Shown here: positions 1 through 64,000 of the stretch, in pieces
Position numbering within the stretch: position 1 is the stretch's first letter
Layout of the letters: each line of letters starts with the position of its first letter
Source of the DNA: an uncultured delta proteobacterium
GTDB taxonomy: Bacteria > Myxococcota_A > Polyangia > Fen-1088
Reading direction: 5' to 3'
Length of the DNA stretch: 64,000 nt
Assembly: GCA_963758155.1 (NCBI GenBank)
Contig: CAVWUP010000006.1
Span: forward strand, 22,399 to 86,398
Program-made: the position numbers and the translations under genes
The notes under the pieces: generated by a model
Seen by the model: the letters and a program-made list of their open reading frames with translations, nothing else
Told to the model about the DNA's origin: nothing
Database searches by the model: none

Positions 1-150
1 GCGTGCGCGCGGGCCAGGCGGGCTCGGATGTCGTCTGGCTCGAGAGCAGGGTAGTCGGCCAGAATGGACTTTGCCCCTAACAAAGTCCGTGATCGGCGCG
101 GGAGGATCCGGAGATACTGGGGCAGGTGGCTTCGCCGCCCGGAGGACAAG

Positions 151-1431
151 ATGACCGCGAGATTTCCGTTTGCACTGCACGCATCGATGCTCTGTCTGGC
201 AATTGCCGGGTTCGCCATCGAAGCATGGGCTGGGCAGAACGTCTTCTCCGTTTCGGGCAGCAATGTGCAGATCAACGGCCAGCCGTTCAAGGTGATCGGC
301 CTGCGGCTCTCGAACGGCCTGGTCAGCGACGCCAAGACGCAAGAGCTGATCGCCAATCTGGACGTGTTCAAATCCTACGGCATCAACACGTTCAGCGTGT
401 TCTTCATGGGATCGCGCTACGGAGACGTCAAGGGCTACCTTGCGGACGCCACCATCGACCCCAGCTACGCGGCACGGATGGCGAAGATCATCGAGGCCGC
501 AGACGCTCGCGGCATGGTCGTGCTGGTGGGGTGCCTCTACTGGGGCACCTCGACCGCGATGGATGGGCTGGTCGGATGGACACAAACGCAGGCGAACCAG
601 GCCATCGCGAACACCGTGACGTGGCTAAAAACCAACAGCTACCGCAATGTCTTCCTCGACCCCGACAACGAAGGCATGTCCCCGTTCACTGACGCCCCCT
701 TGATCGCCGCCGGGCATGCCGTCGATCCCTCGATCATGATCGCATGCAATAGAGGTTCCGCCAGCGTGGGTGGTGGAAGCCCAACCGATTGCCAAGCGAG
801 CTCCGACCTCAATATCCATTATGGCGCCAAGGTTGCGGGCAAGCCGTGGCTGGAGAGCGAGGGAGTGCCCGATGCTGCCAACTACTGGGGCGCCTACAGC
901 GAGACCGCCAACTACGACAACTACATACGGATCGGCCTTTACACGGCTGCGTACAAGGCGTTGGCGATAAGCGACGCGGAGGACGCCATAAACAGCAACG
1001 CCGGCTACGTGCTCGCATCGACGTGGCTGCAATGCGGACCGGGGCAGGGCATCGGCGGCCCGTTCATGACTCCGGGCGGATACTCGAACGTCGCGGACGT
1101 CGACGCCAATACCACGGCCGTGAACCCGGACGCCGGGGTCAGGTGGTGGCTTGAGGCAATGCAGGCGGCGTACGGCGCCTGGGGTTCTGCGGGTTCCGAT
1201 GGCGGCGCGCCCGATGCGACATCGGCCGGGGCTGGTGGCGCTTCAGGAGCGGGTGGTGCCGCTGGCACCGGCGGCGCGGCTGGTCTTGCGCAGGACACTC
1301 CCGCCGACGCGGGCTGCTCGTGCGATCTGGGCGCACGAAGCCGCAAGCCGGGATTCGGCCTTGCGTCGATCCTCGTTCTCGCGCTCGGTCTCGTGCTGCG
1401 CTCTAGCCGAGCTGCGCACCCTGGAACATGA
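151..1431 (+). CDS. Secreted TIM-barrel glycoside-hydrolase-like protein with MYXO-CTERM-type C-terminal sorting tail
   Basis: In-frame ATG at 151 inside ORF 64..1431 gives signal peptide MTARFPFALHASMLCLAIAGFAIEAWA. Body has GH5-like motifs (VLVGCLYWG, FLDPDNEG). A Gly/Ala-rich linker is followed by GCSCD, a hydrophobic helix and RSSR at the C-terminus. Confidence 0.7.
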   Translation: MTARFPFALHASMLCLAIAGFAIEAWAGQNVFSVSGSNVQINGQPFKVIGLRLSNGLVSDAKTQELIANLDVFKSYGINTFSVFFMGSRYGDVKGYLADATIDPSYAARMAKIIEAADARGMVVLVGCLYWGTSTAMDGLVGWTQTQANQAIANTVTWLKTNSYRNVFLDPDNEGMSPFTDAPLIAAGHAVDPSIMIACNRGSASVGGGSPTDCQASSDLNIHYGAKVAGKPWLESEGVPDAANYWGAYSETANYDNYIRIGLYTAAYKALAISDAEDAINSNAGYVLASTWLQCGPGQGIGGPFMTPGGYSNVADVDANTTAVNPDAGVRWWLEAMQAAYGAWGSAGSDGGAPDATSAGAGGASGAGGAAGTGGAAGLAQDTPADAGCSCDLGARSRKPGFGLASILVLALGLVLRSSRAAHPGT

Positions 1432-1468
1432 AAGCCTTTGGTCCGCGTCCGCTGGTATACTGGAATCG

Positions 1469-1762
1469 ATGAGGCGCGAAGAGGCCATCTCGACCCTGCG
1501 GAGCTTTCTGCCCGCCATCCAGCGCGACTTCGGCGTGCGCCGGCTCTCCTTGTTCGGGTCCACGGCCCGCGACGAGGCTCGCGACGACAGCGACCTGGAC
1601 CTGTTGGTCGACTTCGCCGTCGGCCCGACGTTCGATTCCTTCATGGGCCTCAAGTTCTTCCTGGAGGACCATCTCGGCCGAAGGGTGGATATCGTCACAC
1701 CCGCGGCCCTGAAGCCTCGGATGCGTCCTGTGGTGGAGCGCGAGGCAGTGGATGTCGCCTAA
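1469..1762 (+). CDS. MNT-type minimal nucleotidyltransferase antitoxin (partner of HepT)
   Basis: ATG at 1469 in the frame of ORF 1151..1762. LFGSTARDEARDDSDLDLLVDF matches the GSxxRG...DxD nucleotidyltransferase motif. Overlaps the downstream HepT gene by 11 nt. Confidence 0.85.
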   Translation: MRREEAISTLRSFLPAIQRDFGVRRLSLFGSTARDEARDDSDLDLLVDFAVGPTFDSFMGLKFFLEDHLGRRVDIVTPAALKPRMRPVVEREAVDVA

Positions 1763-2093
1763 TACCCGCGATTGGCGGCTTTATGCCGACGACATCATCG
1801 AGTCCTGCGGCAGGATTCGGCAGTTCGTCGCGGGGATGACCTTTGAAGCGTTCGTCGCCGACCGGCGCACGTGCGACGCTGTGATCCGAAACATCGAAGT
1901 CATCGGCGAGGCTGCCAAGAATCTCCCCGACGACGTCATCGCCAAGGCGCCTGAGATAGAATGGCGCAAGATTCGCGGAATGCGCGACGTCCTGGCGCAT
2001 GGCTACTTCGACCTGGACGCGAAGGTGGTCTGGAGCACCGCCACGACCAAACTGGACGAGCTTGAGCGCGCGGTTCGCGGCCTGCTCGCGTAG
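1752..2093 (+). CDS. HepT (DUF86/HEPN) toxin
   Basis: 113-aa ORF. RGMRDVLAHGY is the Rx4-6H HEPN motif. Overlaps the upstream MNT gene in the classic MNT-HepT arrangement. Confidence 0.9.
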   Translation: MSPNTRDWRLYADDIIESCGRIRQFVAGMTFEAFVADRRTCDAVIRNIEVIGEAAKNLPDDVIAKAPEIEWRKIRGMRDVLAHGYFDLDAKVVWSTATTKLDELERAVRGLLA

Positions 2094-2173
2094 CCGTTTA
2101 GTCGCCTCCACCAGCGTGACAACATGCTGGGAATGGAAGCGCGGTTCAGCGGGTTGCTTTCTTGAGCCATCGA

Positions 2174-2566
2174 ATGACCACCTTTCCGCCGCCTTTCGAT
2201 GAGTTGCGGCCCGAGACCGCCGCTGACCTGGCACATCGGTGGAGCGAGCCCTGCGAAGCGGTGTTCGAGTTTCTTGCCGAGAACTACCCGCCAGAATTGC
2301 TGAAGCTGATCGGTTCGGATCGCCTTCGGGGTACGGATCTCACTTTCGCAGCCGAGATTGCGGGACGGCTTTCGGATAGCACGGCTGTGCGGCGCACCCT
2401 GCTGCCTCTGCTGTTGCACGACGATGCGGTGGTTCGCGAGGGCGCCATCTACGGCCTGGCACCGCAAGCTGACGAGACCGTGCGCTCGGCACTGGCGCGG
2501 CTTTCGACGTCCGACCCGACCGCGGCGGTCCGGCAGGCAGCAACGGATACTCTCGCCGACCTGTGA
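2174..2566 (+). CDS. Small HEAT-repeat protein
   Basis: ATG at 2174 within ORF 2162..2566. Repeated LLxDxDxxVRxxAxxxL units (LLLHDDAVVREGAIYGL, STSDPTAAVRQAATDTL). Confidence 0.55.
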   Translation: MTTFPPPFDELRPETAADLAHRWSEPCEAVFEFLAENYPPELLKLIGSDRLRGTDLTFAAEIAGRLSDSTAVRRTLLPLLLHDDAVVREGAIYGLAPQADETVRSALARLSTSDPTAAVRQAATDTLADL

Positions 2567-2747
2567 CCGCGCTGATCAGGCCGCAGCCAGGCACTCGCCC
2601 AAGCGGCTGGAGGACGCTACTTTGGCCAAATCTTCGTGTACGGCAGGAATGCCCGGACGGTCATCGTTGGAATCCTCAGCACTGCTTGCTTCGTCGGTCT
2701 TTCCGCGCTACCCTCAATTATCACTCACTTCTTCGGGAGCGTGACAC

Positions 2748-3092
2748 ATGCGGCTAGAAGCGACTCTTCCAGATTCTCGGGGCGACGCCCTGGTCAAGCT
2801 CGCGAACGAACTGGGCCTGACCCGAAGCCAGGTCGTGGATGAGGCTGTGGGCCTCTTCCTGAAAGCCGTCCTGGAGATCCGACGAGGCAGGCGGCTGGTA
2901 ACAGTGGACGCGGTGACGCCGGGACCCTTGTGCGAGATGGCGACGCCGACGTTGGCCACGCTCGAATGGACGACGAATGCAGAGCCGATCAGGCTGCCGG
3001 CGTCAGCCGTGGCCAAGATGCAGGGGCTCGTGGCGGCTCCGCGCAAGCCAGGTGCCCGGTTGCGTTCCGCAGCTCGACGCCACGCCAAATGA
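2748..3092 (+). CDS. Ribbon-helix-helix (CopG/Arc-like) antitoxin-type protein
   Basis: The N-terminus MRLEATLPDSRGDALVKLANELGLTRSQVVDEAVGLFLK has a beta-strand plus two-helix RHH pattern. No adjacent toxin was recognised. Confidence 0.5.
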   Translation: MRLEATLPDSRGDALVKLANELGLTRSQVVDEAVGLFLKAVLEIRRGRRLVTVDAVTPGPLCEMATPTLATLEWTTNAEPIRLPASAVAKMQGLVAAPRKPGARLRSAARRHAK

Positions 3093-3150
3093 ACACGCCC
3101 GAGACCACGCCGTACCGCTTGCCGGGCTGGATTGTGGCACAATAGGGGCG

Positions 3151-3384
3151 ATGGCAAGCTACCAGCGCATCTCTGTGGACCCGCGACAGATGGGCGGCAC
3201 CCCTTGTCTTCGTCGCCTGCGCATACCCGTCGCCACGGTGGTGGAGATGGTGGCAGAGGGGATGACGACCGAGGAGATATTGGCGGCCTATCCTGACCTG
3301 GAACGCGAAGATATCGCGGAGGCCTTGCGTTACGCGGCCGAGGCTGTTCGAGAACGGGAACTGCCGCTTCGGACCGTCGCCTGA
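3151..3384 (+). CDS. DUF433 antitoxin-like protein
   Basis: ATG at 3151 in ORF 2977..3384. Sequence is MASYQRISVDPRQMGGTPCLRRLRIPVATVVEMVAEGMTTEEILAAYPDLEREDIAEALRYA. It lies directly upstream of the DUF5615 gene. Confidence 0.85.
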   Translation: MASYQRISVDPRQMGGTPCLRRLRIPVATVVEMVAEGMTTEEILAAYPDLEREDIAEALRYAAEAVRERELPLRTVA

Positions 3385-3414
3385 CGCCATCGGGTGCCCG
3401 GCCTGGCCACCAGC

Positions 3415-3795
3415 ATGAGATTCCTCGTCGACAACGCTTTGTCGCCGCTGGTGGCCGAGGGACTTCGTCGCAGTGGGCACGACGCCGTCCACGTGCGCGA
3501 CTACGGCATGGCAACGGCTTCTGACGAGGACATCATGGCGCGCGCCATGGCCGAAGACAGGGTGGTGGTCTCGGCCGACACCGACTTCGGCACCTTCTTG
3601 GCACTGCGGCGTGAGGCGCGGCCATCGGTGATTCTCTTTCGCCATGGGAGCCAACGCCGCCCGGAACGGCAGGTCGAGATCCTGCGCGCGAATCTCGATG
3701 CGCTCGCCGAGGACCTGGCGGCGGGCAGCGTTGTGATATTCGAGAGCGCTCGGCTGCGCGTGCGGCGGCTTCCCATAGGTGGCCAGGCTCCCTGA
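3415..3795 (+). CDS. DUF5615 (PIN-like) toxin-type protein
   Basis: ATG at 3415 in ORF 3394..3795. [29 protein letters not shown]...VVSADTDFG is typical of the DUF433 partner family. Confidence 0.85.
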
Positions 3796-3816
3796 ATCCG
3801 ACAGATCGATCCCACG

Positions 3817-4113
3817 ATGACCGAGGCCTACCTGATTCTGCGCGACCTCGGGAATCGCGTGGCCGAGGTGCACCTGAGCGAGGTCAACGCCGCGAGCAAG
3901 CACGAACCAATTTCCTACGGCGCCACGCTGGCCTACCAACAAGTGGCCTCCATGATTCCAGAGACCATCCCCGTCATCCTGGAATCGATCGTCACTGCCG
4001 AGTTCATCGACGACGAGATCGAGGCCGCGCACGAGGCCCTGGCGACGGGTGGCCCGCGGCTGCGGGTGCGAAAACGACGTTCAGGGGCGACGGCCAGGCG
4101 GCTTCACGCGTAG
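3817..4113 (+). pseudogene. 3'-terminal fragment of a TIM-barrel sugar-phosphate isomerase/epimerase-like gene (copy 1)
   Basis: Only 98 codons. It starts in mid-domain (LGNRVAEVHLSEVN...). Positions 3874..4113 are repeated at 4871..5110. Confidence 0.55.
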
Positions 4114-4144
4114 TTCGCCGCCCCATCCTCCGGGGCCGAACTTG

Positions 4145-4324
4145 TCAGGAAGCCTTCTTGGCGGCGCTCGCCCTTCTTGGCGGCAGCGTTACCACGTGCC
4201 GCCCACTTGCCCGCTGCCGAGCCCTCGCGGCCTCGGCGATTCTCCGGAGATCGTTGTCCGACGCCTTGGCTATGGCCTCGCGAATCGCGTGGATCTCGTC
4301 GACGATAGGATCGGAAAGCGACAT
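4145..4324 (-). CDS. 59-aa putative antitoxin/partner of the PIN protein (absent from the ORF track)
   Basis: My translation of the minus strand gives MSLSDPIVDEIHAIREAIAKASDNDLRRIAEAARARQRASGRHVVTLPPRRASAAKKAS*. Its ATG lies 3 nt after the PIN gene stop. Confidence 0.5.
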   Translation of the reverse strand: MSLSDPIVDEIHAIREAIAKASDNDLRRIAEAARARQRASGRHVVTLPPRRASAAKKAS

Positions 4325-4327
4325 TGT

Positions 4328-4798
4328 CTACTCCTCGACCAGCTCAAGGGGCGTGCATATGACGGGTGGCTCGTAGCCTGCTGCTCTGCAGATTGCCTCA
4401 ATTCTACTACGTAAGGTCGCGTTGGCTATGTGTTTGCAGTTCCAGCTCAAGAGGTAGTCCATGCCGTGAACCGTCGCGACAGCAACGTGGAAAGCGTCCA
4501 CCCGCGCCTGCTGGGGGAGCCCGCCTCCAGCGATGAGTTCTTCGGCGAGCACAGTCGCGTCATCGGTGACGTCCAGAACGGCGATCTGTTCCAGCGTCGC
4601 CAACCGCAACGCAGCGGCTTCAGGGTCGCCTTTCGACGCCTCGTCCAGGACGAACTGCGAGATATAGATGTCGAAAGCCTGTCGACCAGCCCACCATTCG
4701 CGCGTGACCTGCTGATGAGCAGCCCGAACCAAGTCCTCACTTGGACGCGCGGTCAAGTAGCTGACCATGGTTGTTTCGACGTAGGCTTTCTGTTTCAT
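4328..4798 (-). CDS. PIN-domain (VapC-like) toxin
   Basis: ATG at 4798 (MKQKAYVETTMVSYL...) within ORF 4328..4822. Acidic residues are spaced as in PIN domains (VETT.., FVLDE, VDAFHVA, SWNCKH). Confidence 0.75.
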   Translation of the reverse strand: MKQKAYVETTMVSYLTARPSEDLVRAAHQQVTREWWAGRQAFDIYISQFVLDEASKGDPEAAALRLATLEQIAVLDVTDDATVLAEELIAGGGLPQQARVDAFHVAVATVHGMDYLLSWNCKHIANATLRSRIEAICRAAGYEPPVICTPLELVEE

Positions 4799-4870
4799 GG
4801 GCAATGGCCGCCTTCTGCCCAACCTGAATTCGGCAAGTCTAACCGAGTTGCGTCCGTAAGCCTAGCGGCC

Positions 4871-5110
4871 CTGAGCGAGGTCAACGCCGCGAGCAAGCAC
4901 GAACCAATTTCCTACGGCGCCACGCTGGCCTTTCAACAAGTGGCCTCCATGATTCCAGAAACCATCCCCGTCATCCTGGAATCGATCGTCAGCGCCGAGT
5001 TCATCGACGACGAGATCGAAGCCGCGCACGAGGCATTGGCGACAGGCGGTCCCCGGCCGCGGGTGCGAAGGCGACGGTCAGGCGCGACGGCCAAGCCGGT
5101 TCACGCGTAG
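4871..5110 (+). pseudogene. Second copy of the same gene 3' fragment (direct repeat of 3874..4113)
   Basis: 240 nt that aligns colinearly with 3874..4113, with about 20 mismatches by manual count. It encodes LSEVNAASKHEPISYGATLAFQQVASMIPETIPVILESIV...VHA* and has no upstream coding continuation. Confidence 0.6.
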
Positions 5111-5201
5111 GCGGTCCCGGCGGTGATGCTGGCGTGCCCCATCCGGCCTGGTCCGCTAGCGACATGGCGTTGACCTGCGGCGCGCGCCGCCCAACGCCGG
5201 T

Positions 5202-5933
5202 CTAGCCACCGGACTCGCCTTCCAGAGCCTTCGCGTCCGACGGGACTTGTTCATTCTCAGCCACGGCTTCCAACTCGCGTCGCGCCTCGCCAGGCTCCAC
5301 ATTCTGCCTTTGTGTATACTCCAGGTAGCCGGTCTTGATTTGGTCGGCGGTTTCGAAGCTCCATCCATTGTCGCCCGAGGCAGCCTTCATTCCGGTAACC
5401 GCATCTGGGATGGAGAGGCCCTTCGACACCAGATGATAAAAGGCAAGATAGGAAACCGCGGTATCAGCCCACGTAGGCTTTTCACAGTTACCGATCAACG
5501 CAAGGAACGGTTGTGTCTCCTCTACAGTAGACATGGCCATGATCCCGGCGAAATAGCCTTCGCAAGCGGACATGCAAAGAAGCAGAGTCCCAGAGAGACT
5601 TTCGTTAATGGGAAGGAGCAACTGCCGGAGCGCCTCCCAGTCCACGACGTCACCGCTGGAAAGCTGCAGACCCTCCCTCCCACCGTGAGCGCTCATGTGC
5701 AGAATGGGAAGGCGATCAGGAAACTGTTTCATCGCCTCAGGAAGACCAATTCTGAGCGCTGCCGTGAATGCCGTATGATTGATCGCAGTCCTGGTAACAC
5801 ACGGGATGCCATCCAGTGCAATAGCCTGTGCGACTACTCCGCCCTCCGATCTGCCGTGATAGATATCCGATGCCGACGGCGATTCGACGATGTAAACGAA
5901 GAAATCCAGCTTCTCCGGCTTTGGGTCGCTCAT
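5202..5933 (-). CDS. Small caspase/CHAT-like (His-Cys dyad) protein, function unknown
   Basis: 243-aa ORF with RBS GGAGGTATCC before the ATG. ILHMSAHGGREGLQL and LLLCMSACEG resemble the H-G and SAC catalytic segments of clan CD/CHAT peptidases. It is visibly more A/T-rich than its neighbours and lies co-directionally downstream of hsdS. Confidence 0.6.
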   Translation of the reverse strand: MSDPKPEKLDFFVYIVESPSASDIYHGRSEGGVVAQAIALDGIPCVTRTAINHTAFTAALRIGLPEAMKQFPDRLPILHMSAHGGREGLQLSSGDVVDWEALRQLLLPINESLSGTLLLCMSACEGYFAGIMAMSTVEETQPFLALIGNCEKPTWADTAVSYLAFYHLVSKGLSIPDAVTGMKAASGDNGWSFETADQIKTGYLEYTQRQNVEPGEARRELEAVAENEQVPSDAKALEGESGG

Positions 5934-6056
5934 GGATACCTCCCCTGGCTATACCTTGTGTCCAGCGACTCTGGCGGAGTTCCGTCCGTCAGCTTGGCGG
6001 CATGGGGCGGGCGCCATTGGGACTCTCCCTTGGGGGTGCGTGGCATGTTTCCCCTT

Positions 6057-7762
6057 TCAATTGGCTACGGCGGCGGCCAGGGATTCGGCCAGGCGGGTGG
6101 CGGTTTCCTCTTGTTTGCGGAGCTTGGTTTCGAGGTCGTCGAGGAGGGACATCAGGTGGTCGACCTTGGCAACGATGCGTTTCTGCTCGGCCAAGGGGGG
6201 AATCGGGACACCGAGTGTCTTGAGGTCGCGCAGGTATAGCGCGGGCTGCGCCATGGTTCGCGTCAGGCCCACCATACAGCGCTGTCCGTAGGTCGACCGT
6301 AGAAGCATCAACAGGAACTCAGACCGGAGAAATCTCGGCGGACGGACCAGGATCACGCTACCCATAAGGGCAAACATCGGGAGTCCTGCCTGAACTACAC
6401 AGCATTTTCCGACTGAACCCCGTCCGACAATGAGGAGGTCGCCCGCGCGCGGATCACACCGCTGGCGGAACCGCGCCGCATCTTCGACTGATACGTACTT
6501 TGGCTCATTGACAGACACACCGGCGTTCGTCACGTGCTTCGCCGAAAGCATCAGAAAACCTTGTGGAACGGTCTTCGGCTGGATGTGTTCGCCGTCGGTG
6601 AGTTTCTCGGCGACTTTGCCAAGTGGAGCAACAGTCCAGCCCGCAGGCAGAGAAAAGGGCAGAATCGCGCCCTCATCTTCGCCCGGCGGATTCTGAATTG
6701 AACTGGCGCTACCACGAGTGGATGAACCCGATCTGATATCGTCCACATCGGAATTGTCCCAGGCGAGTCTGCCGCTGACAGCCAGATCGAGAATTGCGGT
6801 GCGGAGGTCGGAACTCCCGTCAGGGCCGGCGAAGAGGAGACCGAAGTCCCCATCTATCCGGCACCATGCGGCGGAGAGATCGTCGGCGGTCTCGGCGGTG
6901 GTGAGGGCGGTGAGGGCGCTGCGGGTGGATTGGGTGGCGAGGTCGCGCTTCTTGGTTTGCCTGGCCTCCAGGTCGTCGGAAAGGGCCATGAGCTGATCGA
7001 CCTTGGCCACGATGCGCTTCTGCTCCATGACTGGTGGAATGGGTACCTGCAAGTCTTGGAGCCGTTTCATGCTGAGGCCTTCGCGTGAAACGCCAACCTG
7101 GACGCCCATGATGAGCGCCTGAAAATAGGGGGAGATGAGGCAGAGGTGCGCGAATGCGCGAAGGTCGCGATCAACCAGGCGCACGATGGCCACATGCTGA
7201 CTCACGTTGCCCTCGTCGAAGTCGTCAGGGACCACCGCACATCGACCAATGGATGCTCCGGTGATGTTCAGCAGCAGATCGCCGGGACGGACGTGCGTGC
7301 CCTCCATGCGCTGATGAGTTTCCTGCGTCGATGAAGGCAACATCGTCGAGGCGCAGACCACTGTCCCAAACGTTCTGCGACCGGAGGAATTTGATTCCGG
7401 AGCGCTTGTAGACGCTTTTTCCACCGAGAGGCGTGCTGCCTGCGCCGAGCTTGACGGCAATCTCGCCGAGGCGTGCCCAGCACCAGTTGGCGGGGATTTC
7501 AAACGAGGGGTCTGCGGCCTGGTCGTCGGAGGCCGTCTCATCTCGCTTGCGGTTCAGTGAGCGCCCTTGAATATCATGGCCATCCCGTTGCAGCCCAATC
7601 TTCGCGAGGACATCGTGACCTCGACCTTCACGCGAAAACTTGCGGAACCAGGCGGCCAGCAACCGCCAGCGAAAGTACAGCTTGCCTCGCGTTGTCGATC
7701 CCGCCGTGGGCATCGACGACCAATGGAAGTGCATCGGAAAATCTGGCGGCACTTGACATCAT
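6057..7762 (-). pseudogene. hsdS: Type I R-M specificity subunit HsdS, frame-disrupted
   Basis: An ATG at 7762 lies 1 nt after the hsdM stop and gives MMSSAARFSDALPLVVDAHGGIDNARQAVLSLAVAGRLVPQ. The frame then changes near the A4 run at 7635..7638 (FEIPANWCWARLGEI..AFIDA). It changes again near 7322 (ETHQRMEGTHVRPGDLLLNITG...). Two TRDs and the repeated conserved helices (EQKRIVAKVDxLM) are present. Confidence 0.8.
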
Positions 7763-7763
7763 G

Positions 7764-9209
7764 TCAGCCAGCTCCCAGCGCCTTCGCCAGTTCCTCCCGC
7801 AATTTCTCCCGCACCTTGTCCACCTCGGCCGCCGCTTTCCGGTATTGCTTGAGCAGCTCATCCGGATCGCCCGGCCCATCGTCCACGGCGCGCGGGTTCT
7901 TGATGTCCAGGTTGTAGCTGCGCGCCTTGATGTCCTCGATGCTGACTTTCCAGGCTTGGTCGGTTTCTTTGCGCTTGGCCCACCATTTCTTCTCGGGGGC
8001 GAACTCGTCGATGCGCATGGGCTTGGTCTTGCTGTAGCTCTTGTAGCCAGGCGGGTAGGGATGGTCGTAGTACCAGACGGTTTTGGTGGGCGTGCCCCGC
8101 TCGAAGAAGAGCAGGTTGGTCTTGATGCCGGTGTAGGGGCTGAACACGCCCTTGGGCAGGCGGACGATGGTGTGCAGGTTGCACTCTTCCAGCAGCTTTT
8201 CCTTGATGCGGGTCTTCACGCCCTCGCCGAAGAGCGTCCCATCGGGCAAGACCAGGGCAGCCCGGCCGCCGGGCTTGAGCAAGGTCATCAGCAGCACCAG
8301 AAATAGATCGGCGGTTTCGCGGGTGCGAAAGGTCTGCGGAAAACTGTTCTCCACGCCGTCTTCTTCCATGCCGCCAAAGGGTGGATTGGTGACGATCACG
8401 TCCACGCGATCCTTGGGGCCGTAGTCGCGCAGGGGACGGACCAGGGCGTTGTCGTGGCGGATGTTGGATGGCACCTCGATCTCGTGCAGGATCATGTTGG
8501 TCGTGCACAGCAGGTGCGGCATCGGCTTCTTCTCGATGCCCCGGATGCTTTCCTGCAGCCTCGCCTCTTGCGCAGCGCTTTTCACGTACTGCTTGCGCAC
8601 GTGCTCGATGGCGCAGACCAGGAAGCCGCCGGTGCCACACGCGGGGTCGAGAACGGTTTCGCCCAGCTTGGGGTCGACCATGTCCACGATGAACTGGGTC
8701 ACTGCCCGCGGGGTGTAGTATTCGCCCGCGTTCCCGGCGCCCTGCAGGTCGGCCAGGATCTGTTCGTAGATGTCGTTGAACTGGTGGCGGTCAGTGGCGC
8801 GGTTGAAATTGACCTCGTTCAGCTTGTTGATCACCTGGCGCATCAGGTGACCGCTCTTCATGTAGTTGTAGGCGTCCTCGAACACATCGCGCACCACCGC
8901 GGCCAGCTTGGCCTGCTTGCCGGTGGCGGGCAGTTCCTTCAGCGCCTTGAACACGTCGTTGTTCACGAAGTCGAGCAGGGCATCGCCGGTGATGCCCTCG
9001 GGGTTATTGGCCCAGGTCCGCCAGCGCAGGCGTTGCGGGATGGGGGACTTGTAGTCGTCGTCCAGCAGTTCCTTTTCGGCGTCGCGGTCGTCCAGCACCT
9101 TGAGGAACAGCATCCAGCCGAGCTGGCTGACCCGCTGGGCGTCGCCGTCGACCCCGGCATCCTTGCGCATGATGTCCTGGATCGTCTTGATGGTCGTACT
9201 GAGGGACAT
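7764..9209 (-). CDS. hsdM: Type I R-M N6-adenine DNA methyltransferase HsdM
   Basis: Intact 481-aa ORF with motifs LDPACGTGGFL (AdoMet binding), IVTNPPFGG (catalytic NPPF) and an N-terminal HsdM_N-like region. Confidence 0.95.
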   Translation of the reverse strand: MSLSTTIKTIQDIMRKDAGVDGDAQRVSQLGWMLFLKVLDDRDAEKELLDDDYKSPIPQRLRWRTWANNPEGITGDALLDFVNNDVFKALKELPATGKQAKLAAVVRDVFEDAYNYMKSGHLMRQVINKLNEVNFNRATDRHQFNDIYEQILADLQGAGNAGEYYTPRAVTQFIVDMVDPKLGETVLDPACGTGGFLVCAIEHVRKQYVKSAAQEARLQESIRGIEKKPMPHLLCTTNMILHEIEVPSNIRHDNALVRPLRDYGPKDRVDVIVTNPPFGGMEEDGVENSFPQTFRTRETADLFLVLLMTLLKPGGRAALVLPDGTLFGEGVKTRIKEKLLEECNLHTIVRLPKGVFSPYTGIKTNLLFFERGTPTKTVWYYDHPYPPGYKSYSKTKPMRIDEFAPEKKWWAKRKETDQAWKVSIEDIKARSYNLDIKNPRAVDDGPGDPDELLKQYRKAAAEVDKVREKLREELAKALGAG

Positions 9210-9241
9210 GGGACAGATCTCCGGTCAGGCCAGGCCCGACG

Positions 9242-11624
9242 TCAAGAAGCCTTGTACAGCTCGTCCTCAAGATCGCGGACAGCCTGCTGGTACTTGTCCT
9301 TGCCGCCGAAGGTTTCCACGATCTCGACCGGGGTGCCCAGGCGGGAGAGCGGGTTCAGCTTGAGAACGTTCATGGTCTCGATGTCGTCCACGCCCTCGTC
9401 GGCGTACTTCTGCAGCAGCGCCTCCAGGGTATCGCGGGCAGCGGGACCGTACTTGGTGAAGTAGTTCCGCTTGCGCACGTTGTTGGCGCGCTCCTTGCGG
9501 GTCAGGGCTGGCTGGTCAAAGGCCACGTGGCACACGAGATCGAAAGCCGAAAAGTCCTTGCCCACTTCCTCGGCCAGCTCCTCGAAGAAGACGCCTTGCT
9601 CGCGCAGCTCGGCGACCACGGCCTGCTTGCGGTCGGCCTCGGTCCAGACTTTGAGGAACCGATCCAGGGACGCGAACTCCTTGCGCACGGCCTTGCGGAC
9701 GTAGTCACGCAAGGATTCGCTGACCAGTTTGCCGTCGTTGCCGTAGTACTGGACGCGCATTGGCGAGTCACGGTGACCGGCACGTCGTCCACGACGTACT
9801 TCTTGCGATGGCCGCCATCAGCAGAGACAGCTTCGCCGGGACTGCCTTCCCCGCTTGCCCTGGGCTTCGCCATCAGCAAACGCCGGGGCGGCGGCAATGC
9901 TGCCTTCCTCGTCCGGGATCTCTGGGGGAACCGGGGACTCGTCGACTTTGGGCCGGTAGATCTGTACCGGCTGACCATCGAAGTCGGGATCGGCGAACAG
10001 CTCGGTGGCGCGCTTGAAGTCGATGATGGTGAAGTAGCGCTTGTTGTAGTCTTCGCGGATGCGCGTGCCACGTCCGATGATCTGCTTGAACTCGGTCATG
10101 GACTGGATGGTTTGGTCCAGAACGATCAGCTTGCAGGTCTGGGCGTCCACGCCGGTGCTCATCAGTTTCGATGTGGTCGCGATGACCGGGTAGCGCTGGT
10201 CGGGAGTGATGAAGTTTTCCAGCTCGCCCTTGCCATCGGGGCTGTCCCCGGTGATGCGCATGATGTACTTGCGGTTGGCGGAGGACAGATCCTCGTTCTC
10301 GTTGACCAGGGCCTGGCGCATGCGTTCGGCGTGATCGATGTCTTCGCAGAAGATGATGGTCTTGTCGTAGCGGTCGGTGGCCTTGAGAAACTCGGTCACC
10401 TTGCGCGCCACGAGCTCGGTCCGCTTTTCGAGAACGAGGGTGCGGTCGAAGTCGCGCTGGTTGTAGATGCGGTCGATCGATGACTTCGCCGTGCTTGTCG
10501 CGCTTGCCTTGCTCGGGCCGCCAGCCCTGGAGATCCTTGTCGAGATCGATGCGCACCACCTTGTAGGGGGCCAGGAAGCCGTCTTCGATGCCTTGCTTGA
10601 GCGAGTAGACGTAGACCGGCTCGCCGAAGTAGTTCGTGGTGGAGATGTCGGTGGTTTCCTTGGGCGTGGCGGTCAGGCCGATCTGCGTCGCCGATGAGAA
10701 ATAGTCCAAGATCTCGCGCCAGGCGGAGTTGGCGTTCGCGCTGCCGCGGTGACATTCATCGACGACGATCAGGTCGAAGAATCCAGGGGAGAACTGCTTG
10801 AAGATGTCCTGCGACTCTTCGTTGCCAGAAATCGCCTGGTACAGGGCCAGATAGATCTCGTAGGACTTCTCGGCCTGGCGGTTCTTGATCCGGTGCATGG
10901 CCGCACCAAACGGGCTGAAGTCCTTGTTCTTGGTCTGGGTCAACAGGATGTCGCGGTCAGCGAGGAACAAGATGCGCTTCTTGATGCCCGCCTTCCACAG
11001 GCGCCAGATGATCTGGAACGCGGTGTAGGTCTTGCCGGTCCCGGTGGCCATGACCAGCAGGACGCGGTCTTGTCCCTTGGCGATGGCTTCGACAGTGGCG
11101 TTGATGGCGCGGGCCTGGTAGTAGCGCGGGCTCTTGTCGACGGCGTCAGGGTAGTAGTCCTGGGTGACGGTGGGCAAGCTGGCGCCGCTGATGCCCTTCC
11201 ACGTGCAGTACCGCTTCCACAGCTCGGCCGGTGAGGGGAACGCATCCATGGAAAATTCACGCTCAGGACGCCGCTGCTGACCCGACCTGTCGTGTTCGAG
11301 GAAGCCGTCCCCGTTCGAGCTGTAGACTGACGGCACGCCCAGCATTTCGGCGTAGGTCAGGGCCTGTTGCATGCCATCGCCAACCCGGTGCTTGTTGTCC
11401 TTGGCCTCAACCACCGCGATGGGGATGTTCGGCTTGTAGAAGAGGACGTAGTCGGCGAACTTCCGCTCGCCCCGTCGGACCATGCGTCCGCGAACGATGA
11501 CCTGGCCGTCGGTCAGGTAGACCTGCTCGCGCACCTGCGAATTGATGTCCCACCCGGATGCGGTCAACGCCGGGGTGATGAACTTGGTACAGATGTCCCG
11601 TTCCGACAGGTCTTTCTTGTTCAC
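9242..11624 (-). pseudogene. hsdR: Type I R-M restriction/helicase subunit HsdR, three frameshifts
   Basis: A GTG at 11624 gives [20 protein letters not shown]. Nuclease (VVEAKD) and helicase motifs ([18 protein letters not shown]) are in the frame of ORF 9873..11813. The helicase C-terminus ([13 protein letters not shown]...QIIGRGTR) is in the frame of ORF 9818..10411. KKYVVDDVPVTVTRQ is in a third frame, and the C-terminus (RVQYYGNDGKLVSE...) is in ORF 9242..9760. Confidence 0.85.
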
Positions 11625-11694
11625 GATGTGCCCGCCAGCCAGACGCCATGGTACCGCAGATCGCGGTCGCTGGCGCGATTGAAGGCAGACAGTC

Positions 11695-12567
11695 TCACCC
11701 CGTCGACTTCTTCCCCGGCGTTCCCGGGACTTTGCGGAAATCCACGAAGAGCTTGCGCTCGGTGGGTTGGCAGGTGGGGCAGAAGCAGGCGTCGTCGCGG
11801 CCCACGCGCACACGGCGGATTGTGGTTGCGCAGACCAGACAGGGCTCGCCCGCGCGGCCTCGCACCTTGAGGAAGTCGCGAACCTTCACTTCGATGGGCT
11901 GGTTGCGCGCCTCAATCTCGCGAATCGCGGCGTCCAGAATCTCGCGGATGGCGGCGAAGAGGCGGTCCACGTCGTCGGGCTGCAACTTGTGGCAGAAGGT
12001 CTTGGGGTGCAGGCGCGCGGCGAAGAGAATCTCGTCGGCGTAGGCGTTGCCGATGGAAGCGAGCGCGGTCTTGTCGAGCAGGAACTGGCGGACTTGATCA
12101 CGTCGGTTGGCCACCAGGCGCCGCATGTGCGACAGGGTGAACGCGTCCGAAAGCAGGTCGACGCCCAAAGTGGCGAAGCCAGGGATTTGATCCAACTGGT
12201 CGACGCGGGCCACGTAGATCTTGCCCATGCGGGTCTCGTCCGCGTAGCGCAACTCGGTGCCACCCGAGAAGGCCAGCGCCAGGATCAAATCGCGGCCCGC
12301 GCGCGTTCCGGTTTGCACCAACGAGTACCGGCCGGTCAACATCGCGTTCACCACCATGCACAGGCCGCCATCCAGATCGAAGCGTAGAAACTGCCCGCGT
12401 CGCTTCACTTCGACGATGCGCTTGCCCTTGAGCATCGCCGGGAACGGGTCCGGCACCATGATCCGTAGCACCACCGGATCGCCGACGCGAACATCGACGA
12501 TGGGCAGGCCGCACGCTTCCCGCCTCAGCACGGCTTCCACGTGAACCAGATCGGGCAACTCGGGCAC
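11695..12567 (-). CDS. Fpg/Nei-family DNA glycosylase / AP lyase
   Basis: A GTG at 12567 gives (M)[12 protein letters not shown], matching the catalytic N-terminal Pro-Glu of Fpg. H2TH region [20 protein letters not shown] and C-terminal zinc finger CLVCATTI...CFCPTCQ are present. Confidence 0.85.
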
Positions 12568-12748
12568 GGTCCCCACCGTAGCACCGGTGTCCGCGGTTTG
12601 CTTTCGCCCCGGTACCGGGCGCATGATGACAGTCTGCGGTGTGGTGGGGCCGACATATCTGCCCCGATCGTGTCGTCCTCGCCAACGGCAAAGGCTGGAA
12701 TCCAGGCCATCTTCCCGTTGGCGGGGCAATTGCATGAGGTGACGAGCC

Positions 12749-13741
12749 ATGAAAAAGACATCTGTTGTTTTGGTCGGGGTTTCGCTGTTGGCGGGCGCTG
12801 CCGGATTCGTGCTCTTCGCGCGATCCGGGGCCAAAGCTGGCCCGCTGCGGGGCGCGGCCGCGAGCTGCACTGATGAAGACGGCGACGGCTATGGCATCGG
12901 GTGTGCGGCCGGACCTGACTGCAACGACCGCGATCCGGCCATGCACCCTGGTGCGGTCGAAGTCTGCAATTTCAAGGACGACGACTGCAATGGCCTGGTC
13001 GATGATGGGCCTGGCTGCCCGGCGCCGGCCCTGGATTCCAGCCCCGTGCACGTGCCCGCGGGCTCCTTCCTGATGGGAAGCGAGGCCGGGGCAGCGGACG
13101 AGAAACCGGTTCACCGGGTCCATGGCTCGGCCTTCGTCATGGACCGCTACGAGGTCACCAATGCCCGCTATCAGGCCTGCGTGAACGCGGGCGCTTGTGC
13201 CGCGCCCGCGCTTTCAAGCTCGAATGTGCGGCCCCATTACTTCGACGACCCTGCTTTTGCGGACTACCCGGTGATTCACGTGTCCTGGAAGCAAGCCACG
13301 CAATTCTGTGCCTTTGCCGGTGGACGGCTGCCCAGTGAAGCGGAATGGGAACGCGCCGCCGCCGGCAGCGATGCCCCGCGTACCTATCCCTGGGGTGACA
13401 GCGCGCCGGATTGCACCAAGGCCAATTTCGCCGGCTGCGTGGGCGACACGGATCGCGTGGGTCGCCGCGTGGCGGGACAGAGCCCTTACGGCGCATTCGA
13501 CATGGCGGGGAACGTCTGGGAATGGACCGCGGATTGGTACGATGCAGCCTACTACAGTCGCAGCCCCAGCCGCGATCCGGTCGGCCCGGACAGCGGCACG
13601 TTGAAGGTCATGCGCGGCGGTTGCTGGATAAGTGGCGAGAATTCTCTGCGCACCACCTGCCGCAAGGCCGAATTGCCTGGTCTATGGGCGCCCAATGTCG
13701 GATTCCGTTGCGTCTACGCGAACGGCGGGAAGGGGGACTGA
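12749..13741 (+). CDS. Secreted FGE-sulfatase (SUMF1) domain protein with N-terminal Cys-rich metal-binding-type repeats
   Basis: Signal/TM segment MKKTSVVLVGVSLLAGAAGFVLFA. Cys-rich repeats CTDEDGDGYG..CNDRDPAMHPGAVEVCNFKDDDCNG. FGE motifs RLPSEAEWERAA, GNVWEWTADWY, RGGCW. Confidence 0.85.
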   Translation: MKKTSVVLVGVSLLAGAAGFVLFARSGAKAGPLRGAAASCTDEDGDGYGIGCAAGPDCNDRDPAMHPGAVEVCNFKDDDCNGLVDDGPGCPAPALDSSPVHVPAGSFLMGSEAGAADEKPVHRVHGSAFVMDRYEVTNARYQACVNAGACAAPALSSSNVRPHYFDDPAFADYPVIHVSWKQATQFCAFAGGRLPSEAEWERAAAGSDAPRTYPWGDSAPDCTKANFAGCVGDTDRVGRRVAGQSPYGAFDMAGNVWEWTADWYDAAYYSRSPSRDPVGPDSGTLKVMRGGCWISGENSLRTTCRKAELPGLWAPNVGFRCVYANGGKGD

Positions 13742-13743
13742 CC

Positions 13744-15174
13744 ATGAAAACCCAACTTGCACTCGCTGCCGGTTTCGTAGGCCTTCTTGCTGCCCGCTCG
13801 GTCTTTCCCTGCGGCGCGCCCTTTGGCACAGGAATCTCGGCCAATCCGCAACAGGACATCATCGTGGCCTACAAGAATGGGGTGGAGACCTACGTGTTCC
13901 AACCCACGTTCTGTGGTACCGCCAGCAATTTCGGATTGATCCTCCCCGTTCCTTCGACTCTCACGGTGTCCCCGGCCCTGTCCGACCAGCAAGCCTTCAC
14001 CACCGCCGACAGCCTGTCACAGCCGGAGTACATCACCAACACCGTTTGTATGGGAGGGACCACCGGTAGCGGCACGGGGGTGGCCGCCGCGGGCGGATCG
14101 TCGGGGTCGAACGGCGGCGCCACCGTGGTATCGAGCGGCCGGGTGGGTTTCCTCGATTGGGCTCAACTCAAGGCTGATACCGTGGCGTCGTTCACGGATT
14201 GGCTGACCAGCAACGGGTATCCTTACGGCACGGCAGCGTCGGACGTATTTTCCTATTACGTGCAGAAGGATTGGTACTTCGTAGCTTTCAAGATTAGCCA
14301 GGGGGCCATGCCCGACGGCGGAAGCGGCGTGGTTTGCAATGCCCTGGGTCCGGTCAAGCTGTCGTTCGCGTCCACTGTGCCGGTCGTGCCCTCGCGCATG
14401 GCAACCGCCGGCACCGTCTCGACGGGTCCCTATTCGTACGCCTTTTCCTGGCGCATTTTTGCCATCACCTCGGGCGACCAGCAACTGGCCTTTACCGACG
14501 GGGCGAACAGCAATCGGGTATTTGGATACTCGGGGGCGCTGGCAGCATCCGATGTTACCTCTTTGGCTGGACTGGCTCAGACGGGCGACCGTCTGACCAA
14601 GCTGACTTTGACGTTCGCCTACGGATCGACGGATCCGGATGTCGGCCTGTCTTTGGCCACCGCGAGTGACTATCGGCAAATCATATACAACACCCAGTAT
14701 GTCCATTGCCTCGATGCCGGCACGGATGCTGTCGTCGACGGGATTCCCGGCGGGTTGAGGGACGTGGGGACTTCGACCGATCTGCAGCCGCGGCCCACGC
14801 CCGACGCAGACTCCTCTTTTGACGTGGAACCCGCTGCCGACGCTTGGGTGAGTCCAGTCCTGCGATTCGATGCGCAGCCCGCACCTGTGCCCGATGCCGG
14901 CCCCAGCGCCGATGCAGGCGCTCGGGTGGTTGCCGACGCTCGCATCAGCTCGGACACAGCTTCTCACATGGTCCCCGACGCAGGAACCAAGCCCGAGGCA
15001 CCGGCCGCGGTAGCAGGCGTCGATGCGGGAGGCAACTTCGACGCCGCGAGCATTGCTGGGCTTTCCGCCCGGGGCAGCGGCTGCTCGATGGCCGGAGGCT
15101 CGACCTCCGGCGGCTGCCTCGCTCTCACCTTGCTCGGGCTGGTGTTCGCTGTCCGGCTTCGCAGGCGGCGATAG
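13744..15174 (+). CDS. DUF2330-like secreted protein with MYXO-CTERM-type tail
   Basis: ATG at 13744 lies 3 nt after the FGE-domain gene stop. Signal peptide then FPCGAPFG...YVFQPTFCGTASNFGLILPVP. The C-terminus is GSGCSMAGGSTSGGCLALTLLGLVFAVRLRRRR. Confidence 0.7.
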   Translation: MKTQLALAAGFVGLLAARSVFPCGAPFGTGISANPQQDIIVAYKNGVETYVFQPTFCGTASNFGLILPVPSTLTVSPALSDQQAFTTADSLSQPEYITNTVCMGGTTGSGTGVAAAGGSSGSNGGATVVSSGRVGFLDWAQLKADTVASFTDWLTSNGYPYGTAASDVFSYYVQKDWYFVAFKISQGAMPDGGSGVVCNALGPVKLSFASTVPVVPSRMATAGTVSTGPYSYAFSWRIFAITSGDQQLAFTDGANSNRVFGYSGALAASDVTSLAGLAQTGDRLTKLTLTFAYGSTDPDVGLSLATASDYRQIIYNTQYVHCLDAGTDAVVDGIPGGLRDVGTSTDLQPRPTPDADSSFDVEPAADAWVSPVLRFDAQPAPVPDAGPSADAGARVVADARISSDTASHMVPDAGTKPEAPAAVAGVDAGGNFDAASIAGLSARGSGCSMAGGSTSGGCLALTLLGLVFAVRLRRRR

Positions 15175-15201
15175 CACAGGCCAGAGGCTGCAGCTTCGCA
15201 G

Positions 15202-16347
15202 CTATCTTGTGCCGAGAGCCTTTTCCAGAGCCTCAAGTGACAGGAAGGTGAGCTTGAGCTTGCCGTGCTTGCGCTCGAGCGGTGCGGGCAGGTCGGGAAC
15301 CACCACGAAGTTGCGCCCGGCCGTATGGGTCTCCCTGAAAGCGAACACGCCCCTCGGATCGAACGAAGCGACCGACCACTTGCACTCGATGGCGTCGGCA
15401 GCGTGGCGGCCTGCGGGCAACACGAAGTCCACCTCGCGCTGTTGCTTGTCTCGCCAGTAGTGAACCGCGCGCGCCGGGAAGGATGCCGTCAGGGTTTCCA
15501 GCACAAGATGCTCCCACAACAGTCCGCAGTCCTTGGAGCGTAGCTCGTTCCATCCGCGACAGTACGCCACGAAGCCGCTGTCGAAGCCGTAGACCTTGGG
15601 TTGACGAACCAGCTCCTGCTTGCCGCTGCCGTGATACGGTCGCAGCAGGGTGACCGCGTGGGTGACCTGCAGAACCTCCACGTAGTTCATCACCGTGGGG
15701 CGGCTCAGCTCGCAAGCACGGGCGATGGAAGCGAAATCGCAGAGCCCACCGCTCTGGCGCAGCAGCAACTCGACCAAACGCAGGAAAGCCGACCGTTTCT
15801 CCACCCGGAACAGCTCCTGTACGTCGCGCGCGTAGAACGAGTCGAGCCACTCGGCGTAGAATTCGGGCTCCCGCTGCTCGGCCAGCAAGGCCGGTGGCAG
15901 ACCGCCACGCAGCAGGCGACGCCGCAGGTCCTTCACCCCGAAGGCCGCCAGTTCCCGCACCAGCACAGGCTGCAGGTGAACCATCTGCTTGCGGCCGGTG
16001 AGCGAATCGCGAAACTTCTGCGTGGCCGCCAGGGTCGACGAGCCGGTGGCCAAAACCTTGAGGTGCGGGAAGGCGTCTGCGGCAATCTTGAGAAGGCGGC
16101 TGGGGTCAGGAAGTTGGTGGATCTCGTCGAGAATCAACACGGGCGCTTCCACCGAACGCAGGAATCTCTCTGGATCGGCGACGCGCTCGGCGGTGCTGGG
16201 GAGATCGCAACTCAGGTACAGCGCCTGGTCCAGGCTGCGCGCCAGCGTCGTCTTGCCAACCCGGCGCACGCCTGACAACCAAGCAATCGGCACGCGACTC
16301 CAGGCGCGCCGGAGCTTCTCGTCCCAGAAGGGCCGCAGGACTTCCAT
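15202..16347 (-). CDS. AAA-family ATPase with DUF4143-type C-terminal domain
   Basis: 381-aa ORF with Walker A GVRRVGKTT and Walker B VLILDEIH. The C-terminal half is restriction-endonuclease-like (REVDFVL). Confidence 0.85.
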   Translation of the reverse strand: MEVLRPFWDEKLRRAWSRVPIAWLSGVRRVGKTTLARSLDQALYLSCDLPSTAERVADPERFLRSVEAPVLILDEIHQLPDPSRLLKIAADAFPHLKVLATGSSTLAATQKFRDSLTGRKQMVHLQPVLVRELAAFGVKDLRRRLLRGGLPPALLAEQREPEFYAEWLDSFYARDVQELFRVEKRSAFLRLVELLLRQSGGLCDFASIARACELSRPTVMNYVEVLQVTHAVTLLRPYHGSGKQELVRQPKVYGFDSGFVAYCRGWNELRSKDCGLLWEHLVLETLTASFPARAVHYWRDKQQREVDFVLPAGRHAADAIECKWSVASFDPRGVFAFRETHTAGRNFVVVPDLPAPLERKHGKLKLTFLSLEALEKALGTR

Positions 16348-16531
16348 ATCCAGACTTTATGTTTGGTCTAACCATTTGTAAAGTCTGTTTCCGTCTGCGC
16401 AACCGGCACGTCGGGCCCAAAACAGGTCAGCGCCAACCGCGCCGTGCTTGACCCGAAGGGCAGCGGCACCATTGACGTGGGCGGCGGGTTGCCTGACGGA
16501 CGGGTCTGCTGGAATTCACATCAGCAAATTG

Positions 16532-16549
16532 TTGTGAATTCCATCACAA
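16532..16549 (+). promoter_or_regulatory. Candidate Rex operator TTGTGAATTCCATCACAA
   Basis: Near-palindrome matching the Rex box consensus TTGTGAA-N4-TTCACAA. It lies in an A/T-rich spacer about 180 nt upstream of rex and overlaps a perfect 10-bp inverted repeat (GGAATTCACA at 16511..16520, TGTGAATTCC at 16534..16543). Confidence 0.6.
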
Positions 16550-16731
16550 TCTTGTCATCTCAAATCTTCTATTGATTACGCTAGGTTATCCAGATCAAAC
16601 GCGAACAATTCACGTGCTGAATGCGCTTATTAGATAGTCAACGCGCGCGCAACCATTGACTTTCATTGCCTTAGGCGTACCATCGCGATGTTAGCTGTTA
16701 CTGCAATCACAGCGTTTCTAGGTTCACATAG

Positions 16732-17400
16732 ATGCCTGTACATAACTTTCACAGACACGGCCGCGGTGGAGCCAATATTGCCTCGGAACGGGTGGTTTCG
16801 CGGCTGATTCTTTATCGGCGGCTCTTGCGCGAAATGTCATCGAGAGGTATCCGGTGCGTGTTCTCCCACCAGATCGCCAAGCGCGCCAACGCAACTCCGG
16901 CGCAACTTCGCCGCGACCTCATGGGGCTCGGCTCGGTCGGGACGCCCAGCCGCGGCTACGAGGTCAAGGAACTGGAAGCACGCATCGGCGACTACTTGGC
17001 CGCGTCTGCCCCGCAAAGGGCGGCTCTGGCTGGGGTGGGGAACCTGGGCCGCGCGCTGCTGAAGTATGCGTCGTCGCGCGGGGCTGGCCTGCGCATCGTT
17101 GCAGCCCTGGACCAGGAACCGGCGCAACTCGAGACCAGCGCTGGTGAGTGTCCCTGTTTCCACATCAGCGAGACGGCCAAGGTCGTCAGCGACTTCAACA
17201 TCGACGTGGCCATCATCGCGGTCCCGGGCCCCGCAGCCCAGGGTGTGGCCAATCGGCTTATCGAGGCCGGGGTGCAGAGTCTGCTCAATTTTTCGGACGC
17301 ACCCTTGCGCGTGCCAGCCGACGTCTTCGTGGACCACGTCGACATCGACGTCTCGCTGGAGAAGTTCGCCTTCTTCGCCCGCCGAAACGCGCGGCAGTGA
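16732..17400 (+). CDS. rex: Redox-sensing transcriptional repressor Rex
   Basis: 222 aa. N-terminal winged helix VSRLILYRRLLREM..SHQIAKRANATPAQLRRDL, then the Rossmann motif LAGVGNLGRAL. Confidence 0.9.
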   Translation: MPVHNFHRHGRGGANIASERVVSRLILYRRLLREMSSRGIRCVFSHQIAKRANATPAQLRRDLMGLGSVGTPSRGYEVKELEARIGDYLAASAPQRAALAGVGNLGRALLKYASSRGAGLRIVAALDQEPAQLETSAGECPCFHISETAKVVSDFNIDVAIIAVPGPAAQGVANRLIEAGVQSLLNFSDAPLRVPADVFVDHVDIDVSLEKFAFFARRNARQ

Positions 17401-17407
17401 CAACCTC

Positions 17408-17890
17408 ATGCAAGCCAACAATCACAACATAGACCAGATTCTGGAAAGGCACGTGGGAGCCCGGCGGGATCGGCTGATCCCCATCCTGCAAGAGGTGCAA
17501 AAAGCCCAGGGCCACCTCTCGCGCGAGGCCATGATGAAGGTGGGGCGACACCTGAATCTGCCGGCGAGCAAGGTCTTCGGTGTCGCCACCTTCTACAATC
17601 AGTTCCGCTTCGCCCCCATCGGCAAATTCCACATCCAGGTGTGCCGGGGCACGGCTTGCCACGTGAAAGGCTCGCGCGCGGTGGTCGATGCCATTCGCCG
17701 CACCTTGAAAGTGGAACCAGGCCAATCCACGCGCGATGCCCTCTTCAGCCTGGAAGTCGTGGCCTGTTTGGGTGCATGCGGGCTGGCCCCGGTGGTCGCC
17801 ATCAATGGCGAATTCCACGGCGGTGTCACGTCGGATACCGTGCAGAAGCTCATCGCCAAGTGCCGGAGGGCCGCCCATGCCAACACTTGA
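17408..17890 (+). CDS. hydC: NuoE-like [2Fe-2S] subunit of a multimeric [FeFe]-hydrogenase
   Basis: ATG at 17408 in ORF 17066..17890. NuoE/HoxE-type motifs VCRGTACHVKG and ACLGACGLAPV. Confidence 0.9.
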   Translation: MQANNHNIDQILERHVGARRDRLIPILQEVQKAQGHLSREAMMKVGRHLNLPASKVFGVATFYNQFRFAPIGKFHIQVCRGTACHVKGSRAVVDAIRRTLKVEPGQSTRDALFSLEVVACLGACGLAPVVAINGEFHGGVTSDTVQKLIAKCRRAAHANT

Positions 17891-19883
17891 GCAAGAAGCC
17901 GGCCTGTTCCGCTGCTGCGATGCCTGTTGGCACAGCCCCAGCCGGCCCTGTCCCGACGTTGTGGCTTGCCTGACCGGCGACTTCCGTTGCCACGCCAGCG
18001 CGGCTTGCGACGGCAAACGCCGTGACCACATCCGAGCGCTGAAACGTCAGAACGCCGCTGTTCCGATCCTGTACCTGGGCACCGGCACCTGCGGATTCGG
18101 CGCAGGTGCGGGCAAGACCCTTGCCGCAATCAAAGCGTATCTGTCCAAGACCGGCCATCAGGCAAAGCTGGTGGAAGTTGGCTGCCTGGGCCTGTGCTCG
18201 CGCGAGCCCTTGCTCGATGTACAGCTTCCCGGCCAACCGCGGGTGACCTTTCTCGATATGACCGAAGAGAAGGTGCCCGAATTCTTGGACGAGGTGTTCG
18301 ACGGCGAGCTTCCGGGCGCCGCCCTGCTCGGTCAGCATCGCAACCCGGCCTTCACTCCCTTGGCCGATGTCCCGTTCGTCGACGAGCACCCGTTCTTCCG
18401 GCCCCAAACGCGGTGGGTGTTGGCCAACTGCGGACTGGTCGATCCGACGGACCTTGAAGAGTACATCGTCTGCGGCGGCTACCAGGCTCTGACCAAGACG
18501 CTGCGCCAGCACACGCCCGAACAGACCTGCGCCGTCATCGAACAAAGTGGTCTGCGCGGCCGAGGCGGCGGCGGGTTCACCAGTGGGAAGAAGTGGAACC
18601 TGGCCCGTCAGGTGGCCGCGGATCAGAAGTATCTGGTCTGCAACGCTGACGAGGGCGATCCAGGCGCGTTCATGGATCGTTCGGTCATCGAGAGCGATCC
18701 CTTCCGCTTGCTCGAAGGCATGGCCATCGCCGGCCACGCCATCGGTGCCAGCAAGGGCATCATCTATATCCGCGCGGAATACCCGCTGGCCATCGAGCGC
18801 CTGCTCACCACGATCCCCAAAGCGCAGGCTGCGGGATTTCTCGGGCACAACATCCTGGGCTCGGGCTTCGATTTCGACGTCAGCATCAAGCAGGGGGCAG
18901 GCGCTTTCGTGTGCGGCGAAGAAACCGCGCTCATGCACAGCATAGAAGGCCGCCGCGGCATGCCGCGTGTGCGGCCGCCCTATCCGTCGGTCAAGGGCCT
19001 GTGGGGCAAACCCACCTGCATCAACAACGTCGAGACCCTGGCCAACGTGCCGGGAATCATGAAAAACGGTGCCGATTGGTTTGCCTCGGTCGGCACGGCC
19101 ACCAGCAAGGGCACCAAGGTATTCGCGCTGTCGGGCAAGGTCGTGCGCACCGGCCTGGTGGAGGTTGCCATGGGCACCAGCGTGCGCGACGTTGTGTTCG
19201 GTGCCGGCGGTGGCATCGCCAACAACAAGAAGTACAAGGCCGTGCAGATCGGCGGCCCGTCGGGCGGCTGCATCCCCGAACAGCACCTCGACATCCTGGT
19301 CGACTACGAGTCGCTGAAAAAGGTGGGCGCCATGATGGGCTCGGGCGGCCTGGTGGTCATGGACGAAGACAACTGCATGGTCGATGTGGCGCGCTTCTTC
19401 ATGGACTTCATCCAGCGCGAAAGCTGCGGCAAGTGCATTCCCTGCCGCGAAGGCACGCGCCGCATGCTGGAGATTCTCAATGCCATCACGCGCGGCTATC
19501 GCAACGAGAGCCCGCACCAAAGCATGGAGCGCTTCAAGGGCGTGATGGCGCTGGAGGAACTGGCCGAGGTCATCGGCGACACCAGCCTGTGTGGATTGGG
19601 ACAGAGCGCGCCCAATCCGGTGCTTTCCACCTTGCGCTGGTTTCGCGAAGAGTACGAAGCCCACATTTTCGAGCGCAAGTGCGCGGCGCATGTCTGCGTG
19701 GAGCTGCTCAACTACACGGTCGACAATGACAAATGCACGGGCTGCACCGTGTGCACCAAACAATGTCCCACCGCCGCGATCGTGGGCGAAAAGAAGACGG
19801 CCCACTACATTCTGCAGGACAAGTGCATTGCCTGCGGTACTTGCGCCGAGGTCTGCAAATTCGACGCCGTTCGCGCGGACTGA
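17877..19883 (+). CDS. hydB: NuoF-like flavoprotein (NADH/FMN, Fe-S) subunit of a multimeric [FeFe]-hydrogenase
   Basis: ATG at 17877 overlaps the hydC stop. Thioredoxin-like 2Fe-2S region (GTGTCGFGAG...GCLGLCSREP). FMN/NADH site GLRGRGGGGFTSGKKW. SLBB and 4Fe-4S motif ESCGKCIPCREG. C-terminal 2x[4Fe-4S] ferredoxin (CTGCTVCTKQCP, CIACGTCAEVC). Confidence 0.9.
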   Translation: MPTLEQEAGLFRCCDACWHSPSRPCPDVVACLTGDFRCHASAACDGKRRDHIRALKRQNAAVPILYLGTGTCGFGAGAGKTLAAIKAYLSKTGHQAKLVEVGCLGLCSREPLLDVQLPGQPRVTFLDMTEEKVPEFLDEVFDGELPGAALLGQHRNPAFTPLADVPFVDEHPFFRPQTRWVLANCGLVDPTDLEEYIVCGGYQALTKTLRQHTPEQTCAVIEQSGLRGRGGGGFTSGKKWNLARQVAADQKYLVCNADEGDPGAFMDRSVIESDPFRLLEGMAIAGHAIGASKGIIYIRAEYPLAIERLLTTIPKAQAAGFLGHNILGSGFDFDVSIKQGAGAFVCGEETALMHSIEGRRGMPRVRPPYPSVKGLWGKPTCINNVETLANVPGIMKNGADWFASVGTATSKGTKVFALSGKVVRTGLVEVAMGTSVRDVVFGAGGGIANNKKYKAVQIGGPSGGCIPEQHLDILVDYESLKKVGAMMGSGGLVVMDEDNCMVDVARFFMDFIQRESCGKCIPCREGTRRMLEILNAITRGYRNESPHQSMERFKGVMALEELAEVIGDTSLCGLGQSAPNPVLSTLRWFREEYEAHIFERKCAAHVCVELLNYTVDNDKCTGCTVCTKQCPTAAIVGEKKTAHYILQDKCIACGTCAEVCKFDAVRAD

Positions 19884-19904
19884 TCCCTGGAAAAGGAACT
19901 GCTG

Positions 19905-21629
19905 ATGCCGTTCATCGAAGTCAACAACCGCCAAGTCGAGATGAAGCCCGGCGAGATGCTTTTGTCCACCATCAGACGGGCCGGCGTTCGCGTCCCCACT
20001 CTCTGTGCCTTGCCCTCCCTGGATCCCACAGGCGCCTGCCGCATCTGCGTGGTCGAGGTGGAGAATCATCGCGGCCTGGTGCCAAGCTGCTGCGTGCCCG
20101 TGACCGAGGGCATGAAGGTGAAGACCCATTCGCCTCGCGCGGTCAGGGCGCGCAAGACAGTGGTGGAGTTGTTGCTGGCCAACCACCCCGAAGACTGCAT
20201 GTATTGCCCACGCGATGGCTCGTGCCAGCTACAGAAGCTGGCCATCCAGCATGGCGTGCGCGAGCGCCGCTACCCGGGCGCCAGCCAAAGTCAGCGGACC
20301 TGTGACGTGTCGAGTGCGTCGCTGGTGCGCGATCCGGCCAAGTGCATTCTGTGCGGCAAGTGCGTGCGGGTGTGCGAGGAAATCCAGGGCGTTTCAGCCA
20401 TCGACTTTGGCGGCCGTGGCAGCCAGACCGTGGTGGGACCCGCGTTCGGCGACGGGCTCAACGTCTCCAGCTGCGTGAACTGCGGCCAATGTGTCGTGGT
20501 TTGCCCGACGGCCGCTCTGACTGAACAGAGCCACATCAAGAACGTTCTGGCGGCGCTCAACGATCCGCAGCGCACCGTCGTCATCCAGCATGCGCCCGCG
20601 GTTTCCGTCACCCTGGCAGAAGCCTTCAATCTACCGGCCGGCACTGATGTGGCCGGGAGCATGACCGCGGCCCTTCGCCGCCTGGGTTTTCGCAAGGTCT
20701 TCGACACCAGTTTCTCGGCCGACGTGACCGTGATGGAAGAGGCCAGCGAACTGGTGGCGCGGATCAAGAGCGGGGGCCCGCTGCCCATGTTCACCAGTTG
20801 TTCGCCGGCCTGGATCAAATTCGTCGAACAGTTCTACGGCGACATGATTCCCCATCTGTCCACCTGCAAGAGCCCGCAGCAAATGTTGGGCGCGCTCATC
20901 AAGAGCCACTTCGCCGCCCAAGAGGGATTGGACCCACGACGGATCTTCACCGTGGCAGCCATGCCCTGCACAGCGAAGAAGTTCGAAGCGCGGCGACCGG
21001 AAATGGTCGAGGGCGGGTTGCCCGACACCGATGCGGTGCTGACCACGCGCGAGCTGGTCGAGATCATTCGCATGCACGGGCTCGACTTGCGCGAGCTGGA
21101 CCCCGAGGCGGCTGACGCCCCCTTTGGTCTTCGGTCTAGCGCCGGGAAACTATTCGGTGCCACAGGTGGCGTGATGGAGGCAGCCCTGCGCACAGCCCAC
21201 CACCTGATCACGGGGCGCGAGTTGGACGCACGGACCTTGCCCGCGCTGCGGGGTACTGACGGCATCAAGGAGATGAAGATTCGCGTGGGCGACATTGAGC
21301 TCGGGGTGGCCGTAATCAGCGGACTGCAGAAGGCGCGGCGCTTGCTCGACGAAATTCGCGCGGGACGCAAGGATCTGCACTTCGTCGAGGTGATGAGCTG
21401 CCCAGGAGGCTGCATCGCCGGCGGCGGGCAGATGCTGGGCGCTGACCTCGATGCCGTGCGCGCGCGGATGGCGGCGCTGTACGCACTTGACGAAAACAGC
21501 ACCCTGCGCACGGCCCACGGCAATTCCGCGGTGCGCGCCCTCTACGATGAATTCCTGGGCCAGCCGCTCGGTGAACGAAGTCACAACCTTCTGCACACCC
21601 ACTACCAGCCCCGCGATTTGCCACTTTAG
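19905..21629 (+). CDS. hydA: [FeFe]-hydrogenase catalytic subunit (CpI-like M3 architecture) with a variant L1 motif
   Basis: N-terminal 2Fe-2S (CRICVVEV). His-ligated cluster HPEDCMYCPRDGSC. 2x4Fe-4S (CILCGKCVRVC, CVNCGQCVVVCP). H-domain motifs FTSCSPAW, MPCTAKKFE, MSCPGGCIAGGGQ. Confidence 0.9.
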   Translation: MPFIEVNNRQVEMKPGEMLLSTIRRAGVRVPTLCALPSLDPTGACRICVVEVENHRGLVPSCCVPVTEGMKVKTHSPRAVRARKTVVELLLANHPEDCMYCPRDGSCQLQKLAIQHGVRERRYPGASQSQRTCDVSSASLVRDPAKCILCGKCVRVCEEIQGVSAIDFGGRGSQTVVGPAFGDGLNVSSCVNCGQCVVVCPTAALTEQSHIKNVLAALNDPQRTVVIQHAPAVSVTLAEAFNLPAGTDVAGSMTAALRRLGFRKVFDTSFSADVTVMEEASELVARIKSGGPLPMFTSCSPAWIKFVEQFYGDMIPHLSTCKSPQQMLGALIKSHFAAQEGLDPRRIFTVAAMPCTAKKFEARRPEMVEGGLPDTDAVLTTRELVEIIRMHGLDLRELDPEAADAPFGLRSSAGKLFGATGGVMEAALRTAHHLITGRELDARTLPALRGTDGIKEMKIRVGDIELGVAVISGLQKARRLLDEIRAGRKDLHFVEVMSCPGGCIAGGGQMLGADLDAVRARMAALYALDENSTLRTAHGNSAVRALYDEFLGQPLGERSHNLLHTHYQPRDLPL

Positions 21630-21773
21630 ATCGTCGGTTTTCCGCGTCGCAAACACAGATGCCCTTCCCCCGCCACACCGCGGGGGGCGCGCCCGAGCTG
21701 CGCCCGGTCACACTGTTCAACCCAATTTCCCACCATCGATCCGTGCTTTTCCCCAAACGTCAAAGGAGACATC

Positions 21774-22211
21774 ATGAGCACCCATCCGTCATTGGTCCCG
21801 CAGGACGAGATCCTGGAAACCCAACCTGGCCAGAAGCGCACCGCTCTGGTCATCGACGATGATCCCGACTTTCTGCTGCAGCTGCGTCTGGGTCTTGAAT
21901 CGCTGGGATTCGATGTGACCACGACCGAAAGCGAGAAAGGCGCCACCGAAGAAATCGCGCACTGGCGACCTGATCTCGTCGTGGTTGACTTGATCATGGA
22001 TCATCCGGATTCGGGCTTTCTGCTTTCGTACCGGCTCAAGAAGAAATACCCCAAGACTCCGGTCATCATGGTGTCCGCGGTCACCAGCCGCACTGGCCTC
22101 AGTTTCGACGCGGCCACGCCGTCGGAACGCGGTTGGGTCAGGGCCGACGCATTTTTGGCCAAGCCTGTCCGCATCGAACAACTGCAGCGCGAAATCGAAC
22201 GCTTGATGTGA
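21774..22211 (+). CDS. Stand-alone response-regulator receiver domain protein
   Basis: 145 aa with RBS AAAGGAG. LVIDDDPD, phospho-acceptor context DLVVVDLIM, and conserved PVIMVSA..K. Confidence 0.85.
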   Translation: MSTHPSLVPQDEILETQPGQKRTALVIDDDPDFLLQLRLGLESLGFDVTTTESEKGATEEIAHWRPDLVVVDLIMDHPDSGFLLSYRLKKKYPKTPVIMVSAVTSRTGLSFDAATPSERGWVRADAFLAKPVRIEQLQREIERLM

Positions 22212-22219
22212 GCCGCGGA

Positions 22220-23428
22220 CTACGCGACCCAACGTCCCAGCGCGAACAAGATCTGTTGATGCGCGGCCAGGACGCAGGATAGGGCGACGATGAGGTAGTA
22301 CAAGGCTTCGCGCTCGCCCAAGGCCGCAGCAGCGACATACACGGGAAACACGACCGACAAATAGCGGCCCGCCGATGTCCACTTGGCCAGCACACTGGCT
22401 GTCATGAGGAACGACCAGATAGCATAGGACAGTGGCAGCTTCTTGCGAAGCATTCCCCAGATCACGGCCCCCATCACGAAGCCGATGCTGCCGATCTGCA
22501 CGAATGTGAGCGAGCTGGCGCTCCCGCTGGCGACTGCGGTGGGGTTCATGGCCGCGACGATCTCGGTGAAGGCGGCCGTGATGGGCGCTTCCTTGGCCCA
22601 GCCCGAAACATACTGAGCGCGGTAGAACTCGAAGGGATTCCCGTAGCGCGCCCACAGGAAACCGCAAAACGCCAACGGCCCGGACATGCCCAGCAACAGA
22701 TAGAGGATGTCGGCGCGAATACTTCGCCAGCGAAACTGGGATTGCTCCAGATACAGGACGAAAAGTCCGACGAGAAGCAAGCACCCGTTCACGCGCGTGG
22801 CGCCGGCCAGTGCGGCCAGCACGCTAGCCGTAAACCAGCGCCGCTTGTCAGCGCTATGGAAAGCACCGAGAGCCAGTGCCAGGAAGAGTGACTCGCTGTA
22901 CATGGCCGCGAAGAAGATCGCGAAGGGCGACACGCAAAGCAGGACGACCGCACGGCGGGCTGTGGCTTCGCCGAGCCGGTCGCGCACCAGCCGGTGCAGG
23001 ATGATGACCGACGCCAGGAAAGCCAGATTGGCGACCAGCAGCCCAGCGATCCAAGTATTGCCCACCACCACCTTGGCAACCCGCACACACAGCGGATACA
23101 AGGGAAAGAAGGCAGTATTTCGTTGCTGGCCGGCGATGATGGCCGCCGGCGCAATGTAGCCCTGGTCGGCGATATGCGCATACCAATCGCTGTCCCAACG
23201 AAAGAACCCGTCCAGCAAGAGATTGCGCGGGAATGGTCGGATCGAAGGAGACATAGAGAACTTGCCCAAAGTGAGATACCCGAGCAGCAACAGAGCAATC
23301 CGCGTGGCGAGAAAGACCATGGTGGGATACCACGCGCCCCTGGCTGATCTTGCCCAGTGGTCGAGGCTCCAACGCCTGCTGGCGGGCGCGCGCGGTGTTG
23401 GGTCAGCGGAGTTCGGCATCGTGTTCAC
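22220..23428 (-). CDS. Polytopic GT-C-type glycosyl/mannosyltransferase (PIG-V / DUF2029-like)
   Basis: 402-aa ORF with many TM helices. FFRWDSDWYAHIA and FFPLYP motifs are typical of the PIG-V-like mannosyltransferase family. Confidence 0.75.
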   Translation of the reverse strand: MNTMPNSADPTPRAPASRRWSLDHWARSARGAWYPTMVFLATRIALLLLGYLTLGKFSMSPSIRPFPRNLLLDGFFRWDSDWYAHIADQGYIAPAAIIAGQQRNTAFFPLYPLCVRVAKVVVGNTWIAGLLVANLAFLASVIILHRLVRDRLGEATARRAVVLLCVSPFAIFFAAMYSESLFLALALGAFHSADKRRWFTASVLAALAGATRVNGCLLLVGLFVLYLEQSQFRWRSIRADILYLLLGMSGPLAFCGFLWARYGNPFEFYRAQYVSGWAKEAPITAAFTEIVAAMNPTAVASGSASSLTFVQIGSIGFVMGAVIWGMLRKKLPLSYAIWSFLMTASVLAKWTSAGRYLSVVFPVYVAAAALGEREALYYLIVALSCVLAAHQQILFALGRWVA

Positions 23429-23520
23429 AAAAGGCGCGCGGGAAACGGCATCCGAGTAATTCGATCTATACCACGAGCCATTTTGCCGCCGGAACTATCG
23501 GCAATGCTACCCTGGTTGAC

Positions 23521-23856
23521 ATGACCGATATCGGCCTGCTCCTGGTCGCACTGTCGATTTGCGCAGCCTGCTCCACGTATCAAAAATTCCCCCCTCCTGA
23601 GATTGCCCCACCGGAAAATCCGGGAGACACGTGCGCAGAATGGGGCTCGCCAGGGGGCGCGAGACCATGTCCTGAAGGGATGAAGTGCGAGGGCGTGCGC
23701 TGGGACAGGCGCACCAAGGTCGGTTCCGGCCATTGCGCGCTTCTCAGCGACCGTTGTGCCACTCTTTCCGATTGCAAGTCGAACGAGACTTGTATCCGAA
23801 ACACAATGGTTGTCGGCACCTGCGCCCAGTCGCCGGGGCTGGTGCCGCGCAAGTAG
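23521..23856 (+). CDS. Small secreted/lipoprotein-like Cys-rich protein
   Basis: ATG at 23521 in ORF 23350..23856. Signal MTDIGLLLVALSICAACS, then 8 Cys in about 90 aa. Confidence 0.45.
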   Translation: MTDIGLLLVALSICAACSTYQKFPPPEIAPPENPGDTCAEWGSPGGARPCPEGMKCEGVRWDRRTKVGSGHCALLSDRCATLSDCKSNETCIRNTMVVGTCAQSPGLVPRK

Positions 23857-23949
23857 CTGCGCGCCGCCTGACAGTTCGAACCGCTCCATGTGAGCGCACC
23901 TTCTGGCACCCATATTGCCCGGAGGAACAGGAACGACCAGACAGTGGTG

Positions 23950-25530
23950 CTACTTGGGGCTCACCTTCACCACCGTGTTTCTCGTGGCCCAATAGACACT
24001 GGTGTCGTCCACGGCGATTCTCCCGGGGCTGTCTTGCGCCAGGGCGAGTTTCGTAGGGGTGCCACCGCCGAGTGGTGCCTTCATCACAGCACCGCCGCTA
24101 TAGAGATCGGCACCGTTGGTCCAGTACACGGAAGAGCCGTCGACTGCGATGCTCGCGACGGACGAAAATGGAGCCCGTCCCGATACGAGCGTCACCGGAC
24201 TGCCGCCGTCGAGTGGCATCTTCATCACCGAGCCGCCCGCGATCCAGTACACGCTGGTAGCGTCCACCACGAGGGCATGCGGGGCGTCTTGGGCCGAGGC
24301 GACCATGATGGGAGTGCCGCCGCCGACTGGCACTTTCATCACCGTGCCGTCTGTGGTCTCTTCGGATCCGTAGCTGAACGTTCCAAACTTGGTCCAGTAG
24401 ACGTAGGCTGCGTCCACGGCGATGCTGCTGGGGAAGCCCTGGACCGAGGCCACTGGGACAGGAGTGCCGCCGTCCAGTGACACCCTCATCAGAGCGCTGC
24501 CGGTCATCCAATAGACGCCACCAGCGCCCAAGGCGATCCAGCTCTGGCCTCCGTTGGCAAGCGTTGTGGGAGTGCCACCGGCCAAGGGTACTTTCATGAT
24601 GTCGTAGGTCGAATCGGTCATAGGTGACACCCAGCGTACCCAATAGACGCCGAAAGCGTCTACAGCGATATTTTCGATCATGTTGTCGTCGGAGACGAGC
24701 GGCGTAGGAGTGCCACCGCCCAGCGGTACCTTGTTCAAGCTGTCATGATTCACGTTCCCGTCAGCCGCCCAGCCGGCCACCGTCCAGTACAGGCTGGAGT
24801 TGTCCACTGCGATGTCCCTGACAGACTCCACCGAAGCAAGAGTGGCCAGCGTGACGAGACAGCGGCCCAGCATACACTGAGTCGTGGAAGGAGCGGGGAC
24901 GGACGGGCAGATGGTGCCGCATCCGCCGCAGTTGTTGCTGTCCATCTGGATATCGGTGCACATATCGTTGCAGGTCACATCACATGTGCAGGTGGGCTCG
25001 GTACCGTCCCATGTGCCATCGGCCTGGCAAGTGCGGGTTGCATCGCCCTGCAGGCTGTATCCGGACGAGCAGAAATAGCTGGCCGTCGCCCCATATTTCG
25101 TGATGGGGGCACTGACCACCCCGTTTGCTATTCCGGCAGGCGTTTCGCAAACAGCATCAACCGCGACGCAGGTTGGAACATCGCCGCTCCAGGTTCCATC
25201 GGTCTGACAGGTGCGGGTCGCAGATCCCGAAAGAGCGAAGCCTGGCGTGCATGAATAGGTGGCCGTGGACCCATGTGTGTATGCTGGCACGCTCACGGAT
25301 CCGTTGCCGGGATTGGCAGGCGAGCCACAAACAGCGGCGGTCAGGCTGGATGCTCCGCCTATTCCTCCCGCAATCAGAATCGGCCCGCTGCCGCCAGCGC
25401 CACCGCCCGCCGAGTCTTGCTGGCTCTCCACACCTCCACCTCCATCGGGCCGCGACTTTGCGCTCCTGGTCGCGCAACCAACGACAGCGACTGCGACGAA
25501 GAAATGGAGGCCGCGTTTGACCATGGTCAT
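23950..25530 (-). CDS. Lipoprotein with two Sushi/CCP modules, a Cys-rich spacer and a 7-bladed YWTD-type beta-propeller
   Basis: ATG at 25530 (RBS AGGGA) with lipobox VAVVGC. Two 54-aa CCP units: C..P..G...Y.C..G[FY].L.G....C...G.W....P.C. Seven repeats of [IV]AVD...[VL]YW...VMKVP..GG.P. Confidence 0.85.
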   Translation of the reverse strand: MTMVKRGLHFFVAVAVVGCATRSAKSRPDGGGGVESQQDSAGGGAGGSGPILIAGGIGGASSLTAAVCGSPANPGNGSVSVPAYTHGSTATYSCTPGFALSGSATRTCQTDGTWSGDVPTCVAVDAVCETPAGIANGVVSAPITKYGATASYFCSSGYSLQGDATRTCQADGTWDGTEPTCTCDVTCNDMCTDIQMDSNNCGGCGTICPSVPAPSTTQCMLGRCLVTLATLASVESVRDIAVDNSSLYWTVAGWAADGNVNHDSLNKVPLGGGTPTPLVSDDNMIENIAVDAFGVYWVRWVSPMTDSTYDIMKVPLAGGTPTTLANGGQSWIALGAGGVYWMTGSALMRVSLDGGTPVPVASVQGFPSSIAVDAAYVYWTKFGTFSYGSEETTDGTVMKVPVGGGTPIMVASAQDAPHALVVDATSVYWIAGGSVMKMPLDGGSPVTLVSGRAPFSSVASIAVDGSSVYWTNGADLYSGGAVMKAPLGGGTPTKLALAQDSPGRIAVDDTSVYWATRNTVVKVSPK

Positions 25531-25579
25531 TAGAATCCCTGCTCGACAACGACTATAATAGCACCCTGGGGCCAAGAGC

Positions 25580-26270
25580 ATGGATGAAGTCAGCCGACGG
25601 ACAGGGCGACATCGATCAGCAACTCGTCATCGGTATGCCCTGTTTGTGCTCACAGTCTTGGGCGGCTGCTCAAGAAGCCCGCTCCGTACTGCGCACGATG
25701 GGGCTGCCGCCGGAGGTGACAGCGGTGAAAACTGGGACACCCCTGGCGCCACCAGTGGCAGCACTCAAGATGGGGGCGGCGTTGCAACCGGCGGCGCGGC
25801 TGGCATGGGGACCGGCGGAACGCTCGGCTCATCAGCCGGAGACACCGGTTCTGGCGGTGCTGTGGATGCCAGCAGCACCCGCGGTGCAACGGACGCCACT
25901 GGAGATGCGATTTCCACGGATGGCAGTCCGGGTGCCGTTGAGGATGCGGATTACATCCGAAACCGAGGTCGATGCCTCACCCGATGGCTGGTGTGACGTG
26001 AATCCACTGTGGAATGCGATTACTGAAGGCGCAGGAGTAGGTTTGGGATACTGTTTCGCCTTTGTGCCGGACTACGATCCTGGTTGCGGCTTCGTCAGAA
26101 ACGGGGGCTATGTCGTCTTCGACGGCGACGGCAGGGTTGTCGACAATACGGGCTTGTTTGGGTCACAGAAACAAGCATGGCTGGACGGCTTGTCCACTAT
26201 GCGCTGGCCATGCTATGCGGGCCAGACCATCCAATACATGTGTGTTGAATATCCGGATGAGCCGTGCTGA
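25580..26270 (+). pseudogene. Lipoprotein gene apparently split between two frames
   Basis: The frame of ORF 25580..25996 supplies the lipoprotein signal (ALFVLTVLGGCS) and a Gly-rich linker. The frame of ORF 25584..26270 supplies a 6-Cys globular C-terminus (DGWCDVNPLW...YMCVEYPDEPC). The switch lies somewhere near 25900..25965. Confidence 0.45.
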
Positions 26271-27048
26271 TTGAATTGCGACGGCAGCCGCAGAGTCAAC
26301 ACGCCGCTCACATCAGCAAAGCCACCGTCACCACATGCGCATCGAGGTCGCGGCAGAGCAGCGTTAGTGAGCGCGGCGCAATTCGCGCCGCCAGTACTGG
26401 CGCCAAACTGACGTCCAGCGCCCGCCATGCCTCCGCCAAGGCTGCGGGTGCGTCCACTTTCGTCACCCACCACAATGTCGCGCGTGTCGTGACGAAGCCC
26501 GATGCCTATGGCCTTGAGCACGGCCTCTTTGGCGCTCCAGATGCGCGCGACTGTTCGGTCGACGTCGCCACCACCTGCCACCCAAGCGGCCTCGCTCTCA
26601 CTGAAGAACTGTCGCACCAACGCTGGATCGCGCGGCTCTACGGTTTCAATGTCAGCGCCGATCCTCGCACCAGCGACCAGCGCGATTGCGGCCAAGCCGC
26701 AATCCTCGCGATGCGAGATCGACAATGACAAGGGCAGTCTCCCGTGCCCTTGTTGATCGACATAGGGCACGCCGGCCTCGTCATTGAGAATGCTGAACTG
26801 GCCACGCCAGTCTGGATTCGACTCCGACTCTCCCAGATAACTCCGCCACAAGGCCGTTCTCCTCCGCAGCCAATTCGCCGAGCAGACGCTTGGCTGCCCA
26901 GCGGCCGAGCAGCCACTTCCGTCGACGCGGCAACAGCGTCAGTCCGGCGAGGATGGTCTTGCTCGCGCGGGCTGAGCAGACCCGGCGGCGCCTGGCCCTG
27001 CGCCAGGGCGGGATGCTCGCTGGCGTGGACCAGAATGGTGCGGAACAT
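26213..27048 (-). pseudogene. Sfp-type 4'-phosphopantetheinyl transferase, reading across three frames
   Basis: ATG at 27048 lies 9 nt after the synthase stop (MFRTILVHASEHPALAQGQAPPGLLSPREQ). The text continues in a second frame (TILAGLTLLPRRRKWLLGRWAAKRLLGEL). It then continues in a third (SILNDEAGVPYV...LSLSISH...GADIETVEP...WSAKEAVLKAIG). Confidence 0.6.
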
Positions 27049-27057
27049 TGGCGCCGG

Positions 27058-35742
<8,685 letters not shown>

Positions 35743-35847
35743 TTAAACTTCCTCCAAAATATCGAAAACGGAAAACCGGCGCCCTACGGCCCTGCCCGGT
35801 ATCCGAATCAAGCGATTGATTGCGTCCTCGAGTTTCTCTCTGCCCGG

Positions 35848-37509
35848 CTATGCGCGCGCGGCATCCTGCTCAACCAAGGCCTTGGCCACAACATCCATAT
35901 CGGCCATCAAGCCCTTGGCGCATGCCGTGATGGCGCTGGACCGGAGAGAACGCTCGAAGTCGGCAATGGCTGCATCATCTACTGCATCCATACCGCGCAC
36001 CAGACGAACCGCCAGACCCAGCACGTCAAGCGCCGCCTCGCGCGCACAGATACGCGACATGGCCTTGATGGCCGAAGGTGCGAAAAAGGGCTGGTACTTG
36101 GGTGCGCCCCGGCCCGCGGCATAGCGGGCGAAATTCGCGGCAATCTCCGCCCGGGTCATCAACTCGCCCAGCTCGAAGAGCACATGCTGATTGCGCGTCA
36201 AACGGCCGATGCGGCAGCGCTCGGTCGTCTCCTGAACCACGTTCACGGCCAGAGCCGCCGCATCGGCCCCCACGTTGGGATCCTCGCGGTGCAAGGCTTC
36301 GAGCGAAGCGGCGATCTTTTTGTAATACTGCCCGTGGTCCTGCAGGTGCGCACGCCAGCGATCGCGCGACACCGTCCACTGCATGATCTCGCTGGTGCCT
36401 TCGTAGATGGTGGTGATGCGCACGTCGCGCCGGATCTTCTCGACCTCGTATTCCCGGGTGTAGCCATAGCCGCCGTGCGCCTGGATGGCCGCATCGGCAG
36501 CGGCGTTGCCCGCCTCGGTGGCAAAGAGCTTCACGATCGCGCCCTCGGTCTGCAGCTCAGGCTCGCCCTGATCCAGCCGATGCGCTGTCTCCTCGATGAG
36601 GGCGCGCGCCGCCTCCAGCCGGACCACATGGGGCACGATCAACTTGTCCATGTAGCCCTGCTTTTCGGCCAGGGGCGATCCGGCCTGTATGCGCTCTCGG
36701 CCATAGCGGATGGCCCTGATCATCGCCGCCACGCCGCCGCCCAGGCCAAAGGCCGCCACCATGAGGCGCGTGAAGCCGAACACCGACTGGGCGTGGGCCA
36801 GGCCTTTGCCCTCCACGCCACCCAGCAGGTTCTCCTTGGGAACGTACAAGTCCTCGAAGATGACCGGCGAGGTGTTGGACGATCGGATGCCCAACTTGTT
36901 CTCGTGCTTGCCGGGGACCAAGCCTTGGGTTCCCTGTTCCACCGCAAAGAACGTAGGACCATCGGGCGCCATGGCCAGCACCGTGTACAGCTGCGCGTAG
37001 CCGCCGTTGGAGATGAACTGCTTGGCGCCGTTGATCTTGTAGCCTTTGATTTCGCCGTTCTCCATCACCCGCTCGGCGCGCGTGCGAATGGCCGACAGCT
37101 CACTGCCCGCCAGGGGTTCGGTCACGGCGTAGGCGACAATCAAGCCTTCGTCGGCAATGCGGCGCAGCCAGTAGGTCCGCTGCTCCTCGGTCGCGCCGAC
37201 CACGATGGGGTCGGTTCCCAGGAATATGGCCAGGAACGCGGTGGCCACGCCCAGGTCCAGCTTGGCCATCTCCTCCGAGACCCGGTAGACGTCGTAGGCG
37301 TTGCCGCCCAGGCCGCCCAGTTCCTCGGGGATGAACAAGAGGTGCAGGCCAATGTCGGGACCCAGCAGCTCCCGGATCAGATCCAGCGGAAAGACATCTT
37401 TCTCATCTAGCTCCAGCCGGACCTTGAGCGGTAGCTTCTGCTTTCCGAATGATGTTAGTGTATCAATCAGGGTTTGGAGCGAATCTTTGTCGAGACCTGC
37501 GTTCTTCAT
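35848..37509 (-). CDS. Acyl-CoA dehydrogenase family protein with ~150-aa C-terminal extension
   Basis: ATG at 37509 (a TTG lies one codon upstream). ACAD N/M/C regions (AYAVTEPLAGSE, FISNGGYA, GGYGYTREYEVEKIRRDVRITTIYEGTSEI). First gene of the synthase operon. Confidence 0.9.
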   Translation of the reverse strand: MKNAGLDKDSLQTLIDTLTSFGKQKLPLKVRLELDEKDVFPLDLIRELLGPDIGLHLLFIPEELGGLGGNAYDVYRVSEEMAKLDLGVATAFLAIFLGTDPIVVGATEEQRTYWLRRIADEGLIVAYAVTEPLAGSELSAIRTRAERVMENGEIKGYKINGAKQFISNGGYAQLYTVLAMAPDGPTFFAVEQGTQGLVPGKHENKLGIRSSNTSPVIFEDLYVPKENLLGGVEGKGLAHAQSVFGFTRLMVAAFGLGGGVAAMIRAIRYGRERIQAGSPLAEKQGYMDKLIVPHVVRLEAARALIEETAHRLDQGEPELQTEGAIVKLFATEAGNAAADAAIQAHGGYGYTREYEVEKIRRDVRITTIYEGTSEIMQWTVSRDRWRAHLQDHGQYYKKIAASLEALHREDPNVGADAAALAVNVVQETTERCRIGRLTRNQHVLFELGELMTRAEIAANFARYAAGRGAPKYQPFFAPSAIKAMSRICAREAALDVLGLAVRLVRGMDAVDDAAIADFERSLRSSAITACAKGLMADMDVVAKALVEQDAARA

Positions 37510-37581
37510 CAAACCTGTGCCTTCCTGGTCCTAGTGAATCGGTGGGAAAAGGGGGGTACCCCGGCTGAAAGGTTCCGATGC

Positions 37582-37598
37582 TGGCACAAGCCGGGCCA
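37582..37598 (-). promoter_or_regulatory. Weak candidate sigma-54 (-24/-12) element upstream of the ACAD-synthase operon
   Basis: The minus strand reads TGGCCC-GGCTT-GTGCC (GG-N10-GC spacing). It lies about 70-85 nt upstream of the ACAD start. The site is near-palindromic, and the plus strand reads TGGCACAAGCCGGGCC. Confidence 0.25.
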
Positions 37599-37910
37599 AA
37601 ATCAAAACCGGGATGTCAGGATAGGCGTTTTGCCCCCTAACATTCCGATATCGCAGCGTAATCATTTATGTGTCTTCGCTGACCTGCGAAGCTACGATGC
37701 ATCAAAACAGCCCTATGTGCGTCGTCGCCTACACGCCCAGGCCTCTTTGAACCTCCTGAGTGCGACCCCTGACACGCACCCCTGCGGCCTCGGGTACGCA
37801 CCAACGGAGACCTCGCGAAGACCCCCTGTGGGGCCTCCCCTCTCCTCCCCGCTCTCAGCCGAGGTCAGCTGTCCGACTGAACTCGCTCTAGACCGCGGCT
37901 TCGGGCTCCT

Positions 37911-38312
37911 CTACTTCCACCGACCCTCGCCGCCCTCGGCCTTCTTTTTGGCTTCTTCCGCGGCTTTCTCCTTCTGCTTCTTGGCCTGGGCTGCCTTGGC
38001 CTCGGCTTGTTTCTTCTTGTCGTTCTGCTGAATCTTCTTTAGCGCAGCCGCAGCGTCCTTCTCCTGCTGCTTCTGGCGTTGCTCCTCGCAACCGGCCGGC
38101 TCACAGTCGTTCTCGCACTCGCACTTCAGCTTCTTTCCCTTGTTGCAGTGGCACTGGTCTTGGGCGTCGCGGTAGCAGCCGCAGGCATTGAGGGGCGTAG
38201 CAGCCGGCGGTGGTTCCGCTTCCGCCTTGGCAGCCTTCTGCTTGGCAAGGGCCGATCCGGGCGTCCAGACTAGAAGGCCAAACACTGCGATGATCGAGAG
38301 TGTGATCCGCAT
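37911..38312 (-). CDS. Small secreted protein: Cys-rich core plus Lys/Ala/Glu-rich tail
   Basis: Signal peptide MRITLSIIAVFGLLVWTPGSALA. Cys-rich core CGCYRDAQDQCHCNKGKKLKCECENDCEPAGC. Then a KKQAEAKAAQAKKQKEKAAEEAKKK low-complexity tail. Confidence 0.55.
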   Translation of the reverse strand: MRITLSIIAVFGLLVWTPGSALAKQKAAKAEAEPPPAATPLNACGCYRDAQDQCHCNKGKKLKCECENDCEPAGCEEQRQKQQEKDAAAALKKIQQNDKKKQAEAKAAQAKKQKEKAAEEAKKKAEGGEGRWK

Positions 38313-38633
38313 GGCATTCTCCTTTGCCAGGAACTATCACGTGATCCGCAGGCCGCGCAACCGTGTAGCGGCCCCCGTAATCCCGCGGCAAGCAAGAGCG
38401 CCGTGGCCCGACCGGAAAAGCGGCATTTTCTGGGAGTCTGCCTGCGGCGCGAGCCGCTGACGGGACAAGTGGAGGTGCCGCTGTCGGCGCGGAGCAAAGC
38501 CGCATCGACGCCCCGGGGAACCGGGGGCGCCTACTCGACCGGTGCCTCGTCACTCGCGGCACGAGCGGTCCGAATCCCGTGCGTGGACATCCAAAGATCA
38601 AGAGGCCGCAATTAGCAGGTGTGGGGTTCATAA

Positions 38634-39998
<1,365 letters not shown>

Positions 39999-40000
39999 TT

Positions 40001-40480
40001 TCAACCCTTGGAACGGACGATGGGCACGAAACGGCCCTCGCGGATCGTGCCGGCCGCTGCCAGGGCCGAATGTACCCCGGGCAGAAGCAGACCGATGCGG
40101 CCTGACGTGTCGGTCAGGGGCAAGAGCTTTTTCTGAGGATCGATTCCATTGGCCGTGCGCTGCAGGACCAGCACGTCGAGCGCGGGCGAGCTGGTCTCGG
40201 GCGGCAGTGCCCAGGCCGCCGTCACCTGATCTTCGCCGACCAGCAGCGAAACCCCCGGAATGTCGGGCAAGGCCAGGTCCGCAGGCGGCACCTCGGCCAC
40301 GCGCAGGGGCTGCCAGCTCGCTTCCAGGCCGGTCAGCCGGGCGCGGATGCGCGCCTGGGTTTCGGGGTCGGGTGCGGTTTCGGCCAGCTCGCGGAAGATG
40401 GCGATGGCCTCGCTCAGTCGGCCCTGACGCGCGCACAGCTCGGCCATGGTTTCGGTCTCGTAGAGGTGTTCTATGCTCAT
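40001..40480 (-). CDS. Hypothetical protein translationally coupled to ribF
   Basis: 159-aa ORF whose ATG overlaps the ribF stop (ATGA). The N-terminus is a TPR-like helix pair (MAELCARQGRLSEAIAIFRELAE). Confidence 0.55.
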   Translation of the reverse strand: MSIEHLYETETMAELCARQGRLSEAIAIFRELAETAPDPETQARIRARLTGLEASWQPLRVAEVPPADLALPDIPGVSLLVGEDQVTAAWALPPETSSPALDVLVLQRTANGIDPQKKLLPLTDTSGRIGLLLPGVHSALAAAGTIREGRFVPIVRSKG

Positions 40481-41449
40481 GGAAGAAGTTCCCGCGTTCG
40501 GAGGATGTCGCGCCTGATCTCGGCCACCAGGTCGTCGGCCGAAGGAAACGCACGCTGCTCGCGCACACGACCGGCGAATTCCAGGCGCAGGCGCGCGCCG
40601 TACAGGTCACCCTCGAAGTCCAACAAGTGGGATTCAACGACCACGGCGGACGAAGCGCCTCCGCCTTTGGCGACAAACGTGGGATTGGTACCGATGCTCA
40701 CGGCTGCGCGTAGGCGCGGAGTCGCGCCGCCATCGGCGCGAACTGCCCAAGCGGCGTAGACACCTGGCTTGGGCACAAGATCGGTCTCTGGATCCAGGTT
40801 GGCCGTCGGGATGCCCAGGGTGCGACCGCGTTCGACGCCGTGGACCACACGACCGGTCAGCTCGAAGGGGCGGCCCAGAAGCATGGCCGCACCTTCCACC
40901 CGGCCCTCGAGCACGAATTCGCGGATTTTGGTCGACGAGCACACCAACCCCGCGACCATGACCGGCGGCACGATGCTGACCCCCATGTTCAGGCGCGCGC
41001 CCTCGCTGCTCAGCGTGGCTGCGTTGCCCTGCCGTCCGGCTCCATAGGTGAAATCCCAGCCCACCACGATGTGGCGGGCGTCGAGATCCTTGCGCAGCAC
41101 TTCGGCGACGAAGCGGTCGGCGGACATTGCCGCAAGATCCGACGTGAAAGGTTCGACCACGACGGCGTCGGCGCCAGCTTCGGCAAGAAGTTCCAGCCGA
41201 CGTTCCAGCGTCACCACCATGGGCGGCGCCAGCGCGGGTGCAAAGAATCGCGCGGGATGGGGATCGAAGGTCAAGACAACGGCCTCGCCACCCTCCGCGT
41301 GGGCGAGGCGGCTGGCAGTCCCCACCAAAGCCCGGTGGCCGCAGTGCACGCCGTCGAAGTTTCCAATGGCTACCGCAGGCGCGCGCAGCGGACGTCCCAG
41401 TTCGGACACGATGCGCTGGCGGCCCCGAATGACGTACACCCTCTTGGGG
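40477..41449 (-). CDS. ribF: Bifunctional riboflavin kinase / FAD synthetase
   Basis: A GTG near 41449 gives VYVIRG...AVAIGNFDGVHCGHRAL. The kinase part shows GRTLGIPTANL and YGARLRLEF. The upstream part of ORF 40477..41859 is an Arg/Pro-rich out-of-context extension. Confidence 0.9.
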
Positions 41450-41549
41450 ATAAACGCCCAAGGCGCACACGTCAAGTTTGGCCATTGTGATTGGAATTTC
41501 GGATCGCGATGGTCTCGACAGGAGGCTCGCTTTCGCGTTGGATCAGTCC

Positions 41550-42824
41550 ATGAGCGACAAGCGAACCTGGCCGACCCTCGATCCGGCCCTCTTCGTTGGT
41601 TCGCTGGTGGTCTACGTGGCGGGCACGCCGCTGGGTCTGGATCGGGTCGCGGCTGCGTCGAAAGTAGCTGTGGCTCTCGATCCCGCCTCCCAGGGGCCGG
41701 ACACGCCCTTGGCTCTCCTCGCCTCGCGACTCGTCGGCTACCTGCCCCTGGGCGATGCCGCGGCTCGTGCCAACCTGGCGGCAGCCTTGTGGGCTGCCTT
41801 CGCGACCGCGCTCGTGGGTCGGTTGTGTGCCGATCTTCTGGTGGCGTTGCGTCCGCCACCGCACGCCCGGCAGGGCGCGCGCGATTTCGTGTACGAGCCT
41901 TGGCTGGCCGCAGGGGCTGCGCTGGCCGGCGGACTGTCGCTGGCCGTATTTCAGTCGGCGACTTCGGCGGGCGCGGCGTCGGCTACGCTGGCGCTCTTGG
42001 CAGGGGCTTGGTTGGCAGCGCTGCCGCTTCTGCGTGGCCAAGGCGGTGCCGGGCACGGATTCGCGCTGGCCGGCCTGTCAGGCTTGGCCGCGGGGGTGGA
42101 TGCGCTGGCCGGTCCGCTGTTGTGGCCGTTGACCCTGGGGCTTTGGCTGTGGGAATTGCGCCGCGGGAGCCGCTGGCCTCTTTGGGCGCCGTTGCTCTTC
42201 GTGGCGGCTCTGGGCGGGTCCGCGCTCGCCAGCGTGGCCGTCTCGGGAACCCCGGTGAGCCTCGGGCATCTGCTCGGCAGCCTGTGGCCGGCCGGGATTC
42301 ATGACCAGTTCACGGCGGTCGCGACCGCGGCCGAGCTGTGTGACGAGCTGGGCGTGGTGGGGCTGCTGCTCGCCGGGGTGGGGACGTTGGCGTTGTTCAG
42401 GCGGGCGCCTCTGGTCGCATGCTGGTTCGGGTTCACTCTGGTCACGGCGCTCCTGCTCGGCCATGCTCCTGCGCAAGGCGGACCCGCTTTCGAGCCCACG
42501 CGCGCGGGCTTGCCGGCGGCCCTGATGGCGGCTGCCATCCCGCTGAGCGCGGGCGCGGCTGCGGTGGCTGCCCGCCTGGGCCGCGCCCGCGTGGCCACGG
42601 CGATCGTGTTTGCCGCGCTGGCGGTGGTCTCGCCTGTGCTCGACGGCGGCGCCAGCCGCTGGCGGCGCGATGTCCACGGGCCGGAGCGCCTGCTCGAGCA
42701 CGCGCTGGTGCGGGCACCATTGCGCGCCTCCGTGGATCCGGGCACCGCCGAGATGGACGGGCTGCTTCGCTACGGCGCGGCTTTGGGCCTGCGCCCGGAC
42801 CTGGAGATCGTCGGTCGAAAGTAG
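41550..42824 (+). CDS. Polytopic membrane protein (possibly DUF2723/GT-C-like)
   Basis: ATG at 41550 in ORF 41478..42824. At least 9 hydrophobic helices. The product name is tentative. Confidence 0.55.
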   Translation: MSDKRTWPTLDPALFVGSLVVYVAGTPLGLDRVAAASKVAVALDPASQGPDTPLALLASRLVGYLPLGDAAARANLAAALWAAFATALVGRLCADLLVALRPPPHARQGARDFVYEPWLAAGAALAGGLSLAVFQSATSAGAASATLALLAGAWLAALPLLRGQGGAGHGFALAGLSGLAAGVDALAGPLLWPLTLGLWLWELRRGSRWPLWAPLLFVAALGGSALASVAVSGTPVSLGHLLGSLWPAGIHDQFTAVATAAELCDELGVVGLLLAGVGTLALFRRAPLVACWFGFTLVTALLLGHAPAQGGPAFEPTRAGLPAALMAAAIPLSAGAAAVAARLGRARVATAIVFAALAVVSPVLDGGASRWRRDVHGPERLLEHALVRAPLRASVDPGTAEMDGLLRYGAALGLRPDLEIVGRK

Positions 42825-43229
42825 CTACGCCCCCACCACGGTCAGACCAACCGCGCGTGCGGCCTGGGCCTGGCGGATGTCGAAGGTGAGCACCGTGATC
42901 GCCCCTTGGCCCGCCCGGTTGGCGGCCGCCAGGTGCAGGGCATCCAGCGTGCGCGCGCCGGTCAACTCGGCGAGATCCGCCGCGAGGTCGCACGTCGTCT
43001 CGTCCAGCTCGACGACATGCATGCGCTGCCAGTCCTGATCGAATTGCGCCCGAGCATCAGCCAGGGCTGCCTTCGCGAGCAGCCTGGAGAGATTCCGCCG
43101 CACCTCCACGCAGGTGTGTCGGCCGGTGATCCACACCGGATCCGCCAGCAGATAGCGTTCGCATGTCTCGCTCTCCGGCTCGTCGATGTAGCGTTTGAGG
43201 AGCGCGCTTGAGTCCACATACAGACTCAT
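42825..43229 (-). CDS. vapC: PIN-domain toxin VapC
   Basis: 134 aa. MSLYVDSSALLKRY (first Asp), TCVEV, DALHLAAA. Overlaps the upstream antitoxin gene by 4 nt. Confidence 0.85.
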   Translation of the reverse strand: MSLYVDSSALLKRYIDEPESETCERYLLADPVWITGRHTCVEVRRNLSRLLAKAALADARAQFDQDWQRMHVVELDETTCDLAADLAELTGARTLDALHLAAANRAGQGAITVLTFDIRQAQAARAVGLTVVGA

Positions 43230-43489
43230 TTGTCCCGATCCTCGCGCAGAACCTGGGCGCTGGAAGCGGAAGCAGCATGGCGACGCGCGCGGCGGGGGCT
43301 AATCTCCACGGCTGGCCCCGGCCGAATCCATCGCTCGGCCACGCCGCGCTCCAAGTTCAGCACCCCTGGCAGTGGTCCCATCATGGCCTTGGGTCTCCCG
43401 CGGTCGGTGATGCGAATGGTAGCCCCTCCGGCCGCCCTCTCAAGGTACTCGGAGAGATGTTGCTTGAGTTTGCGAATGCCGACGTCCAT
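43226..43489 (-). CDS. Phd/YefM-type antitoxin
   Basis: ATG at 43489 gives MDVGIRKLKQHLSEYLERAAGGATIRITDRGRPKAMM, the typical Phd/YefM N-terminus. Confidence 0.8.
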   Translation of the reverse strand: MDVGIRKLKQHLSEYLERAAGGATIRITDRGRPKAMMGPLPGVLNLERGVAERWIRPGPAVEISPRRARRHAASASSAQVLREDRDK

Positions 43490-43587
43490 GTGGACACTAT
43501 GGGATACAAATGTGGTCACATCAAGACTCTGTGCGGCGATGGCGGGTCACCTTCCCACTTTCGCCTCGACAGCTGTACAGTCTCGCG

Positions 43588-45417
43588 ATGACACCCGCGC
43601 CAACCGTTTTTCCGCCCTGTGCTCCGCGCGCTTTCCGGCTCGCGTTCTTCGCGGCGCTCGGCTGCGTCGGCGTGCAGCCTGGTCGCTCCCCTGGCCAGCT
43701 TGCCGCCACTCGTGCCAGTGTCCCAACGCCCGACATCGAGGAACTGCTCGGCCAGATGACCCTCGACGAGAAGATTGGGCAGATGACCCAGATCGACTGG
43801 AAGCTGGCCAAGAACACCGACGATGTGCGCAGGCTGGCTGTCGGATCGGTGCTCAACGGTGCGTCGCAGCTGCCTGAGCCCAACACGCCCCAAAACTGGG
43901 TCACGCTGGTCGCCTCCATGCAGACCCGAGCCTTGAGCACGCGCCTGGGTATCCCCATTATATGGGGCACCGACGCGGTCCACGGCAACGGCCTGGTCAG
44001 GGGCGCCACGGTATTCCCGCACAACATCGGCATGGGCTGCACGCGCAATCCTGAGCTGGCCGAGAAGGTCGGACGGGCCGCCGCCTTGGAGATGTTGGCG
44101 ACTGGCATTCTCTGGACCTTCGCCCCTTGCATTGCCGTGCCTCGCGACGAGCGATGGGGTCGCACCTACGAGGGCTTTGGCGAAACGCCTGAGCTGGCCG
44201 AGATGATGGCTCCGGCTTTGGTCAAGGGATTGCAAGGCGAGCCAGGGCAGTCCGACGGCGTACTCGCCTGCGCCAAGCACTTTCTCGGTGACGGCGGCAC
44301 ATCACAGGGCAAGGACCAGGGCGACACGGTCTGTTCCGAACAAGAGTTGCGCGCCATCCATTTGCCGGGCTACGCAGCGGCGGTCAAGGCGGGTGTCGGC
44401 TCGATCATGGTGTCGTTCTCGCGCTGGAACGGCGCTCCCATGCACGCCAACAAGTATCTCATCACCGACGTGCTCAAGGGCGAGCTTCACTTCGAAGGTT
44501 TCGTGGTGAGCGACTGGGAAGCCATTGCCACCTTGTCGGGCTCCAACAGCAGCAGGATCGAGGCAGCCATCAACGCCGGCGTGGACATGGCCATGGTGCC
44601 GCTCAGCTACCCCTCGTTCGTTTCCGGTCTGCGCTCGCTGGTCAAGAAAGGCCGCGTGCCCATGGCGCGCATCGATGATGCCGTTCGCCGCATCTTGAAG
44701 CAGAAGGCGCGTCTCAAATTGTGGGAACATCCCTACCCGGATGAGGCGTTTGCAGGGCAACTGGGCTCGCCCGCGCACCGAGCCCTGGCGCGCGAAGCGG
44801 TTCGACAAAGTGCGGTTCTGCTCAAGAACCAGGACGCCGTGCTGCCGTTGCCCAAGACCGGTCGCATCCTGGTGGTGGGCAGCAAGGCCGACGACATGGG
44901 CATCCAGTGCGGTGGTTGGACCGTGGGTTGGTTTGGCCGGCGGGGCAACGTCACGCCCGGCACCACGATTCTGAGGGCCATTGAGAAGGCCGCTGCGGGG
45001 GGAAAGGTTTCTTTCGCGCCCGGCGTACGGGGCGCAGATACGGCCGACGCGATCGTGGTGGTGGTCGGCGAGGAGCCCTACGCCGAAGGAGCCGGCGACC
45101 GCAAGGAGCTGGGTCTTTCCCGCGATGACATCAGCTTGATCGCAGCATCCAAGTCATCGGGCAAGAAGGTGGTGGTGGTCCTCGTCACGGGCCGGCCCTT
45201 GCCCATCGAGCCGGTGATCGACGGCGTGCAGGCCGTGCTGGTGGTCTGGCTGCCTGGCAGCGAGGGCGACGGCGTGGCCGACGTGCTTTTCGGCGACTAC
45301 CAGACGACCGGCAAGCTGTCGCATTCCTGGCCGCGTTCCATGGCGCAGATCCCGATCAACCAGGGCGACGCCAGCTACACGCCGCTTTTCCCCTACGGCT
45401 TTGGGCTAAGTTATTGA
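43588..45417 (+). CDS. Glycoside hydrolase family 3 (beta-glucosidase-like)
   Basis: ATG at 43588. LDEKIGQMTQ, WGTDAVHGN, KHFLGDGGT, and GFVVSDWEA with the catalytic Asp context. Confidence 0.9.
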   Translation: MTPAPTVFPPCAPRAFRLAFFAALGCVGVQPGRSPGQLAATRASVPTPDIEELLGQMTLDEKIGQMTQIDWKLAKNTDDVRRLAVGSVLNGASQLPEPNTPQNWVTLVASMQTRALSTRLGIPIIWGTDAVHGNGLVRGATVFPHNIGMGCTRNPELAEKVGRAAALEMLATGILWTFAPCIAVPRDERWGRTYEGFGETPELAEMMAPALVKGLQGEPGQSDGVLACAKHFLGDGGTSQGKDQGDTVCSEQELRAIHLPGYAAAVKAGVGSIMVSFSRWNGAPMHANKYLITDVLKGELHFEGFVVSDWEAIATLSGSNSSRIEAAINAGVDMAMVPLSYPSFVSGLRSLVKKGRVPMARIDDAVRRILKQKARLKLWEHPYPDEAFAGQLGSPAHRALAREAVRQSAVLLKNQDAVLPLPKTGRILVVGSKADDMGIQCGGWTVGWFGRRGNVTPGTTILRAIEKAAAGGKVSFAPGVRGADTADAIVVVVGEEPYAEGAGDRKELGLSRDDISLIAASKSSGKKVVVVLVTGRPLPIEPVIDGVQAVLVVWLPGSEGDGVADVLFGDYQTTGKLSHSWPRSMAQIPINQGDASYTPLFPYGFGLSY

Positions 45418-45418
45418 G

Positions 45419-46789
45419 ATGAATGCAAAGAACGAGTCCGCAGACGCTGCGGTTCGCCGTCTGGGCGGCCGGACCCGCGCGCTGGCTCTGGAGATCGCGG
45501 CCGAGGCGCGCGCCGAGTGGGGTTTCCTCACGGACATCATGGCGGCGGCGTTTCGCGCGAACCGGCAGCTGGGCAGCGGCGATCGCAGGTTGATCTCCGA
45601 GACGGTGTACGGGTTGGTGCGCTGGGAGCGACGGCTGGAGGCAGTGGTTGACGAGTTGCTTGCATTGGCGCAGGGTCGCGGCAAGCCTGAGGCGCTGTCG
45701 CCGGCTGGCCGGCAGGAACTCAAGCTCATCGTGTATGAGTTACGCAACGGCTTGCCGGTGGAAGCGGCCAAGGCCGACGTGCGGCGGATCTTGCGTCGTG
45801 ATGTTGATCTCACGACAGTCACCGCGGACGATGCGGGCTTGGGCCGCAGCGTGGGTATCGATCGCACGGCGTTGCGGCTGTCGTATCCGACTTGGATGAT
45901 GGAGCGACTGGTGACGGATCTGGGCGAGGCTGAGGCGCAGGCGCTGGCCGCGGCCATGAACACCCGGGCGCCGCTCACGGTGCGCAGCAACGGCGTAAAG
46001 GCGTCGCGCGAGGAGTTGGTCGCACGCCTGGCCGAGGAGGGCGTGGTGGCGCATCCGACGGAACTATCGCCCACCGGTCTGCTCTTCGAGACGCGCGTCA
46101 ATGCCTTTGGGCTGTCGGCATTTCGCGACGGCCTTTTCGAGGTGATGGACGAGGGAAGTCAGCTGGTGGCCGAAACCGTGGCGCCGCCGCCCAAGGGCCG
46201 CGTCGTGGACGCTTGCGCCGGCGCTGGCGGCAAGACTCTGGCTTTGGCAGCGCTGCTCGACGGACAGGGGCGCATCTTGGCGCTCGATTCCAATGGCAAG
46301 AAATTGGAAGAACTGCGGCGTCGCGCCCGGCGGGCCGGCCTGTCGAACCTGGCGGCGCGCGAGGTGCATGGAGGCGAGCTGCCCGCGGAGGCGAAGTTGG
46401 GCGCTTGGGATCGCGTATTGGTGGATGCGCCTTGCTCAGGCCTGGGCACCTTACGCCGCAATCCCGAGGCACGCTGGCGGCTCACGCCCAAGACCGTCGA
46501 CGGATTTTCGGCGCAGCAGCTTTCGCTGATGGTGACCTACGCGCCGCTGGTGGCGCCTGGCGGTCGGCTGATCTACGCGACCTGTACGCTGCTCCGGCGA
46601 GAGAACGAAGAGGTCGTCGAGCGATTCCTGGCCGAGAGGCCGGACTTCGTGCTCATGCCGCTCAAGGAGATCTGGGGCAAAGAGCGGGCTTTGTGCCTGG
46701 GCGACGGCACGTACTTGAAGGTCTACCCGCACAGTCACGGCACCGACGGCTTTTTCGCAGCCGTGCTGCGCCTGCCGCCGCGGAAGTAG
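45419..46789 (+). CDS. rsmB: NOL1/NOP2/Sun-family rRNA m5C methyltransferase (RsmB-like)
   Basis: 456 aa. NusB-like N-terminus, AdoMet site VVDACAGAGGKT, catalytic DRVLVDAPCSGLGTLRRNPE and TCTL. Confidence 0.85.
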   Translation: MNAKNESADAAVRRLGGRTRALALEIAAEARAEWGFLTDIMAAAFRANRQLGSGDRRLISETVYGLVRWERRLEAVVDELLALAQGRGKPEALSPAGRQELKLIVYELRNGLPVEAAKADVRRILRRDVDLTTVTADDAGLGRSVGIDRTALRLSYPTWMMERLVTDLGEAEAQALAAAMNTRAPLTVRSNGVKASREELVARLAEEGVVAHPTELSPTGLLFETRVNAFGLSAFRDGLFEVMDEGSQLVAETVAPPPKGRVVDACAGAGGKTLALAALLDGQGRILALDSNGKKLEELRRRARRAGLSNLAAREVHGGELPAEAKLGAWDRVLVDAPCSGLGTLRRNPEARWRLTPKTVDGFSAQQLSLMVTYAPLVAPGGRLIYATCTLLRRENEEVVERFLAERPDFVLMPLKEIWGKERALCLGDGTYLKVYPHSHGTDGFFAAVLRLPPRK

Positions 46790-46797
46790 TTGGCTCC

Positions 46798-46926
46798 TTT
46801 TTTCACCACAGAGAGCACAGAGGACACCGAGGTCGGAAAGGAAGAAGGGGTTCGGACCGGACAGAACGCAACCCTTCCCTTTCCGATCCGGCTCTGTGAC
46901 CTCTGTGATCTCCGTGGTGAAAAAAA
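46798..46926. repeat. Palindromic MITE/REP-like element, copy A
   Basis: T6-CACCACAGAGAGCACAGAGGACAC...GTGACCTCTGTGATCTCCGTGGTG-A6. Arms of about 35 nt are imperfectly complementary. It starts 8 nt after the rsmB stop. Confidence 0.75.
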
Positions 46927-47117
46927 CTAGCTTCCCTCCGGTCGGCGCCGGCGCGGGAAGAGCAGGGCGTAGGATCCGGGGCCGCGCTGGACGACCACCA
47001 CGAGCTTGGGACGATAGGCGTGGCGGTATTGCTGGTACCAAGCCTCGTGTCGAATCAGCAGATCCTTCTCGATGCTGGTCCTGGCCACAGCGTGCGCTGT
47101 GTACTATTGCTTGAGCC

Positions 47118-48335
47118 GTGCCCAATTCCGTTTCGCCCTCCGGTTCGTCACGGCGCGCCCAGTCCATCCCCGCTGGACCTGCGCCGCGTGCCCTGTGCGA
47201 GCGTTGCCGTCGACCCGCCACCGTCTGCTACTGCGCACATATCACGCCTCTCGAAACCCGCACGCGCGTGATCGTTTTGCAACACCCGCGCGAGCGTGAC
47301 GTGGGCATCGGCACCGCACGCATTGCGCGGCTGTGTTTGCCAGGCGCCGTGTTGCGTGTGGGCATCGATTTTTCCGACGACCCGGTGGTGCAGGCCGCGC
47401 TGGCCAGCGGCGAGAGCCATGTCATTTATCCGGGGCCGGCGGCGCGTGACGTGGAATCCATGCCGCCTGGTCAGCCCATGATTTTGATTCTGGTCGACGG
47501 CACTTGGGGCCAGGCGCACAGGCTGCTCAAGGCCAACCCGGCGCTCACGCGCCTGCCGCAGTTGCGTTTCACTCCGCCCCAGGAGAGTGCCTACAACCCC
47601 ATCCGACGCGAACCCGCCTTTCATTGCATGGCCACCATCGAGGCGCTGGCCCATGTGCTCGGCTATCTGGAAGGTGATCGCGAGCGCTTCCAGAGCTTGC
47701 TGCGGCCTTTCCACTCGATGGTGGAGACGCAGCTACGCTACGCCCAGTCCAGCTCGGGCAGCCGCCATCGCCTTCACTCGCGACGCAACAGTCGCCCGGC
47801 GCGCAGCCCGATTCCGACGGTTTTGCGCGAGCGCCGGGCCGACATCCTGTGCGTGCACGGCGAGGCCAACACCTGGCCGCGCCACGCGCCCACGCGCCAC
47901 CCGGCCGAGATCGTGCACTGGCTGGCGCGTCGGCCGTCGAGCGGCGAAGCCTTCGAGGCGGTGATCGCCCCGCGCCACAGCCTGGCGCCGACCACGCCCT
48001 TCCACATCCGACTGAGTAGCGGCGCGCTTCTGGCAGGGGAAAGCTGGGAATCGTTCGCGGCGCGCTGGCAGGCATTCTTGCGGCCCAGCGACGTCATCGT
48101 GTCGTGGGGACATTTTCCTGTGGATACCCTGGCTGCCGGCGGCGTGGTTCTGCCTCGGCCGCGCTACGACGTCCGGGCACTGGCTGGCGCAGTTCTCAAG
48201 AAACGCACCGGCACCGTCGAGCATTGCCTGCCCCACATGCAGATTTCCGCGCCCGAGCCCTGCGGCGCCGGCCGCGGCGGCGCGCGCCTGGCCGGACTGT
48301 GTGCGGTCGTCGAGCAACTGTTGGCGGGAGGCTAG
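47118..48335 (+). CDS. DTW-domain tRNA-uridine aminocarboxypropyltransferase-like protein with ~190-aa C-terminal extension
   Basis: GTG start. CERCRRPATVCYC zinc-like motif, VLQHPRE, and ILILVDGTWGQA (the DTW motif). The C-terminal half has no assignment. Confidence 0.8.
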   Translation: MPNSVSPSGSSRRAQSIPAGPAPRALCERCRRPATVCYCAHITPLETRTRVIVLQHPRERDVGIGTARIARLCLPGAVLRVGIDFSDDPVVQAALASGESHVIYPGPAARDVESMPPGQPMILILVDGTWGQAHRLLKANPALTRLPQLRFTPPQESAYNPIRREPAFHCMATIEALAHVLGYLEGDRERFQSLLRPFHSMVETQLRYAQSSSGSRHRLHSRRNSRPARSPIPTVLRERRADILCVHGEANTWPRHAPTRHPAEIVHWLARRPSSGEAFEAVIAPRHSLAPTTPFHIRLSSGALLAGESWESFAARWQAFLRPSDVIVSWGHFPVDTLAAGGVVLPRPRYDVRALAGAVLKKRTGTVEHCLPHMQISAPEPCGAGRGGARLAGLCAVVEQLLAGG

Positions 48336-48336
48336 C

Positions 48337-48450
48337 TTTTTTCACCACAGAGGGCACAGCGAACACAGAGATCGGAGGGGAAGAAGGGCTTTGGACCGGA
48401 CAGAATCCAACTTTTCGGCCCGGCTCTGTCTGTCCTCTGTGGTGAAGAAG
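48337..48450. repeat. Palindromic MITE/REP-like element, copy B
   Basis: T6-CACCACAGAGGGCACAGCGAACACAGAG...CTCTGTGGTGAAGAAG. Colinear with copy A. It starts 1 nt after the DTW gene stop (GCTAGC junction). Confidence 0.75.
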
Positions 48451-48478
48451 GATTCTGGTGGTGTAGTTTTCCCTGTCC

Positions 48479-51427
48479 ATGTCTTTCCACTTGATCTCGC
48501 GCTTCCTGCTGCGCGCGCCACTGCTTCCTGTGCGCGGACTGCGCAATCCGCAAGCGGCGCTGCGGCGGCATCCCTTGGGCGCCATGGCTGTGGAGCTGGC
48601 CAGTTCGGATCTGGCAACGGCGTTGCAACGAGAGCCGGGCTCTGCTGCTGCGGCCGCGCTTTCACGCTACGCCCGCCGTGCGGCCTTTCGTCCGACGCCG
48701 GCAGGCCTTCTGGCAGGCGTGGCCGTGGGCCGGCTAGGCGCGCGCACCCGTCTTGCAACCAATGAGGTCGAGCCTGTCGTGGCTCCGACCTGGGAGCGCG
48801 TGGCGGCGCTGGGGCGCGCGCTGCTCGACGAGCCGGAGATTCGTCCTGGCGTGAGTCTGCGAATTGCGCCGTCGCTGATGGCCGTGGGAGCGCGGGCTGT
48901 TTGGCTGGCTCTTGGCCACGACGGACTTGAGGTGCGCGCCAGCGACGTCGATGTCGTGCTGGAAACCGTGATTGCGAGCGCGCAAGAGTGGACGCCCTGG
49001 GCTGCGGTGAACGGGGCGATTGAGGCTGCGGTCCGTGGCGAGGCAGGCGACGTGGACGAGTTGTTGCTCGTGCTCGTCGACCGCGGCGTGCTCTGCCACG
49101 ATTTTGCGCCGCCGCTCGTGGGTCAGCCGCCGGCGCAGTGGTTGGTCCAGCGCCTGGCGCGGCTGCCGGTTGAAGTCGAGGCCCTGGTCGATCCGATTCG
49201 CCAGCGACTGCGGGGAATTTCGTCGACTGACTTGGCCGGAACGCGCGCCGCCTTGGCTGGGCTGCCTGGCGCCAACGAGTCGGCGACCGACGTGATGAGC
49301 ACGCTCCTTCATCGCCCGCGTGGCGAGCCGATGCTTTCGCGACGGGCGGTTGCGCGGGCAGCGGCTTGCGCGCCTCTCCTGTTGCGCCTGCAGGAGGCAT
49401 TGGCTGGGCCGGTGGCAGAGCGCGTTTGCGATTCCGGTCTGGCCGAGCAGCTGGATTCCATGGTCGAGGTCCTCGGCGCCGGCGCGTTGGACCTCACGGA
49501 CTTGGCCACCGGCGGCTATGGCAGCGGCTTGGCCGAAACCGACGACGAGCCCGCGCGCGGCGACGGCGGACGTGAGGTGCTGGCGTTTCTCGCGGATGCG
49601 GTCGCACAGGCCGCTGCTGCGGGCAAGGCCGAGATCACACTCGATCCCGCGGCGCTCGATGCCATCCTGCCTGCGCTCGGCACGCCACCGACCTTCGAGC
49701 TGTTCCTGTCGCCGGCCCGCGAGCCGCCGCGCGCGCCGCCGGGCACGGGCTGGCTGCTCGGACTGCACGCGCCCGCTGGGGCGAGCTGGGGACGTTTTTC
49801 CGGCGCGCTGGGCGCTCCCATGCGCGAGGCCCTGGCCGAACTGGCCGCAGCGGAAAAGCAAGCGCGACCCGGCGAGAGAGCGCTGGACGTGGTGTACGCG
49901 CCGTCGCCCGCGCAGGCGGATCTATGCGCTCATCCGCCCGTGCGCGAGGCTGCGTTGGCTCTGGTGGGCTGGCCCGAGGGCGCGGCGACAACCCCGGCGG
50001 AACTTGCGCTGGTCGTGGATCCAGCGGCTGTGGAACCCCTGGCTTTGCGAGATTCGACCTCGCAGCCTATCACTCCGAGTCCGCTCCATCGCGTGCGCTC
50101 CGCGACGGCGCCGTCCGGGATCTATCGCCTGTTGGCCGGCTGGTCGTTGGCCCGGCAGCACGCGCCCTGGGCGTTTTCATGGGGCGCGCTCGCTGGGCTG
50201 AAATTCCTGCCGCGTGTGGTTCTCGACGGCTTCGTGGTGGCGCCCGCCAGTTGGCGCGTTCCTTCCCCCGCGCAAATCGCGCGTCCGACCGCGCTCGCGC
50301 GTTGGCGTCGACAGAACCGCGTTCCAGCTGCTGTGCAGGCAGGCGAGGGCGACGAGTTGCTTTATCTGGATCTGCGTGCGGCTGGCGCGTGTACAGAGCT
50401 GGCGCGTTTTGCCGGCGGTCGAGTCTTCGAGATCTGGCCGCCGCTCGGCGAGTTGCCGGACGCCGGTGGCCGTCGCGTCGAAGCGGTGGTGGCTGTGGCC
50501 CATGTCCCGGACCCGGACGAACGCGAAGGCCTGACGGCAGCCATCGCGGCGACCCGGGCGGCCGGACGCGTGCCGTCGCCAGCTCAGGCGCCGCCTGCCG
50601 AGAATTGGATCAGCCTGCGCGTCTACGGCGCGGTCGAGCGGCAGGACGCCGTTCTTGTCGAGGCTGTGGCCCCGGCGGTCAGGGCCGCGCTCGCCGCAGG
50701 AGAGATCGACACGTGGTTCTTCTTGCCCTACGTCGACCAGCCCGGCCAACGCCACCACCTGCGCGTGCGCGGCCACGCGGGTTCAGAGCGCAAGGCCGAA
50801 GCCTTTGGCCGCCGCGTGCGGCGTGCCCTGCCGCCCCTGCGTGAGCGAGGCGACGTGGTGAGCGTGGAATCCGGCGAATACTTCCGCGAAACTGCGCGCT
50901 ACGGCGGGGAAGCGCTCATGCCTGCGGTGGAGCGTCTGTTTCAGGGCAGCAGCGAGCTGGTCATGGCTGTCTTGGAAGCCGAGAACCAGGGCGCGGGGCA
51001 GGCTGATCGCGTGGCCCTCGCGGTCCGCGCTGCAGACGCCATGGCCAGCGGTATGGGCTTGGACGTCGACGCACGAATGGAATTGGCGAGGCAGCGTCGG
51101 GAGGCCTGTGCGCACGCGGGACTTCTCGACCAGGAACAGGCGCGGCAAGAATATCGACGAGGTTCGCGGCAGCTTTTCGCTTGGCTCGCCGGCCGGGAAG
51201 ATGATGCCTTCACACCCGCGCTTTCGGCTCTGAAAAACACCGCCGCGTCGGTGGCGGCGTCACTGGATGCCGATTTGCACATGGCCTTGCAGCGGAAACT
51301 GCCGGTCCTGCTTCACGTGCAGGCCGTGCGCCTTGCTGGCCCGAACGCCAACGCCGAGGCTCTCTCCCACTACCTCTGGCATCGCACGCTTGAGAGCATC
51401 ACAGCTCGGAGCAGACGGCCGGGGTGA
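48479..51427 (+). CDS. Full-length LanB-type (class I lanthipeptide) dehydratase-like protein
   Basis: 982 aa. The N-terminus MSFHLISRFLLRAPLLPV is typical of Lant_dehydr_N proteins. The C-terminal ~270 aa match the SpaB_C / thiopeptide-type elimination domain (NWISLRVYG...DTWFFLPYVDQPGQRHHLRVRG). Confidence 0.8.
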   Translation: MSFHLISRFLLRAPLLPVRGLRNPQAALRRHPLGAMAVELASSDLATALQREPGSAAAAALSRYARRAAFRPTPAGLLAGVAVGRLGARTRLATNEVEPVVAPTWERVAALGRALLDEPEIRPGVSLRIAPSLMAVGARAVWLALGHDGLEVRASDVDVVLETVIASAQEWTPWAAVNGAIEAAVRGEAGDVDELLLVLVDRGVLCHDFAPPLVGQPPAQWLVQRLARLPVEVEALVDPIRQRLRGISSTDLAGTRAALAGLPGANESATDVMSTLLHRPRGEPMLSRRAVARAAACAPLLLRLQEALAGPVAERVCDSGLAEQLDSMVEVLGAGALDLTDLATGGYGSGLAETDDEPARGDGGREVLAFLADAVAQAAAAGKAEITLDPAALDAILPALGTPPTFELFLSPAREPPRAPPGTGWLLGLHAPAGASWGRFSGALGAPMREALAELAAAEKQARPGERALDVVYAPSPAQADLCAHPPVREAALALVGWPEGAATTPAELALVVDPAAVEPLALRDSTSQPITPSPLHRVRSATAPSGIYRLLAGWSLARQHAPWAFSWGALAGLKFLPRVVLDGFVVAPASWRVPSPAQIARPTALARWRRQNRVPAAVQAGEGDELLYLDLRAAGACTELARFAGGRVFEIWPPLGELPDAGGRRVEAVVAVAHVPDPDEREGLTAAIAATRAAGRVPSPAQAPPAENWISLRVYGAVERQDAVLVEAVAPAVRAALAAGEIDTWFFLPYVDQPGQRHHLRVRGHAGSERKAEAFGRRVRRALPPLRERGDVVSVESGEYFRETARYGGEALMPAVERLFQGSSELVMAVLEAENQGAGQADRVALAVRAADAMASGMGLDVDARMELARQRREACAHAGLLDQEQARQEYRRGSRQLFAWLAGREDDAFTPALSALKNTAASVAASLDADLHMALQRKLPVLLHVQAVRLAGPNANAEALSHYLWHRTLESITARSRRPG

Positions 51428-51428
51428 A

Positions 51429-51797
51429 TCAGTTTTGTAGCTTGTTGTGCGCGGCGAGTTTCGCCCGCACTTGCGCCATGTCCAGATCCTTGACCCGGCC
51501 CGCGAGCGCTTCCAGGGCCTCCTCGGGCATGGCTCCTGTCTGAGCGAAGACTAGGATGCCGTCCCGAAATATCATGAGCGTCGGGATCGCCCGAATGCCA
51601 AAGGTCATCGCCAGGTCCGGGTACTCTTCTGCGTTGACCTTGGCGAACACGACTCCAGGATTCTTGTCAGCCACTCTTTCAAAGATGGGTCCGAAGACGC
51701 GGCACGGCCCGCACCACGGAGCCCACCAATCAACGAACACGATTCCGTTCTTGAGTAGGGCCGGGAAGTCTTGCTCGTTCACGTTCTGCATCGGCAT
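51429..51797 (-). CDS. trxA: Thioredoxin
   Basis: 122 aa with the WCGPC active site and AIPTLMIF cis-Pro loop. Confidence 0.9.
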   Translation of the reverse strand: MPMQNVNEQDFPALLKNGIVFVDWWAPWCGPCRVFGPIFERVADKNPGVVFAKVNAEEYPDLAMTFGIRAIPTLMIFRDGILVFAQTGAMPEEALEALAGRVKDLDMAQVRAKLAAHNKLQN

Positions 51798-51863
51798 GGC
51801 GTACCTGCCATGACTTTTCGATGCCTGCTTCTTGCAGAGGTTACGTGCCGGCTTGCCGTCGCG

Positions 51864-52142
51864 TTACTCGTCCTCGCCGTGATCTTCGTCCTTCTCCGCC
51901 GACTCTCGGCGTAGAACTTCCTGCAAGAGCGTGCGCTCGATGCACGACTGGACCGGGACGGTTTCTTCGATGGGAATCACCTGCTGAGGAGCGGCGTTGG
52001 GCGCGTCGGCTGCTGCCTCGTCGTCTTTTCCGCTCACAGCCGGGATCTCTCTGGTCTTATCGAGTTGGTCGAGGGGAATAGGCACGCCGGCAATCCTACG
52101 CGACACCGGACGGGTTTGGGGCCGAGCCATTGCTCTTGTCAT
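51864..52142 (-). CDS. Hypothetical acidic protein upstream of thioredoxin
   Basis: ATG at 52142 preceded by GGAGAA. 92 aa ending in EKDEDHGEDE. No family recognised. Confidence 0.45.
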   Translation of the reverse strand: MTRAMARPQTRPVSRRIAGVPIPLDQLDKTREIPAVSGKDDEAAADAPNAAPQQVIPIEETVPVQSCIERTLLQEVLRRESAEKDEDHGEDE

Positions 52143-52340
52143 CGGTTCTCCTGCGGGCCGCTTGAACGCAGACAACAACCATCGGGTTCGGTCCTCGGAC
52201 TTGCGATTGGGCCAAGCGATGCACACCAACAGCATAGATCACATGGCGCCCCGCCGGTAAGGGGCTTCACCCTTGCGCAGCCCGGCGGGGGCGCGCGTTG
52301 TCCGGGCGCGCTGGTCCAGCATGGACGCCAGCGTGATGGT

Positions 52341-53546
52341 ATGAAGGGGCCAATGAAGCCACCGCAGGAAGAAAATTTCGCCGCACTTCTGCAAGAGTTC
52401 GAGGGCAAGAACGCGCGTCGGGCTGAGCCCGAGGTGCGAGCGGGTGATTCCGTGCGTGGCCGCGTCATCTCGCTGGGCCGCGAGACCGCTTTCGTGGAAC
52501 TGGCGGGCGGCAAGACCGAGGGCATGATCGATCTGCAGCAGCTGCGCGACCAGGACGGCAACCTGACGGTCAAAGTTGGCGACGAGATCGAGGCGCGCGT
52601 GGTGGAAACCATGGGCAAGTCGGGCTGTGTGGTTTTGCGCCGTACCGCGGTCGCGCGCGGGCCCGAGGCCAAGGCCGAACTGCAGCAGGCGGCCCAACTC
52701 GGCCTGGCCGTGGAAGGCACGGTCACCGGCGTGAACAAAGGCGGGGTCGAGGTGCTGGTGGCGGGTGTGCGCGGGTTTTGTCCGATTTCGCAGCTGGAAA
52801 TGCGCCACGTGGAAGACGCCAACGAGTACGTGGGGCGCAAGCTGGAGTTCCGAATCACCCGCTACGATGTCGACCGACGCGGGGACAACTTGGTGGTTTC
52901 GCGGCGTGCATTGCTGGAAGCCGAGGCGCGGTCGCGGGCCGACAAGATTCGCAGCAAGCTGGTGCCGGGCGCCGTCTTGCCCGGCGTGGTGGTTGCGCTC
53001 AAGGATTTCGGCGCGTTCATCGACCTGGGCGGGGTGCAGGGCATGCTGCCGGCATCCGAACTCGGATTCTCGCGTGGGATGCGGCCGGCTGACCGGCTGT
53101 CGCTGGGGCAACAGCTCGAGGTTCAGATCCTTCGCGTGGAGAAGACCGACGATCCCAAACGACCCGAACGGATTTCGTTGTCGCTCAAGTCGCTGGAACG
53201 GGATCCGTGGGAGGACGTGGCCACGCAGTTTCCGTCGGGAACCAGAATTTCGGGCCGGGTCACGCGCATCGAGGCGTTCGGCGCATTTGTCGAGCTGGCG
53301 CCGGGGATCGAGGGCTTGGTCCATATCGGCGAGCTGTCAGCGGGCAAGCCTGTGCGCAACGCACGCGAACTGACCAAGGTGGGTGTCACGCTGGAGGTCA
53401 CCGTGCTGGCGCTGGATCGGGAACGGCGTCGCATCTCGCTGGGCGTGGGCGAGCGCACCGATGTGGTGTCGCAGGAAGATCTGGACGCGGCTCGCGCGCC
53501 GGCCCGTCTGGGAACCCTGGGCGATCTCTTCAAGAAGAAGCTGTAG
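52341..53546 (+). CDS. S1 RNA-binding domain protein (four S1 repeats)
   Basis: ATG at 52341 in ORF 52065..53546. Four units of the G..V.G.V......G.FV.L....G..H.S pattern (for example GRVTRIEAFGAFVELAPGIEGLVHIGELS). Confidence 0.8.
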   Translation: MKGPMKPPQEENFAALLQEFEGKNARRAEPEVRAGDSVRGRVISLGRETAFVELAGGKTEGMIDLQQLRDQDGNLTVKVGDEIEARVVETMGKSGCVVLRRTAVARGPEAKAELQQAAQLGLAVEGTVTGVNKGGVEVLVAGVRGFCPISQLEMRHVEDANEYVGRKLEFRITRYDVDRRGDNLVVSRRALLEAEARSRADKIRSKLVPGAVLPGVVVALKDFGAFIDLGGVQGMLPASELGFSRGMRPADRLSLGQQLEVQILRVEKTDDPKRPERISLSLKSLERDPWEDVATQFPSGTRISGRVTRIEAFGAFVELAPGIEGLVHIGELSAGKPVRNARELTKVGVTLEVTVLALDRERRRISLGVGERTDVVSQEDLDAARAPARLGTLGDLFKKKL

Positions 53547-53551
53547 AGAAA

Positions 53552-54484
53552 TCATCGCGCGAGACGCACGCGATATTTGGCCACCATGTGGTGCGGGCCG
53601 TACGAGAGCTTGGCCCGCCGCAGTCCCGCATCGCCTGCGTCCTGTTCGCGGTTCACCCAGGCATATTGGGAAAGTGTGTTCTCGCACAACATCTGGTTCA
53701 TGGCCTGGTACAGGCCGCGGATTTCGGAATTGGCCTTTTCCACGATGACCAGCGCCGTGTCCCGGTTGAGCTGCGAGCCGATGGCAAAGGCTTCGATGCG
53801 ACCATCCACCCTGATGGTCGCGCCGGTCACCGGCAGATCTTGGTAGTGGCGCAAGAGATCGTGTACGGCCCGATCCTCGGCAGTCAGGCCTGGCAGGTCG
53901 CTGCGGCCGCGCGTGGCGAACCACCGGCGCTGAAAGTCGACGACTTCTGGCAGCGAGCGCGGATCGATCTCGGCGTAGGTGAAGTCGTAGCTTCGCATGA
54001 AGTTGCGAATGTGATTGCGCTTGCCGTCGTACCTGTGTCCGGGCAGATGGATGAGGTCCTGGGTCCGGTACACGTAGTCCGCGTTGTCTGGATCCTCTTC
54101 GGTCAAGAGTTCCCCGGTCGCCTCCGCATCCGCAGCCTGCCGCCCGGTCAGGCCATACACGAATCCTTCCTCGCCCCGCTCGCGCAGCCACCGCAGCATG
54201 TTGAGCATGGCCGCCACCGGATCGCGCGCCTGCAAGGGTGGGTAGAAACAACGCTTGCCGTGCCGAGTGATGAAGAGGCAAAGGGCACCTTCGAGATCGC
54301 TGATCTGGGTCTGCCGCACCCCGTGCCAGGCGAAGATCTCCGCGAAGTTCAGCTCCGATACCTCGGGCTGCTCGGACGCAAGAGCGCTATCGACGATCTC
54401 TCGATGCGGGACGTCGAGGGGCACAAATTCAGGAAACTCCGGGAGTTGGCCCATGGTCAGCTGGGAACGAGCGAGAGCGAACAT
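53552..54484 (-). CDS. DUF2156 (MprF/LysX C-terminal-like, acyltransferase fold) protein
   Basis: 310-aa ORF. YDGKRNHIRNF, EKANSEIRGLYQ and LRRAKLSYGP are typical of DUF2156. Confidence 0.7.
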   Translation of the reverse strand: MFALARSQLTMGQLPEFPEFVPLDVPHREIVDSALASEQPEVSELNFAEIFAWHGVRQTQISDLEGALCLFITRHGKRCFYPPLQARDPVAAMLNMLRWLRERGEEGFVYGLTGRQAADAEATGELLTEEDPDNADYVYRTQDLIHLPGHRYDGKRNHIRNFMRSYDFTYAEIDPRSLPEVVDFQRRWFATRGRSDLPGLTAEDRAVHDLLRHYQDLPVTGATIRVDGRIEAFAIGSQLNRDTALVIVEKANSEIRGLYQAMNQMLCENTLSQYAWVNREQDAGDAGLRRAKLSYGPHHMVAKYRVRLAR

Positions 54485-54660
54485 TCATAGCAAAGATGCC
54501 GGCCGTGGGGCCAAGGATGCTAAATTCGACATGTGCAATCCCGTAGATGGGGCCTGGGCTGGCTTGGTCGGCTCCTTGCGCGTATTCTGGGAATTAAGGG
54601 CGCGGCCGACCTGTCGGAATTTTATTGTCTGTCAACCCGCGTCCGAGGAGGAACCTAGCA

Positions 54661-55833
54661 ATGATGTCCGGGATCTCCGGGCCAGAGGCGGCCCGCGCCA
54701 GGATTACAGTGGAAAGCCACTTGGCGCTTTCGGCCACCATCAATTGGCATCTATCTGCCCGCAAGATCGACCTGGGTGCCTTGCTGCGCGTGATTCTCGG
54801 GCCCGCGCGGGTACCTGACCAAGCCCCGTTGCTCGAAACCTTGAGCTACCTTCGCAGCGCCTACGGCGAGCGCCGCCGCAAGAGCGGCCCCGCGGCGGTC
54901 CTGCACTGCCTGCGCACGGCCGCCATGCTCGCGCGCATCATGCCCGAGCCCGGCATGCTGGACCTGCTGGGGGCGCTGCTGCACGACAAGGAAGAAGACC
55001 TGACCCCCGAGGAATTGGGCGCCGTCGAGTGGAGCCGCGCACAGGCAGAGTTTTCGCGGGTCCTTGCCAACATCGACGCCAACCACCGCTGGTTTCTGGG
55101 TGAGCGCATCGCACTTCTGCGCCGCCGCCATGACCAGACCTACTACCAGTACCTGGGTCATGTGCTGGGCAAGTCGTCCGAGATGCCCGACCTTCTGCAC
55201 TGCAAACTGGCCGACCGTCTGGACAACACCATGGACATCGCCGTGCAGCGGCCGCCCACCGACCAGCACGATTTCTTCGAGACGGCCTTCGGCGTTCTCT
55301 TTCTGCCCGGCTACCGGTTACGGCCTCAAGATGCTGACAGCGCACCTGACAGCGAGGCGTGCGTTCTGCTCATTTCACAGTTGTTCAAGAATGTCGTTCT
55401 CATGAGCATGCTGCGCGAGCAGCACCTGGACCAACTGGACGACGTCACCAACACGCTGTTTGCCGCCCTCGCTGCCGTGGGTCGGGCGCAGGCTGAATGG
55501 GGCGCGGTCGCGTTGCTCGGGTCGGCCATCGACAGCTGCGAGGCCCGTCGCCGGCTGGTCCTGGAAATCATGGAGTATTGCGCGGCGGGCGGCATTGCAG
55601 CGGTGACCCGCAAGGAGAGGGGCGGACTGCTCGATGGCAGCTTGCTCGAGCACTTCGCCGAGCCGGACGACAAGATCCGCAAGCGCCGTCTGGAAAATGT
55701 CTACGGCAATAAACCCCTCTTCATACGCCTCATGGTCATGTTCATCGGCATCTTCACCGTCTTCATGACCGATCCGACCTACTACTTGCGCGGCATCGAT
55801 GCCAGCGGATTGCACCCGGTCGATCCCGGCTAG
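54661..55833 (+). CDS. HD-domain protein resembling the SpoT/RelA (p)ppGpp hydrolase domain, with long C-terminal extension
   Basis: ATG at 54661 after GAGGAGG. H..AAML, LLHDKEED (the HD motif) and CKLADRLDNTMDI (compare KLADRLHN of SpoT). No synthetase domain is present. Confidence 0.65.
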   Translation: MMSGISGPEAARARITVESHLALSATINWHLSARKIDLGALLRVILGPARVPDQAPLLETLSYLRSAYGERRRKSGPAAVLHCLRTAAMLARIMPEPGMLDLLGALLHDKEEDLTPEELGAVEWSRAQAEFSRVLANIDANHRWFLGERIALLRRRHDQTYYQYLGHVLGKSSEMPDLLHCKLADRLDNTMDIAVQRPPTDQHDFFETAFGVLFLPGYRLRPQDADSAPDSEACVLLISQLFKNVVLMSMLREQHLDQLDDVTNTLFAALAAVGRAQAEWGAVALLGSAIDSCEARRRLVLEIMEYCAAGGIAAVTRKERGGLLDGSLLEHFAEPDDKIRKRRLENVYGNKPLFIRLMVMFIGIFTVFMTDPTYYLRGIDASGLHPVDPG

Positions 55834-56423
55834 GTGAGAAACACCAGCATGCCGAGCTGCGCCTCGACGGTCTGGCGCAGGAAGGCCCGCAGTTTGTCCA
55901 GGTTGTCCATCAGGTACCTGAGTGAGTCTTCTTCCAGCACGGACCTGGTCCAGATTTCGGGGTAGATTTCCTTTGCGGTCATGTCCCGGGCGTTGAAGCG
56001 CTTGCGCAACTCATAGGGACTTAGGGCCGAAAGGCTGTCGTAGATGGCCCGGGTTTCGTCCGCGCGGAAGGCGCGCACCGGACCATGGTCGGGGTCGATC
56101 TTGCCGACCTGCCGCCCGCCATTGACGAGGAAATCGAGCGGCGCATCGCCTTCCCAGGCACTGCCGGTCAGGAGGTAGTGGATTCCGTGCCAGGCCTTCT
56201 CGAGATCGCAGCGTGCGCCCTCGTTGGCCTCCAGCTTCAGCATCGGCACGGGCTTCCGTGCGCTGGCGGCTTTCTTGCCCCGTGCCGGGGCCTTTGCCGG
56301 TCGCGTGACCTGGGCCTCCGCCGGAACCTGGGGCACGATGAGACGCCAGGCCAGGGAAGGCGACTTGACAGCGCGGACGATGTTGGCGTCCGCCAGACTA
56401 AGCAGACCGATGCGCATCCCCAT
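55830..56423 (-). CDS. DUF1877 (YfbM-like) protein
   Basis: 197-aa ORF. DLEKAWHGIHYLLTG is the family signature segment. Confidence 0.65.
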   Translation of the reverse strand: MGMRIGLLSLADANIVRAVKSPSLAWRLIVPQVPAEAQVTRPAKAPARGKKAASARKPVPMLKLEANEGARCDLEKAWHGIHYLLTGSAWEGDAPLDFLVNGGRQVGKIDPDHGPVRAFRADETRAIYDSLSALSPYELRKRFNARDMTAKEIYPEIWTRSVLEEDSLRYLMDNLDKLRAFLRQTVEAQLGMLVFLT

Positions 56424-56588
56424 GAATCAGGGCCTCTCCGTCTGCGGGCCAGCCAGAATCATCTTCGGGCAACTCACAAGAAAAGAACCATGCCTGTGCA
56501 GCCACGGTCAGAAGAACTCGAGGCGCGAGCCACGGGACCAGAATGGCACGTCACGCGGCTCTCGGCAACTGGCGCGCTGAGATTCATT

Positions 56589-59186
<2,598 letters not shown>

Positions 59187-59395
59187 GGAACCCTCCTTGG
59201 AAAAACCGGGTGGGCGTGTCGACAGCCGACGCGTAGTATTAATGCAATGCGATGCTACGGGCTCAGTATAGGAGGTCTCAGGCAAGCGTACAACGCGAGT
59301 TCTCTACGCGCTCGGCACTAATTCGAAAAGGCTCAGGCGACGACCGCAACCCGGTCCCTTATTCAGGTTGAAGCGGCTGGCACCTCGGCCCTACA

Positions 59396-60010
59396 ATGGA
59401 CGGCGTGACGAAGCGCGAGCGACGTAGCCGTGTCCGGGGGACCACATTGGTCGAGTTGATGATCGTGGTTGTCATCCTCGGCATCCTGGCCGCCATCGCC
59501 ACGGTCGGGTACAAGCGCTACGTGGCGCGGGCCCGGCTTTCGGAGGCACACGCCATGCTGGCTGAGCTGTCGGCCAAGGAACAGCTCTACTTCATGGATG
59601 CGGGCCAGTACCTGCCAGCGCGAGCAGACGACAACCTCACCCAGCCCAGTCCCGACGAAGGCGCCTCGGCGTTCATCCCCGTCGACCCCACCAACCCGAC
59701 TTTCGAATCGGCGCGCACGGCACAAACCATCCCCACGCCCATGCCAAACGGGTGGAGCCGGATCGGTCTGCGGCCCCGCTGGAAGCAGCTCTACTGCACC
59801 TATCTCGTCAATGCCGGTGGAGCCAGCCAGGCACCACCTTCTGGAATCGGGTCGACCTTGTGGTCCACCACACCGCTCACGCCTTGGTTCTACGCCGTGG
59901 CCGCGTGCAACCTCAACACAGCAGATGGCGGCTCATTCCCTGCCAACGTGACCCTGTTGGTGCTCACCTGCGACTCACCTGGGGTGCTCACCATCAACGA
60001 GGGCCACTAG
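59396..60010 (+). CDS. Prepilin-type N-terminal cleavage/methylation domain protein (pilin or pseudopilin)
   Basis: Long leader, then [21 protein letters not shown], the class III signal with Glu at +5. Confidence 0.7.
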   Translation: MDGVTKRERRSRVRGTTLVELMIVVVILGILAAIATVGYKRYVARARLSEAHAMLAELSAKEQLYFMDAGQYLPARADDNLTQPSPDEGASAFIPVDPTNPTFESARTAQTIPTPMPNGWSRIGLRPRWKQLYCTYLVNAGGASQAPPSGIGSTLWSTTPLTPWFYAVAACNLNTADGGSFPANVTLLVLTCDSPGVLTINEGH

Positions 60011-60199
60011 GAATTCGGCCGTGGGTGGTTGTGGGGAGCCGACGCACAAGCAGATGCGTCCTAAATGACTCTTTTTGTCAGTCGAAGCTGACCATATGCG
60101 ATCTTTGTCACCCCAGCACAATGGGCTTTGGCTTCGACCAAGCCTGTTTTCCATAGGGATCACGGGTTGTTGGGTCGCATGATGCGGATTTTTCCGTGG

Positions 60200-60215
60200 T
60201 GGCACATTGGCTGCA
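60200..60215 (+). promoter_or_regulatory. Sigma-54 promoter TGGCAC-ATTGG-CTGCA upstream of pilA
   Basis: Matches TGGCAC-N5-TTGCA at all but one position. It ends 28 nt before the pilA ATG, and an AGGAGG RBS lies between them. Confidence 0.6.
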
Positions 60216-60243
60216 CAGTCGAAGCAACCAGGAGGCAAGCAAA

Positions 60244-60792
60244 ATGAACATCAAAGCTCGTAAGCGCAGCGGAGGCTTCACCTTGGTGGAGCTCATGATC
60301 GTCGTGGCGATCATCGGAATTCTGGCCGCAGTGGCGATTCCCGCCTTCACCCGTTACGTGAAGAAGTCGCGTACGGCTGAGGCCGTGGGTCACCTCAACA
60401 AGGAATGGGCAGGATCGCTGTCCTACTATGAGACGGACCACATGCAGGCCGGTGGCCTGGCACTGGCCAAGCAATTCCCTGGCAACACGGCTGCTTGGGC
60501 CTACGCCACAGAGTGCGGCTGTCAGACCGGTCAGCGGTGCCCGGGCAATGCCGGGGTTTGGGGCACTGATGCAGTGTGGTTGGCGCTCAACTTCTCACTG
60601 CCTGATGCGCACAACTACATGCCCGGGTACAGCGGCACTGGCACTGGCACTGCCTCACAGTTCACTGCTTTTGCCAAGGGCGACCTGGACTGCGACTCGA
60701 CCCTGTCCCAGTTCATTCGCAGTGGTGGCGTCAACTCTAACGGCGATGTGACCGGCAGCTACCAGCCGCAGATCATCAACGAGCTAGAGTAG
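60244..60792 (+). CDS. pilA: Type IV major pilin
   Basis: ATG at 60244. Leader [11 protein letters not shown], then [25 protein letters not shown]-terminal Cys pairs are present. Confidence 0.85.
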
Positions 60793-60822
60793 AAAACGCT
60801 ACGCGACCGACAAGGTCGAGCA

Positions 60823-60857
60823 AGCCCCGGATGGGAGAATCCCGCCGGGGCTTTTTG
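60823..60857 (+). terminator. Rho-independent terminator after pilA
   Basis: Stem AGCCCCGG (60823..60830) pairs with CCGGGGCT (60845..60852) and is followed by TTTTT. Confidence 0.6.
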
Positions 60858-60955
60858 CTGTCTATCCTATATGGGAACCCTGGGAGGGTTCCCAAACCCT
60901 CCCGCGATGGTGCGCCGCCGGCAAAAGCCGGCGGGCTCCCCACGCGACTGCGCTC

Positions 60956-62542
60956 CTACACCGCCGGGCCGTCGCCGCGCGCGAGGACGGTGTCCCTGGC
61001 CAGGCGAGGGTCGTGGTCGGGATGGTCCAGATTGAAGTGCAGACCGCGGCTTTCGGGCCGCCGCCGCGCACTCTGGATGATGAGCTCGGCCAGCAGTGCA
61101 ATGTTGCGCAGCTCGAGCAGATCGCGGTTGACCAGGAAGTTCCAGTAGTACTCGCGGATCTCCTCGCGGATCAGCTGCATCCGCCGCGCCGCACGCTCCA
61201 GCCGCTTGTCCGAGCGGACGATGCCCACGTAGTTCCACATCAGGCGGCGAATTTCGTCCCAGGTGTGACTGACCACGACAGCCTCGTCTGCCGCCGTGGC
61301 ATCGCCGGGATACCAGGTCGCCACCTGTTGCGGTCTATCCACCCTGGCGTCGCGCACGTCATCCGCGGCGCGGGCCGCGTAGACCAACGCTTCTAGGAGT
61401 GAGTTGGAAGCCAGACGGCAGGCGCCGTGCAGACCGGTCATCGATGCCTCGCCGATGGCGTAGAGGTTGCGCACGCTGCTGCGTCCGTTCCCGTCCACCA
61501 GAATGCCCCCACAGCTGTAGTGCGCAGCGGGCACCACCGGGATGGGCATGGTGCGGATGTCGATGCCCAGCTCCAGGCAGCGTCGGTGGATGTTGGGGAA
61601 ACGTTCTTCCAGAAACTGCGCCGGCAGATGGGTCATGTCGAGCACGACGTAGTCGTCGCCGGTTCGCTTCATCTCGGCGTCGATGGCGCGCGACACGACG
61701 TCGCGCGGGGCAAGGTCTTTCATTTCGTGGTAGCGCGGCATGAAGGCCGTGCCATCGATCAGGCGCAGAATGCCGCCCTCGCCGCGCAGGGCTTCGCTGA
61801 TAAGGAAGGACTTGGCCGCCGGGTGGAACAGGCAGGTGGGATGGAACTGGAAGAATTCCATGTTGGCCACGCGAGCGCCCACCCGGTAGGCCATGGCCAC
61901 GCCGTCGCCGGTGGCTACGTCGGGATTGGAGGTGTACAGGTACACCTTGCCGGCGCCCCCGGTGGCCACGATCACGGCGCGCGAGACCACGGTGCGGACT
62001 TCGCCGGTGTTCTGATCGTAGACGTAGGCGCCGAATACGGCGTTGGGCCCGCCGTATTTGGCGGTGGTCAACAGATCCACCGCCATGGTGTCGGGCAGAA
62101 GCGTGATGCGGTCTCCACGCTCTTTCACGCGTTCAAGCAGGGTGTCGTGGATGGCAGCGCCGGTCATGTCACGCGCGTGAACCACGCGGCGGGCGCTGTG
62201 ACCGCCTTCGCGGGCGAGTTGAAACTGACCATCGGGCTCGCGGTCGAAGTTCACACCCAGTTCGTTGGCCAGGTGAAGAATGTGCTGCGGACCCTGACGC
62301 ACGCACATGTCGACCACGTCTGGGTTGCACAGACCGTCGCCCACGCGCAGGGTGTCCCCGATGTGCTTCTCGGGCGTGTCACCCGCGCCCAGCACAGCGG
62401 CCACGCCGCCTTGGGCCTGGTGGGTGTTCGCGTCGGTGAGGCCGCGCTTGGACACCACCACCACACGCCCATGCTCCGAGGCACGCAAGGCGAAGTAGAG
62501 GCCAGCCAGACCAGAACCAAGGACCAGGTAATCTGCTTCCAC
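60956..62542 (-). CDS. nadB: L-aspartate oxidase
   Basis: 528 aa with a GTG start. FAD site VLGSGLAGL, AQGGVAA, and RHSARRV/HPT motifs of the NadB/SdhA flavoprotein family. Confidence 0.95.
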   Translation of the reverse strand: MEADYLVLGSGLAGLYFALRASEHGRVVVVSKRGLTDANTHQAQGGVAAVLGAGDTPEKHIGDTLRVGDGLCNPDVVDMCVRQGPQHILHLANELGVNFDREPDGQFQLAREGGHSARRVVHARDMTGAAIHDTLLERVKERGDRITLLPDTMAVDLLTTAKYGGPNAVFGAYVYDQNTGEVRTVVSRAVIVATGGAGKVYLYTSNPDVATGDGVAMAYRVGARVANMEFFQFHPTCLFHPAAKSFLISEALRGEGGILRLIDGTAFMPRYHEMKDLAPRDVVSRAIDAEMKRTGDDYVVLDMTHLPAQFLEERFPNIHRRCLELGIDIRTMPIPVVPAAHYSCGGILVDGNGRSSVRNLYAIGEASMTGLHGACRLASNSLLEALVYAARAADDVRDARVDRPQQVATWYPGDATAADEAVVVSHTWDEIRRLMWNYVGIVRSDKRLERAARRMQLIREEIREYYWNFLVNRDLLELRNIALLAELIIQSARRRPESRGLHFNLDHPDHDPRLARDTVLARGDGPAV

Positions 62543-62656
62543 GAGGGAGCAATCTAGCAGACCGGCGAGGTCGCGACATGTTCGAACAAAAGTCCGACGG
62601 AGAGACGTCGCTTAGAAGCAGCGAGGATATTCGGCCTGTGTTACGATCATAGGACT

Positions 62657-63523
62657 GTGTCTGGCCGTCTCGCCCTTGCCTTGCTTTTCTTGCCCGCGCT
62701 GTCGGCGCCGGGGCAGGCCACGGTGTGGCAGCGGCAACGGGGAGACGGCACCCTGGAGTTCACCAACGCTCCGGGCGCGACGTCGAACTGGCGGGCGGTT
62801 CCCGAGTCTGAGCCGCGGCACGGCGCCGCCAAAGCGCACGAGCACGCGACTTCAAGAACCGACAGCGTGGTGTGGACCCGCGAGCGCAACGACGGCGTGG
62901 TCGAGTTCACCAATCTGCCCCCGGTGGGCGCGCGTTGGAAGGTTCTGTTTCGTTTTGGGCCAGGCAAGGCTGCGGCCATGCGCGGCGATTCGGACCTGAT
63001 CCCGCCACGCGACAGTTCTCTTGCGCGCTACCAGCGCTTTGACGACCACATCCGCGATCAGCAGGCCTATTTTGCCATTCCCCAGGCCCTTGTCCGGGCA
63101 ATCATCAAGACCGAGTCGGACTACGACCCTCTGGTGGTGTCGAGCGCGGGGGCGCTCGGGCTGATGCAGCTGATGCCAGGCACGGCGCGGGCCATGGGCG
63201 TGACCAACGTGTGGGATCCGCGCCAGAACATCATGGGCGGCGCGCGCTACCTGCAGACCTTGGCCAAGCGTTTCTGCAGGACGCCCACCGGGGGACGCGG
63301 CGACGGTGCTAGCGGCGCTTTCACCTGCTCGTTCGACGAGAAGATCAAAGTGCTCGCCGGGTACCATGCCGGGCCTGGCGCTGTCGAGAAATACGGGGGA
63401 ATGCCCCCCTATGAAACCACGCGGGCTTACGTGACCGCCGTGTTGCAGCGATACGAGGAGTATCGCCGCCGCGAGGCCGCGCTGTCGGCGTGGGTGGGAG
63501 CCGCGCCCGTGGCGCTGCGATGA
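62657..63523 (+). CDS. Lytic transglycosylase (SLT domain) with two N-terminal DUF4124-like repeats
   Basis: GTG start and signal peptide. WQRQRGDGTLEFTNAPG and VWTRERNDGVVEFTNLPP. SLT catalytic segment IIKTESDYDPLVVSSAGALGLMQLMP and YHAGPGAV. Confidence 0.85.
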   Translation: MSGRLALALLFLPALSAPGQATVWQRQRGDGTLEFTNAPGATSNWRAVPESEPRHGAAKAHEHATSRTDSVVWTRERNDGVVEFTNLPPVGARWKVLFRFGPGKAAAMRGDSDLIPPRDSSLARYQRFDDHIRDQQAYFAIPQALVRAIIKTESDYDPLVVSSAGALGLMQLMPGTARAMGVTNVWDPRQNIMGGARYLQTLAKRFCRTPTGGRGDGASGAFTCSFDEKIKVLAGYHAGPGAVEKYGGMPPYETTRAYVTAVLQRYEEYRRREAALSAWVGAAPVALR

Positions 63524-63526
63524 CCT

Positions 63527-64000
63527 GTGCCTGCTAACATCGATCTTCCCGACGAGTCTGTCCCCGCACCGGTCCTTTCCGGACCGGCCGCCGGACGTGA
63601 GGACGAAGCCCTGCGCGAGCAGCTTCATCGCACCAGCGAGCTGGTGATGGCGCAGCGTCTGCCCGAGGCAGAATTGCAGTTGCTGCGCGCACAGGCTGAT
63701 GCGCCCCATGACTTGCGCGTGCTCAAGCTGCTGGCGCTGGTGCGTTTCAAGCTGGGGCGTCTGGCCGAGGCCCGCCAGATCTACCGGGAAGCCGCCCACA
63801 TCGCTCCTGATGATGCTGCCATTCGCCTCAACCTGGGCCTCATCGCGCTCAAGCTGGACTGGTTCGACGAAGCCGTGACCGAACTGGAAACCACGGTGCG
63901 CCTGCATCCCGACGATCGGCGCGCCTGGAGCTATCTGGGCTACGCGTGCGCACGCACGGGCGCGCGGGGGCAAGCGGCGGCTGCCTTCCGGCGTGCCGGC
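63527..64000 (+). CDS. TPR-repeat protein, 5' part (runs off the window)
   Basis: My translation from the GTG at 63527 gives VPANIDLPDESVP...LKLLALVRFKLGRLAEARQIYREAAHIAPDDAAIRLNLGLIALKLDWFDEAVTELETTVRLHPDDRRAWSYLGYA. There is no stop before 64000. Confidence 0.55.
   Translation, partial: MPANIDLPDESVPAPVLSGPAAGREDEALREQLHRTSELVMAQRLPEAELQLLRAQADAPHDLRVLKLLALVRFKLGRLAEARQIYREAAHIAPDDAAIRLNLGLIALKLDWFDEAVTELETTVRLHPDDRRAWSYLGYACARTGARGQAAAAFRRAG

Follow-up and report, generated by a model that had tools for sequence, protein, structure and literature searches.

A sensor-less protein with a predicted caspase/CHAT-type fold, encoded behind an hsdRMS operon, represents a large unnamed mobile family

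Described caspase-fold proteases and the locus

Caspase-fold proteases have recently been found to act as bacterial immune executioners, in Craspase, in SAVED-CHAT together with PCaspase, in gasdermin systems and in type IV Thoeris; in addition, orthocaspases are prokaryotic caspase homologues, some of them short and containing only the p20 part. To our knowledge, every known immune caspase-fold protease is tied to a sensor domain or to a partner gene. For example, the caspase-like protein of type IV Thoeris carries a ligand-binding domain at its C-terminus and needs a TIR protein that produces N7-cADPR (Rousset et al., bioRxiv 10.1101/2024.10.24.620036); PCaspase needs cleavage by SAVED-CHAT (bioRxiv 10.1101/2023.06.23.546230).

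Here, we describe a 243-aa protein whose gene lies at 5202..5933 (stop codon included) on the minus strand of the window, the 64,000-nt stretch of DNA that was analysed. The gene is classed as encoding a stand-alone caspase-fold (clan CD-like) protein from the ORF list, its translation, full-length homologues, an AlphaFold2 model, Foldseek and per-position conservation. Its reading frame of 243 codons is intact, with no internal stops on translation, and a Shine-Dalgarno sequence, GGAGG, is read directly at 5939..5943 on the minus strand (CCTCC on the plus strand), 5 nt before the ATG at 5931-5933, which agrees with the strong ribosome binding site given in the preliminary description. The same gene, identical in sequence, occurs in contigs of two independent soil metagenomes, and it has no paralogue within the window. 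The conserved core spans residues 11-200, a tail specific to the subfamily takes up residues 210-243, and the protein ends about 40 residues past the core. The earlier view that it lacks a sensor domain holds; only the catalytic core is present.

Among described proteins, the CHAT proteases (PF12770), which include the SAVED-CHAT of the Haliangium type III-B CRISPR system and the Csx29/TPR-CHAT of Craspase, provide the best structural match, and SAVED-CHAT has the same His-then-Cys order with similar spacing (H375/C422 there, H83/C124 here). However, the 243-aa protein has no SAVED, TPR or other sensor, is much shorter (243 aa versus ~480 to >700 aa), has no CRISPR or CBASS partner, and belongs to a family with hallmark motifs of its own (ESPS after strand 1, HxSxHG and an invariant Trp99). 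The type IV Thoeris effector and PCaspase likewise combine a caspase protease fold with the role of a broad immune executioner in bacteria, and their catalytic Cys, compared by description, falls near residue 125-130 of the N-terminal protease domain (C129 in PsCaspase); in contrast, the 243-aa protein has neither a ligand-binding domain nor a conserved partner. In particular, the adjacent TIR gene and C-terminal ligand-binding domain that mark type IV Thoeris are absent, and the gene's neighbours in the window are hsdS and a PIN gene. The orthocaspases and metacaspases (C14B, PF00656) have the fold and the dyad in common with it, but Peptidase_C14 gives no match to the 243-aa protein at E <= 10 and the family-specific motifs differ. 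Legumain (C13, PF01650) is similar in that its His148-Gly149 and Cys189 align with His83-Gly84 and Cys124 (ACES there, ACEG here); the resemblance is limited to the His-to-Cys region, and unlike legumain the 243-aa protein, which is cytoplasmic, has neither a signal peptide nor an LSAM prodomain.

Predicted fold and candidate active site

The AlphaFold2 model of the 243-aa protein (pLDDT 90.2, pTM 0.81) contains six strands in caspase order, at residues 11-18, 45-49, 75-84, 118-122, 145-149 and 191-195. A Foldseek search against the PDB returned 16 matches at E <= 1e-3, and these, like the remainder of the 50 matches listed, are all clan CD proteins with probabilities of at least 0.99. The top match is SAVED-CHAT 8tl0 (E 1e-7, probability 1.0), followed by caspases 3, 7 and 8, legumain and GPI8, with moderate TM-scores of 0.45-0.55. 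Against BFVD, the first eight matches (probability at least 0.99) are clostripain, caspase-domain or unnamed proteins, with one exception, the tick-virus protein VP9. A TIR or other Rossmann-like fold was also considered, and was rejected because Foldseek gave no match to such a fold at a probability of 0.9 or above.

The two motifs noticed at the outset, ILHMSAHGGREGLQL and LLLCMSACEG, are present at residues 77-91 and 117-126, and the His and Cys in question are His83 and, 41 residues further on, Cys124. The predicted catalytic His-Gly pair, His83-Gly84 (codons at 5682..5687, minus strand; plus-strand GTG at 5685-5687 is CAC in the coding sense), closes strand 3 within ILHMSAHG, and Ala123-Cys124 (codons at 5562..5567, minus strand; plus-strand GCA at 5562-5564 is TGC in the coding sense), with the predicted nucleophile, lies directly past strand 4 within LLLCMSAC. 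Two features that define clan CD are seen in model and family: a six-stranded alpha/beta sheet with the His past strand 3 and the Cys past strand 4, and a family-conserved His-Gly...Ala-Cys motif in which a hydrophobic strand precedes both halves. On the basis of this topology and of the alignments, His83 and Cys124 are predicted to be juxtaposed in space. Three residues, Cys124, Glu17 and Trp99, show no variation (100%) among 100 diverse relatives, and His83 (99%), His79 (99%), Gly84 (98%) and Ser122 (98%) are nearly invariant. Glu17, a residue of the ESPS motif whose own codon is at 5883..5885 (minus strand), falls at the C-terminal end of strand 1 in the model.

An hhalign comparison with legumain, whose sequence was checked against PDB entry 4fgu, puts His83-Gly84 on His148-Gly149 and Cys124 on Cys189, at a statistically weak E of 0.068, and the same comparison of the family with a single caspase-3 sequence gave no usable alignment. 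The sole Pfam model to touch the protein is Peptidase_C13, whose profile positions 112-162 match residues 77-126 below threshold (13.6 bits, E 0.047, against a gathering cut-off of 22.8); no Pfam clan CD model reaches threshold, and CHAT (PF12770) gives no match at E <= 10. Among 35 relatives, weak matches to Peptidase_C13 occur in 26 and to CHAT in 23, the best CHAT match having an E of 4.6e-4. PDB sequence searches with the protein and two family profiles returned only irrelevant matches (E of at least 0.4). Overall, the proposal of a caspase/CHAT-like clan CD protein is borne out by structure prediction, as the model matches proteins of the caspase-haemoglobinase fold and His83 and Cys124 align to the legumain dyad.

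Family spread, genomic context and competing explanations

The protein has 163 close homologues with 53-68% identity over the full length, and 1415 clusters (at 50% identity) match it at E <= 1e-3, which makes the ORF more than a chance reading frame. Members measure ~190-260 aa and have no extra domain; of the cluster matches listed, nearly all are ~200-270 aa long. The hosts of the family include Nitrospirota, Acidobacteriota, Planctomycetota, several proteobacterial classes, Bacteroidota and one archaeal (Methanobacterium) MAG. No Pfam, NCBIfam or PADLOC family claims the 243-aa protein, in keeping with the initial failure to place it in a described family; in particular, none of the PADLOC-DB v2.0.0 models, a library from 2023 in which later systems are not covered, matches at E <= 10. 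This is a large, unnamed, horizontally mobile family reduced to the caspase/CHAT catalytic core.

Members of the family have little in common in their surroundings. In ~100 contexts, no conserved partner gene emerged when neighbouring ORFs were compared with one another by BLAST at two stringencies, and neighbours are shared only within near-identical elements, such as those with an enterobacterial HTH gene or a Polynucleobacter pair. Further, blastn of 300-nt flanks found neither conserved flanking DNA nor integron- or MITE-like cassette ends. The commonest neighbours in Pfam censuses are resolvases, rve integrases, PemK and PIN genes; two copies are flanked by transposases, one relative lies in an E. 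coli integrase island between dinD and yicC (found in 6 of 5426 genomes) that also holds a restriction endonuclease, and several contexts are plain housekeeping neighbourhoods. Defence-like neighbours are sporadic: a Vibrio plasmid relative adjoins SIR2 and AAA genes, elsewhere there are TIR/SEFIR or DUF3800 genes or single PADLOC matches, defence genes appear only sporadically in a PADLOC census of 146 neighbours, and many contexts are neutral. As judged from gene neighbourhoods, an association of the family with defence loci in general is at most suggestive.

The best explanation, which we hold to be somewhat better than an even bet, is that the protein is a cytoplasmic, single-domain, clan CD-type cysteine endopeptidase, carried as one-gene mobile cargo and most likely serving a role in genetic conflict. 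The reading frame, the fold prediction, the residue conservation, the family size and the solitary, mobile context are the observations on which this explanation builds; from them we infer protease activity, specificity, regulation and a biological role. Cys124, past strand 4, would be the nucleophile and His83, at the end of strand 3, the general base, while Glu17, invariant and placed where strand 1 ends, may be a third catalytic residue that orients the His, or may line the S1 pocket. The conserved acidic and polar residues around the predicted active site (Glu17, Asp23, Glu30 and Ser122) suggest a preference for a basic P1 residue. With no sensor domain in the protein, regulation has to act from beyond the catalytic core, and could be exerted through transcription (enterobacterial members have a divergent HTH gene), oligomerisation or the variable C-terminal tail. 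The gene would behave as self-contained cargo, moved horizontally into variable regions, plasmids, integrative islands and prophage ends. Its role, the least certain step, may be that of an abortive-infection or defence effector, or some other benefit to a mobile element; a part in genetic conflict, whether defence or abortive infection, is plausible for the family. We count against this explanation that a protease with neither sensor nor partner has no obvious trigger.

In its most specific form, the proposal describes the smallest self-sufficient caspase-type immune module: a sensor-less, one-gene abortive-infection protease, latent as a monomer or closed by its tail, whose direct activator is a phage product (one that triggers dimerisation, say, or a phage protease that cleaves it) and which then cuts host proteins after basic residues. 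We regard this version as unlikely.

Alternatively, the protein could help plasmids, ICEs and temperate phages to counter defence or to establish themselves, by cleaving host immune or regulatory proteins on entry. Several contexts are consistent with such a function, including a co-directional block in which the protease gene is joined by a resolvase and an anti-restriction-type ArdC-N gene (locus L039), a relative on a 4-kb Salmonella plasmid, two prophages in which the relative adjoins the integrase at the prophage end, and the number of recombinases among neighbours. However, defence genes just as typically occupy such cargo positions beside integrases. Most copies are found on chromosomes, often with no gene of a mobile element in the surrounding few kb, and viral copies are rare: 50,697 sequenced phage genomes contain no match, and a relative is present in only 7 of 2.9 million IMG/VR contigs. 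We consider this function improbable.

It is also conceivable, at a small probability, that the fold has been kept for a non-catalytic or non-protease purpose, as a scaffold, a transamidase or ligase, or a thiol/redox protein acting through HxxxH...CxxxC. His79 and Cys120 form a second conserved His/Cys pair, four residues ahead of His83 and Cys124, and the Foldseek matches include peptide ligases and GPI transamidase. But Cys120 is retained in only 81% of the 100 diverse relatives and is freely replaced by Ser, Ala or Gly, whereas the invariant residues fall exactly at the protease dyad positions. Moreover, all characterised enzymes of the caspase-haemoglobinase fold that we know of cleave or transfer peptide bonds.

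We give little credence to a toxin-antitoxin-like arrangement, in which the protease would be the toxin of a pair or would be held by a small inhibitor that is not recognised as a gene. The island in the window is indeed rich in toxin-antitoxin genes (MNT-HepT, DUF433-DUF5615 and PIN), PIN genes lie downstream of the protease gene in the window and in two further loci (L002 and L003), and PCaspase is paired with an inhibitor of its own, PCi (bioRxiv 10.1101/2023.06.23.546230). However, the three PIN genes are not one family, and an all-against-all BLAST of ORFs of at least 45 aa within 1.5 kb found no small partner shared between contexts, near-identical elements aside.

The relation to restriction-modification has to be weighed because of the gene's position. 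The upstream operon is identified by Pfam as hsdS (Methylase_S), hsdM (N6_Mtase/HsdM_N) and hsdR (ResIII/Helicase_C/EcoEI_R_C), and the hsdS ORF ends at 6057 on the same strand; as first described, the protease gene is co-directional with the hsd genes and follows the hsdS stop after a spacer of 123 nt (5934..6056, minus strand). A consensus scan found no promoter-like or terminator-like site in this spacer, whose predicted fold is no more stable than those of shuffled sequences, and around the gene there is likewise no promoter-like site and no flank hairpin better than shuffled sequences. Since the spacer has no such sites, transcriptional read-through from the hsd operon into the protease gene is possible. 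One of the soil-metagenome contigs runs across the boundary from the protease gene into hsdS; in one metagenome, a different left flank is joined from ~6063, at the hsdS end. The hsd genes show frame breaks, with six single-base differences in hsdR and hsdS that may be assembly errors. The distinct composition reported earlier was confirmed, with a GC content of 0.563 against a window mean of 0.643 (sd 0.029), equally GC-poor sliding windows numbering only 4 of 633, and a GC3 of 0.63 that is ~0.25 below that of hsdM and hsdR (0.87-0.88). Such a sharply different codon composition suggests that the protease gene has a separate origin from the hsd genes.

Across the family, a restriction-modification or methyltransferase gene lies directly upstream in only 4 of ~100 contexts. 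Besides the window, these are L043, with a 76-nt gap behind a Type ISP-like set (PLD-SNF2, an Eco57I methyltransferase and Type_ISP_C); L044, ~2.5 kb past an Eco57I/MmeI-type methyltransferase; and L046, 0.9 kb past a 1068-aa N6_Mtase protein, all co-directional. No restriction-modification Pfam family has two or more members among 295 neighbouring proteins in two Pfam censuses, and tblastn with the three methyltransferases finds nothing in other loci; these counts rule out such an association as a property of the family. The idea that the gene is appended to the operon as a functional unit is not upheld, given the lack of a conserved neighbour, the 4 of ~100 contexts, the compositional gap and the alternative flank at the hsdS end. 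The position behind hsdRMS looks like co-location within an island of toxin-antitoxin and restriction genes, by chance and not by coupling. A protease co-transcribed with hsdRMS as an accessory effector, for example a suicide or back-up arm when restriction fails, is thus very improbable, despite the short spacer with no predicted terminator or promoter and the three relatives lying 3' of unrelated restriction-modification or methyltransferase genes, as these same results and the solitary relatives on the 4-kb plasmid and in prophages speak against it.

Significance of a bare catalytic core

The bare catalytic core found here constitutes a widespread (~1400 clusters), strongly conserved and mobile family, and assigns a fold and a candidate active site to thousands of 'hypothetical proteins'. 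If the protein is active, how a sensor-less protease stays safe and gets switched on becomes the question, and the family would offer a minimal model for the activation of the caspase fold. As E. coli (WP_001556320.1) and a small Salmonella plasmid each carry a member, that question can be addressed directly in laboratory strains. If the one-gene immune module were true, caspase-like cell suicide would be spreading freely among bacteria, archaea, plasmids and prophages.

Gene, predicted fold and putative active site

The caspase-fold gene is a stop-free, 243-residue open reading frame on the minus strand (5202..5933), with a GGAGG on the coding strand (plus-strand 5939-5943) 5 nt before its ATG. 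The motifs ILHMSAHGGREGLQL and LLLCMSACEG occupy residues 77-91 and 117-126 of the translation, which places His83 and Cys124 41 residues apart. The gene is the lowest-GC stretch of the window, with a GC content of 0.563 versus a window mean of 0.643 (sd 0.029), and a GC3 of 0.63 versus 0.87-0.88 for hsdM and hsdR. Base-for-base copies occur in contigs from two independent soil metagenomes, and one of these contigs covers the junction with hsdS. Translation, sequence and composition data confirm the preliminary description with respect to the reading frame, its ribosome binding site, both motifs, the order and spacing of His and Cys, the distinct composition, and the 123 nt gap that separates the gene from the hsdS stop codon.

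With 35 homologues as input, AlphaFold2 gives a confident model (pLDDT 90.2, pTM 0.81) of six strands with interleaved helices (strand residues 11-18, 45-49, 75-84, 118-122, 145-149 and 191-195). Among the Foldseek matches listed from the PDB, with probabilities of at least 0.99 and TM-scores of 0.45-0.55, there are solely proteins of the caspase-haemoglobinase fold; the best is the SAVED-CHAT filament 8tl0 (E 1e-7), followed by caspases 3, 7 and 8, legumain, plant asparaginyl ligases and a GPI transamidase subunit. Of the best eight matches to viral models (all with a probability of at least 0.99), one is a tick-virus VP9 fragment and the others are clostripain, caspase-domain or unnamed proteins. 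In the model, strand 3 closes with His83-Gly84 and Ala123-Cys124 comes after strand 4, an arrangement that reportedly defines clan CD in the 2015 account of McLuskey and Mottram. When a profile of 100 diverse family members is aligned with human legumain (sequence checked against PDB entry 4fgu), His83-Gly84 falls on His148-Gly149 and Cys124 on Cys189, in register but with weak statistics (E 0.068). From topology and alignment, His83 and Cys124 are predicted to be close in space.

Across the same 100 members, Cys124, Glu17 and Trp99 are 100% conserved; His83, His79, Gly88 and Tyr166 are 99% conserved; Gly84 and Ser122 reach 98% and Ser18 97%; and Cys120 is present in 81%, being otherwise Ser, Ala or Gly. 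This conservation points to the same His83/Cys124 site among the members. The conserved core spans residues 11-200, while the C-terminal 35 residues, with their P-x-x-AKALE motif, are confined to a close subfamily. The protein is probably cytoplasmic, since its sequence shows neither an evident signal peptide nor an evident membrane segment.

Overall, the window protein has both the fold and the His-Gly/Ala-Cys motif of clan CD, and the earlier reading of a clan CD fold with a His/Cys dyad is supported by the Foldseek matches, the strand positions, the legumain alignment and the conservation. The protein reaches none of the Pfam thresholds of the clan CD families tested (CHAT, C13 and C14); its only Pfam match is a sub-threshold Peptidase_C13 at residues 77-126 (13.6 bits versus a cut-off of 22.8). 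Weak matches to Peptidase_C13 and CHAT appear in 26 and 23 of 35 relatives, respectively.

The hsd genes and the surrounding island

Upstream, Pfam identifies the genes of a type I restriction-modification system, co-directional with the caspase-fold gene: hsdS (Methylase_S, 6057-7541), hsdM (N6_Mtase and HsdM_N, 7764-9209) and hsdR (pieces of ResIII/HSDR_N, Helicase_C and EcoEI_R_C, 9242-11813). The frame breaks of hsdR and hsdS in the window match exactly six single-base differences (~7324/7326, 7635/7640, two within 9759-9767, 9854/9857, and 10478) from short-read contigs of two soil metagenomes; the contigs covering these sites diverge by 3-5% from the window and thus represent related strains. 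Deleting the six bases restores an uninterrupted frame in both genes, 879 codons long in hsdR; the genes are therefore intact in related strains, and those of the window have either been misassembled or decayed in this strain.

The caspase-fold gene is housed in a ~10-kb stretch of toxin-antitoxin and restriction genes (1.4-11.7 kb), bounded by a secreted hydrolase gene on one side and an fpg/nei gene on the other; the stretch looks like a conflict-gene island. In a contig from one metagenome run, the 3′ end of hsdS (window from ~6063) runs leftwards into other sequence that replaces both the spacer and the caspase-fold gene and ends in …GCATCATGAAGGCTTGCCTTCATGC, a perfect hairpin; the junction behind hsdS thus appears to be strain-variable. 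This alternative flank, a codon composition unlike that of the hsd genes, and the island location together point to the caspase-fold gene having been acquired separately from them.

Within this island, the region next to the caspase-fold gene (1400-4830) is densely packed with genes of toxin-antitoxin type, including a nucleotidyltransferase/DUF86-like pair, RHH, DUF433-DUF5615/PIN_10 and PIN. Two plus-strand frames (3817-4113 and 4871-5110) encode a near-identical C-terminal peptide of ~80 residues, …EPISYGATLA[YF]QQVASMIPETIPVILESIV…; this repeat is a duplicated gene 3′ end bracketing a PIN cassette, which sits just downstream of the caspase-fold gene.

Spread, genomic contexts and mobility of the family

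Searches of PADLOC and NCBIfam with the window protein gave no match, and sequence searches of the PDB gave no relevant one. There are 163 close homologues (~240 aa, 53-68% identity), all annotated as hypothetical and without a Pfam domain. Among representative library clusters at 50% identity, 1415 match at E<=1e-3 and 539 at E<=1e-10, and nearly all of the matches listed are 200-270 aa long. At 45-65% identity, members are spread over Nitrospirota, Acidobacteriota, Planctomycetota, Bacteroidota, several classes of proteobacteria and a Methanobacterium MAG, and this taxonomic range is a further indication of horizontal transfer. Literature searches turned up no account of such a family of minimal, solitary proteins, which represents a new variant, at family level, of an enzyme type already known.

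Around 100 contexts were compared: 31 loci in genomes that represent their species, 10 long metagenome contigs for which Pfam hits had been precomputed, 55 further metagenome loci, plasmid and E. coli records, and 7 IMG/VR contigs. All-against-all BLAST of the neighboring frames revealed no partner common to different loci, and no conservation was found in the DNA flanking the relatives. Two Pfam censuses of neighbors (146 and 149 proteins) contained no restriction-modification family with two or more members; the first consisted mostly of miscellaneous families with two or three occurrences each, and the commonest in the second were Resolvase, rve integrase, PemK, HTH_3 and Recombinase. The second census matched no more than 86 Pfam families, suggesting that many neighbors are themselves unannotated, and defence-like matches in a PADLOC census were only scattered. 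An unrelated restriction-modification or methyltransferase gene lies directly upstream and co-directional in four of the ~100 contexts (~4%): hsdS in the window, and, in three other loci, a Type ISP-like set (L043), an Eco57I/MmeI-type methyltransferase (L044) and a 1068-aa N6_Mtase protein (L046). This frequency of ~4% is close to the expectation from co-location in variable islands. With those methyltransferases as queries, tblastn found no match in the other loci. A family-wide link to restriction-modification was accordingly rejected and, given also the GC3 mismatch and the variable hsdS flank, the proposal that the protease is an appended part of the operon is unsupported.

In a Lysobacterales MAG (L019, 9953-13045), and at this one locus only, a protein of 1031 aa that ends in a true CHAT domain (Pfam E 6.7e-18) is encoded ~1.2 kb downstream of the minimal caspase-fold gene. 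Two metagenome contigs unrelated to each other (L043, 1310-9631; L050, 8493-9491) have DUF3800 genes after the caspase-fold gene, in one case behind the Type ISP-like set and in the other near a SEFIR/TIR_2 gene.

Evidence that the family is horizontally mobile is abundant. The gene is flanked by transposases at two loci (L001 and L002), adjoins a resolvase and an ArdC-like gene at another (L039), and lies beside SIR2 and AAA genes on a Vibrio plasmid. Enterobacterial members (~190 aa, 30% identical) are always beside a divergent gene for a 125-aa HTH regulator (L035, 191-1387; L037, 8389-9585; L038, 8366-9564). A 4-kb Salmonella plasmid carries this experimentally tractable pair; of 5426 complete E. 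coli genomes, only 6 have it, within an island that is bounded by an integrase and lies between dinD and yicC. Moreover, two IMG/VR contigs (L136, 7989-10056; L137, 7959-10425) have members 125 nt and ~0.9 kb from a phage integrase; both are real prophages that include genes for tail, portal and terminase proteins, and the members lie at the prophage end, in the position of cargo (moron) genes. No family match was found in 50,697 isolated phage genomes.

Proposed activity and biological role

With its modelled caspase fold and conserved dyad positions, the protein would act as a cysteine endopeptidase in which Cys124 is the nucleophile and His83 the base. The invariant Glu17, at the end of strand 1, may be the third member of a triad or a residue of the S1 pocket wall, because the His-orienting residue of legumain (Asn42) and of gingipains is located at the equivalent point. 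Ser122 stands two positions ahead of the Cys, at a known S1 position (Gln283 in caspase-1). That the invariant residues are acidic in character suggests that basic residues are preferred at P1. Caspases carry a cleavable linker between strands 4 and 5; this region is only about 10-20 residues long in the window protein, making linker processing unlikely. Candidate means of control are dimerisation, the variable tail and, in enterobacteria, transcription through the divergent HTH gene.

As the preliminary description had held, no sensor or repeat domain accompanies the protease; the window protein has no extra domain, and its gene is a solitary genetic unit with a mobile distribution. In contrast, SAVED or TPR domains are fused to CHAT in SAVED/TPR-CHAT proteins, type IV Thoeris has a TIR partner and a C-terminal sensor, and PCaspase has a SAVED-CHAT activator and a PCi inhibitor. 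The window protein resembles a clan CD protease and lacks these defining partners and domains of the known bacterial caspase-type immune systems. The family's interest lies mainly in its size, strong conservation, absent sensor, and tractable E. coli and Salmonella members. On circumstantial grounds, the family most likely serves in genetic conflict, whether defence or anti-defence.

What the first reader, a model, noticed from the sequence alone, without database searches (positions are those of the whole stretch)
26213..37512. Orphan ACAD / KS-AT-KS-ACP4-KR-DH / PPTase operon: a PfaA-like synthase that does not fit the PUFA-synthase template
On the minus strand the ACAD gene (35848..37509) comes first. 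After a 105-nt gap comes a 2894-aa synthase, and 9 nt after its stop comes a PPTase gene. Catalytic motifs give the domain order. KS1 has its Cys codon at 35086..35088. MAT has its Ser codon at 33640..33642. A second complete KS-like domain follows, with its own Cys (NAACAST, 32056..32058) and both His motifs (SHETYT, TKGFTGHP). Then come four carrier domains, a KR, and a PfaA-type DH (His codon 27856..27858). Canonical PfaA is KS-MAT-ACPn-KR-DH and needs PfaB, PfaC and PfaD. Here a second KS is inserted between AT and the carriers. No KS-CLF, FabA-type DH or PfaD-type enoyl reductase gene is anywhere in the window. The only dedicated redox partner is an acyl-CoA dehydrogenase with a ~150-aa C-terminal extension. 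This looks like a self-contained secondary-lipid or polyene synthase of an architecture I cannot assign to a described pathway.
Basis: partly seen in the sequence, partly recalled or inferred. Interest (0 to 1): 0.8.

Follow-up and report, generated by a model that had tools for sequence, protein, structure and literature searches.

The report
Type R PfaA-like lipid synthase operon
This is a real three-gene operon for a giant lipid-building enzyme; its class was catalogued in 2011 but never characterised, it is widespread in soil and sludge bacteria, and its carrier domains and redox partner break the usual rules of fatty-acid and polyketide synthases.

Summary
On the minus strand lie an ACAD (35848-37509), a 2894-aa KS-AT-KS-ACP4-KR-DH synthase (27058-35742) and a PPTase gene.

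The architecture is not orphan. It matches the "Type R" secondary-lipid synthase of Shulse & Allen 2011 (KS-MAT-CLF-ACP3-6-KR plus PPTase). That class has no known product, and relatives occur in at least 586 species genomes.

New here:
1. The "CLF" is a FabF-fold KS with invariant Cys/His/His.
2. The long ACAD sits directly upstream in 51 of 59 related loci. The other 8 lack it and carry a PfaD-family enoyl reductase instead. No locus has both or neither, so the ACAD is probably the trans-acting enoyl reductase. ETF and acetyl-CoA carboxylase genes join the cluster in other phyla.
3. Every carrier domain has Thr where all known ACPs have the phosphopantetheine Ser (252 of 255 domains in 80 loci; the three exceptions are artefacts).
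4. In this window the PPTase gene carries three +1 insertions, so it is a pseudogene or a local assembly error.

No pfaB/C/D genes are in the window. Verdict: a new member of a known but uncharacterised kind, with two unreported family-wide features.

The parts
35848..37509 (-). Acyl-CoA dehydrogenase family flavoprotein, 553 aa. The catalytic Glu370 (IYEGT) is at 36400-36402. The C-terminal ~170 aa is a degenerate second ACAD C-terminal helical domain, as in VLCAD and ACAD9. Proposed role: trans-acting enoyl-thioester reductase of the synthase.
   Evidence: Pfam and NCBIfam. PDB sequence search gives best matches to Thermus ACAD, C. difficile Bcd and MCAD. The C-terminal extension aligns to Bcd residues 244-364. 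The gene sits directly upstream of the synthase in 51 of 59 related loci and is mutually exclusive with PfaD. YEGT is conserved in 64 of 64.
27058..35742 (-). 2894-aa iterative type I synthase, KS1-MAT-KS2-ACP4-KR-DH, with no TE and no ER.
   Evidence: TIGR02813 PfaA scores 1027 bits against a cut-off of 1010, over the N-terminal KS-AT only.
34321..35712 (-). KS1, PfaA-type ketosynthase (Cys219, His353, His393).
   Evidence: The catalytic motifs are conserved in about 75 of 77 relatives; the misses are truncated loci.
33043..33930 (-). Malonyl-specific acyltransferase (GHSLG Ser701; HAFH at 803).
   Evidence: GHSxG is present in 79 of 81 relatives and HAFH in 80 of 81.
31063..32475 (-). KS2, a FabF-like ketosynthase embedded in the megasynthase (Cys1229, His1377, Lys1412, His1417). 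This is the domain called 'CLF' in the 2011 catalogue.
   Evidence: Pfam PF00109, PF02801 and PF08545. PDB best matches are FabF. Cys, His, His and Lys are invariant in 34 sequences, and Cys is present in 82 of 82 loci. The AF2 model has pLDDT 87.7. Foldseek top 50 hits are almost all FabF/KASII (TM 0.81-0.88 by target length), plus three mitochondrial KS entries. No NCBIfam model reaches its cut-off.
29668..30951 (-). Four tandem carrier domains with DLGIDTVKQAE. Thr1640, Thr1756, Thr1872 and Thr1980 (codons 30823-30825, 30475-30477, 30127-30129, 29803-29805) replace the phosphopantetheine Ser.
   Evidence: The register against solved ACPs (PigH, CurA, AcpP) is shown. There is a 348-bp tandem repeat. 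Thr is family-wide.
28183..28860 (-). Ketoreductase catalytic subdomain (Tyr2488 in YSSGN).
   Evidence: YxxxN is found in 63 of 65 relatives.
27103..27918 (-). PKS-type double-hotdog dehydratase (His2629 in HAIDGIPVLP).
   Evidence: The His is conserved in all inspected relatives.
26308..27048 (-). Sfp-type PPTase gene, disrupted by three +1 insertions. Frame segments run 27048-26959, 26963-26868, 26875-26420 and 26448-26317. The motifs SISH, GADIE and WSAKEAVLK can still be read.
   Evidence: Intact orthologues sit directly after the synthase in L002, L003 and L004 and in most other loci.
35743..35847 (-). 105-nt ACAD-synthase intergenic spacer.
   Evidence: No terminator-like site was found in it.

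Best explanation
The locus is a member of the widespread 'Type R' PfaA-like secondary-lipid synthase family. It works as an iterative type I FAS/PKS-like machine.

Shown by sequence:
- A malonyl-specific AT.
- Two catalytically complete ketosynthases: a PfaA-type KS1 and a FabF-fold KS2.
- Four tandem carrier domains.
- An active KR and a PKS-type DH.
- No ER, no TE, and no pfaB/C/D partners.

Inferred:
1. The conserved upstream long ACAD supplies the missing enoyl reduction in trans. It is probably fed by an electron-transfer flavoprotein, the way Bcd, CarC and AcrC act as physiological enoyl-CoA reductases. Each cycle can then be fully reduced, and the product is a long, largely saturated acyl chain.
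2. The two KS domains divide the work by chain length, as KS-A and KS-C do in PUFA synthases.
3. The dedicated Sfp-type PPTase attaches phosphopantetheine to the invariant Thr of the carriers.

In this particular genome the PPTase gene is broken. The synthase is therefore inactive, recently silenced, served by another PPTase, or the assembly is wrong at that spot. How the product is released, and what it is, remain unknown.
For: Architecture and motifs.

Type R description: PMC3098273. A Roseiflexus MAG (L018) has the same ACAD-KS-AT-KS-ACP3-KR-DH-PPTase layout, with 62-64% KS2 identity.

KS2 is an intact FabF-like enzyme.

ACAD as ER equivalent:
- Of 59 related loci with enough flank, 51 have the ACAD and no PfaD. 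The other 8, all annotated as Anaerolineaceae/Anaerolineales or Chloroflexia MAGs, lack the ACAD and have a gene passing the TIGR02814 pfaD_fam cut-off (687 bits against 449). None has both and none has neither.
- etfB-etfA, and an Fe-S/CCG oxidoreductase, lie directly upstream of the ACAD in 18 loci from Acidobacteriota, Verrucomicrobiota, Thermoleophilaceae and Ardenticatenaceae.
- The Ardenticatenaceae EtfB is closest to CarD of the caffeyl-CoA reductase-Etf complex.
- The best NCBIfam match of the ACAD is acryloyl-CoA reductase AcrC. Its best PDB matches include Bcd of the Bcd-Etf complex and CarC.

Bulk-lipid character: a cluster-encoded acetyl-CoA carboxylase is present. It is single-chain (1860-1890 aa) in Acidobacteriota and Actinomycetota, and split into CT+BC+BCCP in Chloroflexota.

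Thr carriers:
- 252 of 255 domains in 80 loci.
- 119 of the best 150 representative proteins are Thr-only, and this goes together with KS2.
- Rare natural Ser at the same position (P0223, P0229) shows the hydroxyl is what matters.
- A dedicated PPTase is conserved in 53 loci.
Against: - No biochemical data exist for any member.
- ACADs normally run oxidatively.
- The Acidobacterial EtfB is closest to the non-bifurcating W3A1 ETF. The Fe-S/CCG protein resembles ETF:quinone oxidoreductases of beta-oxidation. Electron flow could therefore go away from the ACAD.
- The ACAD/PfaD swap is a single phylogenetic event in one clade. That clade also rearranged the ACP positions, so its chemistry may differ.
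- The window has no ETF gene.
- Phosphopantetheinylation of Thr has no precedent that I know of, and none turned up in the paper library.
- The PPTase here is frameshifted.
Confidence: 0.55

Rival explanations
1. The synthase makes an unreduced product (a conjugated polyene or hydroxy/enoyl chain, as enediyne-type KS-AT-ACP-KR-DH synthases do). The ACAD acts in its ordinary oxidative direction. It either desaturates an acyl primer or product, or belongs to a linked catabolic step, and passes electrons through ETF and an ETF:quinone oxidoreductase to the respiratory chain.
For: - The megasynthase has no ER domain.
- The ACAD keeps the canonical catalytic Glu.
- Acidobacterial clusters carry a 4Fe-4S/CCG oxidoreductase of the kind that oxidises ETF.
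- Their EtfB is closest to a non-bifurcating ETF.
Against: - Without an ER there is no saturated alpha-beta position for an ACAD to oxidise on the growing chain.
- The only clade that lacks the ACAD has gained a PfaD-family enoyl REDUCTASE at the same locus. That fits replacement of a reductive function, not an oxidative one.
- A dedicated acetyl-CoA carboxylase suggests bulk lipid rather than a trace polyene.
Confidence: 0.25
2. In this particular genome the operon is a decaying or silent relic. With its dedicated PPTase destroyed, the Thr-type carriers stay apo and no product is made.
For: - There are three +1 insertions within about 510 bp of the PPTase gene, and none in the 10.3 kb of ACAD plus synthase.
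- The insertions are not in long homopolymers.
- Another gene in the window (hsdR, 9242-10672) is interrupted by an in-frame stop.
Against: - The synthase and ACAD are intact, with every catalytic residue. Any inactivation would therefore be very recent.
- Related long-read assemblies (L001, L002) are riddled with frameshifts, so a local assembly error cannot be excluded.
- Another PPTase may exist elsewhere in the genome.
Confidence: 0.3
3. It is the PfaA subunit of an ordinary PUFA synthase, and the PfaB, PfaC and PfaD partners are encoded elsewhere.
For: The N-terminal KS-AT just passes the TIGR02813 PfaA cut-off (1027 bits against 1010).
Against: - No PfaC-type KS-CLF or FabA-DH gene is in the window.
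- None appears among the conserved neighbours of 82 related loci.
- The conserved neighbours are instead ACAD, PPTase, ACC and ETF.
- The protein carries its own second KS.
- The carriers differ from PfaA carriers (DTVKQAE against DSIKRVE).
Confidence: 0.04

Closest known systems
Type R secondary-lipid synthase cluster (Shulse & Allen 2011, PMC3098273): Roseiflexus, Ca. Koribacter, Ca. Solibacter, Elusimicrobium
   Same: - One pfaA homologue with KS-MAT-'CLF'-ACP(3-6)-KR, followed by a PPTase gene.
- The PPTase has the hShxH (P1b') motif.
- ACC genes are sometimes inserted.
- The cluster is spread across unrelated phyla.
- A Roseiflexus MAG locus (L018) is collinear with the window.
   Different: - The catalogue did not note the upstream ACAD, the C-terminal DH, the intact Cys/His/His of the 'CLF', or the Thr carriers.
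- Its product was and remains unknown.
- The window copy has only the minimal triad (no ACC, no ETF) and a broken PPTase.
PfaA of bacterial PUFA synthases (TIGR02813) with PfaB, PfaC, PfaD and PfaE
   Same: - PfaA-type KS-MAT at the N-terminus.
- Tandem carrier domains.
- KR followed by a PKS-type DH.
- A dedicated Sfp-type PPTase.
- Iterative use of malonyl-CoA.
   Different: - An extra FabF-like KS lies between the AT and the carriers.
- There is no PfaB, no PfaC (KS-CLF plus FabA-type DHs) and no PfaD.
- Without a FabA-type DH there is no known route to cis double bonds.
- The carriers have Thr, not Ser.
- The redox partner is an ACAD.
Heterocyst glycolipid synthase HglE/HglC/HglD (Type F)
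   Same: A PfaA-like KS-AT-ACPn-KR, a second KS-like unit and a trans ER make a long, saturated, partly hydroxylated chain. This is the closest functional analogy if the ACAD is the ER.
   Different: - In Hgl the second KS/CLF-AT and the PfaD-type ER are separate proteins.
- Hgl has a terminal reductase (HglB).
- Here KS2 is fused in, a DH is present, and the ER role would fall to an ACAD.
- This comparison rests on my own knowledge and was not tested with reference sequences.
Enediyne PKS (PKSE): KS-AT-ACP-KR-DH-PPTase
   Same: The order of KS-AT, carrier, KR, DH and then a PPTase immediately after. There is no ER, the enzyme is iterative, and it is related to PUFA synthases.
   Different: - PKSE has one Ser-type ACP, a fused PPTase domain and a partner thioesterase.
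- It sits in enediyne cassettes.
- Here there is an extra KS2, tandem Thr carriers, an ACAD, and none of the cassette genes.
- This was not tested phylogenetically.
ACAD-ETF enoyl-CoA reductase systems (Bcd-EtfAB, caffeyl-CoA reductase CarCDE, acryloyl-CoA reductase AcrC)
   Same: An ACAD-family flavoprotein that physiologically reduces an enoyl thioester with electrons from an ETF. The window ACAD is most similar to this Bcd/MCAD group. ETF genes are clustered with it in 18 relatives.
   Different: - Those enzymes act on free CoA esters in anaerobic fermentation and have about 380 aa.
- This one has a VLCAD-like C-terminal extra domain.
- It is tied to a megasynthase, so it presumably acts on carrier-bound chains.
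- It occurs mostly in aerobes.
- Direction and substrate are untested.
VLCAD/ACAD9-type long ACADs (e.g. PDB 2z1q, 3owa, 3b96)
   Same: An ACAD core plus an extra C-terminal helical domain derived from the ACAD C-terminal domain.
   Different: The sequence of the extension matches only weakly (E 0.005 to the Bcd C-domain). No membrane-binding or dimer evidence was obtained.

Membership tests
Type R secondary-lipid synthase cluster (Shulse & Allen 2011) | Single pfaA homologue with domain order KS-MAT-CLF(KS-like)-ACP(3-6)-KR | tested here: met
   KS 11-474, AT 605-900, KS-like 1090-1560, 4 carriers, KR 2295-2520. A DH follows, which the catalogue did not list.
Type R secondary-lipid synthase cluster (Shulse & Allen 2011) | PPTase gene directly downstream, with the P1b' motif hShxH rather than FNxSH | tested here: met
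   A PF01648 hit starts 9 nt after the synthase stop, and LSISH is readable. The gene is frameshifted in this window.
Type R secondary-lipid synthase cluster (Shulse & Allen 2011) | Orthology with the Roseiflexus, Solibacter or Koribacter genes | tested here: inconclusive
   Tested only indirectly. A Roseiflexus sp. MAG locus (L018) and many Acidobacteriota loci are collinear, with 55-64% identity in KS2. The named type strains themselves were not retrieved.
Canonical PUFA synthase PfaABCD(E) | PfaA = KS-MAT-ACPn-KR-DH with nothing between the MAT and the ACPs | tested here: not met
   A complete FabF-like KS is inserted at residues ~1090-1560. TIGR02813 is passed only marginally (1027 bits against 1010), through the KS-AT part.
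Canonical PUFA synthase PfaABCD(E) | Adjacent PfaC (KS-CLF plus two FabA-type DH), PfaB (AT) and PfaD (FMN enoyl reductase) | tested here: not met
   None is in the 64-kb window. No PfaC or PfaB is among the conserved neighbours of 82 relatives. PfaD is present only in the 8 ACAD-less loci. The rest of the genome was not available.
Chain-length factor (CLF) | KS-like domain lacking the active-site Cys | tested here: not met
   KS2 has Cys1229, His1377, Lys1412 and His1417. These are invariant in 34 aligned sequences, and Cys is present in 82 of 82 loci.
Phosphopantetheine-binding carrier domains (PF00550) | Conserved Ser in the (D/E)xGxDS motif at the start of helix II as the attachment site | tested here: not met
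   The fold and family are matched (PF00550 E 1.3e-21). The Ser position is Thr in all four domains and in 252 of 255 domains of 80 relatives.
Acyl-CoA dehydrogenase family | N, middle and C-terminal ACAD domains and the catalytic Glu in the YEG(T/S) motif | tested here: met
   PF02771, PF02770 and PF00441 all hit above cut-off. Glu370 lies in IYEGT, and the motif is conserved in 64 of 64.
Acyl-CoA dehydrogenase family | Oxidative alpha-beta dehydrogenation of acyl-CoA with electrons passed to ETF | not testable with these tools
   Direction and substrate (CoA or carrier-bound) need enzymology. Genomic context argues for the reductive direction.
Sfp-type PPTase | ~230 aa, two pseudo-repeats, with GxDxE and WxxKEAxxK motifs | tested here: inconclusive
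   The motifs GADIE and WSAKEAVLK are present, and PF01648 hits at E 6.8e-16. The reading frame is broken three times.
Enediyne PKSE | KS-AT-ACP-KR-DH-PPTase in one protein, with a partner TE and the enediyne cassette | not tested
   The domain order only resembles it. No TE or cassette genes are in the window. No KS phylogeny with PKSE references could be run.

The most novel reading that the evidence does not exclude
This whole family, found in at least 586 species across Chloroflexota, Acidobacteriota, Actinomycetota, Myxococcota and Verrucomicrobiota, may break two rules of FAS/PKS enzymology. First, its tandem carriers would bear phosphopantetheine on threonine, installed by a co-evolved, cluster-encoded PPTase. 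Second, its enoyl reduction would be done in trans by an ETF-coupled acyl-CoA-dehydrogenase homologue instead of an NAD(P)H-dependent ER. Together with its own acetyl-CoA carboxylase, this would form a self-contained, respiratory-chain-linked alternative fatty-acid synthase.
Probability: 0.3. Interest if true: 0.85.

Novelty: new member of a known kind. Interest (0 to 1): 0.6.

Why it matters
Type R clusters were catalogued 15 years ago and still have no known product. One metagenome survey found that over 92% of environmental PfaA-type KS domains fall outside clades with known products (PMC10308959). This locus and its relatives therefore represent a very common piece of bacterial lipid metabolism that nobody has explained.

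The comparative results here turn it into testable questions:
- Is an ACAD a trans-acting enoyl reductase?
- Can a PPTase modify threonine?
- What does a fused PfaA-KS plus FabF-KS pair make?

A Thr-specific PPTase-carrier pair would also give an orthogonal tagging and engineering tool. Identifying the product could explain an abundant lipid in soils and activated sludge.

Tried and rejected
- **Literature.** Ten full-text searches looked for any characterisation of this architecture, an ACAD partner of a PUFA-like synthase, or Thr-linked phosphopantetheine. Only Shulse & Allen 2011 was relevant. Two later surveys add nothing specific.
- **Solved structures.** Searching with the whole synthase found only generic PKS KS-AT hits and no close homologue.
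- **ETF type.** I tried to classify the cluster ETFs as bifurcating or not. The Ardenticatenaceae EtfB is closest to CarD, but the Acidobacterial EtfB is closest to the non-bifurcating W3A1 ETF. The ETFs were evidently recruited independently, and the direction of electron flow cannot be read from them.
- **Promoters and terminators.** The scan gave no promoter-like sites and fewer terminator-like sites than shuffles. It is uninformative in this 65% GC genome.
- **KS2 as a FabH/thiolase-type enzyme.** Rejected. The PF08545 and Thiolase_N hits cover only the ~40 residues around the Cys. The full domain aligns and folds as FabF.
- **Programmed frameshifting in the PPTase.** Rejected. Three separate +1 events, absent from orthologues, are not credible as programmed.
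- **Upstream 133-aa ORF (37911-38312).** Rejected as part of the system. It is a signal-peptide, Cys- and Lys-rich protein conserved only in the five closest relatives.
- **One failed call.** A Pfam call failed on bad coordinates.

Full report
**1. The observation**

The minus strand of the window carries three genes. The ACAD ORF runs 35848-37512, with a probable ATG at 37509. After 105 nt comes a 2894-aa ORF at 27058-35742. Nine nucleotides after its stop, an ATG at 27048 opens a PPTase-like sequence.

- KS1 Cys219 at 35086-35088
- MAT Ser701 at 33640-33642
- KS2 Cys1229 at 32056-32058
- DH His2629 at 27856-27858

Pfam gives KS (11-474), Acyl_transf_1 (605-900), a second ketoacyl-synt hit, PP-binding, KR (2295-2520) and PS-DH (2609-2880). 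Motif search finds four carrier domains, not the three Pfam stretches. They lie on a 348-bp tandem DNA repeat.

The ACAD has all three ACAD domains and the catalytic Glu370 in IYEGT. It also has a ~170-aa C-terminal extension that aligns weakly with the ACAD C-terminal helical domain. This is a VLCAD/ACAD9-like duplication.

I scanned the coding-like ORFs of the whole 64-kb window with Pfam and with tblastn queries for PfaD, EtfA/B and an EtfD-like protein. No pfaB/C/D-like gene, ETF gene or other PKS gene turned up. The flanks encode unrelated functions: a Sushi-repeat protein, a PIG-V-like glycosyltransferase, an [FeFe]-hydrogenase and glutamate dehydrogenase.

**2. One correction: the PPTase is broken**

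Intact orthologues in close relatives are 224-232 aa (L002, L003, L004). Against them, the window sequence aligns in four pieces in frames -2, -3, -1 and -2. A DNA alignment shows three single-base insertions specific to the window, near 26960, 26870 and 26450. None is in a long homopolymer.

The 10.3 kb of ACAD plus synthase has no disruption. If indels were scattered at random, all three falling in about 730 bp would be improbable. This looks more like real decay of the PPTase gene than random error.

A local assembly fault cannot be excluded, however. Related long-read contigs (L001, L002) are full of frameshifts.

**3. It is a known cluster type**

Shulse & Allen (2011, PMC3098273) defined a "Type R" secondary-lipid synthase. 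It is one pfaA homologue with KS-MAT-CLF-ACP(3-6)-KR followed by a PPTase gene. They found it in Roseiflexus, Ca. Koribacter, Ca. Solibacter and Elusimicrobium, sometimes with an acetyl-CoA carboxylase gene in between, and its product is unknown.

The window matches this description. A Roseiflexus MAG locus (L018) is collinear with it.

The 80 best come from Chloroflexota, Acidobacteriota, Actinomycetota, Myxococcota and Verrucomicrobiota. The closest (87% and 76% identity in KS2) are Myxococcales or 'delta proteobacterium' MAGs, so the window probably comes from that lineage.

The architecture is therefore neither orphan nor rare. Nothing in the searchable literature characterises it further.

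**4. What the second KS is**

The domain the catalogue called CLF is not a CLF in the strict sense. Several results support this:
- It keeps Cys1229, His1377, Lys1412 and His1417.
- These residues are invariant in an alignment of 34 diverse homologues.
- The Cys is present in all 82 loci.
- Its best sequence matches in the PDB are FabF enzymes.
- No NCBIfam model reaches its cut-off.
- A confident AF2 model (pLDDT 87.7, pTM 0.91) superposes on FabF/KASII structures. Nearly all of the top 50 Foldseek hits are FabF, with TM 0.81-0.88 by target length.

The megasynthase therefore fuses a PfaA-type KS-AT with a FabF-type elongating KS. KS1, the AT (GHSxG and HAFH, so malonyl-specific), the KR Tyr and the DH His are likewise conserved across the family.

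**5. The ACAD is a family-wide partner and probably the missing enoyl reductase**

Among 59 related loci with enough flanking DNA:

| Locus type | Count |
|---|---|
| ACAD (with its C-terminal extension) directly upstream, same strand, no PfaD-like gene | 51 |
| No ACAD, PfaD-family gene convergent just after the PPTase | 8 |
| Both | 0 |
| Neither | 0 |

The ACAD in the 51 loci is about 60% identical to the window's. The 8 ACAD-less loci are all annotated as Anaerolineaceae/Anaerolineales or Chloroflexia MAGs. Their replacement gene passes the TIGR02814 pfaD_fam cut-off (687 bits against 449).

A reductase replacing the ACAD at the same locus is most simply explained if both supply the enoyl-reduction step that the megasynthase lacks.

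Supporting context:
- In 18 loci, etfB-etfA sit immediately upstream of the ACAD. In Acidobacteriota and some others, a 4Fe-4S/CCG oxidoreductase is there too.
- The ACAD is most similar to the Bcd/MCAD/AcrC/CarC group. That group includes the ACADs that physiologically reduce enoyl-CoA with ETF.

Caveats:
- The swap is one evolutionary event.
- The ETFs are of two unrelated types. One is CarD-like and one is closest to a non-bifurcating ETF.
- The Fe-S/CCG protein resembles ETF:quinone oxidoreductases, so the direction of electron flow is not settled.
- The window itself has no ETF gene.

**6. Dedicated malonyl-CoA supply in relatives**

In Acidobacteriota and Actinomycetota, a single-chain BC-BCCP-central-CT carboxylase of 1860-1890 aa lies between the synthase and the PPTase. 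In Chloroflexota, separate CT, BC and BCCP genes follow the PPTase.

This argues for a high-flux lipid product rather than a trace metabolite. The window has only the minimal ACAD-synthase-PPTase triad.

**7. The carriers have Thr at the phosphopantetheine site**

All four carrier domains read DLEADLGIDTVKQAEVF. Alignments to solved ACPs (PigH, CurA, bacterial AcpP) place this Thr exactly on the phosphopantetheinyl Ser.

The substitution is family-wide:
- 252 of 255 carrier domains in 80 loci have DLG[IV]DTVKQAE. The three exceptions are regex or frameshift artefacts.
- A search of 1.84 billion representative proteins with one carrier domain gave 3044 hits at E<=1e-10.
- Of the best 150, 119 have only Thr-type carriers. 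29 have only Ser-type carriers: canonical PfaA 'DSIKRV' and a KS-KS-AT-ACPn-KR family with 'DSIKKA'. Two are mixed.
- Among the full-length proteins whose architecture was checked, Thr-type carriers almost always accompany KS2, including in variants with relocated carriers or an extra KS.

There are two informative exceptions. P0223 has the same KS1-AT-KS2-ACP5-KR-DH architecture but Ser. The fragment P0229 has one Ser and two Thr carriers. A natural Ser/Thr exchange at this one position implies that the hydroxyl is the functional group.

The most likely reading is that Thr is the attachment site and that the conserved cluster PPTase (53 loci) is adapted to it. I know of no precedent, and four literature searches found none. 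This is inference and needs mass spectrometry.

**8. Most likely mechanism**

| Step | Status |
|---|---|
| PPTase activates the four carriers | Inferred; on Thr |
| MAT loads malonyl | Motif evidence |
| KS1 and KS2 both condense, probably dividing labour by chain length as in PUFA synthases | Analogy |
| KR and DH give the 2-enoyl chain | Motif evidence |
| ACAD, with ETF, reduces the 2-enoyl chain in trans | Comparative inference |
| A long, mostly saturated acyl chain results; there is no FabA-type DH, hence no obvious route to cis double bonds | Inference |
| Release, with no TE present | Unknown |

Rivals:
- An unreduced polyene product, with the ACAD acting oxidatively.
- A silent relic in this genome because of the broken PPTase.
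- A PfaA subunit with distant partners, which is very unlikely.

**9. Verdict**

The finding is real and accurately described. Its claim to be unassignable is only half right: it is a new member of the known but uncharacterised Type R class.

Its interest lies in the family-level features uncovered here. These are an active FabF-type second KS, ACAD/PfaD complementarity with ETF and ACC linkage, and invariant Thr carriers. None of them appears in the literature I could search. Interest 0.6.

Noticed in passing
window 29803-30825 (Thr codons 30823-30825, 30475-30477, 30127-30129, 29803-29805) and 80 related loci: All tandem carrier domains of this synthase family have Thr in place of the phosphopantetheine-accepting Ser (DLG[IV]DTVKQAE). 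Rare relatives (P0223, P0229) have Ser at the same position.
   Followed up: yes
window 26308-27048 (-): The PPTase gene is interrupted by three window-specific +1 insertions near 26960, 26870 and 26450. The adjacent 10.3 kb of ACAD plus synthase is intact.
   Followed up: yes
L028, L029, L038, L048, L050, L052, L055, L066 (e.g. L028 15027-16691, minus strand): These eight loci (annotated as Anaerolineaceae/Anaerolineales or Chloroflexia MAGs) lack the ACAD and carry a PfaD-family enoyl reductase after the PPTase. Several also have carrier domains moved to between KS1 and the AT.
   Followed up: partly
L056 1263-5144 and 15240-20831; L044 15179-20845; L005 17121-20802; L023 3007-4790: Relatives extend the cluster. 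Upstream they add an Fe-S/CCG oxidoreductase plus etfB-etfA. Downstream they add an acetyl-CoA carboxylase, which is a eukaryote-like single chain of ~1870 aa in Acidobacteriota and Actinomycetota and split subunits in Chloroflexota.
   Followed up: partly
window 23950-25581 (-): A 543-aa ORF has two strong Sushi/CCP repeats (PF00084, E 1.6e-28). This domain is typical of animal complement proteins and unusual in bacteria.
   Followed up: no
window 48467-51427 (+): A LanB-type lantibiotic dehydratase (N- and C-terminal domains, 986 aa). It suggests a class I lanthipeptide or thiopeptide-like cluster about 11 kb from the ACAD end of the operon. Neighbours were not examined.
   Followed up: no
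window 7764-10672 (-): A type I restriction-modification system. hsdM is intact (7764-9224). The hsdR region is split by an in-frame stop between the Helicase_C part (9818-10672) and the EcoEI_R_C part (9242-9817). This is either another possible pseudogene or a sign of assembly quality.
   Followed up: no
window 16732-21629 (+): A Rex-like redox regulator (16732-17400) is followed by a NuoF-like flavoprotein (17709-19883) and an [FeFe]-hydrogenase large subunit (19905-21629). This is a HydABC-type hydrogenase module in what looks like a Myxococcota genome.
   Followed up: no
window 37911-38312 (-): A 133-aa ORF with a signal peptide, a Cys-rich stretch and a Lys/Ala-rich tail lies ~400 nt upstream of the ACAD on the same strand. 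It is conserved only in the five closest relatives (L001-L004, L006) and has no Pfam hit.
   Followed up: partly
P0167, P0210, P0253, P0270 (representative proteins, ~3800-4040 aa): Larger relatives have the order KS-KS-AT-KS2-ACP(Thr)n-KR. That is an extra KS/CLF-like domain before the AT, on top of the FabF-like KS2.
   Followed up: no

Follow-up and report, generated by a model that had tools for sequence, protein, structure and literature searches.

A lone full-length LanB-type dehydratase in an uncultured myxobacterium points to a LanC-less LanB subfamily of the Polyangia

LanB enzymes are, to our knowledge, known almost only from gene clusters for antibiotic-type peptides. The closest described full-length enzymes, MibB (5EHK), MadB (9G04/9G05) and NisB (4WD9/6M7Y), carry a glutamylation domain and a glutamate-elimination domain in one polypeptide; the TbtB/TbtC and GodF/GodG systems are split, and the PEARLs (small LanBs) are without the elimination domain. 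In Haliangium ochraceum, a cultured member of the Polyangia, a 2010 survey found LanB-only and LanC-only genes scattered (Marsh et al., PMC3091789), among them Hoch_0066, a LanB without neighbouring lan genes. The gene analysed here, from a 64-kb stretch of DNA of an uncultured member of the Polyangia (the window), resembles Hoch_0066 in its context; the survey listed that gene only, and the conserved LanC-less subfamily, its synteny and the selection acting on it come from the present analysis. It shares with MibB, MadB and NisB the two-domain architecture and the predicted fold over the whole length but, unlike them, is only 14–23% identical to these enzymes and belongs to a Polyangia family that sits amid housekeeping genes, appears to be vertically inherited and has no LanC, LanA, LanT or LanP nearby. 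The features of the locus are collected in Table 1.

Table 1. Features of the LanB locus and its flanks (positions within the window).
Feature	Position	Strand	Basis
MITE/REP-like element, copy A, after rsmB stop	46797..46925	.	Repeat search
53-codon remnant of 274-aa secreted-protein gene (c11), beside copy A	46927..47088	-	Clusters with c11
Two-domain DTW protein, 405 aa, start codon uncertain (GTG at 47118)	47118..48335	+	PF03942, fold
MITE/REP-like palindromic element, copy B, inside DTW–LanB spacer	48336..48450	.	Repeat and hairpin
LanB-type dehydratase (class I lanthipeptide-type), full length, 982 aa	48479..51427	+	ORF translation, Pfam, TIGR03891
Glutamylation domain Lant_dehydr_N, residues 31–635	48569..50383	+	Pfam limits; RPTP (R71, T73), GRF (R439)
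Putative leader-binding winged-helix (RRE-like) insert, residues ~126–215	48854..49123	+	Position and secondary structure
Glutamate-elimination domain Lant_dehydr_C, residues 710–970	50606..51388	+	PF14028; R764, E804, R807, H946, R951
Thioredoxin, WCGPC, convergent with LanB	51429..51797	-	PF00085, E 9e-23
Conserved small acidic protein, ~92 aa from MTRAM start, in trx–rpsA interval	51864..52142	-	No Pfam match

The translation of the LanB gene begins MSFHLISRFLLRAPLLPV. It matched PF04738 with an E-value of 1.1e-58 and 199 bits, far above the cut-off of 28 bits, over profile positions 2–643 of 649, and its C-terminal domain matched both PF14028 (E 6.9e-41) and TIGR03891 (E 6.8e-40), a ‘thiopeptide-type’ profile that relates this domain to the thiopeptide systems. 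An AF2 model of the protein (pLDDT 89.3, pTM 0.86) was matched by Foldseek to full-length MibB, MadB and NisB (5EHK, 9G04/9G05 and 4WD9) with TM-scores of 0.70–0.77 and E-values of 1e-41 to 1e-33. The initial annotation had read both halves of a LanB into the 982-aa protein from its sequence alone, and these profile matches and the NisB/MibB/MadB-like fold confirm that reading. The N-terminal part also resembles the glutamylation fold of TbtB (6EC7) and GodF (9JHQ); unlike the split systems, however, the window protein is one fused polypeptide, and the 64-kb window has no YcaO, no [4+2] cyclase or pyridine synthase and no NRPS/PKS context. Unlike the PEARLs, it keeps an elimination domain with the mapped catalytic residues.

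In an alignment of 22 orthologues of 46–83% identity, the RPTP and GRF motifs are invariant, as are R764, E804, R807, H946 and R951. Profile-to-PDB alignment placed R71, T73 and R439 on R87, T89 and R464 of NisB, this N-terminal alignment being weak and the mapped glutamylation residues being these three, without D121 and D299; R764, E804, R807 and H946 of the elimination domain fall on NisB R786, E823, R826 and H961. The position of NisB R775 differs, being occupied by P750 in the window protein, a replacement seen only in the DTW-linked subclade described below, and by arginine in the other subclades as well as in NisB, MibB and MadB.

Residues ~126–215 align to the leader-binding region of MibB and MadB and, like the winged-helix domain at that position in those enzymes, form an insert, modelled here as four beta-strands (within residues 126–156), three helices (159–201) and another strand (205–207). 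The mean column conservation of this insert, 0.60, is about equal to that of the whole protein, and from the model we infer that it is a putative RRE-like leader-binding domain. The LanB gene is under purifying selection, with a dN/dS of around 0.2 (0.19–0.28 against orthologues), which is close to the values for the neighbouring DTW gene (0.11–0.22) and thioredoxin gene (0.10–0.14). The window thus encodes a genuine LanB that is full length and apparently enzymatically competent. The sequencing runs listed with this stretch are DNA metagenome runs only, with no RNA runs among them.

In order to find partner genes, essentially every long ORF of the window was compared with Pfam, and no LanC, YcaO, radical SAM, C39 or ABC exporter was found, nor was any LanT/LanP-type exporter or protease present in the 64 kb. 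Small-ORF calling over all intergenic ORFs of 25–120 aa in the window gave no credible Ser/Thr/Cys-rich precursor, its output being Arg/Ser-rich out-of-frame artefacts of the kind common in high-GC DNA; the initial annotation had reported the surroundings of the LanB gene to be empty of LanC, YcaO, other tailoring genes, transporter and precursor, and both scans agree with it over the full 64 kb. There is in any case no space for a LanA gene adjoining LanB: in relatives 4–11 nt lie on its upstream side, and in the window 1 nt lies on its downstream side. The small acidic protein beyond the thioredoxin gene, whose copies in the window and in loci L001 and L004 have ...TVPVQSCIERTLLQEVLRRESAE in common, was rejected as a precursor, because it has no Ser/Thr/Cys-rich core and no leader-like features and its Cys is replaced by Ser in L001. 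The remaining content of the window consists only of housekeeping, restriction-modification, hydrogenase and lipid-synthase genes, and no tRNA genes were found in it.

The absence of a cyclase extends to the relatives. A tblastn search found no LanC in the window or in 69 other loci, 61 genome and five metagenome loci among them carrying a LanB of the family; the search used a single LanC, from the nearest outgroup cluster, supplemented by Pfam on recurrent neighbours, and might have overlooked a highly divergent cyclase encoded by a singleton ORF. Precomputed Pfam tables of L001–L005 and L071 likewise contained no LanC. None of about 60 sampled family loci, covering four synteny types, has a LanC inside ~10 kb of LanB, and ABC genes lie close to a family LanB only in L011, as a Lol-like set in divergent orientation.

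The subfamily defined by this protein comprises 61 genome loci, all in uncultured Polyangia/Myxococcales MAGs, with members down to ~40% identical. Full-length members scored ~650–1433 bits against the family profile, compared with at most 289 bits for the next full-length LanBs, and the tree groups the whole family as a single clade with a long stem (SH-like support 0.95, 1.32 substitutions per site). In each of the two nearest outgroup LanBs examined, a LanC gene overlaps the LanB start, and one of these LanB–LanC pairs sits within a YcaO/ThiF/nitroreductase cluster. Within the family, at least four synteny types map onto subclades of the tree: besides the context found in the window, LanB follows glgP and a secreted protein, a PMT_2 glycosyltransferase or an SPFH protein. 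This agreement between synteny and tree points to vertical inheritance; the family is a discrete branch, LanC-less at the sampled loci, that appears to have been passed on as a lone gene at housekeeping sites. A literature search found no description of such a LanC-less Polyangia LanB family.

The immediate neighbours are as the initial annotation described them, with a DTW gene upstream on the LanB strand, behind MITE copy B, and a convergent thioredoxin gene downstream; the LanB stop codon, TGA, ends at 51427 and the thioredoxin stop codon begins at 51429, leaving 1 base between them. The thioredoxin scored 96.5 bits against TIGR01068 (cut-off 96.8). The DTW protein matched PF03942 (E 8e-43) over residues 24–206, and its top Foldseek match was Escherichia coli TapT (YfiP/TuaA; 9KYT, E 1e-7), which it resembles in fold, in its DTW domain, in a Cys-rich motif near the N terminus (CxxC...CxC) and in the DGTW motif, which lies at residues 127–130 and is invariant across homologues; its N-terminal half is modelled as a putative TapT-type tRNA acp3U transferase domain. 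Unlike TapT, it carries a C-terminal extension of ~190–200 aa with a DEDD/DnaQ/RNase T-like fold (AF2 pLDDT 84; Foldseek matches to DnaQ, RNase T and ERI1). This DEDD exonuclease-like domain is found Polyangia-wide, and differs from the usual DEDD exonucleases in that its first acidic motif is degenerate, reading HGE instead of DxE.

On balance we favour, at somewhat better than even confidence, the explanation that the window encodes an intact, selected Glu-tRNA(Glu)-dependent Ser/Thr dehydratase of a LanC-less, vertically inherited Polyangia LanB subfamily, with a lineage-specific DTW neighbourhood and a substrate encoded elsewhere. In such a mechanism, the winged-helix insert would bind a recognition sequence on a peptide or protein whose gene lies at another place in the genome, the N-terminal domain would move glutamate from Glu-tRNA to Ser/Thr side-chains and the C-terminal domain would eliminate it to leave dehydroalanine or dehydrobutyrine. 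Because no dedicated cyclase is encoded locally, the product would be a linear dehydropeptide or dehydroprotein, or would be cyclised by an unlinked LanC. The enzymatic activity, the nature of the substrate and the action in trans are all inferred, the last from the absence of partners nearby. It is also possible, although we think it unlikely, that the enzyme serves a canonical but dispersed class I pathway, with LanC, LanA and exporter genes elsewhere, making a conserved lanthionine peptide that might, for example, be surfactant- or morphogen-like. The LanC-coupled outgroup enzymes suggest that the ancestor of the family probably had a cyclase as its partner, H. ochraceum has LanB-only and LanC-only genes that are not linked to each other (PMC3091789), and the retained RRE-like insert implies a leader-bearing peptide substrate. 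However, the lack of LanC within ~10 kb at the sampled family loci, across four synteny types, speaks against such a pathway, and permanent unlinking at this evolutionary depth would be unusual for RiPP pathways. We give very little credence to the view that a lost lanthipeptide cluster has left the gene behind as a decaying or non-functional relic: the missing partner genes, and an upstream MITE insertion that ended tight coupling to the preceding gene, would fit it, but the 982-codon frame is open, every mapped catalytic residue is invariant, dN/dS is low and orthologues have been kept across the whole depth of the family.

Two further explanations give the LanB genes partners from among their neighbours. 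In one, which we consider quite improbable, the DTW protein and LanB form a functional pair, a TapT-like enzyme modifying tRNA(Glu), another RNA or a peptide and thereby providing or adjusting the co-substrate of LanB. The two enzymes have tRNA in common, the RNase T/DnaQ-like domain of the DTW protein could bind tRNA 3′ ends, and in relatives of 55–83% identity that are without the MITE the two genes, on the same strand, overlap by 4 nt (L001) or stand 11 nt apart (L004), which indicates that they are co-expressed in that clade, as a functional connection of some kind would allow. The DTW–LanB–Trx order, however, is restricted to one monophyletic LanB subclade (LanB at least 55% identical), the only one in which thioredoxin adjoins LanB, and even there it is broken in L011 (LanB 78% identity), where LanB–Trx–S1 is kept and DTW is absent upstream. 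In the other subclades, the two-domain DTW gene is absent from the vicinity of LanB at about 45 loci, the lone other DTW match being a short, 30%-identical one ~2 kb from the LanB of L057; conversely, the identical two-domain architecture occurs Polyangia-wide (720 proteins) and, in three other lineages of the Polyangia, follows pta-ackA-ndk with no LanB nearby. Our literature search found no paper linking DTW and LanB and, as far as we know, the acp3U47 targets of E. coli TapT do not include tRNA(Glu). The confinement to one subclade, the break in L011 and the placement after pta-ackA-ndk leave a functional link unsupported, and the neighbourhood looks like a lineage-specific gene order rather than a functional module; of the two options left by the initial annotation, which found the adjacency intriguing and allowed for coincidence, the functional one has gained no support. 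The other explanation, to which we assign a low probability, places the family outside RiPP biosynthesis altogether, as Glu-tRNA-using protein modifiers that would convert a defined Ser of a cellular or envelope protein to dehydroalanine, perhaps as an electrophilic handle for envelope attachment or cross-linking. The candidate target comes from a sister clade, in which a secreted protein of ~205 aa, encoded on the LanB strand, ends just upstream of LanB in 26 loci (25 found through LanB and one, L071, through the secreted protein), L041 having ~1.2 kb between the two genes. Six of the eight invariant columns of this protein lie in its C-terminal tail, ...DP(10–14 residues)RPxxAS(x)[YF]x-stop, whose Ser would be the modified residue; for the window clade the target would be unlinked. 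An M23 peptidase gene follows LanB in the sister clade, its start overlapping the LanB stop, and the vertical, housekeeping-like inheritance and purifying selection of the family would also suit such a role. Against it, LanB is a cytoplasmic enzyme but the secreted protein carries a Sec-type signal peptide, the association of that protein with LanB is inseparable from inherited gene order, and the protein is missing from L002 and L003, where LanB is kept, as well as from the 64-kb window, in which neither the protein nor its C-terminal motif was found. In addition, we know of no LanB that acts on a folded protein. A ‘second LanB-like 240-aa ORF’ after the sister-clade LanB proved to be a clustering artefact, the ORF being the M23 peptidase.

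The maintenance of a lone LanB under purifying selection across abundant uncultured soil and peat myxobacteria suggests a conserved physiological role for tRNA-dependent Ser/Thr dehydration outside lanthipeptide clusters. It also calls for caution in genome mining, as antiSMASH-type tools will call a lanthipeptide or thiopeptide cluster at such LanB loci, where there is none.

The secreted protein c11, encoded divergently from DTW, has no Pfam match and was rejected as a LanB partner; it is intact (274 aa) in L001, L004–L007, L012 and L013, and in the window it is reduced to a remnant while LanB is intact. The MITE beside this remnant, copy A, and that in the DTW–LanB spacer, copy B, are related, copy B being a direct repeat of positions 46797–46877 (84% identity over 81 nt), and the spacer forms a long predicted hairpin (-61.4 kcal/mol, z -2.7). 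DTW and LanB were probably co-transcribed before the MITE insertion split the pair.

The LanB gene lies in DNA of ~62-72% GC (per 1-kb interval, in the scanned part from 40 to 58 kb), and its product, with the N-terminus MSFHLISRFLLRAPLLPV, carries both LanB halves, as the initial annotation had read from the sequence; besides the two Pfam domains listed in the table, it also matched TIGR03891. Profile alignments to NisB, MibB and MadB placed R71/T73 and R439 at the positions of NisB R87/T89 and R464, and R764, E804/R807 and H946 at those of NisB R786, E823/R826 and H961; mutation of these NisB residues, as Ortega et al. are said to have found in 2015, stops glutamylation or elimination. The sole peculiarity was P750 (in WFFLPY), which is Arg in NisB, MibB, MadB and the other subclades. 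The AlphaFold model of the protein was confident (pLDDT 89.3, pTM 0.86) and superposed on full-length MibB, MadB and NisB with TM scores of 0.70-0.77; in this model an insert of beta-strand and helix (residues ~126-215), conserved to the same degree as the remaining sequence, occupies the site of the leader-binding winged helix. Alignment of 22 orthologues (46-83% identity) gave ~130 invariant columns, and pairwise dN/dS against five orthologues was 0.19-0.28, compared with 0.11-0.22 for the neighbouring DTW gene (a TapT-type tRNA acp3U transferase homologue) and 0.10-0.14 for the thioredoxin gene. No RNA run was among the sequencing runs listed as containing this DNA. The window enzyme is intact and under selection, has a putative RRE-like insert, and shows every testable feature that defines the LanB family.

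Features of the LanB locus and of a sister-clade locus (L027), with the gene orders found around LanB in related loci
Feature	Position	Strand	Details
LanB ORF	48479-51427	+	982 aa
Lant_dehydr_N, PF04738, in LanB	residues 31-635		E 1e-58
Lant_dehydr_C, PF14028, in LanB	residues 710-970		E 7e-41
DTW protein	47118-48335	+	405 aa; DTW domain, first 206 residues, E 8e-43
Thioredoxin (WCGPC)	51429-51797	-	one base between its stop and the LanB stop
MITE-like palindromic element	48336-48450		occupies the 143-nt DTW-LanB spacer
Second MITE-like copy (A)	46797-46925		after the rsmB stop
Secreted ~205-aa tail protein	L027:9337-9960 and 25 other loci	LanB strand	
Gene order, type 1 (the window's)			rsmB / secreted protein(-) / DTW / LanB / trx(-) / small acidic protein(-) / rpsA
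Gene order, type 2			GH57(-) / glgC(-) / glgP / secreted 205-aa protein / LanB / M23 peptidase / GH6 / histidine phosphatase; ~20-26 loci
Gene order, type 3			Cys/Met-metabolism PLP-dependent enzyme (PF01053)(-) / PMT_2 glycosyltransferase / LanB / GDSL lipase
Gene order, type 4			TetR(-) / SPFH / LanB / S9 peptidase(-)

A word-indexed search found 298 relatives of the window LanB; among the best 120 of these, all had the N-terminal LanB Pfam domain and nearly all had both domains, the full-length proteins being ~920-1045 aa. The source was Polyangia or Deltaproteobacteria wherever an organism was given, and a pattern scan with one genome per species yielded 61 loci, all from uncultured Myxococcales/Polyangia MAGs. 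When 1.84 billion representatives were searched with a profile, full-length family members scored ~650-1433 bits, and no full-length LanB outside the family exceeded 289 bits, a sharp gap. With outgroup LanBs as the root, a maximum-likelihood tree showed the family to be monophyletic (SH-like support 0.95), on a stem of 1.32 substitutions per site. In every locus the plausible genes up to 6 kb away from LanB were clustered and the recurrent clusters annotated, which gave the four gene orders of the table; no neighbouring gene was common to all four. Type 1, seen in ~16 loci whose LanBs are all at least 55% identical to that of the window, formed one clade (10/10, support 0.93) that nests next to type 3; type 4 likewise made up one clade, and the loci of type 2 lay inside a clade of 26 tips. 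Because the types fall into LanB clades, gene order follows the LanB tree, the mark of vertical descent in which rearrangements are occasional.

Searches of the 64-kb window revealed no LanC, YcaO, LanP, radical SAM enzyme or C39/ABC exporter and no tRNA genes, and no credible precursor emerged when small ORFs between the genes were scanned, so that the lack of LanC, YcaO, exporter and precursor, originally remarked close to LanB, extends across the whole window. The system differs from a class I lanthipeptide cluster in having no LanC, LanA or LanT nearby, and is neither a thiopeptide-type split system nor a PEARL. A tblastn search with an outgroup LanC found no match in the window or 69 other loci, and LanC was missing from the Pfam tables precomputed for six loci of the family, the absence across loci being defined by this one query and by Pfam annotation of recurrent neighbours. 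In both nearest outgroups inspected a LanC gene overlaps the LanB start, in one of them within a ThiF/YcaO/nitroreductase cluster; these serve as a positive control, because LanC was detected by the same method where present. The nearest outgroup LanB (L070:2730-11060, on an ENA metagenome-assembly contig) belongs to a ThiF-YcaO-nitroreductase-LanC-LanB cluster that has the appearance of an azole/lanthipeptide hybrid among RiPP clusters, with KAP NTPase and NACHT-like genes on its flanks.

The coordinates agree with the initial annotation in placing the DTW gene upstream on the same strand, with a MITE copy intervening, and a convergent thioredoxin gene downstream, with stop codons 1 nt apart (51427/51429). 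The adjacency of DTW to LanB, which had been thought either intriguing or coincidental, is real, but a functional meaning for it was not supported. Coupling of DTW and LanB is tight in the clade of the window: they overlap by 4 nt in L001, a homologous locus with 55% identity, and are 11 nt apart in L004; it is almost certain that both were transcribed together until the MITE inserted. However, in L011 (78% identity) the LanB-trx-rpsA-...-ligA order is kept while a divergent Lol-like ABC set, not DTW, lies upstream; no two-domain DTW gene occurs near LanB in ~45 loci of the other types, the sole other DTW match being short, 30% identical and ~2 kb from the LanB of L057; and on three long contigs from other lineages the two-domain DTW gene follows pta-ackA-ndk, with LanB absent from the 8-kb flanks. 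The adjacency is therefore best read as inherited gene order rather than a functional module. The thioredoxin gene is convergent with LanB, and so is not co-transcribed with it; like DTW, it adjoins LanB only in the DTW/Trx clade.

The DTW translation shows CxxC...CxC and DGTW motifs, and the model of its N-terminal domain is TapT-like (best match E. coli TapT, 9KYT). Its C-terminal extension (residues ~205-405; 47730-48335) is modelled with a DEDD/DnaQ/RNase T/ERI1-like fold (Foldseek E ~1e-5), in which the first acidic motif is degenerate, HGE rather than DxE. This predicted fold agrees with an accessory module for tRNA binding, attached to a tRNA enzyme of housekeeping function, and, since the two-domain architecture (~390-405 aa including the extension) is kept in 720 homologues in Polyangia, the extension probably either binds tRNA 3' ends or is a pseudo-exonuclease. 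A stand-alone LPG_synthase_C (DUF2156) protein, the domain that in MprF acts as the aminoacyl-tRNA-dependent transferase, is encoded at 53552-54484 (-), 2 kb from LanB, and is kept in the synteny block; the occurrence of three tRNA-using enzymes (this protein, LanB and DTW) within 7 kb is probably chance.

With no local partners and a vertically inherited gene, LanB would recognize a leader-like stretch of some peptide or protein whose gene lies elsewhere, glutamylate its Ser/Thr residues from Glu-tRNA(Glu), and eliminate glutamate to leave Dha or Dhb. An unlinked LanC might afterwards form thioethers; such a dispersed pathway is rather unlikely, yet a serious rival, because Marsh et al., in their survey of 2010, recorded LanB-only genes and, separately from these, LanC-only genes in Haliangium ochraceum (PMC3091789).

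We consider it distinctly improbable that LanB instead serves as a protein-modifying enzyme, for which the tail protein of the sister clade (type 2 loci) is a possible candidate substrate. This secreted ~205-aa protein ends just 5' of LanB in 26 loci (with a gap of ~1.2 kb in L041), and an M23 peptidase gene overlaps the LanB stop codon at the 3' side; it has a signal peptide, a helical middle and a tail, ...DP(10-14 residues)RPxxAS(x)[YF]x-stop, that holds six of its eight invariant columns. An invariant Ser in a conserved tail directly before the gene of a Ser dehydratase is suggestive, but the protein is Sec-targeted and absent from the window, L002 and L003 keep LanB without it, and the association is inseparable from inherited synteny.

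Orphan LanBs have been catalogued earlier, for example the LanB-only genes of H. ochraceum (PMC3091789). A discrete LanB subfamily that lacks LanC, is passed on vertically and has become fixed at housekeeping loci throughout a lineage of uncultured Polyangia appears to be undescribed in the literature searched.

The genes within ~10 kb either side of LanB are of housekeeping type and encode a GH3 hydrolase, RsmB, DTW, Trx, the small acidic protein, ribosomal protein S1, the stand-alone LPG_synthase_C domain, an unassigned 402-aa protein, DUF1877 and NAD-dependent DNA ligase. In relatives, a gene for a 274-aa secreted protein (-; no Pfam match) stands between rsmB and DTW; its remnant in the window (interval 46797-47117) is 53 codons (46927-47088, -) directly beside MITE copy A, which suggests a deletion linked to this element. 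As listed, the S1 (rpsA-like) ORF at 52065-53546 (+) has 493 aa when begun at TTG 52065; it exceeds its orthologues (397-401 aa) by ~95 codons and overlaps the small acidic gene on the opposite strand, and the true start is therefore probably near 52340.

Elsewhere in the 64 kb lie a type I restriction-modification system, Fpg, an [FeFe]-hydrogenase pair, a PfaA-like synthase operon, glutamate dehydrogenase, RibF, CarD, pilins and others. The HsdS, HsdM and HsdR genes (6057-11813, -) adjoin several ORFs without Pfam match at 64-6239, and a 241-nt direct repeat occurs at 3873-4113 and 4870-5110 (92% identity). The Sushi/CCP (complement control protein) domain, unusual among bacteria, occurs as two repeats in a 543-aa protein (23950-25581, -; PF00084, E 1.6e-28). 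A NuoF-like flavoprotein gene adjoins that of the [FeFe]-hydrogenase large subunit (17736-21629, +), the two making up a hydrogenase pair of the electron-bifurcating type in a Polyangia MAG.
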